A DNA stretch of 32,000 nt, from contig NZ_LT934425.1 in NCBI RefSeq assembly GCF_900232105.1, positions 30,001 to 62,000 of the forward strand, read 5' to 3'. Positions within the stretch are counted from its first letter, which is position 1. Every line of letters starts with the position of its first letter. Source of the stretch: Candidatus Kuenenia stuttgartensis. GTDB taxonomy: Bacteria > Planctomycetota > Brocadiia > Brocadiales > Brocadiaceae. This document shows positions 1 to 32,000 of this stretch, piece after piece. The notes under the pieces were generated by a model. That model did no database searches, had not been told where the DNA came from, and worked only from the letters and a program-made list of their open reading frames with translations. The translations under genes and the position numbers were made by a program.

Positions 1-1703
1 ATAACAAGATTCCTGTTTCCCTGTGGAAGATACTCCATCTTTGGCAATAAGAGTATTGTCGCAATAAAGGAAAACGCGGTAAGAATTAAAATAGTTGCTA
101 TTCTGGTTTTCCCCTCCTTAATTGCGAATGCCACTAAAGCCATGATTATTTTCTGAAAAAATGCACCTGCTTTCAGAAGCACACCAGGCCCGGCGAATGA
201 TTTTGTTTTTACTTTTAACCTTCGGAACAGTTGTTCCGAAAACATGGGGATCACAAAAACAGAAACGAAGAAACTTAATCCTACGGCGCATGTTACCGCA
301 ATTGCAATATCTCTGAAGAGCTGGCCAGCTTCTTCCTGCACAAACACTATGGGAAGAAATACCGCAATTGTTGTGAGCGTAGAGGCGAGTATTGCTCCCC
401 ATACTTCTTTCGTTCCTTCATATGCGGCAAGAAAAGCGGTCTTCCCCGATTTTCTGTGACGATCAATATTTTCCAGCACCACGATAGCGTTATCTACAAG
501 CATCCCGACCGCAAAAGAAATTCCGGCAAGGCTTATAACATTAAGATTTCTTCCAAATGCCTTCAAGAACAAAAACGTGCCAAAAATGCTTATGGGAATA
601 GAAGTGGCGATTATTACGGTGGAAGAAACATTTCTCAGGAAAAGCAGCAATACTGCTATTGCGAGAAAGCCACCAATAAGGATATTATTTTTCACAAGCC
701 GGATTGCCCCGTTAATATAAGGCCTCTGATCGTATACCCATTTCAGATAAACCTTTTCTTCGGCAAGTTTTTCTTTATTCAACCAATCCACTACTTCATA
801 AATGGTATTAGTAAGTTCAAGTACGTTTACGCCCGATTCCGGTTTTACGCCAATAGCAATGGCTTCTTCACCATTATGGAGCATTACATTGCTTAGTTTT
901 TCATAACCAAAACTGACTTTTGCCAAATCCGAAAGTACGATTCGCTGCTGGCCATCGGATTTTATTATTATATTTTCAATTTCTTTCGCCGAATTAAATT
1001 CCCCAATCGTTCTTATCCGGTAATCCCTTCTTTCAATGCCCATAATACCTGAAGAGATATTCACGTTTTCCGCTTTTAAGAGAGAAACAAGTTCCGTTAT
1101 TGTTACACCGTATGCAGCCATTTTTTGGGGATTGATAATGATATGCATCTCTTTGTCAGTCCCGCCATGAATCGCAAGATCTGCAACCCCCTTTACCCGG
1201 TCAAGATATTGTCTGACCTCGTCTTCAAAATATGTCCTGTAGGAATAAATCGAGCGGGGATTGTCTTCCGTTGCATGCAAAATAATCCATATAACGGGTG
1301 ATGCCGCACTTCCCGTGGGATTGATTATTGGTTTATCAACATTTTCAGGATATTCAGGCACTTCGTTGAGTTTGTTGGAGACCCGCAACAATGCATCGTC
1401 AATTCTAGTTTCAATTGTGAATTTTAGTGTAATTGAACCCATACCGTCAAACGACTCGCTCTCCATTTCTACAAGTCCGGGTATGCCTTTTAAAACCTTT
1501 TCCTGTTCTTCGATTATTTCACGTTCAATGTTGTATGGAGTAGCTCCCACCCACGTAGTAGTAACCGTAATTTCGGGTTCGGTAATGGTGGGACTTAACT
1601 GGTATGTCATTGTGAGAAGGCTGATTACCCCGAAAAGCACAACAAAGATAATCCCAACGATAATAGTAACCGGTTTTTCAATGGAAAATCTGATGCTGTC
1701 CAA
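1..1703 (-). CDS. RND-family efflux permease (AcrB/HAE1-like), N-terminal ~567 codons; 3' end lies beyond the window
   Basis: Not in the ORF track because it runs off the window. My minus-strand translation from a TTG at 1703-1701 reads (M)DSIRFSIEKPVTIIVGIIFVVLFGVISLLTMTYQLSPTITEPEITVTTTWVGATPYNIEREIIEEQEKVLKGIPGLVEMESESFDG. This is a typical RND TM1 plus porter start. The same frame is still open at nt 119-1 (...LLLPKMEYLPQGNRNLV). It starts 4 nt after the adaptor gene stop. The + strand ORFs 456-896 and 1261-1866 are its antisense shadows. Confidence 0.8.
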   Translation of the reverse strand, partial: MDSIRFSIEKPVTIIVGIIFVVLFGVISLLTMTYQLSPTITEPEITVTTTWVGATPYNIEREIIEEQEKVLKGIPGLVEMESESFDGMGSITLKFTIETRIDDALLRVSNKLNEVPEYPENVDKPIINPTGSAASPVIWIILHATEDNPRSIYSYRTYFEDEVRQYLDRVKGVADLAIHGGTDKEMHIIINPQKMAAYGVTITELVSLLKAENVNISSGIMGIERRDYRIRTIGEFNSAKEIENIIIKSDGQQRIVLSDLAKVSFGYEKLSNVMLHNGEEAIAIGVKPESGVNVLELTNTIYEVVDWLNKEKLAEEKVYLKWVYDQRPYINGAIRLVKNNILIGGFLAIAVLLLFLRNVSSTVIIATSIPISIFGTFLFLKAFGRNLNVISLAGISFAVGMLVDNAIVVLENIDRHRKSGKTAFLAAYEGTKEVWGAILASTLTTIAVFLPIVFVQEEAGQLFRDIAIAVTCAVGLSFFVSVFVIPMFSEQLFRRLKVKTKSFAGPGVLLKAGAFFQKIIMALVAFAIKEGKTRIATILILTAFSFIATILLLPKMEYLPQGNRNLV

Positions 1704-1707
1704 AAGA

Positions 1708-2778
1708 TTATATCCCCTCTCTCTTTACATTTATTCTCTGGCCGTCACGAAGCCGTTCATTTCCCTTTATTACCACCTCTGTTCCTTCCATAAGGCCAAC
1801 TCCTTCAATGCCAGCCTTTGTTTCACTGTAGTCCAGTACGCGAACAGGCGTCATATATGCTTGTGAGTCCTTTACCGCAAAAACCACCGTGTTTCCGAAA
1901 AAGTTGATTATTGCATCCCTGTCCACCAGAAGAGATTTCGTTTCTTCTCCGGAGGGCAAAGATACTACAGCCTCCATACCGGACATAAGCGTTTCAGCGT
2001 CTGTTATTCTTATTCTTACAGGGAACGTTCTTGTTGACACATCGCCGTGGGGAATCACGACAAATATTTTCCCATGGAATATTTTTTCGTTAATTTTGAC
2101 AACGGCATCCATATTTTGTTTTATTAACAGACATATTTTCTCAGGAACGTTAAGAACTACTTCAACCACATCGGTTTGCGCAATGGTTGCGATAACAGTA
2201 CCTGGCGTAAGCCATTCGCCAACCTGCACATATTTTTTTAATATTACTCCATTAAAGGGAGACCGTATGTTTTTCTTTTGAAGTTCGATTGAGAGCGACT
2301 CCAACTCCGCTTTTATTGAATCAGATTTTTTTTCAAAATTAATCAATTTAAATATAATTTCGTCATACATCTGTTGAGAAACGACTTCTTCGTGATACAG
2401 TTTTTCAACCCTTTGTTTGTTTAATAATGCCAGATCGATGTCGGATAAAACCTGATCCCTTAACGCCTTTTTCGATTTAATTTCTTTTCTCAGCAAATCC
2501 GAATTCGTTTTTACAAGCAACTCTCCCTTCTTTACCCTAAAACCTTCTTCAAGGTTTACATAGTCTGCCTTGCCATTTACTTCAGCCGCAACATCCGATA
2601 TATAGGGATAATTTACCGTTCCTATAAATTCAGTCTTTGGAGTCATTATACCGGTGGTGATTTCTGAAACAACGACAAGCGGCGGTGGACTCTGTTTTTC
2701 GCTTTGTCCGAAAAGCGATGAAATAATTGAGAGTAGCACAAAAGGCACGATAAGAAAATAACACGTCCGCATAAACAT
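1708..2778 (-). CDS. Efflux RND transporter periplasmic adaptor subunit (HlyD/AcrA family membrane fusion protein)
   Basis: 356-aa ORF with an N-terminal signal/anchor (MFMRTCYFLIVPFVLLSIISSLFG). It has a lipoyl-like hairpin segment (VNYPYISDVAAEVNGKADYVNLEEGFRVKKGELLVK), a coiled-coil middle and a beta-barrel C-terminus (RSPFNGVILKKYVQVGEWLTPG). It lies directly upstream of the RND permease. Confidence 0.85.
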   Translation of the reverse strand: MFMRTCYFLIVPFVLLSIISSLFGQSEKQSPPPLVVVSEITTGIMTPKTEFIGTVNYPYISDVAAEVNGKADYVNLEEGFRVKKGELLVKTNSDLLRKEIKSKKALRDQVLSDIDLALLNKQRVEKLYHEEVVSQQMYDEIIFKLINFEKKSDSIKAELESLSIELQKKNIRSPFNGVILKKYVQVGEWLTPGTVIATIAQTDVVEVVLNVPEKICLLIKQNMDAVVKINEKIFHGKIFVVIPHGDVSTRTFPVRIRITDAETLMSGMEAVVSLPSGEETKSLLVDRDAIINFFGNTVVFAVKDSQAYMTPVRVLDYSETKAGIEGVGLMEGTEVVIKGNERLRDGQRINVKREGI

Positions 2779-3046
2779 AAGGTATCCTTAAAAAAATAAA
2801 TTTAAGTTTTGGCAAAATATAGCCACAAGCGTATGGGTTTAGAAAAATTGAATTTAAACAAGGGGCTGCAATCCCTTGTTCAATGCGCATGCAATGTTTT
2901 TATGTTTAGAAAACCTAATTTGTTTGGCTATATCTAACGGTGAAATCCGATTTCGTATTTGAAAATTAATACTCAATGTGAAGGAATAAAGGTAAATGAG
3001 CAACAATTTGAGAATTGAACATTAACAGATATAATACCTCAAAAAA

Positions 3047-3649
3047 TTATTTCATTGTCCCTGACGCGAAGATATCGACAAATTCCTTTATAATCGCATC
3101 TGAATCATCAATTCTGTATTTTTTCCACATGAGAAATTCCTTTGCATCAAAATAGGAGAATAACATCCCAAGGAAGGCACGTGCTGCAGTTTCAGCATTA
3201 AACTCCCGAAGAACCCCTTTCTTTTGCATCGTTGTGAAATAGGAAGCCAGCGTTTTAAAAATTTCATCAATAAACGCATGATACATTTTTAGGATTTTTT
3301 GAGGATATCTTTGAATTTCAATATGCATTATTTTTATAATATCTTTTCTCACAGCAAGCGTATCGAGGAATCTTTCCGCAATAACAGTCAATGCTTCCGT
3401 ATAATGCATTTCAGCAACCTCCGGCAGAAGTCCCTGCAAAGCCGGAAGAAACGAATAGGTATTTAAAACTTCTTCAAAAAGTTTTTCTTTTGATATAAAA
3501 TGCCTGAAAATCGTTACCTCTGCAGTGCCCGCCTCTTTTGCGATTTCTCTCGTAGTTGTGCCAAGATAGCCTTTTTTTGAAAAAAGCTTCAATCCCGTTT
3601 CCAGAATCTTTTTCCTCGCCGAGTGTGCTTCTTCCTGATGACCGGACAT
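3047..3649 (-). CDS. TetR/AcrR family transcriptional regulator
   Basis: HTH signature ARKKILETGLKLFSKKGYLGTTTREIAKEAGTAEVTIFRHFISKEKLFEEV. The track ORF starts at a TTG (3697); the ATG at 3649 (MSGHQEE...) is the more plausible start. Same strand as and upstream of the efflux genes. Confidence 0.85.
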   Translation of the reverse strand: MSGHQEEAHSARKKILETGLKLFSKKGYLGTTTREIAKEAGTAEVTIFRHFISKEKLFEEVLNTYSFLPALQGLLPEVAEMHYTEALTVIAERFLDTLAVRKDIIKIMHIEIQRYPQKILKMYHAFIDEIFKTLASYFTTMQKKGVLREFNAETAARAFLGMLFSYFDAKEFLMWKKYRIDDSDAIIKEFVDIFASGTMK

Positions 3650-4108
3650 GATATATAACGAATACTGTAGTTTATTCAAAATAAAATTGATTTGCAATTG
3701 TTAGCATACGCTTACATTAGCATTATAATTTGAATATATTGTTTTTCAACATTTAAAACAGATACATAGGTTTCTCATTACTTTTTTGCATGAACAATTG
3801 TTTTGATTGATAACGACCCTTTGAACGATTACAATTATGGCTTATTGCCGATAACGTACATGCACAATACTTCATTTACCGTATCAATTTAATCTCTTGA
3901 AAAAACAAAAACGCTCATTTCCATGCCAGAGTTTTAAAACAAGGGCGATTGCTAAAAACTGTGCCCCGCTGACGTGGTTGTAGAAGGTGAAATTGAGGGG
4001 TAGGAATGCAGAATGACTGCTGCACAGCATGATTTTGCTTTGATGGTTTTTCAAAAAAACGAAAGTGTTACGATTTATTAAATTCCTCTCTTTATAACAA
4101 CGGTAACA

Positions 4109-5941
4109 ATGTTTGAACGGCTTCATTACATCGACGTTTCCATTATCCTTGCCTATCTTTTCTTCACTTTTCTGATTGGTGTGTATTTTTCACGCCGTGC
4201 ATCAAAAAACATGGACGAGTTTTTTGTTTCGGGGCGATGTTTGCCGTGGTGGATTGTAGGCACTTCTATGGTTGCCACAACGTTTGCGGCTGATACGCCC
4301 CTTGCTGTTTCCGGTCTTGTTGCAAAAGGTGGTATCTGGAAGAACTGGATTTGGTGGAATTGGGGAGTAGGCGGTATTTTTGCCGTATTTCTCTTTGCAC
4401 GTCTCTGGAACAGGGCTGGCATTACCACAGATGCAGAGCTGGTTGAGCTGCGTTACGACGGCATGGCTGCCGCATGTCTCCGGATTTACCGTGCAGTATG
4501 GTTTGGCCTTTTTCAGAATGTGCTGATAATTGCATGGGTTATGAAGGCAATGTCCAAGATCATTGTCACCATCATGGGGTGGGACCAGACTACTATAATA
4601 CTTGGGCTGAATGCCGAGGTATTTGCCGTTTTGGTGCTTTTCCTGATTACGGTTGTTTACACGACAATGTCAGGGCTTTGGGGGGTCGTTGCTACTGATG
4701 TGGTACAGTTTATCATCGCAATGACAGGATCAATTTATCTTGCAGTTGCTTCAGTTATAAAACTTGGCGGAATGGCTGAAATACAACGCAAACTGGCAGA
4801 AGGGCATTTTGACGTAGATTCTGTCCTGAGAATCATTCCAAAGGTTACGCCGCTTAACCATACCACACCGTTTACGGAATTCCTGGCGCTTGTCTTAATC
4901 GTGTGGGTGGTTATGTACAATGTGGATGGGGGAGGTTATATTGCGCAACGACTGTTTGCCGCAAAAAATGAACGGCATTCCATGTTTGCTTATTTATGGT
5001 TTAACACTGCCATGATATGCCTGCGTCCCTGGCCATGGATTATTGTCGGACTCTGCGGCATGGCATATTTTGGGAAGATTGATGACGTGGAAACATACTA
5101 TCCGCTTATGATGAAAGAGACGCTGCCTGTAGGGATGTTCGGTGTTATGATCGCTGCATTTTTCGCGGCGTTTATGTCAACTATCGACACGCAGTTAAAC
5201 TGGGGCGCCTCTATCATCGTTAATGATTGTTATAAACGTTTTTTTAGGAAAACATCAGGCGATAAAGAATATGTGCTGATAGCAAGAATCGTTATTGTAT
5301 GCCTTGCCTTTCTTGGTGCGTTTTTTTCATTTGCAGTGAAGGATATTTCTCAGGTATGGATTATTGTATTTTCTGTTACAGCGGGGATTGGTTCTGTTTA
5401 TATATTGCGCTGGTATTGGTGGCGGGTAAATGCATGGTCGGAAATTTCGGCGTTTTCCCTTGCGCTTGCCGGCACATTTGTCTTTAAAGGCATTCCGTTT
5501 TCAAATCGACTCTCTTTTTTAAAAGATACCATCTGGGGGAAAGGATTGTCCGGTTTTTATCCGGAACAACCACTGTTTCAGTTTCCCTATTCAATTGCAG
5601 TATCAATGGTTGTTATTATTCCCGCCTGGATAGCAATTACATTCATTACCCGTCCGGTATCCCAAAACCATCTTATCGCCTTTTACAAAAAGGTGTATCC
5701 CGGAGGGCCTGGTTGGAAGTCAATTGCGCAAAAAGTCCCCGGTTATGAAGATCAAGGGATTAAACCGGTAACTTTCCTTCATATTCTATTGGGAATTATC
5801 GTGGTAAATTGCATCCTGATAGGAACGGGAAAGGTTATATTGGGCGCTGAAGTATCGGGAATAATCTTATTGCTTGTTGCAATTTATTCGGGAACCGCAT
5901 TGTTTTTTTTCCTGAAAAAACAAGAAAAACGCTTGCGATAA
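4109..5941 (+). CDS. Sodium:solute symporter (SSS) family transporter
   Basis: 610-aa polytopic membrane protein. N-terminal pattern YFSRRASKNMDEFFVSGRCLPWWIVGTSMVATTFAADTPLAVSG and the later GGGYIAQRLFAAKNE are typical of the SSS family. Confidence 0.75.
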   Translation: MFERLHYIDVSIILAYLFFTFLIGVYFSRRASKNMDEFFVSGRCLPWWIVGTSMVATTFAADTPLAVSGLVAKGGIWKNWIWWNWGVGGIFAVFLFARLWNRAGITTDAELVELRYDGMAAACLRIYRAVWFGLFQNVLIIAWVMKAMSKIIVTIMGWDQTTIILGLNAEVFAVLVLFLITVVYTTMSGLWGVVATDVVQFIIAMTGSIYLAVASVIKLGGMAEIQRKLAEGHFDVDSVLRIIPKVTPLNHTTPFTEFLALVLIVWVVMYNVDGGGYIAQRLFAAKNERHSMFAYLWFNTAMICLRPWPWIIVGLCGMAYFGKIDDVETYYPLMMKETLPVGMFGVMIAAFFAAFMSTIDTQLNWGASIIVNDCYKRFFRKTSGDKEYVLIARIVIVCLAFLGAFFSFAVKDISQVWIIVFSVTAGIGSVYILRWYWWRVNAWSEISAFSLALAGTFVFKGIPFSNRLSFLKDTIWGKGLSGFYPEQPLFQFPYSIAVSMVVIIPAWIAITFITRPVSQNHLIAFYKKVYPGGPGWKSIAQKVPGYEDQGIKPVTFLHILLGIIVVNCILIGTGKVILGAEVSGIILLLVAIYSGTALFFFLKKQEKRLR

Positions 5942-5975
5942 ACTGCGAATTGAATCATTGCCGCAAAACTCATTT

Positions 5976-6803
5976 TCAGAGCAGAAGTGCGCTGAAAAAA
6001 CCAATCAACGCCCCAAATACCCCTCCCCAAACAACAAGCCAGCCCAGGTGACTGCGTATCATTTCCTCAACAATTTTCTTTACATGTTGCGGCGATAATT
6101 CATTGAGTCTCGCATTTACCATAGTATCAATCTTCGACCGAAAGGAGTCGAAATCAGTTTCTTTTTGCAATATCGAAGCTATGTCAATGTTTGTTATGAT
6201 ATCCGTCACCTGTTTTTCCATTTCGGCTTTAAATGGTTCTCTCAGCGGTTCAAGGGCATTTTTTCCTCCAAACATATCCAGCATGCCGCCAAAGGTCGAT
6301 TTTTTCACGGTGGAAACCAGCCCGGCAAATACTTTGTCAAAATCTATCTGATCCATTACAAGTTCCGGCTTTATGGTATGAGGAAGTGTTTCCTGCGTGA
6401 CTTTGGCAAAGTTTTTTTCTGTAAAAAAATTCTCCATAATCAACGAACGAATGCCTTCCTTAAATTGTTCAAACCTGAGCGTAATTATTCCTGAACCGTA
6501 CAGGCCGGGTATTTTTTCGAATAACATATGAATGGCTACCCAGTTTGTCAATGCGCCGGACAAGGCAAAGAGACTTGCATGCACTATCACTGTCTTTCCA
6601 AAAAAAGATGGATAAAAATAAGAAACAAGAAAGACAATACCGGCTATAAGATTGGTAAGTAAACTTTTATTCACGAAAGATATCCTCACTGAAATTTCAA
6701 ATAATAAGGCATAGATATAGTCAAACAAATAAGGTTTTAGAAAATTTACCTCTCCCCCCTGCCGCCTCTTTTTAGATGGAAGAGAAGATGCCCCCTCTAT
6801 CAA
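5976..6803 (-). CDS. DUF445-family membrane protein (start uncertain)
   Basis: Motifs GALTNWVAIHMLFEKIPG and the C-terminal HLGWLVVWGGVFGALIGFFSALLL match my recollection of DUF445 (YheB-like). The 5' ~25 codons overlap a REP-like hairpin (6790-6821), so the true start may be further downstream. Confidence 0.55.
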   Translation of the reverse strand: MIEGASSLPSKKRRQGGEVNFLKPYLFDYIYALLFEISVRISFVNKSLLTNLIAGIVFLVSYFYPSFFGKTVIVHASLFALSGALTNWVAIHMLFEKIPGLYGSGIITLRFEQFKEGIRSLIMENFFTEKNFAKVTQETLPHTIKPELVMDQIDFDKVFAGLVSTVKKSTFGGMLDMFGGKNALEPLREPFKAEMEKQVTDIITNIDIASILQKETDFDSFRSKIDTMVNARLNELSPQHVKKIVEEMIRSHLGWLVVWGGVFGALIGFFSALLL

Positions 6804-6921
6804 AAGGAAATTTAAGGGGGCGTTTGATAGTATGCTTAGTCAAATAAATCTGTTTTTTTAGAAAGCCATTTTATCGCCAAATTTTTAAAACTATATTTGT
6901 TTGGCTATATAACAAACTTCT

Positions 6922-8148
6922 TTAGTATGATTCATATTCCGAACTATTCGGAACGAATGTTTTTTTTCCTGCGAACGGAAAGACTCTTGCAAAAACGGCC
7001 TTGAGATATCTCCCTTCCGGAAATACAGAACTAAACGGATGATCCGGCGCAGCTCCTGTGATTTTAAATATTTGCAATATTACACCGGCTTCGGCGGCTG
7101 AACGGGTAAGTATTGAAAGAAAATCTTTTTCTGAAATAAGGCCGGAACAGGAACAGGTTAGCAATATCCCCCCTGGCCGGACCACTTGCATACCAAGCCG
7201 GTTAATATCTCCATATGTTCTCATGGCTCTCTTTATTTCTCCTGTACAACCGGCAAGCTTGGCGGGATCCAGTATTACCACATCTGTTTGCGTACCACTG
7301 TTATACATTTTTCTTAAAAAATCAAATACGTCAATATGTACATACGAAATAGCTGCCGAATTTAACCGGGCGTTTTCTTTTGCGGTTTCTAATGCCTTTT
7401 CATCAAGGTCAACGCCTGTTGCAGACCTTGCGCCTGCACGCATTGCAGATATTCCAAACCCTCCGGTGTAACAAAAACAATCAAGCACCTCCTTGTCGCG
7501 ACATAAAAGAGACAAGGCCAAACGGTTTTCCCTCTGGTCAAGAAAAAAACCTGTTTTGTGTCCCGATTTGAAATTTATCATCATACGCATATTGTTTTCG
7601 CAGATTATCACCGAATCAGGGCACGGGTAAATCCTTGACACTTTCGAGAAATCCACCCCTTCTTTTTCCGCATTCCTGGCATCGGGTCTTACCGTTACAT
7701 TGCTATCCGGATAGAGGGTTTTTAGTGACGAAACTATCCAGTCCATAATTCCAATGTAGCCGGCGGAATAAGGTTCAACTACAATCACATGGGCAAATTT
7801 ATCAATGATCAGGCCGGAAAGCCCGTCTGCCTCGCCATGAACGAGCCTGTAGCAATCCGACGTCTTATGTATCCCCAACACCTCTTCACGCAATGCTTTG
7901 GCGTATTCAAGTTTTTTTAATATAAATTCCTTGCACAAATGTTCGGTAACATTTTCGGTTAAAAGCCGAATACCGATATTGCTTTTCCGGTTATAAATAC
8001 CCCTGCCGATAAACCCTCCTTCTTTGGATACCACTTCAACCAATGTCCCTGGTGGAACAGGTTTTTGCGGATGACGAATCATGCGGTTGAAGATCCATGG
8101 GTGGAGTGAATTTCTTTTTGCTTTAAGTGATATAACAGGAAGTTTCAT
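6922..8148 (-). CDS. rlmI: Class I SAM-dependent rRNA methyltransferase, RlmI-like (PUA + MTase)
   Basis: 408 aa. N-terminal KRNSLHPWIFNRMI...GTLVEVVSKEGGFIGRGIYN (PUA-like). SAM-binding VLDCFCYTGGFGISA, VDLDEKALETAKENARLN and VILDPAKLA. Confidence 0.7.
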   Translation of the reverse strand: MKLPVISLKAKRNSLHPWIFNRMIRHPQKPVPPGTLVEVVSKEGGFIGRGIYNRKSNIGIRLLTENVTEHLCKEFILKKLEYAKALREEVLGIHKTSDCYRLVHGEADGLSGLIIDKFAHVIVVEPYSAGYIGIMDWIVSSLKTLYPDSNVTVRPDARNAEKEGVDFSKVSRIYPCPDSVIICENNMRMMINFKSGHKTGFFLDQRENRLALSLLCRDKEVLDCFCYTGGFGISAMRAGARSATGVDLDEKALETAKENARLNSAAISYVHIDVFDFLRKMYNSGTQTDVVILDPAKLAGCTGEIKRAMRTYGDINRLGMQVVRPGGILLTCSCSGLISEKDFLSILTRSAAEAGVILQIFKITGAAPDHPFSSVFPEGRYLKAVFARVFPFAGKKTFVPNSSEYESY

Positions 8149-8238
8149 TTAACAGAGATGGCAGTCTTTAAAATTTGTTTAAAAAGTTGTTTGCGGCCAG
8201 TATTGGCAGCGAGTAATAGTAATTCCTCACAAATATTG

Positions 8239-8775
8239 TTATTTACCAGACTCCGCCGGATTCCACAACCCTTTTCTATTTTCTCTTGCATCTGCGAATG
8301 CCTTCTGGAATTTCTTTTTATATTTAACATTGAGTCGCTCAGCAGAAGGGCTTGCAAACCCAGCCTTAATAATTTCCTCATTAAGCATCCTTCCATCCTC
8401 AAGATATACGTATCCCAGATACCTGCCGTCCTTATCCAAAAACTGGATGTCAAACTCTATCGATACTTTATCATTCGGTTTTACCAGGCTTTTCGTAAAC
8501 TCCAGGGTACGTTTGCCTATCAGCAGGATGTCGTTTACATCTTTTTCATATTTTTCGGCGTTGTCCAGTACTGCACTGTTTAGCTTAGTGTCGGGCGTGG
8601 TTATTCCCACCAATTTAAACCGTTCTTCGTTGCTTTTATACCTTACCCTTAAAGTATCACTATCGATCACGGATAACACAATTGCCTTGTCCCTTGCAAA
8701 AAGATGGGGTAAGAATACAACATTGAATAAGAAAAACAAAACAATAACTTTGGGAGATAGTTTCATTTTAAACAC
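8239..8775 (-). CDS. Secreted thermonuclease (staphylococcal nuclease / SNase family)
   Basis: SNase-like motifs VIDSDTLRVRY...FKLVGITTPD, DKDGRYLGYVYLEDGRMLNEEIIKAGFA and ARENRKGLW. Signal peptide KLSPKVIVLFFLFNVVFLPHLFA. I place the start at GTG 8775, 6 nt after an AGGAGG, rather than the track's 8826. Confidence 0.75.
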   Translation of the reverse strand: MFKMKLSPKVIVLFFLFNVVFLPHLFARDKAIVLSVIDSDTLRVRYKSNEERFKLVGITTPDTKLNSAVLDNAEKYEKDVNDILLIGKRTLEFTKSLVKPNDKVSIEFDIQFLDKDGRYLGYVYLEDGRMLNEEIIKAGFASPSAERLNVKYKKKFQKAFADARENRKGLWNPAESGK

Positions 8776-8813
8776 GGTGTGCCTCCTGTATGAAATAATA
8801 CGATTGTATTGTT

Positions 8814-9179
8814 TTACTGTGGACATGGATAAGCCTCTTTTAACGCATCAACAACTAACACAACTGCTGGTTCATTCCATCTTTCCGGGTTTTCCTTTAA
8901 ATATTTTGACACTGTTGACACTATTTCTCCTTGTGTGGGGTCTGATGGACTCGCGCAAAAGAATGCCCCATCACATGCATCATAAACGCCTCCGATAAAA
9001 CCCAGATAAAGGCCTGTCTTTAACCAATCAACCTCTTTCATCCCGGACACTGCCTTATCATTTTCCTTCATATGATCCACAAGTTTGATCCCTGAAGTGA
9101 ATGGTACGGCGTCTGCATTCACTGTGTTAAAAACCCCCGCACATATAATAACCATAACAAAAAAAATACACCTTCTCAT
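8814..9179 (-). CDS. Small exported protein, possibly Rap1a/Tai4-like fold
   Basis: Signal peptide MRRCIFFVMVIICAGVFNTVNA. The C-terminal pattern GLYLGFIGGVYDACDGAFFCASPSDPTQGEIVSTVSKYLKENPERWNEPAVVLVVDALKEAYPC resembles the Rap1a/Tai4 immunity-protein signature (GYI.GV.D ... C.P ... Q ... L..NPE ... A..LV..AL..A.PC) as I remember it. Start taken at the second ATG (GGAG 9 nt upstream); 9194 is the alternative. Confidence 0.4.
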   Translation of the reverse strand: MRRCIFFVMVIICAGVFNTVNADAVPFTSGIKLVDHMKENDKAVSGMKEVDWLKTGLYLGFIGGVYDACDGAFFCASPSDPTQGEIVSTVSKYLKENPERWNEPAVVLVVDALKEAYPCPQ

Positions 9180-9206
9180 TTTATCAGTCTCCATTTTTTA
9201 ATAATT

Positions 9207-9566
9207 TTAGTAATTCCACGATCCGTCTTTATTCCATCTTGGCGGCAATTCTTTTAAAATGCCCATTTTTTCTAACAAAACTCCGGCTAATGAACGTCCT
9301 TTTTGAAGAAACTCTCCCGATTTCGCACATTGAGGTTCAGGAATATATCCTAATGAGAGTGCTTCCTGTACCGTAATTAATCGTAATTTCCGAACATCTT
9401 TCACACAATTCGGGGCATAATATTCCTTGTCCTCATCATTAACATAAACATAGGTATTCCGGGGCATTGTCTTCGATACATTCACTGCTAATCCGGCAAT
9501 AACTACTAAGAGCAAAAGACTACTGACCCCCATAAATAAAAAACGCTTTTTATCATACTTTATCAT
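9207..9566 (-). CDS. Small membrane-anchored hypothetical protein
   Basis: 119-aa ORF with a good SD (GGGGAGG 9 nt upstream) and an N-terminal TM anchor (FLFMGVSSLLLLVVIAGLAV). It has two Cys in a YYAPNC...EALSLGYIPEPQC arrangement. No family recognised. Confidence 0.5.
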   Translation of the reverse strand: MIKYDKKRFLFMGVSSLLLLVVIAGLAVNVSKTMPRNTYVYVNDEDKEYYAPNCVKDVRKLRLITVQEALSLGYIPEPQCAKSGEFLQKGRSLAGVLLEKMGILKELPPRWNKDGSWNY

Positions 9567-9938
9567 ACATCGGAACCTCCCCTTTGGGCTTCTTTATAGT
9601 AATTTATGTAAAATAACGAGTGATACTGACCCGCAACCAATTAAAACACAAGAAAGCTGGGTAGTATAAAACATATTTACTTCTCTCTATATGTTTTTTC
9701 GCCGGTATTTCACACCTTCAATCAATTTTGTAAATAATTGTAACTATTTATGGCAATAATATCTTTATAATACTTTTGTAACGATAGAAAAATTATATGT
9801 AATACAGACAAATCGGAAATGAAAAACAGCGCTGTGTTTTATTCATAGTAAGGAAGGGTGACGCGATAGCGTACTCACCGTTGCTTGTATCTAAAGCTAT
9901 TATACAAATACATTCATGCAAGGGTTCAGGCCACAAAC

Positions 9939-10028
9939 CAATGTCATTAAGTTAAGGATATTTGATCAAAAACAACCCCCTTTTCTAAGGGGGATTTTGC
10001 GGCAGGTAGTTTAACTTAATGACATTGG
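9939..10028. repeat. 90-bp element with perfect 18-bp terminal inverted repeats (MITE/REP-like)
   Basis: ccaatgtcattaagttaa (9939-9956) is the exact reverse complement of ttaacttaatgacattgg (10011-10028). The 54-nt interior holds a second hairpin, ccccctt-ttct-aaggggg (9976-9993). Confidence 0.7.
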
Positions 10029-10264
10029 GCTGCAAACATGAGCTCATTATGAAAATTTGCATGTGTTTACTATGCTATTTATAGTATTATTTTGTAAAAA
10101 CTCTATTTTTTTCAAAAAGCCAAACTATTATAAAAATGCGAATTTATTTGTTATTTGTTATTTGTCGTTTATTATTTATGCATAGTAAACAAACAGATAC
10201 CCTATTCATGATGCAGTCTTCATTATAAATACAATAGAACAGCATACCGTTAGGAGGTTGCGAA

Positions 10265-12361
10265 ATGGATGTTACCCAAATCTTTGGCACAAATGTCTTT
10301 AACGATGAAGTTATGAGGAAAAGGCTGCCAAAGGATACCTATCAACTGCTTAAAAAAACAATTGATAAAGAAATTCCTTTACCGCCGGAGGTCGCGGATG
10401 TTGTTGCAAGCGCTATGAAAGACTGGGCAATAGAGAGGGGCGCAACACATTATACCCACTGGTTTCAGCCTCTGACTGGAAGTACCGCCGAGAAGCATGA
10501 TTCTTTCATCTCGCAGACAACACAAGGCGGCATAATTATGGAATTTTCCGGCAAGCAACTTATCAAAGGAGAACCGGACGCATCGAGTTTCCCAAGCGGT
10601 GGGTTGCGCGCAACCTTTGAGGCTCGTGGATATACCGCTTGGGACTGCACCTCTCCTGCATTTTTAAAGGAAGACGGGCTTGGCGGCGTCACCCTCTGTA
10701 TTCCAACCGCTTTTTGTTCCTATACCGGTATGGCGCTTGACAAGAAAACGCCAATGCTTCGTTCCATGGCGGCTGTTTCAAAACAAGCGCTCCGCGTTTT
10801 AAGGGCATTGGGGAATAAAACCACAAATAAAGTTACCCCAACAGTCGGCGCAGAGCAGGAGTATTTCCTGGTTGATAAAAAATTCTTCGCGCAAAGATTA
10901 GATTTGATTGTAGCAGGAAGAACACTTTTTGGAGCTTCAGCCCCCAAAGGGCAGGAAATGGAAGACCATTACTTTGGTCAAATAAAGGATCGTATTGCCG
11001 AGTTTATGAAGGACCTTGATAAGGAGCTATGGAAACTTGGGGTCGCTTCTAAAACGAAACATAATGAAGTCGCCCCTTCTCAATTTGAAATGGCGCCGCT
11101 CTTTACATCGGCAAATATTGCGGCAGATCAAAATCAGCTTGTAATGGAGACGCTGCAGAAGGTTGCCATCAGGCATAACCTTGTATGCCTTTTGCATGAG
11201 AAACCCTATGCCGGTTTAAGTGGTTCAGGAAAACATACAAACTGGTCATTGTGTACTGATGACGGCATGAATTTGCTTGACCCCGGAACCACACCCCACG
11301 AGAACGCTCAGTTTTTACTTTTTCTCAGCGCACTGATAACGGCTGTTGACCGCCATGCGCACCTTTTGAGAAGATCAGCGGCAAATTCTGGCAATGACCA
11401 CCGCCTTGGCGCGAATGAGGCGCCGCCTGCGATTATTTCTGTCTTTATGGGACAGGAACTGACTGACATTTTAGAAGCAATTTCTAAGGGGAAAAAAGCG
11501 ACTTCAAAAGGCCTCACATCGATTGAGATAGGGGTAGATACCTTGCCGCCACTTCCGTTGGATAATTCTGACAGAAACCGAACGTCTCCCTTTGCGTTTA
11601 CCGGCAATAAATTTGAATTCCGTATGGTTGCGTCTTCCGCTTCCATTTCAGGGCCATGCGTTGTTTTAAATACCATTGTGGCGGAAGCGCTTGATGAAAT
11701 TGCCACCCGGCTTGAAAAAGCAAAGGATATAAACAAAGAAACCACACTCGTTATACGCGACGCCGTGCAGGAACATGGAAGGATTATTTTTAACGGGAAC
11801 AGTTATTCGGAAGAATGGATAAAAGAAGCGGAGAAAAGAGGATTGCCAAATATTCGTTCCACCGCAGAAGCGCTGAAAACGTTTGCGGAAAAAAAGGCAG
11901 TTGATTTGTTTAGAAAATACAAAGTACTTTCTAAAGAAGAGTTGCATTCACGGCGCGAGATTTATCTCGAACAGTATGCAAAACAGATTTGTATTGAGGC
12001 AAAAGCGGCGCTTGATATGGCAAGAAGTTTATATATTCCCGCAGTATTGACCTTTGTTAAAGAACTTGCGGAATCAATAGAAAAGCTGGAGACGATAAAA
12101 GGTTCTTCTGTTGTGCAAAGAGATTTGCTGACAAAGGTATCCACCCTTCTGGAGACGTCATACAAAAATGTTGAACAACTTGATACCGAACTGACAAAGA
12201 CGTATGAAATTGAGGATAGCGATAAACGTGCGGCTGCATGCCGTGATACGGTGGTTGCTACAATGAATGATTTGAGGCAAAACATCGACTCACTGGAAAA
12301 AATTGTCTCACGAAAATTGTGGCCGGTTCCTACCTATGCAGACCTTTTATTCAATTTGTAA
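10265..12361 (+). CDS. glnN: Glutamine synthetase type III
   Basis: 698 aa, the size class of GSIII. AGGAGG SD 7 nt upstream. Catalytic-region motifs [24 protein letters not shown] and [18 protein letters not shown]. Confidence 0.85.
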
Positions 12362-12431
12362 TTTAATCGCAAAGATAAAATATTTTTGTAACAAACACAT
12401 CATTTCATACTAATAAAGGGGAATTACATCA

Positions 12432-13286
12432 ATGAGTAAGTTAATAAACAGTATAAAATCGTTTCGACGCCATGGGACGAAAATCATTTTGACACTGTCA
12501 CTTGTGGTATCTTTTATTTTACCTGCATATGCGCAGGAGAATCTGTGGAAGGAACTCAATGATAAAACTACCACACTTTTACAAGAGAAAAGATACGCCG
12601 ACGCAATAAAGTCAGGGGAAGATGCATTAAAGATTGCAAAGGAAACATTCCCGCCCGGCCATATCTCTATTGCAGCTTCAATGAACTTGCTTGGTATACT
12701 TTATAGAACCTACACCATGTATGACGAAGCCGAACCTCTTTTCAATCAGGCGCTGGATATTTATAGGGAAACAAATGGCACAGACCACCCTACGGTCGCT
12801 TACGTCCTGCAGGAATTGGCGGAAATGTTTCTCCTTCAGGACAACTATGCTAAAGCAGAGCCGCTTTACAAACAATCTCTTGGTATATATGAGAATGTCT
12901 CCGGACAGGACAATCCCGGCATAGTCAACATCCTGAACAGATTGGGAGAAATTTACCAACACCAGGAAAAATATGCCGACGCAATACTCTTTTACAAAAG
13001 GGCGTTGGCAATTGAAGTGGAAATCTTTGGCAACGACCACCCGGACGTTGCATCATCAATGAACAATCTTGCAACACTTTATTATCACAATGGAGAAAAC
13101 ACAAAAGCGGAGTCTCTTTATAAACAGGCGCTGGAAATATATGAAAATGAATACGGCGCAGACCATCCCTTAGTTGCAACCATACTGGAAAATATGGCAG
13201 TTTTTTACGAGGGAACCGGAAAAAAAGAAGCTGCAAAACAACTACATGACAGGGCAAAAAAGATTTATTCCAATTACCGGAAATGA
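12432..13286 (+). CDS. Exported tetratricopeptide-repeat (TPR_10/12-type) protein
   Basis: Signal peptide (ILTLSLVVSFILPAYAQ) followed by about six 42-aa repeats of the form Y..AEPLY..AL.I.E...G.DHP.VA..LNNLA.LY. Confidence 0.8.
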   Translation: MSKLINSIKSFRRHGTKIILTLSLVVSFILPAYAQENLWKELNDKTTTLLQEKRYADAIKSGEDALKIAKETFPPGHISIAASMNLLGILYRTYTMYDEAEPLFNQALDIYRETNGTDHPTVAYVLQELAEMFLLQDNYAKAEPLYKQSLGIYENVSGQDNPGIVNILNRLGEIYQHQEKYADAILFYKRALAIEVEIFGNDHPDVASSMNNLATLYYHNGENTKAESLYKQALEIYENEYGADHPLVATILENMAVFYEGTGKKEAAKQLHDRAKKIYSNYRK

Positions 13287-13307
13287 AATGCAACACGAAT
13301 GTTTTGA

Positions 13308-14239
13308 ATGGATGATGCAATGAATATCAATGCAAGCATTATTGACCAAAGGGTTGCGGGCATCATTGAAGACCATACGGATTGGCTACCGACCGGAAGC
13401 GACATTAACAAAAAGGGGTCTTCTGCATTTGTGCTACTGTGCATGTCAACATGTCTTGATATTCCCACGGAGGAGACCGCCGAATTGCTCACCGAAGGCG
13501 GAAATGATGCCGGGGTTGACGGTCTTCATGTGGGTGAGGTTGATTTCATCCATTTTAATCACGATTCGATTGTTCACATCTTCCAACGAAGCAGAAGGTG
13601 GACGCCAGCCTGACCTTGAACTGCCAAGCCATTGTGGAGGACATGAATTACATGCGCGTGCTGGTGGGCCGCGTTTCTGTTCAAGAGATTCACCGCATAT
13701 TTAATTACCACGGTGATAAACTGCTGGAGCGTAATATTCGCCGCTATCTCGGACTTCACACCAGCCGGGTAAACACCGCAATCCACGAAACGCTGTGCGA
13801 TCCTCAGAAGTCGGACAAATTCTACTTTTACAACAACGGCATTACCGTGGTCTGTGAAAAATTTGATTACAACGCATTTCAGAAATTTGACTACAAGGTG
13901 CAAATCAAGAATATGCAGGTGATTAACGGCGGCCAGACCTGCAAGACTATTCAGAAAACACTGAATAAGCGGTCGTTGTTTCCCAATATGATCGGCGAAT
14001 CCGCCTATGTGATGATTCGTATCTATCAAATTTCCTATGAGGAAGCAGTAGATAAGGAGTATGAGAAGCACTACGACTTTCAATCAGAAGCCGTCCGTGC
14101 CGGGTTCGGGAAATCCTGGCAGGAACGCGACTATAACATCATCGTCGCCGTGGCTGACAATATCCCCAACAACGTCCTCGAAGAAGATCCCAAGCTGCTC
14201 ATGTGGTACGACCAGGCGGTAACCAGGATGGGAGATTGA
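13308..14239 (+). pseudogene. AIPR (abortive-infection phage resistance) domain gene, split by a frame change and about half the usual family length
   Basis: Frame A (13308-13613) encodes an AIPR-type N-terminus: SSAFVLLCMSTCLDIPTEETAELLTEGGNDAGVDGLHVGEVD...IVHIFQ. Frame B (open from 13559, track ORF 13598-14239) carries the AIPR core: LLERNIRRYLGLHTSRVNTAIHETLCDPQKSDKFYFYNNGITVVCEKF...VQIKNMQVINGGQTCKTIQ. The two frames join sensibly only with a 1-nt correction near 13585-13586. Confidence 0.6.
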
Positions 14240-14246
14240 ACCACGA

Positions 14247-16082
14247 ATGGACAAGAATGAACACGAATTCATTTCGCTGGTTGATCTTGGCATGGCCTAT
14301 CGCAAAGCAAAGGCTGACCTTTTTTATTCTCCTAGGGCATGCAGGAAAGCTTTGTCTGCTTTAGAGTTAAGACTATCGAAGAAGCTCGTGGCACTTCAAA
14401 ATAAGCTTACTAAAGGAGAAGCACCGTCTGTTTCAAGCCAAAAGTGGACACTGGTTCCTAAAGAGATTAAATACGAAGAATTTAAAACAGAACAGATCAG
14501 TTCTGATCCACAACACCTTTGGGACTCAATCTGCAAACATGAGAACGTTAATTCGAGGAAAGTACAGGCGGAATTCCGGCTGATGGAGAAGCTGTCTATC
14601 GAATTTCATGTTTTTGCAGCACTCTGGATTAACAAAATCGGTCATAAGTTTGAAGCTAAACTAACGACCTCCGCTCGAGGAAATCGTCTCCGGCGGAACA
14701 AAAACGGCAAAATCAACACCCTTTCGCTTGGTTCAACCGTTCCTTACTTGTATGCTTACTGCAAATGGCGCGACGATGCCTTCGTTGCCATGGAGAATGC
14801 CTTGGAGCATGAAAAGTCGGTAGTCGCTATTACCGCCGATGTCACCTCTTTTTACCATAAACTCGATGTCCGCTTCATGCTCAATGATCACTTTATTAAG
14901 CGGATCGGTGTTGAGCTGGATAATGATGAAAAGAAGCTCCATTCCCTGTTCATCACTGCGCTTTATCAATGGGCAAAAAAAACTCCTCTCAAACGAGGGC
15001 TGCCCGTTGGTCTTACAGCATCTTCGGTCATTGCCAATGTGGCGTTGTTTGAACTGGACGGGCTTTTCGAGCGTGAAATTGTGCCGCTGTATTACGGACG
15101 TTATGTAGATGACATCATTCTTGTCATGGAAAACGGGGCGAATTTCAAGAGATCCGTCGAGATATGGGATTGGCTAGTTGCGCGTATGGATAAAGCGTTG
15201 AGATGGAAAGATGAAAAAGACAAAAAGGAGTTGCAATACACTCAGCCATATCTTGATGGCAGCGAAATCATCTTTGCCAACAAAAAGAATAAAACATTCC
15301 TGCTTTCAGGTGCGAGTGGTCTTTCCGTGCTGAAATCCATTCAGCATGAGGTTCAGATTCGTACCAGTGAGTGGCGCGCATTGCCCGCTCTACCTGGCAA
15401 CAGCACCCAATTGGAATCCATGCTACTGACCGCGATTCAAAGAGATGGCATCTCGGCCGATAGTCTGCGTAAAGCTGATAAAGTTTCGGTGCGGCGCGCC
15501 GGTTTTGCGCTCAAGCTGCGAGATATCGAGGCCTATGCACGAGCACTGTCCCCTGATAAATGGCAAAAACAACGTCACTCGTTTCTAACCGCCTTTATCC
15601 GCCATGTTCTGGTGCTGCCGACCTTCTTTGATTTCTACAACTACCTGTCACGCATACTGATGCTTGCGGTTAGCTGTGGCGATTTCGCCCATCTGCGCAA
15701 GATGCTGGATGCCTTGGAAAAGATATTGATGCAACTGGAAGACTGCGATATAAGTATCAAGGCGCAACCGAAGAGCAGGTCACGAATAGAGAAACCCATA
15801 TCTCTAGTATCGGAACACTTCCAAAAAAAGCTGAAGACAATCTTCTGTAAAAATCTGAAGACAATCATCTGTGAGTCCATCGAATGCGCTTATCCGTTGC
15901 GGCTGACCCGGGAATCGAAGACACTTTGGAGTACACATTTTGATGAGAATCATGATCTCTATATACCTCAGCCATTTCGAAAGATTCAGGCACGGCACCA
16001 GCGATACCTGAAGCAGGACCTGGCGCACAGTCCACTGAAAACATGTTTGTTGCAACCCGCTGCTAAGCCCCACAATAAATGA
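14247..16082 (+). CDS. Stand-alone reverse transcriptase of the Abi/UG (defence-associated) type; last 6 codons and stop are supplied by the transposon end
   Basis: RT palm motifs: VVAITADVTSFYHKLD (catalytic D codon at 14838-14840), GLPVGLTASSVIANVALFELD (14997-15047) and YGRYVDDIILV (YVDD at 15102-15113). About 300 aa of helical-looking C-terminal extension follow, with no maturase X motif, no endonuclease and no retron-like flanking non-coding DNA. Starts 7 nt after the AIPR gene stop. Transposon identity begins at 16061, inside codon GCT (16059-16061). Confidence 0.75.
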   Translation: MDKNEHEFISLVDLGMAYRKAKADLFYSPRACRKALSALELRLSKKLVALQNKLTKGEAPSVSSQKWTLVPKEIKYEEFKTEQISSDPQHLWDSICKHENVNSRKVQAEFRLMEKLSIEFHVFAALWINKIGHKFEAKLTTSARGNRLRRNKNGKINTLSLGSTVPYLYAYCKWRDDAFVAMENALEHEKSVVAITADVTSFYHKLDVRFMLNDHFIKRIGVELDNDEKKLHSLFITALYQWAKKTPLKRGLPVGLTASSVIANVALFELDGLFEREIVPLYYGRYVDDIILVMENGANFKRSVEIWDWLVARMDKALRWKDEKDKKELQYTQPYLDGSEIIFANKKNKTFLLSGASGLSVLKSIQHEVQIRTSEWRALPALPGNSTQLESMLLTAIQRDGISADSLRKADKVSVRRAGFALKLRDIEAYARALSPDKWQKQRHSFLTAFIRHVLVLPTFFDFYNYLSRILMLAVSCGDFAHLRKMLDALEKILMQLEDCDISIKAQPKSRSRIEKPISLVSEHFQKKLKTIFCKNLKTIICESIECAYPLRLTRESKTLWSTHFDENHDLYIPQPFRKIQARHQRYLKQDLAHSPLKTCLLQPAAKPHNK

Positions 16083-16098
16083 ACCTGGAATTCTCAGA

Positions 16099-16401
16099 TT
16101 AAGTGGAATTAATATATTGAGGTAAAACGGATTTTAGCAGATAGACAGCATCTGGGAAAGAGGAGTTGGAATCTACCATGACGATGTCGATGGTATTAAA
16201 GTTTTTTTTACAACGGAAACACCTGGCGAGGTTCGTATTTGGGTTGGTGGCGGAATTAAATTCAGAACAGAGAGGGCAGAGGAAGCGGAAATAGCCTTCG
16301 GAGTATTTATGAGGTATGGAGAGGACATCAGCGATGAGTCGATCGATGGGGATATCGTTTCGTAATGAGCGCAAGAGTTGAGGGGAAAAGAGACGGGCCA
16401 T
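16099..16401 (-). CDS. Transposon gene 4: small CHC2-like zinc-finger protein
   Basis: 100 aa with an AGGAGG SD. FRFLCPLCSEFNSATNPNTNLARCFRCKKNFNTIDIVM resembles the primase-type CHC2 finger (CP.H.E..PS......... .C..C...G..I.F). Its stop lies only 38 bp from the transposon end. Confidence 0.55.
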   Translation of the reverse strand: MARLFSPQLLRSLRNDIPIDRLIADVLSIPHKYSEGYFRFLCPLCSEFNSATNPNTNLARCFRCKKNFNTIDIVMVDSNSSFPDAVYLLKSVLPQYINST

Positions 16402-16412
16402 GGTAGACCTCC

Positions 16413-17204
16413 TTAAAAAGATTGAATTTCAGCAAGAGCCTGATGGAAGATATCCTGGGTAATTTTCTGTGATTGTCTGATGGAAGCGTTAATCAGGCAG
16501 GCGGTGGAAATGGCGTTGATTTGCCTTGGGATGCCGGCGGAGAACTCATGGATCAGGTCTTTGACGTCTGAGTCAAAGATTTTATCGGATGCGCCGGAAG
16601 ATTTCAGATGGAAGTCTATGTATGCAGCGGTTTGAGTTTTAGTAAGGGGATGAATGTGGTAATGTACCGAGATGCGTTGTGCGAAGTCGGCATGGATGTC
16701 TCTTTTGAGGATATATTTGAGGTGTTCCTGTCCCGAGAGGATGATTTTGAGATGAGTGGAAGAATCAAGCGGAGAGCTGACAAGGAGTCTGAGGTCTGTG
16801 ATGGCGTCGGTTTTCAGGAGATGAGCCTCGTCGATAACGATAATGGGAGTGAGATTTGAGCGCAAGGATTTATCCATAATTTGGAGGAAGAGCCGGTCTT
16901 TGGTGTGTTTTGGTATTTCACCGAGCTGGGAGACGATTAAGGAGAGAAGGCTGGATGATTTTAGGTGGGTAAAATGGAGGTAGATGGGGAGAAACAGGTT
17001 TTGGGGGATTTGTGAGAGGAAGAGTTTGAGGAGTGTGGATTTTCCGACTCCCGTCTGTCCGTAGAGGACGGCGATAGAGCCTGAGTGTAAGAGGTATTGG
17101 AGTCGTGCAAGCCCCTGGGTAAAGCGTTCGTCTTTCATGATAAGGCTGGTGTTGATTCTTTCAGAGAACGGCTGAGTAGTCATGGAAAAATGAGAAGTAA
17201 ACAT
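16413..17204 (-). CDS. Transposon gene 3: AAA+ ATPase (ExeA/TniB/TnsC-like transposition ATPase)
   Basis: 263 aa. The N-terminal FSMTTQPFSERINTSLIMKDERFTQGLARLQYLL is ExeA-like. Walker A is LYGQTGVGKST and Walker B is PIIVIDEAHLL. It starts 3 nt after the transposase stop. Confidence 0.8.
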   Translation of the reverse strand: MFTSHFSMTTQPFSERINTSLIMKDERFTQGLARLQYLLHSGSIAVLYGQTGVGKSTLLKLFLSQIPQNLFLPIYLHFTHLKSSSLLSLIVSQLGEIPKHTKDRLFLQIMDKSLRSNLTPIIVIDEAHLLKTDAITDLRLLVSSPLDSSTHLKIILSGQEHLKYILKRDIHADFAQRISVHYHIHPLTKTQTAAYIDFHLKSSGASDKIFDSDVKDLIHEFSAGIPRQINAISTACLINASIRQSQKITQDIFHQALAEIQSF

Positions 17205-17206
17205 GG

Positions 17207-18767
17207 TTAAGAGACCTCCTTTTTCGAGTAAGCGATTTGTAATTCACGAATGATATAGGGTAAGGTTTTCACGGAGGCATTTTGGAATGCCTCCGTGAGC
17301 AATGATTCGTTGAGAGCGGGGATACGGTTGTAGCATTTTTTAAGCGATTCGAGTTCATGAGAGCTGAAGGCGGAGAGAGAGCCTTTGTGTCCCATGAGGA
17401 GTGCGAGTTTCTGGACGAATGCCATGAATGGCCAGGGTCGTTCGGAGATGATTTGGTGGTAATCAATGCCTTTGGCCTGAGCCTGGAGAATGGATTTGTG
17501 TTTCTGAGTGATAGGGTCGAGGTAATTATGTTTTGGTTTTGAAGGTGAGGCGGCTGGAGTTTCAGCGCCCTGGTCGCGCAGGTAGAGATTTCCCGAGCCG
17601 AGGTATTCACCGTTTGCGGAATAGATCAAGACCTTTTTGAGATCGCCGTATGGGTCGTAACGGACTTCTACTTTATCGCCTCTGAGTTTGGGGTCAACAC
17701 GGTAAAAGCGGTTATCAATGCGGACATCGGCAAAGGTTCTGTCAACGGTTCTGGGGATGCGTTTCATGAAGAAGGCAAGAGCGGCGTCCATATCGACGTG
17801 TCGGATGACGGTAAGCCCCTCGTCGTAGCGTTGTTTTGGAGATTGATTGGTTTCGGAGTGGATTCTTGCGTGATAGACAACGGCAAGGTAAGCGGAGAAG
17901 GCCTGGTTAATGGCATCAAGGGTGATAATGTCGCCGGAGCGGACTTCCGACTCGAACTGTGTCTGGCTGGTGCCGAAGAAACGTTCGACCAGTCCGCCGG
18001 GAGCAGGGTCGCGTGGTGGTCTGTGGATGAGTTTAATGCCGAGGTTGTAACAGGCAGAGCGCAGGGCGTCAGAGTGGTAGACCTTGGCATTGTCGAGGTA
18101 GAGTTCTTTGGGCGAGCCGTGGATAGTCCAGGCCCTGATGAGAGAATCGATAAGGATATCGAGGGTTTGTTTGAGATAATACCGTCCTTCGACCACATAA
18201 CGGCTGTAGCAGTCGATAAAGAGACAGAGGTTTGTGGGAAGCGCCTCGCCGTCAACGAGCACGAAAGGGCCTTCCTGGAAGTCGCCAATCCAGAGGTCGT
18301 GGGTATGCTCACGGCTAAGAGCGTATACGCACCTTTTGCTGTGAGACGCCGAGTTTGAGCCGGGTCGCCCCTGCGAGTCTGAGATGGCGGTAGAGGGTGG
18401 ATTTGGGGATCGTTTTCCCATAGTATTTCTCAAGAAAGCGGTTGAGGCAATCGTCGCTGCGGCGTGGTTGTTCTTTTTTGAGTTCAACGGCTTTGTCGAT
18501 AATTTCAGGAGAAAACCTTCTGGATGCGCCACGGTCGCTCCTCGCCTTTCTTGCAAGAGATTGAAATCCATCTTTGCGGTAGCGGTTGAGTTTTCTCCTG
18601 AGGGTAGAGATAGTGGGTCTTTTCCGCTTTCCGTTGGGGAATACGACCTCCTGAAGGCAGAGTTTTTTCAGAAAAAGGTTGGTCTGCTCCTTCTCAATCT
18701 CACCGAAGATGACAGGATGCAGAAGATTGCACCAGAATAAAGCCCATTTTTCGTCTTTCGATTTCAT
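17207..18767 (-). CDS. Transposon gene 2: DDE transposase (Mu A/TnsB/TniA-like), encoded in two overlapping frames requiring a +1 shift
   Basis: Frame 1 (18767-18315) holds the HTH N-terminal domains (ISTLRRKLNRYRKDGFQSLARKARSDRG...TIPKSTLYRHLRLAG). Frame 2 (to 17207) holds the DDE core (HDLWIGDF, LCLFIDCYSRYVVG, ELYLDNAKVYHS, GGLVERFF). It also holds a Mu-transposase-type C-terminal domain (VRIDNRFYRVDPKLRGDKVEVRYDPYGDLKKVLIY). This copy has no internal stop other than the frame junction. Confidence 0.8.
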
Positions 18768-18805
18768 AATTCACCTCCTTTTTTAAGTGTGGAGGTGATT
18801 GTAAC

Positions 18806-19444
18806 TCAAGACCAGCCGCTTTTTGTTGCCAGTTCGGGGAAAAATGAATGCCCAAAAATTCGGTGATATTCCGGCTCGGCGCTGAACAATTGAATCGATT
18901 GATCGAGGGAGGTTTTTCGTTGTTTGCTTTTATACTTTCCGTGGTAAATGGGAAACATTTGGCGAAAAACCGGAGAGTTGGGGTCGGCCTGCCTGATGAG
19001 GTCAAAGGCGTTGCGGAGTGTGTATTTCAGTGAGCCAAAGAAACGCAGCCACCTCCAAACGGTTGACCAGGCAAGCATGCGGTTGTCTATTTCCTGTGTT
19101 CGGGTAGTATATCCGATGGCAGAGGAGACACTCCGGTAGGTTTCTGTATCATCTTTGACATAAGCCTGACTGAAGGAGAGACAGTGATCCTTTACGTACC
19201 GCTTGTAAGGGAGCGCATACTCAGGATAGGAAGTAAACGTCTTCTTGCACAAGGAACATTTCCAACGTCCCAGGAAAGATTCTATCGTATGAACAAGGGA
19301 GTCGATAATAACGTGAAACAACCGATATCTGCATTCATGAAGGGTGAAATTGACATGGGTACTCTTGCACTTTGGACAAAAGCATGGCTTCTGTTTTGTC
19401 GCAATAAGCTTTTCATGCTTGTGGATTTTTTCTATAATATTCAC
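18806..19444 (-). CDS. Transposon gene 1: zinc-ribbon protein of unknown function
   Basis: 212 aa, GTG start 6 nt after AGGAGG. Two CxxC pairs (CFCPKCKSTHVNFTLHEC...RWKCSLCKKTFTSYPEYALPYKRY). The pattern resembles transposase-adjacent DUF6431-type proteins from memory, so this is a low-confidence family call. Confidence 0.5.
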   Translation of the reverse strand: MNIIEKIHKHEKLIATKQKPCFCPKCKSTHVNFTLHECRYRLFHVIIDSLVHTIESFLGRWKCSLCKKTFTSYPEYALPYKRYVKDHCLSFSQAYVKDDTETYRSVSSAIGYTTRTQEIDNRMLAWSTVWRWLRFFGSLKYTLRNAFDLIRQADPNSPVFRQMFPIYHGKYKSKQRKTSLDQSIQLFSAEPEYHRIFGHSFFPELATKSGWS

Positions 19445-19850
19445 GCACTGCCTCCTTTGTATAGAGGGGAAATGGGCAGGAGGATGAAGTTTCCCAACGT
19501 TCGGTCCTCCTGCCCTGAGTTTTTTATGTTCCGGAAAAATCTTACAAAACTTGTCCTCGTGAAAACGGGGAACTGGGAAGTAAACCGCCGTTAGGAAGTT
19601 TGGAAGTGGTTTTAACCTCTTCCAAACTATTTAATGAGGCTTTACTCCGCCTTACGGACGGAACTTCTTTCTAACGGGGTAAACGATGTATTTTTCTTAA
19701 CGTGAACAAAAAATCAAGTGAAATACTTACGCAGGATAAAAAAAAGGCGGGGTAGCTGGGTAAGATTTTTCAAATCATTTGCTGGGTATTAGACTCAAAT
19801 ATTCTGAGACTAATTGGGCATTTTTGGAGCATTTATTCTAAGACGTAGCA

Positions 19851-20783
19851 TCTGGTGATGTCTCTGATGTTGTTCCTTCGGCAGGCTCAGGACAGGCTCT
19901 TGAGTTTGTTCAGTGATTTCGTGCTTATACCCTTATACTTGCCCTTGAAATCGTATCCGAGAAACCTGAAACCTCTTTCGAAGTTGGTGAGCTTGGTTTT
20001 ATCCTCGCTCAGCTTCATTCCAAGTTTCCCTGCAATGATTTCTTTGACATAGCTGAGGGCGGCTGGGAGTTCATCTTTTGTTTTAGTCATGACAACGAAA
20101 TCATCGGCGTATCGGACAAACTTATATCCAGCCTTTTCAAGTTCCTTGTCGATGATGTCACCGATAAGGTTTGCAAGCAAAGGGGAAATGACGCCTCCTT
20201 GCGGAGTGCCTTTGTTTGTCTCGTGCACGATGCCGTCCTCCATGACCCCTGCTTTGAGCATGTTCTCAATACTGTTCAAAACCCATCCATCAGCGATTTT
20301 CTCACGTAAGGAGTCCATAATAAGCTTATGGGGTATGGTGTCATAGAATGCCATTATATCGGCATCAAGGACGCTGGTATACCCTTCCTGCTTATACTGT
20401 TCAAGCCGTTTGATAGCATCGTGACAGCATCTGTCAGGGCGAAATCCAAAGCTGTTATCTGAGAATCCTTTCTCAAATATTGGCTCTATGATTTGCCTGA
20501 ACGCCTGCTGTACAATCCTGTCCTTAACAATGGGAATGCCAAGAGGTCTCTTGTCATGCCTGCCTTTGGGGATGTATACCCGCAGGACAGGCGCAGGGTT
20601 GTATATGGCAGTCTTGAGTTCCTGATGGATACTCATGATATTCACATCAAGATTGGACTCAAATTGCTTAATACTTACCCTGTCAAGACCAGCTTTGCCT
20701 TTATTCTTCTTTACGTGTTTGAAAGCAGCATAAAGGTTTTTCAGACTAAACACCTTGTCTCTTAATGAATGATACTTAAGCAT
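19851..20783 (-). pseudogene. Group II intron RT (IEP) fragment lacking the maturase domain
   Basis: Track ORF 19887-20783 is identical in protein to 28017-28913 (RT domains 0-7, YADD). It has the same in-frame TGA (19889-19887). The reading frame is then cut by the transposon end at 19850/19851. Confidence 0.9.
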
Positions 20784-21154
20784 CTCTCGATATATTCCTT
20801 TCGATTGATTACGGATAATAGACTTGTCAATCGTGTTTCCTGGGTACGGATTCTCCCAAACATAGGCAAAAACAAGAGAGGCTCTTGTTACTGCTTACCT
20901 ACGCAAAAGAGTTTCTTTTCTCATTGAACGTATTCAATCTACCACTTTCATCAATTCCACTACGGTTATGCCCCTTTCATTTCCGATTCACACCGGAAAC
21001 TATTATGAGCAATGCTGACGACTTCAAAGATAGACTTGTGAGAGAAGCTTGTCTATCACCATCTCATACAGCTCGGACTTCGGAATTTCCTTATACCTTG
21101 CTGTTAGGGAATTTTGCCCAAGACGTAAGTCCTCCCCCGGTCATATGGATTACC
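19851..21154 (-). mobile_element. Internal fragment (1,304 bp) of a group II intron, truncated at both ends by transposon ends
   Basis: Reverse complement matches 27646-28949 of the fuller copy. I noticed two substitutions: copy 1 21123 a versus copy 2 27677 c (G vs D in the antisense-ORF translation), and copy 1 20254 t versus copy 2 28546 g (silent K codon in the IEP). Identity stops exactly at the transposon termini on both sides. Confidence 0.9.
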
Positions 21155-21560
21155 TGCTACGTCTTAGAATAAATGCTCCAAAAATGCCCAATTAGTCTCA
21201 GAATATTTGAGTCTAATACCCAGCAAATGATTTGAAAAATCTTACCCAGCTACCCCGCCTTTTTTTTATCCTGCGTAAGTATTTCACTTGATTTTTTGTT
21301 CACGTTAAGAAAAATACATCGTTTACCCCGTTAGAAAGAAGTTCCGTCCGTAAGGCGGAGTAAAGCCTCATTAAATAGTTTGGAAGGGGTTAAAACCACT
21401 TCCAAACTTCCTAACGGCGGTTTACTTCCCAGTTCCCCGTTTTCACGAGGACAAGTTTTGTAAGATTTTTCCGGAACATAAAAAACTCAGGGCAGGAGGA
21501 CCGAACGTTGGGAAACTTCATCCTCCTGCCCATTTCCCCCCTATACAAAGGAGGCAGTGC

Positions 21561-22199
21561 GTGAATATTATAGAAAAAATCCACAAGCATGAAAAGCTTA
21601 TTGCGACAAAACAGAAGCCATGCTTTTGTCCAAAGTGCAAGAGTACCCATGTCAATTTCACCCTTCATGAATGCAGATATCGGTTGTTTCACGTTATTAT
21701 CGACTCCCTTGTTCATACGATAGAATCTTTCCTGGGACGTTGGAAATGTTCCTTGTGCAAGAAGACGTTTACTTCCTATCCTGAGTATGCGCTCCCTTAC
21801 AAGCGGTACGTAAAGGATCACTGTCTCTCCTTCAGTCAGGCTTATGTCAAAGATGATACAGAAACCTACCGGAGTGTCTCCTCTGCCATCGGATATACTA
21901 CCCGAACACAGGAAATAGACAACCGCATGCTTGCCTGGTCAACCGTTTGGAGGTGGCTGCGTTTCTTTGGCTCACTGAAATACACACTCCGCAACGCCTT
22001 TGACCTCATCAGGCAGGCCGACCCCAACTCTCCGGTTTTTCGCCAAATGTTTCCCATTTACCACGGAAAGTATAAAAGCAAACAACGAAAAACCTCCCTC
22101 GATCAATCGATTCAATTGTTCAGCGCCGAGCCGGAATATCACCGAATTTTTGGGCATTCATTTTTCCCCGAACTGGCAACAAAAAGCGGCTGGTCTTGA
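21561..22199 (+). CDS. Transposon gene 1 (copy B): zinc-ribbon protein
   Basis: Protein identical to 18806-19444. Confidence 0.5.
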   Translation: MNIIEKIHKHEKLIATKQKPCFCPKCKSTHVNFTLHECRYRLFHVIIDSLVHTIESFLGRWKCSLCKKTFTSYPEYALPYKRYVKDHCLSFSQAYVKDDTETYRSVSSAIGYTTRTQEIDNRMLAWSTVWRWLRFFGSLKYTLRNAFDLIRQADPNSPVFRQMFPIYHGKYKSKQRKTSLDQSIQLFSAEPEYHRIFGHSFFPELATKSGWS

Positions 22200-22237
22200 G
22201 TTACAATCACCTCCACACTTAAAAAAGGAGGTGAATT

Positions 22238-23798
22238 ATGAAATCGAAAGACGAAAAATGGGCTTTATTCTGGTGCAATCTTCTGCATCCTGTCATCTTC
22301 GGTGAGATTGAGAAGGAGCAGACCAACCTTTTTCTGAAAAAACTCTGCCTTCAGGAGGTCGTATTCCCCAACGGAAAGCGGAAAAGACCCACTATCTCTA
22401 CCCTCAGGAGAAAACTCAACCGCTACCGCAAAGATGGATTTCAATCTCTTGCAAGAAAGGCGAGGAGCGACCGTGGCGCATCCAGAAGGTTTTCTCCTGA
22501 AATTATCGACAAAGCCGTTGAACTCAAAAAAGAACAACCACGCCGCAGCGACGATTGCCTCAACCGCTTTCTTGAGAAATACTATGGGAAAACGATCCCC
22601 AAATCCACCCTCTACCGCCATCTCAGACTCGCAGGGGCGACCCGGCTCAAACTCGGCGTCTCACAGCAAAAGGTGCGTATACGCTCTTAGCCGTGAGCAT
22701 ACCCACGACCTCTGGATTGGCGACTTCCAGGAAGGCCCTTTCGTGCTCGTTGACGGCGAGGCGCTTCCCACAAACCTCTGTCTCTTTATCGACTGCTACA
22801 GCCGTTATGTGGTCGAAGGACGGTATTATCTCAAACAAACCCTCGATATCCTTATCGATTCTCTCATCAGGGCCTGGACTATCCACGGCTCGCCCAAAGA
22901 ACTCTACCTCGACAATGCCAAGGTCTACCACTCTGACGCCCTGCGCTCTGCCTGTTACAACCTCGGCATTAAACTCATCCACAGACCACCACGCGACCCT
23001 GCTCCCGGCGGACTGGTCGAACGTTTCTTCGGCACCAGCCAGACATAGTTCGAGTCGGAAGTCCGCTCCGGCGACATTATCACCCTTGATGCCATTAACC
23101 AGGCCTTCTCCGCTTACCTTGCCGTTGTCTATCACGCAAGAATCCACTCCGAAACCAATCAATCTCCAAAACAACGCTACGACGAGGGGCTTACCGTCAT
23201 CCGACACGTCGATATGGACGCCGCTCTTGCCTTCTTCATGAAACGCATCCCCAGAACCGTTGACAGAACCTTTGCCGATGTCCGCATTGATAACCGCTTT
23301 TACCGTGTTGACCCCAAACTCAGAGGCGATAAAGTAGAAGTCCGTTACGACCCATACGGCGATCTCAAAAAGGTCTTGATCTATTCCGCAAACGGTGAAT
23401 ACCTCGGCTCGGGAAATCTCTACCTGCGCGACCAGGGCGCTGAAACTCCAGCCGCCTCACCTTCAAAACCAAAACATAATTACCTCGACCTTATCACTCA
23501 GAAACACAAATCCATTCTCCAGGCTCAGGCCAAAGGCATTGATTACCACCAAATCATCTCCGAACGACCCTGGCCATTCATGGCATTCGTCCAGAAACTC
23601 GCACTCCTCATGGGACACAAAGGCTCTCTCTCCGCCTTCAGCTCTCATGAACTCGAATCGCTTAAAAAATGCTACAACCGTATCCCCGCTCTCAACGAAT
23701 CATTGCTCACGGAGGCATTCCAAAATGCCTCCGTGAAAACCTTACCCTATATCATTCGTGAATTACAAATCGCTTACTCGAAAAAGGAGGTCTCTTAA
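22238..23798 (+). pseudogene. Transposon gene 2 (copy B): DDE transposase with the shared +1 frame break plus a copy-specific nonsense codon
   Basis: Same two-frame organisation as copy A (frame break within 22650-22690). In addition, TAG at 23046-23048 replaces the CAG of copy A (...FFGTSQT*FESEV), splitting the DDE core from the C-terminal domain. Confidence 0.85.
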
Positions 23799-23800
23799 CC

Positions 23801-24592
23801 ATGTTTACTTCTCATTTTTCCATGACTACTCAGCCGTTCTCTGAAAGAATCAACACCAGCCTTATCATGAAAGACGAACGCTTTACCCAGGGGCTTGCAC
23901 GACTCCAATACCTCTTACACTCAGGCTCTATCGCCGTCCTCTACGGACAGACGGGAGTCGGAAAATCCACACTCCTCAAACTCTTCCTCTCACAAATCCC
24001 CCAAAACCTGTTTCTCCCCATCTACCTCCATTTTACCCACCTAAAATCATCCAGCCTTCTCTCCTTAATCGTCTCCCAGCTCGGTGAAATACCAAAACAC
24101 ACCAAAGACCGGCTCTTCCTCCAAATTATGGATAAATCCTTGCGCTCAAATCTCACTCCCATTATCGTTATCGACGAGGCTCATCTCCTGAAAACCGACG
24201 CCATCACAGACCTCAGACTCCTTGTCAGCTCTCCGCTTGATTCTTCCACTCATCTCAAAATCATCCTCTCGGGACAGGAACACCTCAAATATATCCTCAA
24301 AAGAGACATCCATGCCGACTTCGCACAACGCATCTCGGTACATTACCACATTCATCCCCTTACTAAAACTCAAACCGCTGCATACATAGACTTCCATCTG
24401 AAATCTTCCGGCGCATCCGATAAAATCTTTGACTCAGACGTCAAAGACCTGATCCATGAGTTCTCCGCCGGCATCCCAAGGCAAATCAACGCCATTTCCA
24501 CCGCCTGCCTGATTAACGCTTCCATCAGACAATCACAGAAAATTACCCAGGATATCTTCCATCAGGCTCTTGCTGAAATTCAATCTTTTTAA
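23801..24592 (+). CDS. Transposon gene 3 (copy B): AAA+ transposition ATPase
   Basis: Protein identical to 16413-17204. Confidence 0.8.
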   Translation: MFTSHFSMTTQPFSERINTSLIMKDERFTQGLARLQYLLHSGSIAVLYGQTGVGKSTLLKLFLSQIPQNLFLPIYLHFTHLKSSSLLSLIVSQLGEIPKHTKDRLFLQIMDKSLRSNLTPIIVIDEAHLLKTDAITDLRLLVSSPLDSSTHLKIILSGQEHLKYILKRDIHADFAQRISVHYHIHPLTKTQTAAYIDFHLKSSGASDKIFDSDVKDLIHEFSAGIPRQINAISTACLINASIRQSQKITQDIFHQALAEIQSF

Positions 24593-24603
24593 GGAGGTCT
24601 ACC

Positions 24604-24906
24604 ATGGCCCGTCTCTTTTCCCCTCAACTCTTGCGCTCATTACGAAACGATATCCCCATCGATCGACTCATCGCTGATGTCCTCTCCATACCTCATAAAT
24701 ACTCCGAAGGCTATTTCCGCTTCCTCTGCCCTCTCTGTTCTGAATTTAATTCCGCCACCAACCCAAATACGAACCTCGCCAGGTGTTTCCGTTGTAAAAA
24801 AAACTTTAATACCATCGACATCGTCATGGTAGATTCCAACTCCTCTTTCCCAGATGCTGTCTATCTGCTAAAATCCGTTTTACCTCAATATATTAATTCC
24901 ACTTAA
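24604..24906 (+). CDS. Transposon gene 4 (copy B): CHC2-like zinc-finger protein
   Basis: Protein identical to 16099-16401. Confidence 0.55.
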   Translation: MARLFSPQLLRSLRNDIPIDRLIADVLSIPHKYSEGYFRFLCPLCSEFNSATNPNTNLARCFRCKKNFNTIDIVMVDSNSSFPDAVYLLKSVLPQYINST

Positions 24907-24922
24907 TCTGAGAATTCCAGGT

Positions 24923-25018
24923 TCATTTATTGTGGGGCTTAGCAGTTAAGCCTTTCCCGCTCATCTCTGCCTTGATTTTCGGTTGTCTTTTGCTGTATTT
25001 TTTTGCTATATTCTTCAT
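24923..25018 (-). CDS. Small Lys-rich ORF cut by the transposon end; candidate (truncated) RiPP precursor leader
   Basis: My own translation; the ORF is below the track size cutoff. ATG at 25018, with AGGAG 13 nt upstream. It reads MKNIAKKYSKRQPKIKAEMSGKGL up to the junction at 24945, then runs into transposon DNA (TAKPHNK*). It lies 79 nt downstream of the PqqD-like gene on the same strand. Confidence 0.25.
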   Translation of the reverse strand: MKNIAKKYSKRQPKIKAEMSGKGLTAKPHNK

Positions 25019-25097
25019 CGAAATGGTGAATCTCCTTTCAGGTGTTTTTTGTTATCAATATACCGCCGAATACCTTGGAAATCCTACCATTTCAATC

Positions 25098-25325
25098 CTA
25101 TTCCTGCAACAAGGCTTTGCCTTGTTTGCAGGATTTAGGTTTAATTATTTCGCTTATCTCTCCAACCGTAAGACCGCTACTGAACATTTGCCAGATCCGC
25201 AGTCCTGTTTCATTTAAGGTGAAGTACATCTTCGTGCCCAGATGGAGAAGGACGGCCTCTTTGCCCTCTAATTCAGTAATAACAACATCAGGGTCAGGCG
25301 TTACCCTATAATTTAACTCCAGCAT
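25098..25325 (-). CDS. PqqD-family peptide-binding protein (RiPP recognition element), C-terminally short
   Basis: 75 aa with a strong SD (AAAGGAGG). DPDVVITELEGKEAVLLHLGTKMYFTLNETGLRIWQMFSSGLTVGEISEII matches the PqqD/RRE pattern. The last ~14 codons are encoded by a hairpin (25101-25130) and do not look like the usual PqqD C-terminal helix. Confidence 0.7.
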   Translation of the reverse strand: MLELNYRVTPDPDVVITELEGKEAVLLHLGTKMYFTLNETGLRIWQMFSSGLTVGEISEIIKPKSCKQGKALLQE

Positions 25326-25470
25326 CTTTTATCAACCTCCTTTTCAGTATTTCTCGTAATTATTCAATATGAAGTGAAAGACCTCCCATCCCTTCCTATC
25401 TGCGAAGGAGGGGAGATAAGAAGTCCCCCCTTCAAGAGGGGATTTAGGAGTGTGTTTAATAATCTTGATA

Positions 25471-26502
25471 TTATGCAAATATCACTTCCGTCCAAACCAT
25501 GCGAGACCAGGGGTTTCCCGAAAACTCTTTCAGCCAGTCTACCTTCTTAAAATAATTCAAACAGAACCAACAGGGAAAATAATCTGAATCTCTAAATTTA
25601 CCATTGCTGTAGTGTTCAAGCTTCTCTTTTTGAAATTTCCCACTAGCCTCAACCAAACTTACATAAGCCTCAGAAAAACTCATCTCATTCAAATTGCCTA
25701 TTATATCATCGTTTCCCACATCTTCTCCATGTCCCGATAAATTACAGCACATGGTGACATTGCCTCGCCAGTCGATGTTAATCTCTTCCATTTTAAGCGA
25801 AGCGCAAGGAAAGAGTTCGGTCGTATAGTATCCCGATGCCATAACAATAGGAATGGAAAATGTTTTCTGGAGCTGACAGATGATAGTTTCTGTTTGCCTT
25901 CTTTCTATCGGCGAAATGTCCATATTTTCTGATACGATTCGGGGAGTTGAAATAAGATGGCCAAGCCTGAGTCCCCGGCCTCCCAGTTTTGCTGCAAGCA
26001 TGGCTATTTCATTTAATTCACCCCGACTGTGGGACGTAATGACCGTATTGAAGGTGAAGGGAATATCTTTTACCACGCAAATGCTTACTGCCTGCATCAC
26101 CCGGCGATACGAACCCTTTCCACGAAGCATGTCATGTGTTTCCTCCCTTGCACCTTCTAAACTAAAGGTAATTCCAGTAAGACTATTAAGATGCGGGAGC
26201 AACTTCTCATAAATTCGGGTAAAATTCCAACCATTTGTTACAAAGCCAAAGTTATATCCAGCTTCTGATACCATCGTGAGCATCTCGGTAAATCCGGGAT
26301 GCAACGTTGGCTCTCCGCCAGTAAAGGAGATGTAATCAAAGCCATGCCCCCTGGCATTCCGGAGAATTCTTTCTAAGATTTCTATTTTCAGGTCTCCGTC
26401 ACCACTATGCCTTCCATCAAGGCAATGATGGCAACTTAAATTACAGCGATTGGTAAGTTCTATCAATATTCCCGGCATTGTAGTATTACTGTATAAAAGC
26501 AT
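25471..26502 (-). CDS. Radical SAM enzyme with SPASM/twitch-like Cys-rich C-terminal domain (peptide maturase type)
   Basis: 343 aa. CxxxCxxC cluster ELTNRCNLSCHHCLDG (Cys codons between 26445 and 26422). SAM-binding FTGGEPTLHP. C-terminal Cys groups are FPCAS, GNVTMCCNLSGHG and YFPCWFCLNYF. Confidence 0.8.
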   Translation of the reverse strand: MLLYSNTTMPGILIELTNRCNLSCHHCLDGRHSGDGDLKIEILERILRNARGHGFDYISFTGGEPTLHPGFTEMLTMVSEAGYNFGFVTNGWNFTRIYEKLLPHLNSLTGITFSLEGAREETHDMLRGKGSYRRVMQAVSICVVKDIPFTFNTVITSHSRGELNEIAMLAAKLGGRGLRLGHLISTPRIVSENMDISPIERRQTETIICQLQKTFSIPIVMASGYYTTELFPCASLKMEEINIDWRGNVTMCCNLSGHGEDVGNDDIIGNLNEMSFSEAYVSLVEASGKFQKEKLEHYSNGKFRDSDYFPCWFCLNYFKKVDWLKEFSGNPWSRMVWTEVIFA

Positions 26503-26943
26503 CTCTTCAGCGTAAATATTACACGATTCCCAACGGTTTCAGGTTTACAACCGTTCGGCTGGGCTCACGACGAAGCCTGAACCTATGAGTTTATGCGTAT
26601 AATGGAGCTATGTACAGCAATAAAACCCCAACTCTTAACCACGGAACACTAGGAATACACGGAAGCTTGCTATAATAAAATCAGTCAGGGTGCATTTTAG
26701 ATTTTTTGTAGAAAAGCTTATTATTTATGCAGAATAGGTAGCTCGGAGCAGACCCATCAATAAACTAGATGGGGAAAAACAAATGTCTAATATTGAACTA
26801 GTCCTAAAACAAGCGTAATTTTTTAATCTGAGAGAGTTAAAGTAGGTTGAAAAGCCTGAATTTACTGGTTAAGATAGTGATATGTAAAAATTCCGATAAC
26901 CAGAAAAAGGGGCATTTCAGACCTGTACTGAGCTTGTCGAAGC

Positions 26944-27326
26944 ATGAGTAAAATAGCAGCAAGAAAATATAACAAGATATTGAGAAGAAAGAAACGGAAA
27001 ATAGAGAAACGGTTAAAGAGAAAGCAATGGGGAGATCAGAAGCATCCGATGTTCACGGCAAAGAACATTCATTACGAGATAGCCGCGAATAGCCAGGCAA
27101 TTGCCTGTGGTGGTATAGGCGTAATCCATCAAATGGCAATAAGAAGTGGATTGGTAAAAGAGATAGACGAGAATCTTGAGTTACTCAAAAGGCATATACC
27201 GTATCATGAATCGGATCATATATTGAATATAGCGTACAATGTGCTTTCAGGGAATGTGCGGTTAGAAGACATAGAGTTGCATCGGCAAGACAGCGGCTAT
27301 TTGGATGCGTTGGGTGCAGAGCGGAT
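26944..27326 (+). pseudogene. IS1380-family-like transposase, N-terminal fragment (~127 codons)
   Basis: ACGGIGVIHQMAIRSGLVKEIDENLELLKRHIPYHESDHILNIAYNVLSGNVRLEDIELHRQDSGYLDALGAER fits the N-terminal pattern I associate with IS1380-type transposases (...L.GG.RLEDIE.LR.D......LG.ER-IP.P.T). Family-like sequence stops at ~27326. The remaining track-ORF residues (CALKYGIPEWLKIPPLRA*) look like read-through into other DNA. No DDE domain is found anywhere downstream. Confidence 0.55.
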
Positions 27327-29360
27327 GTGTGCCTTGAAGTATGGAATACCTGAGTGGTTGAAAATACCACCTCTGCGAGCCTAATCCTCGTAGAGAAGTT
27401 TGTGCCTATGCGCACACAATGGAGCAATCCGTATGCGTAGAAAGATAGCATATACCCGTGAGGGGTATGACGGAGTTACGAGGTACAGACGACCTTTTGG
27501 GGTGTATGAGTGTGGCGTGTTATTCCGTGCCAACTGCCATTTCTCAGCGAAGCACTGACAATGTCCTTTGTTGGAGATGGATAAACAGATTAAGTAAAAC
27601 CATCTCTGGTTAATGCGTTTGAACATACATCACGAAGGGAAAAGGGGTAATCCATATGACCGGGGGAGGACTTACGCCTTGGGCAAAATTCCCTAACAGC
27701 AAGGTATAAGGAAATTCCGAAGTCCGAGCTGTATGAGATGGTGATAGACAAGCTTCTCTCACAAGTCTATCTTTGAAGTCGTCAGCATTGCTCATAATAG
27801 TTTCCGGTGTGAATCGGAAATGAAAGGGGCATAACCGTAGTGGAATTGATGAAAGTGGTAGATTGAATACGTTCAATGAGAAAAGAAACTCTTTTGCGTA
27901 GGTAAGCAGTAACAAGAGCCTCTCTTGTTTTTGCCTATGTTTGGGAGAATCCGTACCCAGGAAACACGATTGACAAGTCTATTATCCGTAATCAATCGAA
28001 AGGAATATATCGAGAGATGCTTAAGTATCATTCATTAAGAGACAAGGTGTTTAGTCTGAAAAACCTTTATGCTGCTTTCAAACACGTAAAGAAGAATAAA
28101 GGCAAAGCTGGTCTTGACAGGGTAAGTATTAAGCAATTTGAGTCCAATCTTGATGTGAATATCATGAGTATCCATCAGGAACTCAAGACTGCCATATACA
28201 ACCCTGCGCCTGTCCTGCGGGTATACATCCCCAAAGGCAGGCATGACAAGAGACCTCTTGGCATTCCCATTGTTAAGGACAGGATTGTACAGCAGGCGTT
28301 CAGGCAAATCATAGAGCCAATATTTGAGAAAGGATTCTCAGATAACAGCTTTGGATTTCGCCCTGACAGATGCTGTCACGATGCTATCAAACGGCTTGAA
28401 CAGTATAAGCAGGAAGGGTATACCAGCGTCCTTGATGCCGATATAATGGCATTCTATGACACCATACCCCATAAGCTTATTATGGACTCCTTACGTGAGA
28501 AAATTGCTGATGGATGGGTTTTGAACAGTATTGAGAACATGCTCAAGGCAGGGGTCATGGAGGACGGCATCGTGCACGAGACAAACAAAGGCACTCCGCA
28601 AGGAGGCGTCATTTCCCCTTTGCTTGCAAACCTTATCGGTGACATCATCGACAAGGAACTTGAAAAGGCTGGATATAAGTTTGTCCGATACGCCGATGAT
28701 TTCGTTGTCATGACTAAAACAAAAGATGAACTCCCAGCCGCCCTCAGCTATGTCAAAGAAATCATTGCAGGGAAACTTGGAATGAAGCTGAGCGAGGATA
28801 AAACCAAGCTCACCAACTTCGAAAGAGGTTTCAGGTTTCTCGGATACGATTTCAAGGGCAAGTATAAGGGTATAAGCACGAAATCACTGAACAAACTCAA
28901 GAGCCTGTCCTGAGCCTGCCGAAGGAACAACATCAGAGACATCACCAGACGTACACAGGGCGTCAATCTGCAAGCCATTGTTGATACATTAAACCCTGTA
29001 ATTCGTGGGCATGTCAACTATTTTCGGCTGGGCAATGTACAAAAGGTATATCGCTCATTAGACTGTTGGGTACGCATGAGACTGAGATGTTTCAAGTTCT
29101 CAAGAAAATGGAGAACAGACAACAAGCGTTTCCCTGTTCACCGATTCTTTAAAATGGGGTTACTCTCATTCGAAAGAGAATTTCTTAAGGCGTGTGCTAA
29201 AGCATGATGTTTGACTTTTCTCTGTTATAGAGCAACACTTCGGGGTCGCTGACTACGAGAAAGACGTATGGTTTAAAAAGGATGCTTTGTCACGTTGTCC
29301 AAAGTATCTGGCGACGAGTGGGGGTTGGAGGCTAATGGCCTCCAGCCTACCAGCTATAAC
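27327..29360 (+). mobile_element. Group II intron, fuller copy (ribozyme boundaries approximate)
   Basis: The firm part is 27646-28949 (matches the inverted fragment) plus the IEP ORF to 29207. The 5' end is proposed at GTGTG (27327-27331), exactly where the IS1380-like reading frame loses family resemblance and ~690 nt before the IEP start. The 3' end is unresolved, between 29208 and ~29388. A strong hairpin at 29322-29348 followed by AC is a possible domain VI / 3' end. I could not confidently fold domain V. Confidence 0.6.
28017..29207 (+). pseudogene. Group II intron-encoded RT/maturase (no endonuclease domain) with an in-frame TGA
   Basis: RT domains: RVYIPKGRHDKRPLGIPIVKDRIVQQA, VLDADIMAFYDTIPH, GTPQGGVISPLLANL and VRYADDFVVM. 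The maturase X domain lies in the same frame after TGA 28911-28913: IRDITRRTQGVNLQAIVDTLNPVIRGHVNYFRLGN. The stop is at 29205-29207. Confidence 0.85.
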
Positions 29361-29388
29361 GTTTCATTAAAATATCTACATTGATACC

Positions 29389-29469
29389 GTCATTGCGAGC
29401 GACAGCGAAACAATCTTGAGTTTTTTTGGAAACAAGAGATTGCTTCGTCGCTCCACTCCTCGCAATGAC
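29389..29469. repeat. REP/MITE-like 81-bp imperfect palindrome (cattgcgag...ctcgcaatg type)
   Basis: gtcattgcgag (29389-29399) is the exact reverse complement of ctcgcaatgac (29459-29469). The inner arms cgacagcgaaacaatcttg / caagagattgcttcgtcg are imperfectly complementary. It accounts for the spurious track ORF 29426-29665. Confidence 0.7.
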
Positions 29470-29654
29470 ATTTTTTTACGTACACATTTTAACGAAACGA
29501 TGTACTAAATATGAGTATGACGCCCAAAACAGGTTTTGTAATAGTTCAACACCTTCCTCTAAACTAATAAGCGCTAGATTGTTTTTAATATTTTTTATAT
29601 GGAGTCCAATATCGAAAATAGGCAGTCGGCAGTCAAATTCTAAATTTTACCCTT

Positions 29655-30422
29655 TCATATGTTAGAAAAATTTTCTGCTTTTTCCCGTTCTCTTTTCCCG
29701 TCAAGTTCTGTTTCTATAATTTTTTTATAATACTCTAATCTTGTTTCAGCATTTGCTAAATTGCCATGGAACCGTTTCGTAAGGTCTTTGTAGATAAGTT
29801 TAACCGGCAGTTCCCTTACTTCCAGCCCAGCCTTCCATGCCTGTATCCATAACTGTACCGGCATGCCATAGCCTGGTTCCGTCAGGATTAAATTCTTTAA
29901 TTTTTCCACCTTATATGCCTTAAAACCACAAAAAGCATCAGTAAGTTGAAATCCGGTAATATCATTTAACATCTGTGTAACTGCCATGTTAATGCGATAG
30001 CGATCATCAGGCACTTCCTGAAGGCTATTGACCGGAAGAAGATATCTGGATCCTGAAAGTATATCATACTCGCGAAAGGGCATTTTGCTTAAAAACTGCG
30101 GGATTTCTTCAGGTTCATGCTGTCCGTCAGCATCTATGGTCACCAGGTAATCATAATCATTATTTATCGCAAAATTGAACGCATCGATAATAGTTTGCCC
30201 ATAACCTAAATTCCATTTATGTCTAATGACATATATGCTCTGTATGTCCTTTAAACTACTACCAATATCATTGGTAGATCCATCGTCCAGCACCAGTACC
30301 TCCACGCCGACCTTTTTTACCCTTTGAATAATGTCATAAACATCACTTTCATTGAAAACCGGTATTGCCACTACATTTTTTAATTTTTCATTTTTTCTCA
30401 TTTCTATCCATTCGTCAATCAC
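29655..30422 (-). CDS. Family 2 glycosyltransferase (polyprenol-phosphate sugar transferase-like)
   Basis: VAIPVFNES, VLVLDDGSTND and VTIDADGQHEPEEIPQF (DxD) are a classic GT2 N-terminal domain. 255 aa; the start may be the second ATG (MRKNEK...). Confidence 0.8.
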   Translation of the reverse strand: MIDEWIEMRKNEKLKNVVAIPVFNESDVYDIIQRVKKVGVEVLVLDDGSTNDIGSSLKDIQSIYVIRHKWNLGYGQTIIDAFNFAINNDYDYLVTIDADGQHEPEEIPQFLSKMPFREYDILSGSRYLLPVNSLQEVPDDRYRINMAVTQMLNDITGFQLTDAFCGFKAYKVEKLKNLILTEPGYGMPVQLWIQAWKAGLEVRELPVKLIYKDLTKRFHGNLANAETRLEYYKKIIETELDGKREREKAENFSNI

Positions 30423-30607
30423 ATCTGTAACTTGCTACAACCAACACAAACCATTCTTTCCGTCAAAATATGAAACGGTAAAATACGCTTCTTCAGTATA
30501 TCGCTTGCTGCGTTTTCGGAGGGCGGTTAAGAATGGCACAATCATCAGGAAGGCAAATATTGGAACTTACTAATAAGTTGAGGTTTTTATAACAACTTCC
30601 ACAGTAC

Positions 30608-30656
30608 ACAGTCGGCAGTCGGCAGTCGGCAATTTGCAATTTGCCGACTGCCGACC
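30608..30656. repeat. Heptamer-phased array forming a perfect 15-bp stem hairpin
   Basis: Seven consecutive 7-mers: CAGTCGG x3, CAATTTG x2, CCGACTG, CCGACCG. gtcggcagtcggcaa (30617-30631) pairs perfectly with ttgccgactgccgac (30640-30654), leaving an 8-nt loop. A partial copy, ggcagtcggcagtcaaatt, sits at 29621-29639. Confidence 0.8.
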
Positions 30657-30730
30657 GTACAGCAGAACGGTCAAGTTTTTAGAAATTCAGCGGTAATTTA
30701 ATTATAGTGGGGGCTGAAAATCATCGGCCC

Positions 30731-31042
30731 CTATTTCATAAGGGAATGAATTCTCCTGGTGTCTTGTAATGCTTTTTCCATTGGTACGAGTGGCGTAATT
30801 TCTATCTCTGTAAAAAAAGGGAAGAGTGGCAACTTTGCTACAATCTCTTCCACTTCTTCATTCGATTCGGCATCGATAATCGCTGCGGCGCCTCTCCTGC
30901 CTGAAAGTTTTCCGCCTGCCACAATCTTTCCTCGCCTCTGATACCGTGAAAAATACTCCCACTCTTTTATCACATACCCCAGAAAATCCTTTACCGGCAT
31001 TTGCGGCATTTGTTTTACTTCAACCTTCAAAAGAAACAACAT
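30731..31042 (-). CDS. Muconolactone delta-isomerase-like small protein
   Basis: MLFLLKVEVKQMPQMPVKDF...GRRGAAAIIDAESNEEVEEIVAKLPLFPFFTEIEITPL resembles the muconolactone isomerase fold signature (MLF.V.M.V......ESN.EL..LL..LPLFPY..IEVTPL). The start is taken at the homology-supported ATG; the track ORF extends to 31102. Confidence 0.5.
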   Translation of the reverse strand: MLFLLKVEVKQMPQMPVKDFLGYVIKEWEYFSRYQRRGKIVAGGKLSGRRGAAAIIDAESNEEVEEIVAKLPLFPFFTEIEITPLVPMEKALQDTRRIHSLMK

Positions 31043-31102
31043 CTCTTTTTCCCTTTCAATTGTTAAAAGCGCCATTTTATAAAATACCTTTCTTAGTAAC
31101 AC

Positions 31103-31225
31103 TTTAGTTTTTTGAAAAAGTAGGGGCGAAGCATTTACCCGTTTGAGTATGAACGCATTTATGACAATTTACAACAAATGCTTCACCCCTAAATTGCGAT
31201 TGTTGGGATTTTTCAAAAAACTAAA
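31103..31225. repeat. Nested imperfect palindrome (REP/MITE-like, 123 bp)
   Basis: Outer arms tttagttttttgaaaaa (31103-31119) and tttttcaaaaaactaaa (31209-31225) are perfectly complementary. Inner arms gtaggggcgaagcattt (31120-31136) and aaatgcttcacccctaa (31176-31192) have 2 mismatches. There are 16 extra nt on the right side. Confidence 0.7.
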
Positions 31226-31440
31226 ATGCTACCATCCTTATCACATTACTTTGTTAAAATAATATGCAAAACAACCTTAATTCCCTCTATTTAAAAGGAT
31301 TTATGCTTTGAAAAATCCTTGATTAATACCATACAATAAGTAGGATGCCGAACGCAAAGGCATACAAAATATATCACTTTATGAACGGTTTCAGTGGTTT
31401 TTAACAAAGTAATGCTTATCACTTCTCTTTATAATAGCGA

Positions 31441-32000
31441 CTACATTGCCAAACCACCATCGACATTAATTACCTGGCCGGTAATGTATTTTGCATCTTC
31501 AGATAAGAGGAATTTTACCAATTTTGCAACTTCCTCCGGCAAACCAAATCTTTTTACCGGAATCATTTCAATCATCTTTGTTTTATATTCCTGCGGCAAA
31601 ACGTCCGTCATGTTCGTTTCAATAAACCCACAGGCAATGGCATTCACCGTAATATTCGCCTTGCCCACCTCCTTTGCCAATGCCTTGGTAAAGCCAATCA
31701 TGCCGGCCTTGGAGGAAGAATAATTCACCTGACCGGCCATTCCCATAATGCCGCTTACCGATGTTATATTAACAATGCTGCCAGACTTCTGTTTTATAAA
31801 AGGCATTATCAATGCCTTTGAGAAATTGTATACGCTCTTAAGATTGGTATTTATTACGTCATCCCAGTCACTTTCCGACATAAGCGCCAGGAGTTTGTCA
31901 CGGGTGATGCCTGCATTGTTTATCAGAAAATCTACTTTCCCAAATAACTCTTTCACTTCTTTTACCATATCCTTCGCGCCGTTAAAACTCACCGCATCCA
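31441..32000 (-). CDS. fabG: 3-oxoacyl-[ACP] reductase (SDR family), C-terminal part; 5' end beyond the window
   Basis: NNAGITRDKLLALMSESDWDDVINTNL, NITSVSGIMGMAGQVNYSSSKAGMIGFTKALAKE (catalytic YxxxK) and ITVNAIACGFIETNMT...RFGLPEEVA...YITGQVINVDGGLAM. The frame is open to the window edge. Confidence 0.8.
   Translation of the reverse strand, partial: DAVSFNGAKDMVKEVKELFGKVDFLINNAGITRDKLLALMSESDWDDVINTNLKSVYNFSKALIMPFIKQKSGSIVNITSVSGIMGMAGQVNYSSSKAGMIGFTKALAKEVGKANITVNAIACGFIETNMTDVLPQEYKTKMIEMIPVKRFGLPEEVAKLVKFLLSEDAKYITGQVINVDGGLAM

Follow-up and report, generated by a model that had tools for sequence, protein, structure and literature searches.

The locus examined here raises the question of how two oppositely oriented copies of one transposon came to enclose a piece of a group II intron. 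The window, by which we mean the whole stretch of 32,000 nucleotides analysed (positions 30,001 to 62,000 of contig NZ_LT934425.1 of Ca. Kuenenia stuttgartiensis), was subjected to a repeat search and base-by-base comparison, which delimited inverted arms at 16060-19850 and 21155-24945, position p of one pairing with position 41005-p of the other. Both termini of the element begin with TGCTA, so the outermost C/G pair (16060/24945) is a coincidence and the limits of the elements proper are those given in Table 1. The inner ends of the two copies both correspond to the TGCTACGTCTTAG terminus, and the outer ends to the TGCTAAGCCCCAC terminus. This geometry agrees with that described in the initial annotation, as do the flanking 5-mers (cccgc/tctgg for copy A and ttacc/gttaa for copy B). 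The same end (TGCTACGTC) faces the 1,304-bp segment between the arms, as expected of a single duplicative inversion. The arms differ at four positions rather than the three originally counted (copy A positions 17514, 17959, 19465 and 19618), all of them transitions; the difference at 17959 results in Q205* in the transposase of copy B, and that at 17514 in P353L.

Pairing the flanks in every combination, with a slack of ±2 nt and with the ends reset from more than 12 other copies, revealed no duplication of 3-9 bp, whether direct or inverted; the initial annotation had proposed this check as a possible source of matching duplications. The unit as a whole likewise lacked a direct target duplication (acccgc versus gttaag; no match of 3-9 bp, same slack), and reciprocal flank matches, in which the outer flank of A is the reverse complement of the inner flank of B and the inner flank of A that of the outer flank of B, were absent for n = 3-9. 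The arrangement therefore fits neither a single simple nor a single composite insertion, there being no duplication in any configuration, nor a single duplicative inversion, as had been claimed from the outset.

Table 1. Features of the inverted transposon pair and its surroundings (window coordinates, strand in brackets).
Feature	Position, or position in copy A	Position in copy B	Remarks
Defence-type reverse transcriptase (RT) ORF	14247..16082 (+)		beside AIPR gene
Transposon copy A	16061..19850 (-)		3,790 bp; genes on - strand; outer (L) terminus 16061, inner (R) terminus 19850
Transposon copy B		21155..24944 (+)	reverse complement of copy A
Outer terminal inverted repeat	16061..16085 (+)	24920-24944 (-)	TGCTAAGCCCCACAATAAATGAACC
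CHC2 (DnaG-type) zinc-ribbon protein	16099..16401 (-)	24604-24906 (+)	100 aa
AAA_22 ATPase	16413..17204 (-)	23801-24592 (+)	263 aa; ExeA/TniB/TnsC-like class
DDE transposase ORF	17207..18571 (-)	22434-23048 and 23214-23798	rve + Mu-transpos_C; uninterrupted in A, broken in B (Q205* at 23046-23048)
HTH_32 protein	18315..18767 (-)	22238-22690 (+)	150 aa
Zinc-ribbon protein	18806..19444 (-)	21561-22199 (+)	212 aa; weak DUF6431 match
Inner terminal inverted repeat	19826..19850 (-)	21155-21179 (+)	TGCTACGTCTTAGAATAAATGCTCC
Internal group II intron fragment	19851..21154 (-, sense)		intron nt 321-1624; RT part of intron-encoded protein at 19887-20783
IS1380-family element "K" (1,719 bp), terminal 196 bp	24945..25140 (+)		positions 1523-1719; links outer end of copy B to truncated PqqD gene
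Radical-SAM/SPASM gene and 5' part of PqqD (lasso-peptide B1)	25098..26502 (-)		IS K interrupts PqqD at 25140/25141
Full-length copy of the same intron	27326..29355 (+)		2,030 bp; lies within another transposase gene of the IS1380 family, 26944-27384

The 25-bp terminal repeats of the element are imperfect, the inner and outer repeats agreeing at 17 of 24 positions. The transposase is split over two overlapping frames in all copies; the HTH_32 gene and the transposase ORF, the latter in the +1 frame, overlap. The DDE ORF gave Pfam matches to Mu-transpos_C (3.6e-10) and rve (1.5e-6; 28.8 bits, below the Pfam cut-off of 32.6), and its closest solved relatives were TnsB chains (E = 6e-5, residues 147-319). 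The ATPase (AAA_22, 5.4e-21) adjoins the transposase, as AAA+ regulators of the MuB/TnsC/TniB class do in the Mu/Tn7/Tn5053 superfamily; TniB- and TnsC-specific models gave no match to it, and no relative was found by sequence in the PDB. No match to TnsA, TnsD/TniQ or the TniR resolvase was found among the five ORFs of the 3,790-bp element, and a search of the element ends for subterminal repeats of the terminal motif, of the transposase-binding type, yielded none. The 3.79-kb element appears to be an active transposon of the Mu/Tn7/Tn5053 superfamily. Its gene content, with neither TnsA nor a resolvase, suggests that it may transpose replicatively.

The segment between the arms is the reverse complement of 27646-28949, with three differences, and the junctions with the transposon map to 27645/27646 and 28949/28950 of the full-length intron, which extends beyond the matching piece on both sides; the original identification of the spacer as an intron piece devoid of both ends was thus correct. 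The limits of the intron were set from nine other full copies. It is a discrete multicopy element, with at least 10 full copies sharing fixed boundaries in different contexts. The copy in the window has 5' GTGTG at 27327-27331, nucleotide 27328 being polymorphic (T/A) among copies. The intron-encoded protein matched TIGR04416 (339.6 bits; cut-off 300) and GIIM, the maturase X domain (1.3e-16), and its two parts are divided by an in-frame TGA (28911-28913) in all intron copies. A strong terminal hairpin with a bulge was seen near the 3' end, with no canonical domain V recognised there, and Rfam searches at gathering and relaxed thresholds (E ≤ 10) gave no group II match.

Every component of the locus is a multicopy repeat, and short-read assemblies do not resolve the region, their contigs breaking at the transposon ends (54-140 bp inside the outer end). 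Such a picture might arise from a long read that is chimeric or folded back, or from an assembly that took the wrong route through collapsed transposon-intron-transposon repeats, and the initial annotation had named read support for the four junctions as the point at which an assembly error would come to light. The same architecture, with all four junction sequences, was found in two other long-contig assemblies, GCA_048500235.1 and the noisy, long-read-like GCA_015075145.1, which are 99.8% and 98.8% identical to the window. Three assemblies from different strains thus share it, and the outer junction of copy B recurs in a fourth (GCA_900232175.1, contig 153). A 611-aa protein, indexed in 126 blocks, spans the junction between the RT gene and the transposon, and the junction between the intron and the inner end of copy A is also present in a metagenome contig (L058). 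Moreover, the arms differ from each other, and the window and GCA_048500235.1 have in common an arm-specific SNP at element position 386, where A carries T and B carries C; foldbacks also lack a spacer bounded by exact transposon termini. An artefact is, on these grounds, scarcely credible, and the inverted pair is a real feature of the Ca. Kuenenia stuttgartiensis chromosome. Its existence and its age relative to the divergence of the strains are established.

The outer flanks have separate origins. The RT ORF runs into the outer end of copy A, which supplies its last 22 nt and its stop codon. On the other side, a sequence 100% identical to the window (L064) contains an IS K that is intact past position 1523 beside the 5' part of PqqD. 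This arrangement represents the pre-transposon state of the right flank, the IS K/PqqD junction predating the transposon junction. In strain CSTR1, the glnA-side backbone (~2.42 Mb) and the radical-SAM locus (~1.92 Mb) are ~0.5 Mb apart and the AIPR-RT module is absent; in GCA_027493735.1 the two flank sides are on different contigs. The earlier suggestion that the RT gene and the radical-SAM locus did not start out side by side is therefore well founded. A homologue search toward the PqqD 3'/lasso-B2 side gave a best match of 93% identity, the species' own protein not being among the matches listed. We also considered a mobile radical-SAM cassette marked by two IS1380-type elements (K and K') and rejected it: the IS beside the radical-SAM gene in CSTR1 is simply an insertion into the other IS, and the window shows no interruption of the latter at this point.

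Four assemblies yielded 13 further copies that match copy A at 99.8% identity or more, giving 14 near-uniform copies altogether, and the termini do not vary among the copies examined. Clean insertions are flanked by target duplications of 6, 6 and 5 bp, so the short duplication foreseen in the initial annotation exists, although its length is not strictly 5 bp. Copies without duplications are the general case: the duplication is kept in only 3 of the 12 complete copies, among the copies listed. In two cases its halves were recovered at different copies. The sequence cttcac is split between the L end of one CSTR1 copy (L014) and the R end of another (L019), and accggg between the L end of L052 and the R end of L055 in GCA_048500235.1 (flanks compared by eye); in each case the two flanks map to adjacent positions of one IS. 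These split 6-bp duplications document flank exchange between transposon copies in these genomes, and most copies of the element have swapped or lost flanks. Insertions are mostly within other mobile elements (IS of the IS1380, IS110, IS4 and ISL3 types and the group II intron); all the transposon junctions within IS K are in one orientation, and 313 bp of IS K are duplicated on either side of one CSTR1 copy. A scan of a one-genome-per-species collection for both termini retrieved five contigs, from MAGs labelled Brocadia and Nitrospira, and no record of Kuenenia stuttgartiensis.

The reading that we prefer, with a probability of roughly 0.7, is that of a real inverted transposon pair around an intron piece, with a two-step origin and replacement of the outer flanks. 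The anatomy suggests that the transposon would first have entered one copy of the intron at nt 321-326, and that a second copy, in the opposite orientation, would have come to lie at nt 1619-1624, either by a second insertion or by duplicative inversion, i.e. intramolecular replicative transposition. The inner segment expected from either route is precisely the one observed, bounded by a single copy of each target. The SNP at position 386, common to the window and GCA_048500235.1, argues against arms that were born identical; it thus weakens the case for duplicative inversion and makes two insertions, or gene conversion at a later stage, more likely. Both outer remainders of the intron would then have been replaced, the left by the 3' end of the AIPR-RT defence module and the right by position 1523 of the IS1380-family element, already abutting the truncated PqqD gene. 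This replacement may have been caused by rearrangement seeded at transposon copies, through homologous exchange or further intramolecular transposition (inversion or adjacent deletion). The outcome would be four junctions with four unrelated flanks, and the juxtaposition of loci that are ~0.5 Mb apart in another strain. It is the order and enzymology of these steps that we infer.

Two other histories were weighed against this one. The 8.9-kb unit might have moved here whole by its outer ends, in the manner of Tn5 or Tn10, one or both flanks being altered afterwards. At its outer ends the same terminal repeat indeed occurs twice, intact and inverted, the two copies of the transposon flank a passenger segment as in composite elements, and copy A retains an uninterrupted DDE ORF. 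Nevertheless, no 3-9-bp duplication is common to the outer flanks, the unit occupies one and the same site, with the same flanks, in every assembly bearing it, the left and right flanks are contiguous in no genome examined, and the right flank lies within an IS whose junction with PqqD is older than that with the transposon. We therefore regard transposition of the whole unit as highly unlikely.

Alternatively, reciprocal homologous recombination might suffice: four simple insertions with duplications (two in the intron, one in the RT gene and one in IS K), followed by RecA-mediated inversions that swapped flanks, with no transposition-coupled rearrangement or deletion. The split duplications, both halves of which are kept in one genome (L014/L019 and L052/L055), are in line with this history, as are the opposite orientations of L014 and L019 on the CSTR1 chromosome, which inversion predicts, and the predominance of reversals among strain differences in the comparison covered by PMC7709395. 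No junction is lost in reciprocal exchange. Of the four partner junctions, however (L-end + (a)ccagacgtacac, L-end + (a)ttaccccttttcc, R-end + (a)cccgc, and R-end + (c)ttaac + IS K), the six copies recovered from GCA_048500235.1, the closest genome, contained none. The two intron-side partners were not found in a scan of JGI metagenomes (duplication of up to 6 bp allowed), a weak negative because only four contigs there carry any terminus of the element, and a scan of viral contigs for the reciprocal intron junctions gave nothing. The partners of five further IS K junction types were also absent among the copies listed; like the result for the four partners, this is not decisive. We consider purely reciprocal recombination possible, if doubtful. 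The initial annotation had envisaged opposed insertions into one intron copy followed by recombination; several steps are indeed needed, but the reciprocal junctions that it anticipated were not found among these copies and contigs, and deletion-type events are therefore equally possible.

Stable composite transposons, of which Tn5 and Tn10 are examples, likewise have inverted arms on either side of a kilobase-scale spacer. The pair resembles these elements in consisting of two inverted copies of one element around an unrelated segment, one copy having an inactivating transposase mutation, and in having a spacer of a size that stabilises the inverted repeat. With a 1.3-kb spacer and four differences between the arms, the structure is not a hairpin-prone palindrome, a reading that we rejected, and the claim of an unstable, perfect palindrome of notable persistence is unsupported. 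Unlike Tn5 and Tn10, the Kuenenia unit has no surrounding duplication and no sign of moving, its passenger is a dead intron fragment rather than a selectable gene, and its arms are 3.8-kb multigene transposons rather than IS.

There is also a likeness to the duplicative inversions and adjacent deletions that replicative transposons produce (phage Mu, Tn3-type and TnsA-less Tn7-like elements), in that the same end faces an inverted segment and direct duplications are lacking. The gene set is a further point of likeness: a DDE transposase with a Mu-type C-terminal domain and an AAA+ partner, without a 5'-end-cutting endonuclease. A single replicative event would, however, leave reciprocal inverted duplications, absent from the Kuenenia pair, and the replicative mode of the element is itself putative. 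The 5'-TG termini and short duplications (6, 6 and 5 bp, versus a fixed 5 bp) are those of the Mu/Tn7/Tn5053 superfamily, whereas TnsA, TnsD/TniQ and the arrays of TnsB-binding end repeats of Tn7-like elements are missing. The "res hunters" Tn5053/Tn402 (TniA-TniB-TniQ-TniR) are similar in their TniA-like transposase, AAA_22-class ATPase, terminal repeats of ~25 bp and duplications of ~5 bp, and in that the element sits mostly inside other mobile elements, in one orientation within IS K. They differ in that the Kuenenia element has no TniQ, resolvase/res site or TniB model match, carries two small zinc-ribbon proteins instead, and generates duplications of 5-6 bp.

At least 11 reversals separate strains CSTR1 and MBR1, and the flanks of the rearranged blocks are almost always transposase genes (Ding & Adrian 2020, PMC7709395). 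That study resembles ours in the organism, in the reshuffling of blocks between strains and in the transposase genes at breakpoints; it differs in describing a genome-scale pattern only, the passages considered here mentioning neither the element, its ends and duplications nor the inverted pair, and the terms "group II intron", "inversion" and "insertion sequence" being absent from its main text. The inverted pair does not bring a novel type of biological system to light; it is what repeated rearrangement by mobile elements ordinarily yields in a genome that transposons were already known to shuffle. For annotators, the RT gene, lasso-peptide cluster and intron at this locus are truncated remnants, the adjacency of which has no functional meaning. 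A more ambitious reading, which we consider rather unlikely, is that the element is an undescribed branch of the Mu/Tn7/Tn5053 superfamily, replicative without a resolvase, in which the CHC2 and DUF6431-like zinc ribbons would replace TniQ in seeking out other mobile elements, with a fixed orientation within IS K; it would then be the main engine of Kuenenia reshuffling, and the inverted pair a preserved product of intramolecular transposition. The finding pins a concrete, nearly sequence-uniform element, with exact ends and duplication lengths now known, to the breakpoints of the known genome plasticity of an industrially important anammox bacterium.

A repeat search of the window delimited two inverted arms, 16060-19850 and 21155-24945, separated by 1,304 bp. 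Each arm begins with TGCTA at both termini, which constitute an imperfect terminal inverted repeat of 25 bp; this sets the element limits where the initial annotation had placed them, and the additional base match at 16060/24945 is due to chance. Base-by-base comparison showed that the arms differ at four sites (copy A positions 17514, 17959, 19465 and 19618), all transitions, rather than the three initially counted. The spacer is the reverse complement of 27646-28949, with three differing positions. The flanks (acccgc and tctggt for copy A, attacc and gttaag for copy B) have no 3-9 bp repeat in common, direct or inverted, in any pairing, with 2 nt of slack allowed, consistent with the initial report of missing target-site duplications.

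Features of the inverted transposon pair and its surroundings (window coordinates)
Feature	Coordinates	Strand	Details
AIPR-RT segment	13292-16060		2.77 kb; frameshifted AIPR gene and RT
AIPR gene pieces	13308-13613; 13598-14239
Copy A	16061-19850	-	transposon
HTH/DDE ORF overlap	18315-18571	-	257 nt; DDE in +1 frame
A6 run	18474-18479		inside the overlap
Spacer	19851-21154		internal group II intron piece, intron nt 321-1624
TGA, spacer copy	19887-19889		reverse complement
Copy B	21155-24944	+	transposon
End of IS K	24945-25140		final 196 bp (K positions 1523-1719)
Interrupted IS1380-family gene	26944-27384		146-aa N-terminal remnant
Full intron copy	27326-29355
TGA, full intron copy	28911-28913		between RT and maturase parts
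Imperfect inverted repeat	29384-29470		cgtcattgcgagcgacagcgaaacaatc ... gattgcttcgtcgctccactcctcgcaatgac
Intergenic repeat	30572-30654		tandem heptamers (tacagtc, gccgatt) and inverted repeat
Outer terminal repeat			TGCTAAGCCCCACAATAAATGAACC
Inner terminal repeat			TGCTACGTCTTAGAATAAATGCTCC
Transposon ORF			212-aa zinc-ribbon protein; weak DUF6431 match
Transposon ORF			150-aa HTH_32 protein
Transposon ORF			454-codon DDE, overlaps HTH ORF; rve and Mu-transpos_C; closest solved relatives are TnsB chains
Transposon ORF			263-aa AAA_22 ATPase
Transposon ORF			100-aa CHC2 zinc-ribbon protein

The organism was identified by exact-protein look-ups as Ca. Kuenenia stuttgartiensis. The initial annotation had proposed checking support for the four junctions, and all four junction sequences recur, in the same architecture, in two other long-contig assemblies: GCA_048500235.1, which is 99.8% identical to the window, and GCA_015075145.1, which is rich in indels, like an unpolished long-read assembly. 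A fourth assembly (GCA_900232175.1, contig 153) joins the outer end of copy B to the same flank, and a metagenome contig (L058) contains the copy A intron/inner-end junction. Short-read contigs end 54-140 bp into the outer end of the transposon. The RT ORF extends 22 nt into copy A, and its 611-aa product, with these final transposon-encoded codons, is found in 126 indexed blocks of the collection. Element position 386 is a T in arm A and a C in arm B, in both the window and GCA_048500235.1. Given the repeated architecture and this shared arm-specific base, it is very unlikely that the inverted pair is an assembly artefact. The same base shows that the pair predates the split between the two strains, and that the arms have remained distinct.

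The arrangement had been described as a long perfect palindrome of notable persistence, but the arms are non-identical and lie 1.3 kb apart, so its persistence is unremarkable. This separated-arm layout is that of Tn5 or Tn10, and differs from a perfect palindrome prone to hairpins. Were the arms to recombine, only the spacer would be flipped, and its orientation is the same in all assemblies.

On the left, homology to CSTR1 (another Kuenenia strain) and GCA_027493735.1 ends exactly at 13291, directly after a TPR gene, and the AIPR-RT segment that follows is absent from this locus in both genomes. The two genes of this segment make up a defence-like module; the RT has weak Drt3a/retron-type matches. 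On the right, copy B abuts the end of IS K, a 1,719-bp IS1380-family element, the terminus of which adjoins the 5' part of PqqD, followed by a radical-SAM gene. The lasso-peptide-type cluster (rSAM, PqqD, B2 protease and so on) is intact in GCA_027493735.1, and CSTR1 carries the same IS inverted and displaced by 2 nt (window 25140/25141; positions 3191/3192 and 9013/9014 of the CSTR1 locus L018). In two read-set assemblies, one 100% identical to the window, the K beside the PqqD 5' part continues intact past position 1523 (the K/PqqD junction is intact in SRR7051044); this continuity shows that the K/PqqD junction is older than the transposon/K junction. In a divergent-allele contig (L063) with K oriented as in the window, the other K end adjoins unrelated DNA, so IS K has also lost its simple-insertion flanks. 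The two sides of the palindrome map to ~2.42 Mb and ~1.92 Mb in CSTR1, bearing out the proposal that the RT gene and the radical-SAM locus were not originally neighbours.

The limits of the intron were obtained from nine other full copies and the window's own copy as found in GCA_048500235.1, and they confirm that the spacer lacks both ribozyme ends. The 298-aa intron ORF scores 339.6 bits against the NCBIfam group II RT/maturase model, above its cut-off, and the following 97 codons encode a GIIM maturase domain. An in-frame TGA separates the two parts in every copy examined (ten full copies and the fragment). Identity among the copies is 99.5-99.8%, and they occupy many different sites, suggesting recent mobility despite the TGA, possibly through read-through, recoding or help in trans. 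At the intron 3' end (29205-29357), no Rfam domain V/VI or other group II intron model matched, even at E ≤ 10; when folded, this region formed a strong terminal hairpin, bulged close to the 3' end, and no canonical domain V. The intron may have an atypical ribozyme. The full copy splits an IS1380-family transposase gene, and the remainder of that element is not recognisable past the intron 3' end; in CSTR1, the same remnant is instead hit by IS K, at the equivalent of window 26974. An imperfect inverted repeat lies immediately downstream from the intron. A family of short intergenic repeats, ~80-83% alike, is represented in the window and on two other contigs (L058 3969-4069 and L044 1967-2067), with an Rfam match at chance level (E 1.1) at window 30608-30658.

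The transposon is 3,790 bp long, and none of its five ORFs encodes a TnsA-like nuclease, TniQ or a resolvase. This gene content places it in the Mu/Tn7/Tn5053 superfamily, outside every named family. The HTH/DDE overlap is present in 14/14 copies, and the full transposase may be produced by a programmed +1 shift or transcriptional slippage. One copy (L054, GCA_900232175.1 contig 48) is cut at element position 3215, in the ATPase gene; its L (outer) end is missing, and unrelated sequence adjoins the cut. The 14 copies, from four assemblies, have only 10 variable sites, suggestive of recent expansion.

At clean insertions the duplicated target is 6 bp (tgtagg, cctggg) or 5 bp long (ccgag), and a duplication is retained in only three of 12 complete copies. 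The duplication cttcac is split between the L flank of L014 and the R (inner-end) flank of L019, two CSTR1 copies ~1.3 Mb apart in opposite orientations, and accggg is split between L052 and L055 in GCA_048500235.1 (flanks compared by eye). The halves of each map to neighbouring positions of one IS, which shows that copies have exchanged flanks within the transposon. The missing duplications at the palindrome are thus the norm for this transposon here. Transposon flanks lie mostly inside other mobile elements. In CSTR1, a copy within IS K lies between direct duplications of 313 bp of K sequence (L018 4042-4354 and 8145-8457); this duplication replaces the usual 5-6 bp, and L053 has the same arrangement. 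Seven types of transposon junction were found in K (R ends at 1163 and 1424; L ends at 851, 1065, 1419, 1523 and 1652; loci L015, L018, L020, L022, L055 and window 24945), all oriented alike with respect to the IS, with simple insertion fitting only one pair. The single orientation and the mobile-element flanks could reflect targeting, shared ancestry combined with local rearrangement, or biased survival.

The inner junctions could have arisen when two transposons inserted in opposition into a single intron copy, or when one insertion was followed by a duplicative inversion with its target 1.3 kb distant. By either route, the inner segment would be bounded by the first base of one target and the last base of the second, and the junctions match this prediction exactly. 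The position-386 SNP coincides with a polymorphism in other copies, mildly favouring separate ancestries for the arms, or gene conversion at a later stage. The outer junctions require at least two further events, in keeping with the multi-step origin initially proposed. Reciprocal homologous exchange and transposition-coupled inversion/deletion leave the same flank patterns, differing only in the survival of partner junctions. The four partner junctions sought, GGGGCTTAGCA+(A)CCAGACGTACAC, GGGGCTTAGCA+(A)TTACCCCTTTTCC, AGACGTAGCA+(A)CCCGC and AGACGTAGCA+(C)TTAAC+IS K (GGGGCTTAGCA, L end; AGACGTAGCA, R end), were absent (0/4) from the six copies listed from GCA_048500235.1, and the two on the intron side were also absent from the contigs listed in a targeted metagenome scan. 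By comparison with Mu and TnsA-less Tn7-like elements, a Mu-type DDE transposase with neither a 5'-end nuclease nor a resolvase predicts copy-in transposition through cointegrates for this transposon. Given the shared flank patterns and the partner junctions unseen among these listed copies and contigs, we favour a mixture of transposon-seeded rearrangements as the probable source of the outer flanks, with no commitment to a particular enzymology.

The locus falls into familiar categories, as a mosaic of nested mobile elements and as an uncharacterised Tn5053/Tn7/Mu relative. The only reading with greater novelty, that the transposon moves replicatively and hunts mobile elements by means of a new targeting module, is unlikely. 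Ding & Adrian (PMC7709395) reported >200 transposase genes in Kuenenia and, between its strains, no fewer than 11 reversals, with transposases at block borders; the inverted pair provides a detailed instance of such rearrangements, with one responsible element named.

Follow-up and report, generated by a model that had tools for sequence, protein, structure and literature searches.

An insertion-sequence-like transposon of 3.8 kb carried by the anammox planctomycete Candidatus Kuenenia stuttgartensis represents, with a probability that we put at about three in four, a distinct and widespread family within the Mu/Tn552/Tn5053/Tn7 superfamily, moving by the mechanism proposed below. The family is apparently undescribed, as no family name, NCBIfam equivalog or paper was found for it in a comparison that did not take in ISfinder or TnCentral. 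Its four genes encode, in order, a DUF6431-like zinc-ribbon protein (Zn1), a 519-aa DDE transposase, an ExeA-like AAA_22 ATPase and Zn2, a small zinc protein of 95–100 aa related to DnaG primase. The element was analysed in a window of 32,000 nucleotides (contig NZ_LT934425.1, positions 30,001 to 62,000), whose relevant features are collected in Table 1.

Table 1. Features of the transposon and its surroundings, numbered from the first letter of the window.
Feature	Position	Strand	Basis or remark
Transposon copy 1, inverted	16061..19850	-	4 nt different from copy 2; frameshifted, without nonsense codon
Group II intron internal fragment, 1304 nt, RT ORF 19887-20783	19851..21154	-	separates the left ends of the copies
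Transposon copy 2, 3790 bp	21155..24944	+	exact repeat boundaries versus copy 1, unrelated flanks; transposase frameshift and nonsense codon
Left terminal inverted repeat TGCTACGTCTTAGAATAAATGC	21155..21176	+	includes first 14-bp motif copy
Internal second 14-bp motif, left end	21196..21209	+	kept in L094-L097
TACCCAGC direct repeats, two (21217-21224, 21243-21250)	21217..21250	+	motif count; relatives
Palindromic insertion with predicted hairpin	21325..21421	.	L094-L098 without insertion
Conserved stem-loop, 11-bp perfect stem, then C-tract	21490..21555	+	RNA fold; relatives
Zn1, 212-aa DUF6431-like zinc-ribbon protein, CxxC...CxxC	21561..22199	+	DUF6431 matches of relatives
Transposase N-terminal part (HTH_32)	22238..22690	+	stops at in-frame TAG
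Transposase catalytic part: DDE core, Mu C-terminal domain, C-terminal tail	22689..23798	+	+1 frame
AAA+ ATPase, 263 aa, AAA_22 / ExeA-like	23801..24592	+	profile matches
Zn2, 100-aa free-standing DnaG zinc-binding domain homologue, C4 variant	24604..24906	+	Pfam, AF2/Foldseek
Internal second 14-bp motif, right end	24900..24913	-	kept downstream of Zn2 in L094-L098
Right terminal inverted repeat TGCTAAGCCCCACAATAAATGA (inward reading)	24923..24944	-	

The two window copies lie in opposite orientations, and the repeat stops exactly at the same points in both, against four different flanks, which fixes the limits of copy 2 and bears out the boundaries and the TGCTA...TAGCA termini given in the original prediction; copy 1, the frameshift and the nonsense codon had escaped that prediction. 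The element of copy 2 is also present at 2552–6341 in loci L087–L093, and the host carries at least six further copies, every one of them frameshifted. No target duplications were seen at the two window copies. Kuenenia element copies with the duplications CCTGGG and CCGAG were found. The group II intron fragment between the copies lies outside the element, and its sequence recurs at 27646–28949. Besides, a reverse-transcriptase defence gene in the window is disrupted by the transposon.

Of 80 genomic loci, which span Planctomycetota, Desulfobacterota, Bacteroidota and others, 42 have all four genes in this order. L001, L003 and L094–L098 show it, and in the window the genes are closely packed, with intergenic gaps of 38, 2 and 11 nt. 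Since this order recurs in relatives, the Zn1 and Zn2 genes are core parts of the element rather than passengers; a lack of conservation of the small open reading frames among homologues, which would have told against the original prediction, was not what they showed. A looser DUF6431–DDE–AAA trio extends to Actinobacteria, Bacillota and Burkholderia. Family elements measure 3.7–4.3 kb, and multi-copy genomes hold identical or near-identical copies with differing flanks at many unrelated sites: the nine copies examined in Desulfoferrobacter suflitae are 99.86–100% identical over 4321 bp, and a delta-proteobacterial MAG holds ten copies of 3693 bp. Homologues, from which the prediction had proposed to define the true ends, duplication length and site preference, gave TGCTA ends, target duplications of 5–7 bp in 22 of the 31 copies examined (17 of them of 6 bp) and a weak preference for a central CTAG. 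No attachment-site specificity was seen among the insertion sites, and a preference this weak makes a sequence-specific selector unlikely.

The transposase consists of an HTH region, a DDE core, a Mu C-terminal domain and a tail of roughly 120 aa. In Pfam, Mu-transpos_C (PF09299) matches at 40.1 bits (cutoff 21.7; E 3.6e-10) and rve at 28.8 bits, slightly below its cutoff of 32.6, and the D, D and E motifs are found in DLWIGDF, LYLDNAK and GGLVERFF; the Mu-like succession of an rve DDE core and a Mu C-terminal domain is thus present. Relatives encode the protein in uninterrupted ORFs of 518–520 aa. In the window, the assumption that the transposase is a single gene fails, as both copies are disabled: joining the HTH part to the catalytic part (in the frame of 22434–23798) requires a +1 shift at TCT TAG C (22685–22691), at a conserved Trp codon, and copy 2 alone also carries a premature stop (CAA>TAA, 23046–23048). 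Copy 2 thus bears a pseudogene and is probably non-autonomous.

The same frameshift occurs in all six retrieved CP049055.1 copies, in one copy of a second assembly (L093) and in both window copies, and the variant was found in many samples. Such uniformity would not be expected of a dead element, so that recoding or gene conversion may be involved, and a stop codon ends the shift site, as would suit programmed +1 recoding at UCU UAG C that kept copy 1 functional. We consider recoding very improbable, however, because relatives at 84–99% identity have one unbroken ORF with the conserved Trp codon at this site, which compared with them arose by a 1-nt insertion and two substitutions. Judged against the known prfB +1 frameshift site, UCU re-pairs poorly with CUU, and the AGGUG that resembles a Shine-Dalgarno sequence is 9 nt upstream. 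Furthermore, an intact allele (P0150) is 99% identical, and the Kuenenia allele P0153 regains the frame through a compensating second-site deletion, as expected of a damaging mutation.

The ATPase matches AAA_22 at 75.7 bits and is similar over its full length to the ExeA-like TIGR03015 (1e-41). Its similarity to TnsC, TniB and MuB stayed below significance (E 0.026 for the TniB Pfam family and 0.5 for VchTnsC), and the profile search gave no match to IstB_IS21. Together, the DDE core with its Mu C-terminal domain and the AAA+ ATPase agree with the predicted resemblance to Mu, Tn7 and Tn5053, and the absence of TnsA, TniQ and resolvase was likewise foreseen correctly: a TnsA domain is absent from all four genes of the 3790-bp element, which also holds no serine resolvase or res site.

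Like MuA and MuB, the element combines N-terminal DNA binding, a DDE core, a Mu C-terminal barrel and a C-terminal tail with an AAA+ protein for target DNA; each end has more than one putative site for the transposase, and nick-only chemistry is probable. It differs from Mu in not being a phage, in its 3.8 kb without other genes and in its 6-bp instead of 5-bp duplications, and MuA was not among the matches of a solved-structure search with the transposase. The closest solved relative is TnsB of type V-K CASTs (E 3e-6), which also lack TnsA. In contrast to Tn7 and V-K systems, the element has no TniQ/TnsD, CRISPR module or attachment site and just two motif copies per end. Neither the TnsA partner nor the TniQ/TnsD selector of Tn7-like elements is found; Tn7 has 5-bp duplications and TGT termini, against mostly 6 bp and TGCTA here.

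TniA of Tn5053/Tn402 matches transposase residues 175–388 (29–31% identity, E about 1e-11), and in both cases an AAA+ gene follows directly downstream and then a small accessory gene, without TnsA. From the module tniA-tniB-tniQ-res-tniR, only TniA-like and AAA+ genes are present; the element lacks the TniQ domain, resolvase and res site, its ATPase is ExeA-like and no clear TniB, it has an extra upstream DUF6431 gene, and it shows no sign of res-site targeting and 6-bp rather than 5-bp duplications. With Tn552 (p480 transposase, p271 ATP-binding protein and resolvase), it has in common the two-protein core of transposase and ATPase as well as TG...CA ends, and Tn552 makes target duplications of a similar 6–7 bp, while the resolvase is missing here and the two conserved zinc proteins are absent in Tn552. 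Nor is the core a pair of IstA and the DnaC-like IstB, since the IS21 profile reached only 42.9 bits (cutoff 160) and the ATPase gave no IstB_IS21 hit.

The best-scoring NCBIfam IS profile for the catalytic core is IS481 (E 1e-22, 80.6 bits), some plasmid relatives (H24) are annotated as IS481 family, and the 6-bp duplication with its weak CTAG centre agrees with the NCTAGN duplication of IS481. It is nevertheless very unlikely that the element is a plain IS481-family insertion sequence with three passenger genes. The score falls far under the equivalog cutoff of 224, and neither the Mu C-terminal domain and tail of the transposase nor the three further conserved genes belong to IS481. In different phyla, and in all active multi-copy sets, those genes are arranged and spaced alike, which is not passenger behaviour, and a family of 3.7–4.3 kb with four conserved genes contrasts with the single-gene IS481 elements of about 1 kb.

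The ends carry imperfect inverted repeats of about 22 bp with TG...CA tips, for which the consensus TGCTA(A/C)GTCC.ACAATAtTTGA was found across the family in other genomes. The shared subterminal motifs noted earlier correspond to a 14-bp motif, TCTyAGAATAwwTG, present twice at each end, whose internal left copy is a putative second transposase-binding site. The predicted 8-bp direct repeat TACCCAGC occurs 5 times in the window against 0.5 expected, twice within copy 2, and is iterated and conserved in relatives. A hairpin predicted at ~21377–21406 is present (~21377–21408), but it sits within a palindromic insertion of roughly 100 nt (DNA fold −22.2 kcal/mol, z −3.1) that is missing from the close relatives, and hence it is no family trait. 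Meanwhile, the 11-bp inverted repeat at 21490–21500/21521–21531 holds up as the stem of a conserved stem-loop (RNA fold −31 kcal/mol, z −3.25), which in four lineages keeps the stem invariant and varies the loop; the C-tract that follows would, by prediction, base-pair with the Zn1 Shine-Dalgarno sequence.

The double-CxxC protein predicted ahead of the transposase, Zn1, scores 21.4 bits in the window copy against DUF6431 (PF20020), under the cutoff of 26.6, whereas all 26 aligned family members match this domain (best E 1.2e-8). Zn1 forms 587 clusters at 50% identity in a representative library; its model was poor (pLDDT 61), and no structural match was found with it.

For the small protein after the ATPase, the prediction of a primase-like CHC2 finger was right as to the primase type and wrong as to the ligands. 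Zn2 matches PF01807 at 26.3 bits (cutoff 24.9), as do all 45 relatives, and its AF2 model (pLDDT 92) aligns end to end over residues 1–90 with the DnaG zinc-binding domain (1d0q; Foldseek TM 0.76, probability 1.00). The zinc ligands C42, C45, C61 and C64 are invariant, with Cys in place of His, giving CxxC...CxxC instead of the CxxH...CxxC of DnaG. Unlike DnaG, Zn2 stands alone, without polymerase or helicase-binding domains, and is encoded within transposons. It is the most conserved protein of the family and stays about 60% identical even between elements in which the remaining proteins have diverged past recognition. A second class of elements (class B, L020 type) has it as well, upstream of a putative transposase, where the other proteins show no significant similarity to those of the class A elements described so far.

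The order transposase–ATPase–small zinc protein parallels tniA-tniB-tniQ, and TniA and TnsB are distant relatives of the transposase, which could suggest a reduced Tn5053/Tn7-like element with Zn2 as a miniature TniQ target selector in the tniQ position. This is unlikely: the TniQ Pfam profile found none of the 45 Zn2 or 26 Zn1 sequences at E up to 1, whereas the DnaG zinc ribbon found every Zn2, whose fold matches the primase domain. The 6-bp rather than 5-bp duplication, the missing resolvase and res site, the lack of visible attachment-site specificity and the upstream position of Zn2 in class B point the same way.

A greater, if still minor, chance attaches to the zinc proteins being regulators or host-interaction proteins, such as an operon repressor or a protein that modulates the primase or the replication of the host, that lower the cost of the element without acting in transposition. 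Zn1 is the first gene, with conserved repeats and the conserved stem-loop upstream; insertion sites have little sequence specificity; and the conservation of Zn2 beside diverged proteins suggests that its partner is a conserved one, in the host or DNA, and that it has not co-evolved with the transposase. Against this, the Zn2 and ATPase genes of class A are tightly linked (gap about 10–40 nt). In a more far-reaching reading, to which we give a low probability, Zn2 would be a new transposition accessory, an adaptor between the ATPase that captures the target and either the host primosome or DNA that is single-stranded or replicating. As a portable module, it would have been recruited independently by at least two unrelated transposase lineages (classes A and B), and with the DUF6431 protein it would define an unrecognised branch of the Mu/Tn7 superfamily.

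In the proposed mechanism, the 519-aa transposase would bind the two motif copies at each end through its N-terminal HTH region, cut at the CA-3' tips and join them 6 bp apart in the target, while the ExeA-like ATPase would capture target DNA and activate the transposase in the role of MuB, TniB or TnsC. Without a TnsA-like second nuclease, the 5' ends would probably stay uncut, and from the absence of that gene, our sole basis here, we infer replicative or nick-and-repair transposition without a dedicated resolvase, comparable to that of Mu, Tn5053 and type V-K CASTs. Zn2 would most likely serve as a DNA- or host-factor-binding adaptor at the ATPase/target step. Zn1, with a transposase-type zinc ribbon and a helical domain, would most likely be an end factor or regulator that binds DNA of the element; candidate sites are the stem-loop ahead of the Zn1 gene and the conserved TACCCAGC repeats. 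The window copies would be mobile only if an intact or frame-restored copy supplied transposase in trans.

Mu, Tn7, the CRISPR-associated systems and other transposons in which a DDE transposase works with an AAA+ regulator are the best-understood cases of controlled target choice and are being engineered for genome insertion. The present family retains the DDE/AAA+ core, with two small zinc proteins replacing the known selectors (TniQ/TnsD, TnsE and CRISPR effectors), and one of them is a primase domain kept about 60% identical across phyla and two element types. If Zn2 does steer the ATPase, it would represent a new and compact principle of targeting. In sulfate reducers and anammox bacteria, the family is abundant, has been active recently and visibly rearranges genomes.

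The four genes placed at 21155-24944 by the original prediction, encoding Zn1 (a DUF6431-like zinc protein), a transposase, an ATPase, and Zn2 (a stand-alone homologue of the DnaG zinc-binding domain), form a real unit. At least 961 homologues of Zn2, ranging from 94 to 145 aa, were recovered, many of them on element-sized contigs (3.7-4.5 kb), and the neighborhoods of divergent homologues keep the order DUF6431, rve/Mu-C, AAA_22, DnaG ribbon. Scanning one genome per species yielded 269 loci, of which 80 were kept; the complete four-gene set in the same order (class A) is present in 42 of these 80, while 7 more are interrupted or cut by contig ends. Hosts include Planctomycetota, Thermodesulfobacteriota, Bacteroidota, Omnitrophota, Oligoflexia, and Ignavibacteriales, plus one archaeal bin. 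L044, a 3544-bp Candidatus Methanophagaceae archaeon contig binned with an ANME-1 archaeon, carries a complete class-A element: either the host range crosses domains or the contig was misbinned.

Genomes with several copies demonstrate that the unit is mobile. Nine copies were examined in Desulfoferrobacter suflitae DRH4, each of 4321 bp and 99.86-100% identical, and a delta-proteobacterial MAG carries 10 copies of 3693 bp, with flanks that differ for every copy in both sets. Direct duplications were found at 22 of 31 copies (17 of 6 bp, 3 of 7 bp, and 2 of 5 bp), showing that the unit moves and leaves 6-bp duplications at many sites. Sequence preference at the center of the duplicated target is no more than weak (roughly ccTAGr), and the Kuenenia duplications read CCTGGG and CCGAG (two copies). 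Across hosts the termini follow the consensus TGCTA(A/C)GTCC.ACAATAtTTGA, and a 14-bp motif occurs twice, in the same orientation, at each end of the window element, a layout resembling paired transposase sites with asymmetric spacing. In all hosts the element has a strongly C-rich coding strand (e.g., window 22500-24900), regardless of the flanking skew: its GC skew is -0.26 for Kuenenia, and two Desulfobacterota sets give -0.17 to -0.20. An element that targets replication forks is expected to show an orientation bias relative to replication; a crude test of flank GC skew gave no such signal (positive at 18 of 32, negative at 14 of 32). Most Kuenenia copies (L087-L093; CP049055.1, JASNYJ010000001.1) lie within or beside other transposase genes (IS110, IS4-like DDE_Tnp_1, ISL3); the interrupted genes include one of IS110 type (L089) and an IS4-like one (L091). 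These locations could reflect a target preference or merely tolerated sites.

The window itself contains two copies in inverted orientation. The repeat finder returned a near-perfect inverted repeat with arms at 21155-24944 and 16060-19850, the element proper in the latter being 16061-19850, and the tips are TGCTACG... (left) and ...CTTAGCA (right). Over 3790 bp the copies differ at four positions: two non-coding ones, 21387 and 21540; 23046, with a C in copy 1 and a T in copy 2, the latter converting a Gln codon into TAA; and 23491, a change of Pro to Leu. These differences, together with the finding of the element at numerous sites in independent Kuenenia assemblies, exclude an assembly artefact, and the two arms are genuine copies of one 3790-bp element.

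Both left ends point inward (window 16061-24944), and the copies are separated by a 1304-nt internal fragment of a group II intron; comparison of the outer flanks of the pair identified no intron sequence there. No target duplication was found for the window copies in any pairing of their flanks. Neither a one-step intramolecular replicative inversion nor a composite-transposon move fits, as the predicted 6-bp duplicates mismatch (ACCCGC vs GGTAAT; GTTAAG vs ACCAGA; ACCCGC vs GTTAAG). Two other Kuenenia copies have swapped flanks, with CTTCAC common to the left flank of L092 and the right flank of L087, which points to recombination between copies. Because of this shared flank, the most plausible remaining explanation for the arrangement of the window pair, though not a proven one, is exchange among the many copies.

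The transposase gene is split over two frames. Joined at TCT|T|AGC, the frames yield 519 aa, in line with the 518-520 aa of the uninterrupted genes of relatives. At the shift site, relatives read CGC TGG AGC (Arg-Trp-Ser/Thr), whereas the window reads CGC TCT TAG C, a difference of one inserted base and two substitutions that destroys the conserved Trp codon. The protein P0150, which comes from another sample and is 99% identical, is uninterrupted and reads RIRWSREH. In P0153, the NCBI protein from Candidatus Kuenenia stuttgartiensis, compared with window 22630-22690, a second shift about 17 codons upstream restores the frame, such that RPGSNSASHSKRCVYAL, the out-of-frame peptide between the two shifts, stands where ATRLKLGVSQQKVRIRW is expected. 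The frameshift is also present in all seven other Kuenenia copies retrieved: six belong to the complete genome CP049055.1, and the seventh comes from a second assembly. Programmed recoding at this position is a minor alternative; judged from the comparison with intact relatives, the frameshift is a lesion, not design. As a lesion, it probably makes the window copies non-autonomous, copy 2 doubly so, and these copies would have spread or been homogenized via help in trans or gene conversion. The original prediction was largely right about 21155-24944, although it saw only the right-hand copy, overlooking the twin 1.3 kb away, the brokenness of copy 2, with its frameshift and the TAA at 23046, and the lineage-specific nature of one of its features.

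Several non-coding features of the left end had also been singled out, and they fared unequally. The TACCCAGC repeats are iterated and conserved in relatives, and the 11-bp inverted repeat upstream of Zn1 is likewise conserved in its stem, with a variable loop, whereas the hairpin falls within a palindromic insertion of about 100 nt restricted to the Kuenenia lineage. After the 11-bp stem comes a C-tract for which pairing with the Zn1 Shine-Dalgarno sequence is predicted in each of the four lineages compared; this may point to translational control. Scanned against Rfam and for tRNAs, the window gave no match, group II intron included, and a promoter scan of the left end found no convincing site.

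Features of the element and of its surroundings in the window
Feature	Position	Strand	Description
Copy 1	16061-19850	-	inverted twin
Copy 2	21155-24944	+	four-gene element
14-bp motif, left end	8-21 and 42-55 nt from tip		
14-bp motif, right end	8-21 and 32-45 nt from tip		
Zn1	21561-22199	+	212 aa; invariant CxxC...H...CxxC residues; DUF6431-like
Transposase, first frame	22238-22690	+	HTH_32 domain; stops at TAG
Transposase, +1 frame	to 23798	+	DDE core, Mu C-terminal domain, ~120-aa tail
ATPase	23801-24592	+	AAA_22; full-length alignment to ExeA-like TIGR03015 model
Zn2	24604-24906	+	100 aa; DnaG zinc ribbon match above cutoff
RT_UG5-nitrilase	14247-16082	+	611-aa reverse transcriptase matching this defence family; PADLOC E 6.6e-149, model positions 17-555 of 907
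Radical SAM/SPASM enzyme and PqqD-like partner	25098-26502	-	343 aa and 75 aa; peptide-maturation pair
IS1380-family transposase	26944-27384	+	146-aa N-terminal fragment; NCBIfam E 1.2e-13
Intron piece, recurrence	27646-28949		1304 nt, within longer intron
Group II intron RT	27646-29100		split; 298-aa RT ORF ends 28913, maturase part in other frame
Palindrome	30618-30655		38 nt, near-perfect; 94.7% self-complementary (self-comparison)

Regarding the surroundings, the RT_UG5-nitrilase gene is truncated by the right end of copy 1, and its nitrilase part is not in the window. The split of the intron reverse transcriptase is also called in L093, while the homologous intron of L094, a locus from a close relative, reads through. 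Within that intron, 88-90% identical to the window's, L094 carries a related element from another sample (L094 4279-4406 vs window 28815-28966). That element is inserted in the opposite orientation, and 17 bp separate its site from the window's own junction at 28949/28950; this proximity may mark a hot spot or a coincidence. The IS1380 fragment ends about 260 nt upstream of the intron-derived repeat and may have been interrupted by the intron. The radical SAM pair adjoins the right end of copy 2 and reappears in L091 beside a differently arranged copy of the element, thus indicating strain-level rearrangement.

The transposase is a distant relative of TniA of Tn402/Tn5053 (E ~1e-11 over the core) and of TnsB of type V-K CAST (E 3e-6), and its best IS profile, IS481, scores far under the cutoff. 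Domain and profile searches found no TnsA, TniQ, resolvase, or IstB in the element, nor was TniQ homology found in Zn1 or Zn2. In the source records the proteins bear nonspecific names ("Mu transposase C-terminal domain-containing protein," "transposase InsO family," "DNA primase," "hypothetical"), and the literature searched holds no description of this four-gene architecture. The proposal that this lineage is undescribed and possesses conserved zinc accessories is supported as far as the databases searched allow, ISfinder and TnCentral lying outside the comparison.

By analogy with the Mu, Tn5053, and Tn7 families, the transposase would nick the CA-3' ends and then transfer them, and the ATPase would capture target DNA and license the transposase via its C-terminal tail. 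Insertion would be replicative or repair-dependent, because no second nuclease is present.

Regarding the zinc proteins, the Pfam DUF6431 match lies just below the cutoff for the window Zn1 and is present in 26 of 26 aligned relatives. Homologues of Zn1 fall into 587 clusters at 50% identity in the representative sequence library. The AF2 model of Zn1 reaches a pLDDT of 61, and a Foldseek search with that model gave no match below E 3.9. Zn2 is modeled confidently (pLDDT 92) and superposes on the Bacillus primase zinc-binding domain 1d0q (TM 0.76), which was also found by a 45-homologue profile over residues 1-90. The zinc ligands of Zn2 are four cysteines, not CHC2. It is the most conserved protein of the element, with a mean column identity of 57% and 58-67% identity to distant members, compared with 32-45% for Zn1 and 42-58% for the ATPase.

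Zn2 also extends beyond class A, which is lacking from 31 of the 80 kept loci. An L020-type organization (class B), shown for 10 loci (L020, L032, L034, L039, L081, L065, L073, L076, L079, and L082), consists of an element of about 4.3 kb (L020 5231-9553) with inverted repeats TGATAGGATGCAAATAGTGTAACGC and 5-6-bp duplications, and encodes, close to the left end, a Zn2 homologue (~60% identical). Its further products are a Cys-rich protein of 219 aa, a weak AAA_22 protein, and a protein of 563 aa that matches nothing in Pfam or the PDB. Zn2 is the sole class-B protein significantly similar to the class-A element of the window.

The functions proposed for the zinc proteins are hypotheses. The conservation pattern of Zn2 fits a module recognizing something invariant, such as DNA geometry or a host replication protein, and not the transposase. 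Because Zn2 is the most conserved protein and is shared with class B despite otherwise dissimilar proteins, we favor a role as an adaptor at the ATPase/target step, the main rival being a regulatory or host-modulating protein. Zn1 may bind element DNA, as suggested by its transposase-type zinc ribbon and the helical domain that comes after it.

The nearest annotated relatives of the transposase are about 30% identical and plasmid-borne, in Streptomyces, Thermobacillus, and Burkholderia; their neighbors on either side encode a zinc protein of DUF6431 type and an ATPase of the AAA kind, and a primase-like gene is lacking. Since these plasmid relatives possess the trio without Zn2, DUF6431-DDE-AAA represents the broader family, within which Zn2 marks a sub-lineage.

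Follow-up and report, generated by a model that had tools for sequence, protein, structure and literature searches.

Transposon damage to a radical SAM–PqqD locus of Candidatus Kuenenia stuttgartensis MBR1, left over from a conserved peptide-maturation cassette of six genes

Architecture of the locus

We analysed a 32,000-nt stretch of the Candidatus Kuenenia stuttgartensis MBR1 chromosome (NZ_LT934425.1, positions 30,001 to 62,000; hereafter the window). A radical SAM (rSAM) gene and a PqqD-like gene lie among mobile elements, with the following features:

14247-16082: UG5 RT-nitrilase gene, a 611-aa ORF truncated by the right end of Mu-like transposon copy 1
16061..19850 (-): Mu-like transposon copy 1, inverted, differing from copy 2 by 4 SNPs
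19851..21154 (unstranded): internal fragment of a group II intron, 1304 bp, between two transposon left ends
21155..24944 (+): Mu-like transposon copy 2, 3790 bp, with matching terminal inverted repeats (TIRs) TGCTAnGnCnnAnAATAAATG; its right end cuts the IS fragment
24923-25018 (-): 31-aa chimeric small ORF, made of ~24 IS1380 transposase codons plus AKPHNK (stop) supplied by the right end of the transposon
24945..25139 (-): first 195 nt of an IS1380-family element, by identity to the 1716-bp element
25018 (-): transposase ATG after a ribosome-binding site in the IS, placed by IS comparison
25098-25325 (-): PqqD-like ORF, 75 aa, matching PF05402 (E=1.7e-8)
25103-25132 (-): subterminal hairpin of the IS, located in the sequence
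25124-25139 (-): IS terminal inverted repeat CCTAAATCCTGCAAAC, marking the IS end
25140..25325 (-): native PqqD/RRE part, codons 1-62 of 94, with Q62K
25471-26502 (-): rSAM gene, 343 aa, with PF04055 and PF13186 profile matches
26503..26801 (-): native intergenic DNA 5′ of the rSAM gene, by homology to other Kuenenia strains
27646-28949: second copy of the 1304-bp intron fragment, inside a full intron

The Mu-like transposon encodes a DUF6431 protein, a transposase with HTH_32 and rve/Mu-transpos_C domains, an AAA_22 ATPase and a CHC2 zinc-ribbon protein. An earlier note on this DNA, made from the letters alone, had correctly placed the transposon junction at 24944/24945 and the AKPHNK (stop) tail common to the UG5 RT ORF and the 31-aa ORF; both tails are read from the transposon right end. 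Rfam gave no matches, group II intron included, either over the whole window at the gathering threshold or over 27300-29500 at E<=0.1. When each transposon copy and the composite were examined for target-site duplications (TSDs), none of the four flanks paired, and the order of events given below is thus inferred, not reconstructed. Because no flanks paired, recombination between copies was preferred to models of simple insertion or composite transposition. A former contiguity of the RT-gene flank with the rSAM-side flank was also rejected, for want of a TSD and because the DNA on the right belongs to the IS.

The near-perfect inverted repeat, 3.8 kb long and enclosing a 1.3-kb loop that is itself repeated, resembles a fold-back chimera, and the whole transposon-intron-transposon structure, with it the junction 24944/24945, might be an assembly artefact. 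We regard this as extremely unlikely. The copies differ at 4 and 3 SNP positions, and the 4 SNPs between the transposons mark them as separate copies and not an assembly duplicate. The 75-aa PqqD-IS fusion protein also occurs in other assemblies, and the MBR1 genome has been closed with long reads (PMC5854607). Transposase-flanked rearrangements are documented for MBR1, which differs from CSTR1 by 11 reversals with transposase genes flanking the blocks (PMC7709395). The IS identity of 24945-25139 is in any case independent of the junction.

Among the cassette genes in the window, the rSAM gene alone is undamaged, an intact 343-aa ORF, which confirms the radical SAM gene of the note. Its product matches Radical_SAM PF04055 with E=1.1e-21 and carries the CxxxCxxC motif of the superfamily at C20/C24/C27, kept in 17 of 18 aligned homologues (the 18th is N-terminally truncated). 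The match to SPASM PF13186 is marginal (23.2 bits, cut-off 21.5) and spans profile positions 5-45 of 67. The C-terminal Cys clusters pointed out earlier are present, but they comprise only five conserved Cys (C233-x13-G-x4-C252-C253 ... C311-xx-C314), and the full seven-Cys SPASM motif CX9-15GX4C ... CX2CX5CX3C ... C was not found in the homologue alignment. Judged by its sequence, the C-terminal domain is twitch-like or a partial SPASM domain. The closest folds to the AlphaFold model (pLDDT 81.6) are BlsE, SkfB, SuiB, PqqE and anSME at TM ~0.6, with CteB also near. Neither NCBIfam nor PDB sequence searches returned a characterised close relative.

On the 5′ side of the rSAM gene, window positions 26400-26801 are 100% identical to 10728-11129 of another Kuenenia locus (L090). 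Kuenenia homology ends at ~26801, and the DNA past this point holds another, different IS1380-like gene that a group II intron interrupts. Homology with a further Kuenenia locus (L004) stops at 26586, where L004 has an IS110. Strains with an intact cassette have exactly the same rSAM protein as MBR1.

The small ORF and the interrupted PqqD gene

The 31-aa ORF had been proposed as the leader part of the locus's own precursor, its Cys-rich core removed by the transposon. The observations behind this proposal were accurate. The ORF starts 79 nt past the PqqD stop on the same strand, is preceded by AGGAG, has a Lys-rich start and is cut by the transposon end. However, the ORF and the 122 nt upstream of it match a multicopy IS1380 element at its 5′ end with 100% identity, and MKNIAKKYSKRQPKIKAEMSGKGLT corresponds to residues 1-25 of its 445-aa transposase, up to ...GKGLT. 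The segment 24945-25141 is 100% identical to two IS copies in strain CSTR1 (CP049055; L002 7812-8007 and 16959-17155), and a perfect match of 195 nt is not chance. The complete element is 1716 bp long with 16-nt TIRs, its complete copies are flanked by 5-bp TSDs (TGTTA, TTCAA), and its transposase, of the DDE family, passes the NF033539 transpos_IS1380 model with 347.6 bits against a cut-off of 180. The supposed precursor segment is continuous with this element. It matches the left end of the IS throughout but, unlike a complete IS1380 element, keeps only the first 195 nt, the remainder being replaced by the Mu-like transposon. This comparison makes the small ORF the beginning of an IS1380 transposase gene, not a precursor.

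Syntenic loci point the same way. In these, a lasso-type B2 protease gene lies directly 3′ of PqqD and overlaps its stop, which leaves no conserved ORF where the small ORF lies, an outcome that the note itself had named as refuting its precursor. The core expected to contain Cys fared no better: the conserved precursor is a different, Cys-free one upstream of a kinase gene. With IS identity and synteny both against it, the chance that the small ORF is a severed leader is vanishingly small.

The same insertion accounts for the aberrant PqqD C-terminus. The note had called this C-terminus atypical and hairpin-encoded; the hairpin is there, at 25103-25132, but the tail is the IS end and the gene is truncated after codon 62. 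The intact 94-aa PqqD of loci L004 and L001 reads ...EISEIIQNEFDVLPEKARESVLKLIHELIREKLVKVVDG and parts from the window PqqD exactly at the IS junction, after which the window protein continues with PKSCKQGKALLQE and a stop, supplied by the IS inverted repeat and hairpin. PF05402 covers profile positions 1-39 of 67 in the window protein, short of a complete domain (a winged helix with three helices), and positions 1-67 (E=2e-16) in an intact orthologue. PqqD has thus lost its C-terminal third, which probably includes the third helix of the RRE fold. The stub is deposited as SOH02577.1, and an identical 75-aa PqqD-IS fusion is found in other assemblies.

The intact cassette in relatives

The native part of the locus, 25140-26801 (1.66 kb), is what is left of a conserved peptide-maturation cassette of six genes. 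In its intact form the cassette encodes a precursor of 52-66 aa, an HPr-kinase-like protein, the rSAM protein, PqqD, a lasso-type B2 cysteine protease and an NTP_transf_5 nucleotidyltransferase. We found it intact in four other Kuenenia assemblies and also in Scalindua and Nitrospira. In at least 80 genome loci across phyla most cassette genes are recognisable, the spread covering anammox Planctomycetes, Nitrospirota, Desulfobacterota, Chloroflexota and Acidobacteriota. The rSAM gene is invariably present and the flanking genes vary between lineages. These intact cassettes support the proposal that the rSAM gene and the stand-alone PqqD gene form a RiPP-type maturation system without an assigned class. 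Beta-helix or choice-of-anchor proteins are frequent upstream of the cassette; beta-helix genes are missing from many loci.

The B2 of the intact Kuenenia locus, whose gene is not in the window, passes NF033537 with 47.2 bits (cut-off 33), and the best matches of PqqD are lasso B1 models. No Asn_synthase gene was found among the called genes within 6-10 kb of the cassette in four annotated neighbourhoods from three lineages (L001, L004, L102, L103). Wherever it was detected (~25 of the loci), the precursor gene lies upstream of the kinase gene. The precursor family comprises 1034 clusters at 90% identity; none of the 120 clusters listed has a Pfam domain, and the source names shown all read 'hypothetical' or 'uncharacterized'. 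P29, P36, K37, L38, G42 and T48 do not vary across the alignment. The leader has the lasso-type spacing F-17, P-14, L-12 and T-2, with F-17 in 121 of 121 sequences and P, L, G and T invariant; it therefore has both the Thr at -2, a conserved leader residue whose role is described in PMC10885120, and the YxxPxL motif of lasso leaders. The core reads GFFGxF(S/T)P and has a modal length of 8 aa. Asp or Glu occurs in only 12 of the 121 predicted cores, so that the Asp/Glu at positions 7-9 of lasso cores is generally lacking. Cores are also essentially without Cys, both in the alignment and among those listed, with one exception (TNGFFGTFTPCL), and are not of the thioether type.

Protein accessions, which also assign the window to MBR1, show that this strain still has the precursor and kinase genes (SOH06357.1 and SOH06356.1, against SOH02577.1 for the PqqD stub), at a distant point of the same chromosome. 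A literature search covering SynChlorMet, combinations of lasso, rSAM and HprK, Pfam names and anammox gene clusters found no description of the cassette, which itself appears to be undescribed.

Class of the cassette and fate of the MBR1 locus

The cassette resembles kinase-type lasso clusters with split B1/B2 (paeninodin, pseudomycoidin), with which it shares the RRE (B1), a transglutaminase-like B2, an HPr-kinase homologue, a nucleotidyltransferase and the leader spacing aromatic(-17)/P(-14)/L(-12)/T(-2). In contrast to these clusters, it has a twitch or partial-SPASM rSAM instead of an Asn-synthetase-like cyclase, and its core of ~8 residues, usually without Asp/Glu, rules out a macrolactam and threading. 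With sactipeptides, ranthipeptides, streptide and PQQ it has in common an rSAM with auxiliary clusters and a PqqD-type RRE; it differs from them in a core without a Glu-Tyr or Lys-Trp motif, in an rSAM with five auxiliary Cys only and in an RRE that forms a protein of its own and partners a lasso-type protease. No thioether can form in a core without Cys. A further relative is the SynChlorMet system of NCBIfam/TIGRFAM (ScmC, HprK-like; ScmD, PqqD-like; ScmE and ScmF, rSAM/SPASM), which like the cassette is known from bioinformatics only. The two share an HprK-like protein (with Pfam ScmC matches), a PqqD relative and a PqqE-like rSAM, whereas the cassette has one rSAM and not two and adds a B2 protease, NTP_transf_5 and an identifiable precursor. 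All Scm equivalog cut-offs were missed, with the rSAM at 71 (ScmF) and 64 bits against 400 each, the kinase-like protein at 24.5 against 125 for ScmC and PqqD at 32.9 against 100 for ScmD.

Might the cassette be a genuine lasso cluster with its cyclase encoded elsewhere or unrecognised? The leader spacing, the B2 that passes a lasso model, the PqqD matches to lasso B1 and the HPr-kinase-like and NTP_transf_5 genes would all fit. We nevertheless think it very unlikely, since an Asn-synthase-like gene is absent from all four neighbourhoods while the flanking genes vary, an rSAM invariably stands in instead, and 109 of the 121 predicted cores, with a modal length of 8 residues, offer no Asp/Glu for a macrolactam. 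The rSAM-PqqD pair could instead mature a cofactor or a protein, as the PQQ, mycofactocin and anSME systems do, with the secreted beta-helix proteins nearby as conceivable targets; this is suggested by the frequency of such proteins upstream and by the top NCBIfam matches of the rSAM (mycofactocin and tungsten-cofactor maturases and ScmF). These matches are all weak and far under every equivalog cut-off (best 81 bits against 265), many loci have no beta-helix gene, and a small leader/core ORF and a dedicated leader protease go with the rSAM across phyla, which makes a maturase very unlikely as well. We give an about even chance to the intact cassette being an undescribed RiPP class, with short Phe-rich GFFGxF(S/T)P peptides, lasso-type B1/B2 leader handling, a twitch rSAM replacing the cyclase, and tailoring by the kinase-like protein and the nucleotidyltransferase.

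In such a pathway, the PqqD RRE would bind the lasso-type leader and the rSAM would modify the Phe-rich GFFGxF(S/T)P core, most probably through cross-linking or epimerisation. The kinase and nucleotidyltransferase would decorate Ser/Thr, and B2 would remove the leader. The chemistry assigned to the rSAM, the kinase and the nucleotidyltransferase is suggested by family resemblance. The cassette would couple lasso-style leader processing with radical SAM chemistry without the lasso fold. If it is a RiPP pathway, the lasso B1/B2 module would be reused outside lasso peptides, and the precursor would offer a small, tractable substrate for new rSAM chemistry.

For the window itself, the outcome is corrective, since what temptingly looked like a severed precursor is the beginning of an IS transposase gene, and tracing the remnant to its intact form led to a compact and phylogenetically wide cassette. 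Very probably, an IS1380 element broke PqqD, the small ORF is the start of its transposase, and the cassette precursor lies elsewhere. An IS1380-family element entered PqqD after codon 62 in MBR1, at a TTCAA target site that here reads TTAAA. The 3.8-kb Mu-like transposon came to lie at IS position 195, probably later, and recombination between the numerous identical copies of transposon and IS probably then carried off the rest of the cassette. The locus is among the recent victims of the intense transposon activity already on record for Kuenenia genomes. The note was probably right that the locus is inactivated; the cause it gave, loss of the precursor core, gives way to PqqD truncation and operon scattering. 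We infer that the pathway is most likely dead in MBR1, because the C-terminal third of the RRE is gone and the operon has been scattered. With an undamaged rSAM and other genes remaining in the genome, some residual activity in trans may persist.

Strain CSTR1 has the IS at the identical PqqD site in the opposite orientation, with a flanking repeat of TTCAA against TTAAA. The two may derive from one insertion followed by inversion or from two independent insertions.

The small ORF and the truncated PqqD gene

The earlier note had read three ORFs as a radical SAM (rSAM) enzyme, a PqqD protein and a severed RiPP precursor, and all three are present where it placed them.

24923–25018, minus strand: 31-aa ORF taken for the precursor
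24945–25139, minus strand: IS proper, then replaced by the transposon
25098–25325, minus strand: PqqD-like ORF, 75 aa (SOH02577.1)
25471–26502, minus strand: rSAM enzyme, 343 aa (PF04055, E=1e-21; CxxxCxxC at C20/24/27)

The 31-aa ORF is not a precursor leader. Positions 24945–25141 are 100% identical to two sites in the CSTR1 strain genome CP049055 (L002 7812–8007 and 16959–17155). At each site the matching DNA is the left end of a 1716-bp element whose termini are inverted repeats of 16 nt (CCTAAATCCTGCAAAC) and whose target duplications measure 5 bp (TGTTA, TTCAA). The 445-aa ORF of this element starts MKNIAKKYSKRQPKIKAEMSGKGLTVHAGLL... and matches the IS1380-family transposase model NF033539 at 347.6 bits; the 31-aa ORF consists of the 5′ end of this transposase gene and a short tail. 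The ribosome-binding site and Lys-rich start, which had been noted for the candidate precursor, are IS sequence throughout, as is the hairpin at 25103–25132. The AKPHNK* tail reported to be common to the 31-aa ORF and the 611-aa reverse transcriptase (RT) ORF is indeed there, because the transposon right end, read inward in one frame, gives AKPHNK*. The headline precursor claim was thus wrong, and the IS damage is an ordinary event.

The same IS accounts for the unusual end of PqqD. Intact orthologues (L001 and the Kuenenia locus L004) are 94 aa long; the window protein matches them through ...GEISEII, after which they run on as QNEFDVLPEKARESVLKLIHELIREKLVKVVDG. Its last native codon is 62 (Q62K), and codons 63–75 (PKSCKQGKALLQE*) come from the IS repeat. 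The C-terminus is therefore aberrant, as had been proposed, and the hairpin and repeat that encode it are the IS end. Only Pfam positions 1–39 of 67 are covered. The protein thereby loses its C-terminal third, which we take to hold the third RRE helix; from what is generally known of RRE structure, the stub has probably lost its function. CSTR1 carries an IS at the same PqqD site in the opposite orientation, and the two insertions could represent either one event or two.

An intact six-gene cassette and its precursor family

The full gene order or its downstream portion was found in four other Kuenenia assemblies (GCA_027493735, GCA_015075145, GCA_048500235 and GCA_900696675), in some of which an IS110 occupies one intergenic gap.

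Gene 1: precursor, 58-aa ORF
Gene 2: HPr-kinase-like protein, 328 aa (Pfam Hpr_kinase_C and a weak precomputed ScmC match)
Gene 3: rSAM
Gene 4: PqqD, 94 aa
Gene 5: Transglut_core3, 162 aa (NF033537 lasso B2, 47.2 bits vs cut-off 33)
Gene 6: NTP_transf_5, 428 aa

The start of B2 overlaps the stop of PqqD, so no gene would fit where the earlier note had placed the precursor; the precursor instead precedes the kinase-like gene. The unit also occurs in Scalindua and Nitrospira with different flanking genes, and a scan of species-representative genomes yielded 80 loci in which most cassette genes are recognisable (Planctomycetota, Nitrospirota, Desulfobacterota, Ignavibacteria, Dehalococcoidia, Acidobacteriota and others). 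The inspected neighbourhoods (L001, L004 and the Scalindua and Nitrospira loci) have no annotated Asn-synthetase-like cyclase. In loci of anammox bacteria, Nitrospira and others, the precursor gene is often directly preceded by genes for large secreted beta-helix or choice-of-anchor-Q proteins (L004 4463–6388 and upstream; L001, L010–L012, L017, L018, L039).

Wherever the precursor was detected (~25 of the 80 loci), it is a small ORF upstream of the kinase-like gene. The alignment reads ...F(V/I)EPKLTKHGDATKIT-x, then GFFGxF(S/T)P, with P29, P36, K37, L38, G42 and T48 invariant. Numbering the conserved Thr as −2 gives F−17, P−14 and L−12, a spacing that we take to be the lasso leader motif. 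Thr −2 is invariant in lasso leaders (PMC10885120). A profile search matched 1034 clusters; the 120 listed all lack a Pfam domain, and the source names shown for these are all "hypothetical" or "uncharacterized". Among 121 retrieved members, F−17 is present in all, the modal core length is 8 residues, and an acidic residue is mostly absent (109 predicted cores lack Asp/Glu).

The cassette shares B2 and the leader motif with lasso peptide clusters but differs from them in cyclase and core. It lacks the Cys core required of sactipeptides and ranthipeptides, and its proteins fall below the Scm (SynChlorMet) equivalog cut-offs. We found no description of it in the literature, of which our coverage was partial, so that prior work may exist; the cassette builds on known RiPP machinery and appears to be undescribed.

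Radical SAM enzyme, predicted pathway and state in MBR1

The SPASM match of the rSAM protein is marginal (23.2 bits vs cut-off 21.5). Only five C-terminal Cys are conserved in an 18-sequence alignment (C233-x13-G-x4-C252-C253 and C311-xx-C314), a twitch-like or partial SPASM pattern. The closest folds to its AlphaFold model (pLDDT 81.6) are BlsE, SkfB, SuiB, PqqE and anSME (TM ~0.6), and alignments from a PDB sequence search lie mainly over the rSAM core. The rSAM–PqqD intergenic region contains a GC-rich hairpin and, after it, a T-rich run (25424–25442, minus strand), which together resemble a terminator; right beside this, CSTR1 has a small indel relative to the window.

PqqD would present the leader, and the rSAM would cross-link or epimerise the invariant core Phe residues. 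The kinase-like and nucleotidyltransferase proteins may modify Ser/Thr, like their homologues in kinase-type lasso clusters, and B2 would cut after T-x.

In MBR1, whose closed genome contains the window, PqqD is the sole gene destroyed and the others are scattered. The genes for the precursor (SOH06357.1) and the kinase-like protein (SOH06356.1) are ~3800 protein accessions from the PqqD stub, and an identical B2 protein is also encoded on the 4.4-Mb chromosome contig. The proposal of an inactivated RiPP locus of unassigned class thus stands in that a probable RiPP-type cassette is damaged, by PqqD truncation and scattering and not by core loss. Ca. Kuenenia stuttgartiensis proteins are 99–100% identical to the window rSAM protein; it is identical to that of strains with an intact cassette, which means that the damage is recent.

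Transposon copies, intron and neighbouring RT

14247–16082, plus strand: UG5 RT-nitrilase type defence RT, 611 aa (SOH02560.1; PADLOC PDLC03780, E=7e-149, profile positions 17–555 of 907)
16061–19850 and 21155–24944: 3790-bp transposon, two inverted copies differing at four positions
19851–21154: group II intron fragment, 1304 bp, between the two transposon left ends

Both ends of the Mu-like transposon are TGCTAnGnCnnAnAATAAATG. Its gene products are a DUF6431 protein, a transposase (HTH_32 plus rve/Mu-transpos_C), an AAA_22 ATPase and a CHC2 zinc-ribbon protein. All copies seen have the transposase split over two frames, with the HTH part (150 aa) in one and the rve/Mu-transpos_C part in the other; in copy 2 (21155–24944) the ORF for the catalytic part is itself interrupted, leaving ORFs of 204 and 194 aa. 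One of the four inter-copy SNPs (17959, G vs A) falls at about the stop of the 204-aa ORF.

No pair among the four transposon flanks in the window forms a target-site duplication; therefore, we infer that copies recombined to give the present arrangement, in line with a published comparison of MBR1 and CSTR1 that reported 11 transposase-flanked reversals (PMC7709395). In CSTR1, the transposon inside the PqqD-borne IS1380 has IS positions 554–868 directly repeated on its two sides (315 bp; L002 12184–12498 and 16287–16601). This duplication is far above target-site-duplication length and implies recombination between two IS copies, each with a transposon. The four junctions in the window adjoin an IS1380 fragment, the RT gene and, on two occasions, the group II intron fragment, and the CSTR1 transposon has an IS1380 piece on either side, which suggests that mobile or defence genes are preferred targets.

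A second copy of the intron fragment (27646–28949) lies within the full intron (~27390–29290), which interrupts another IS1380-like transposase gene (26944–27384). The intron RT/maturase scores 339.6 bits on TIGR04416; in both window copies, its RT part is separated from its maturase part by an in-frame TGA (stop 28911–28913). Rfam intron models gave no match to the intron, even at E<=0.1.

The UG5 RT lost its nitrilase part at the transposon right end (16060/16061), and fragmentary AIPR/AbiU-like ORFs lie directly upstream (13308–14239). Longer forms (760 and 872 aa) and fragments (230 and 267 aa) are encoded in other assemblies and at other places in MBR1; KSMBR1_3654 is the 230-aa member of the RT protein cluster in MBR1.
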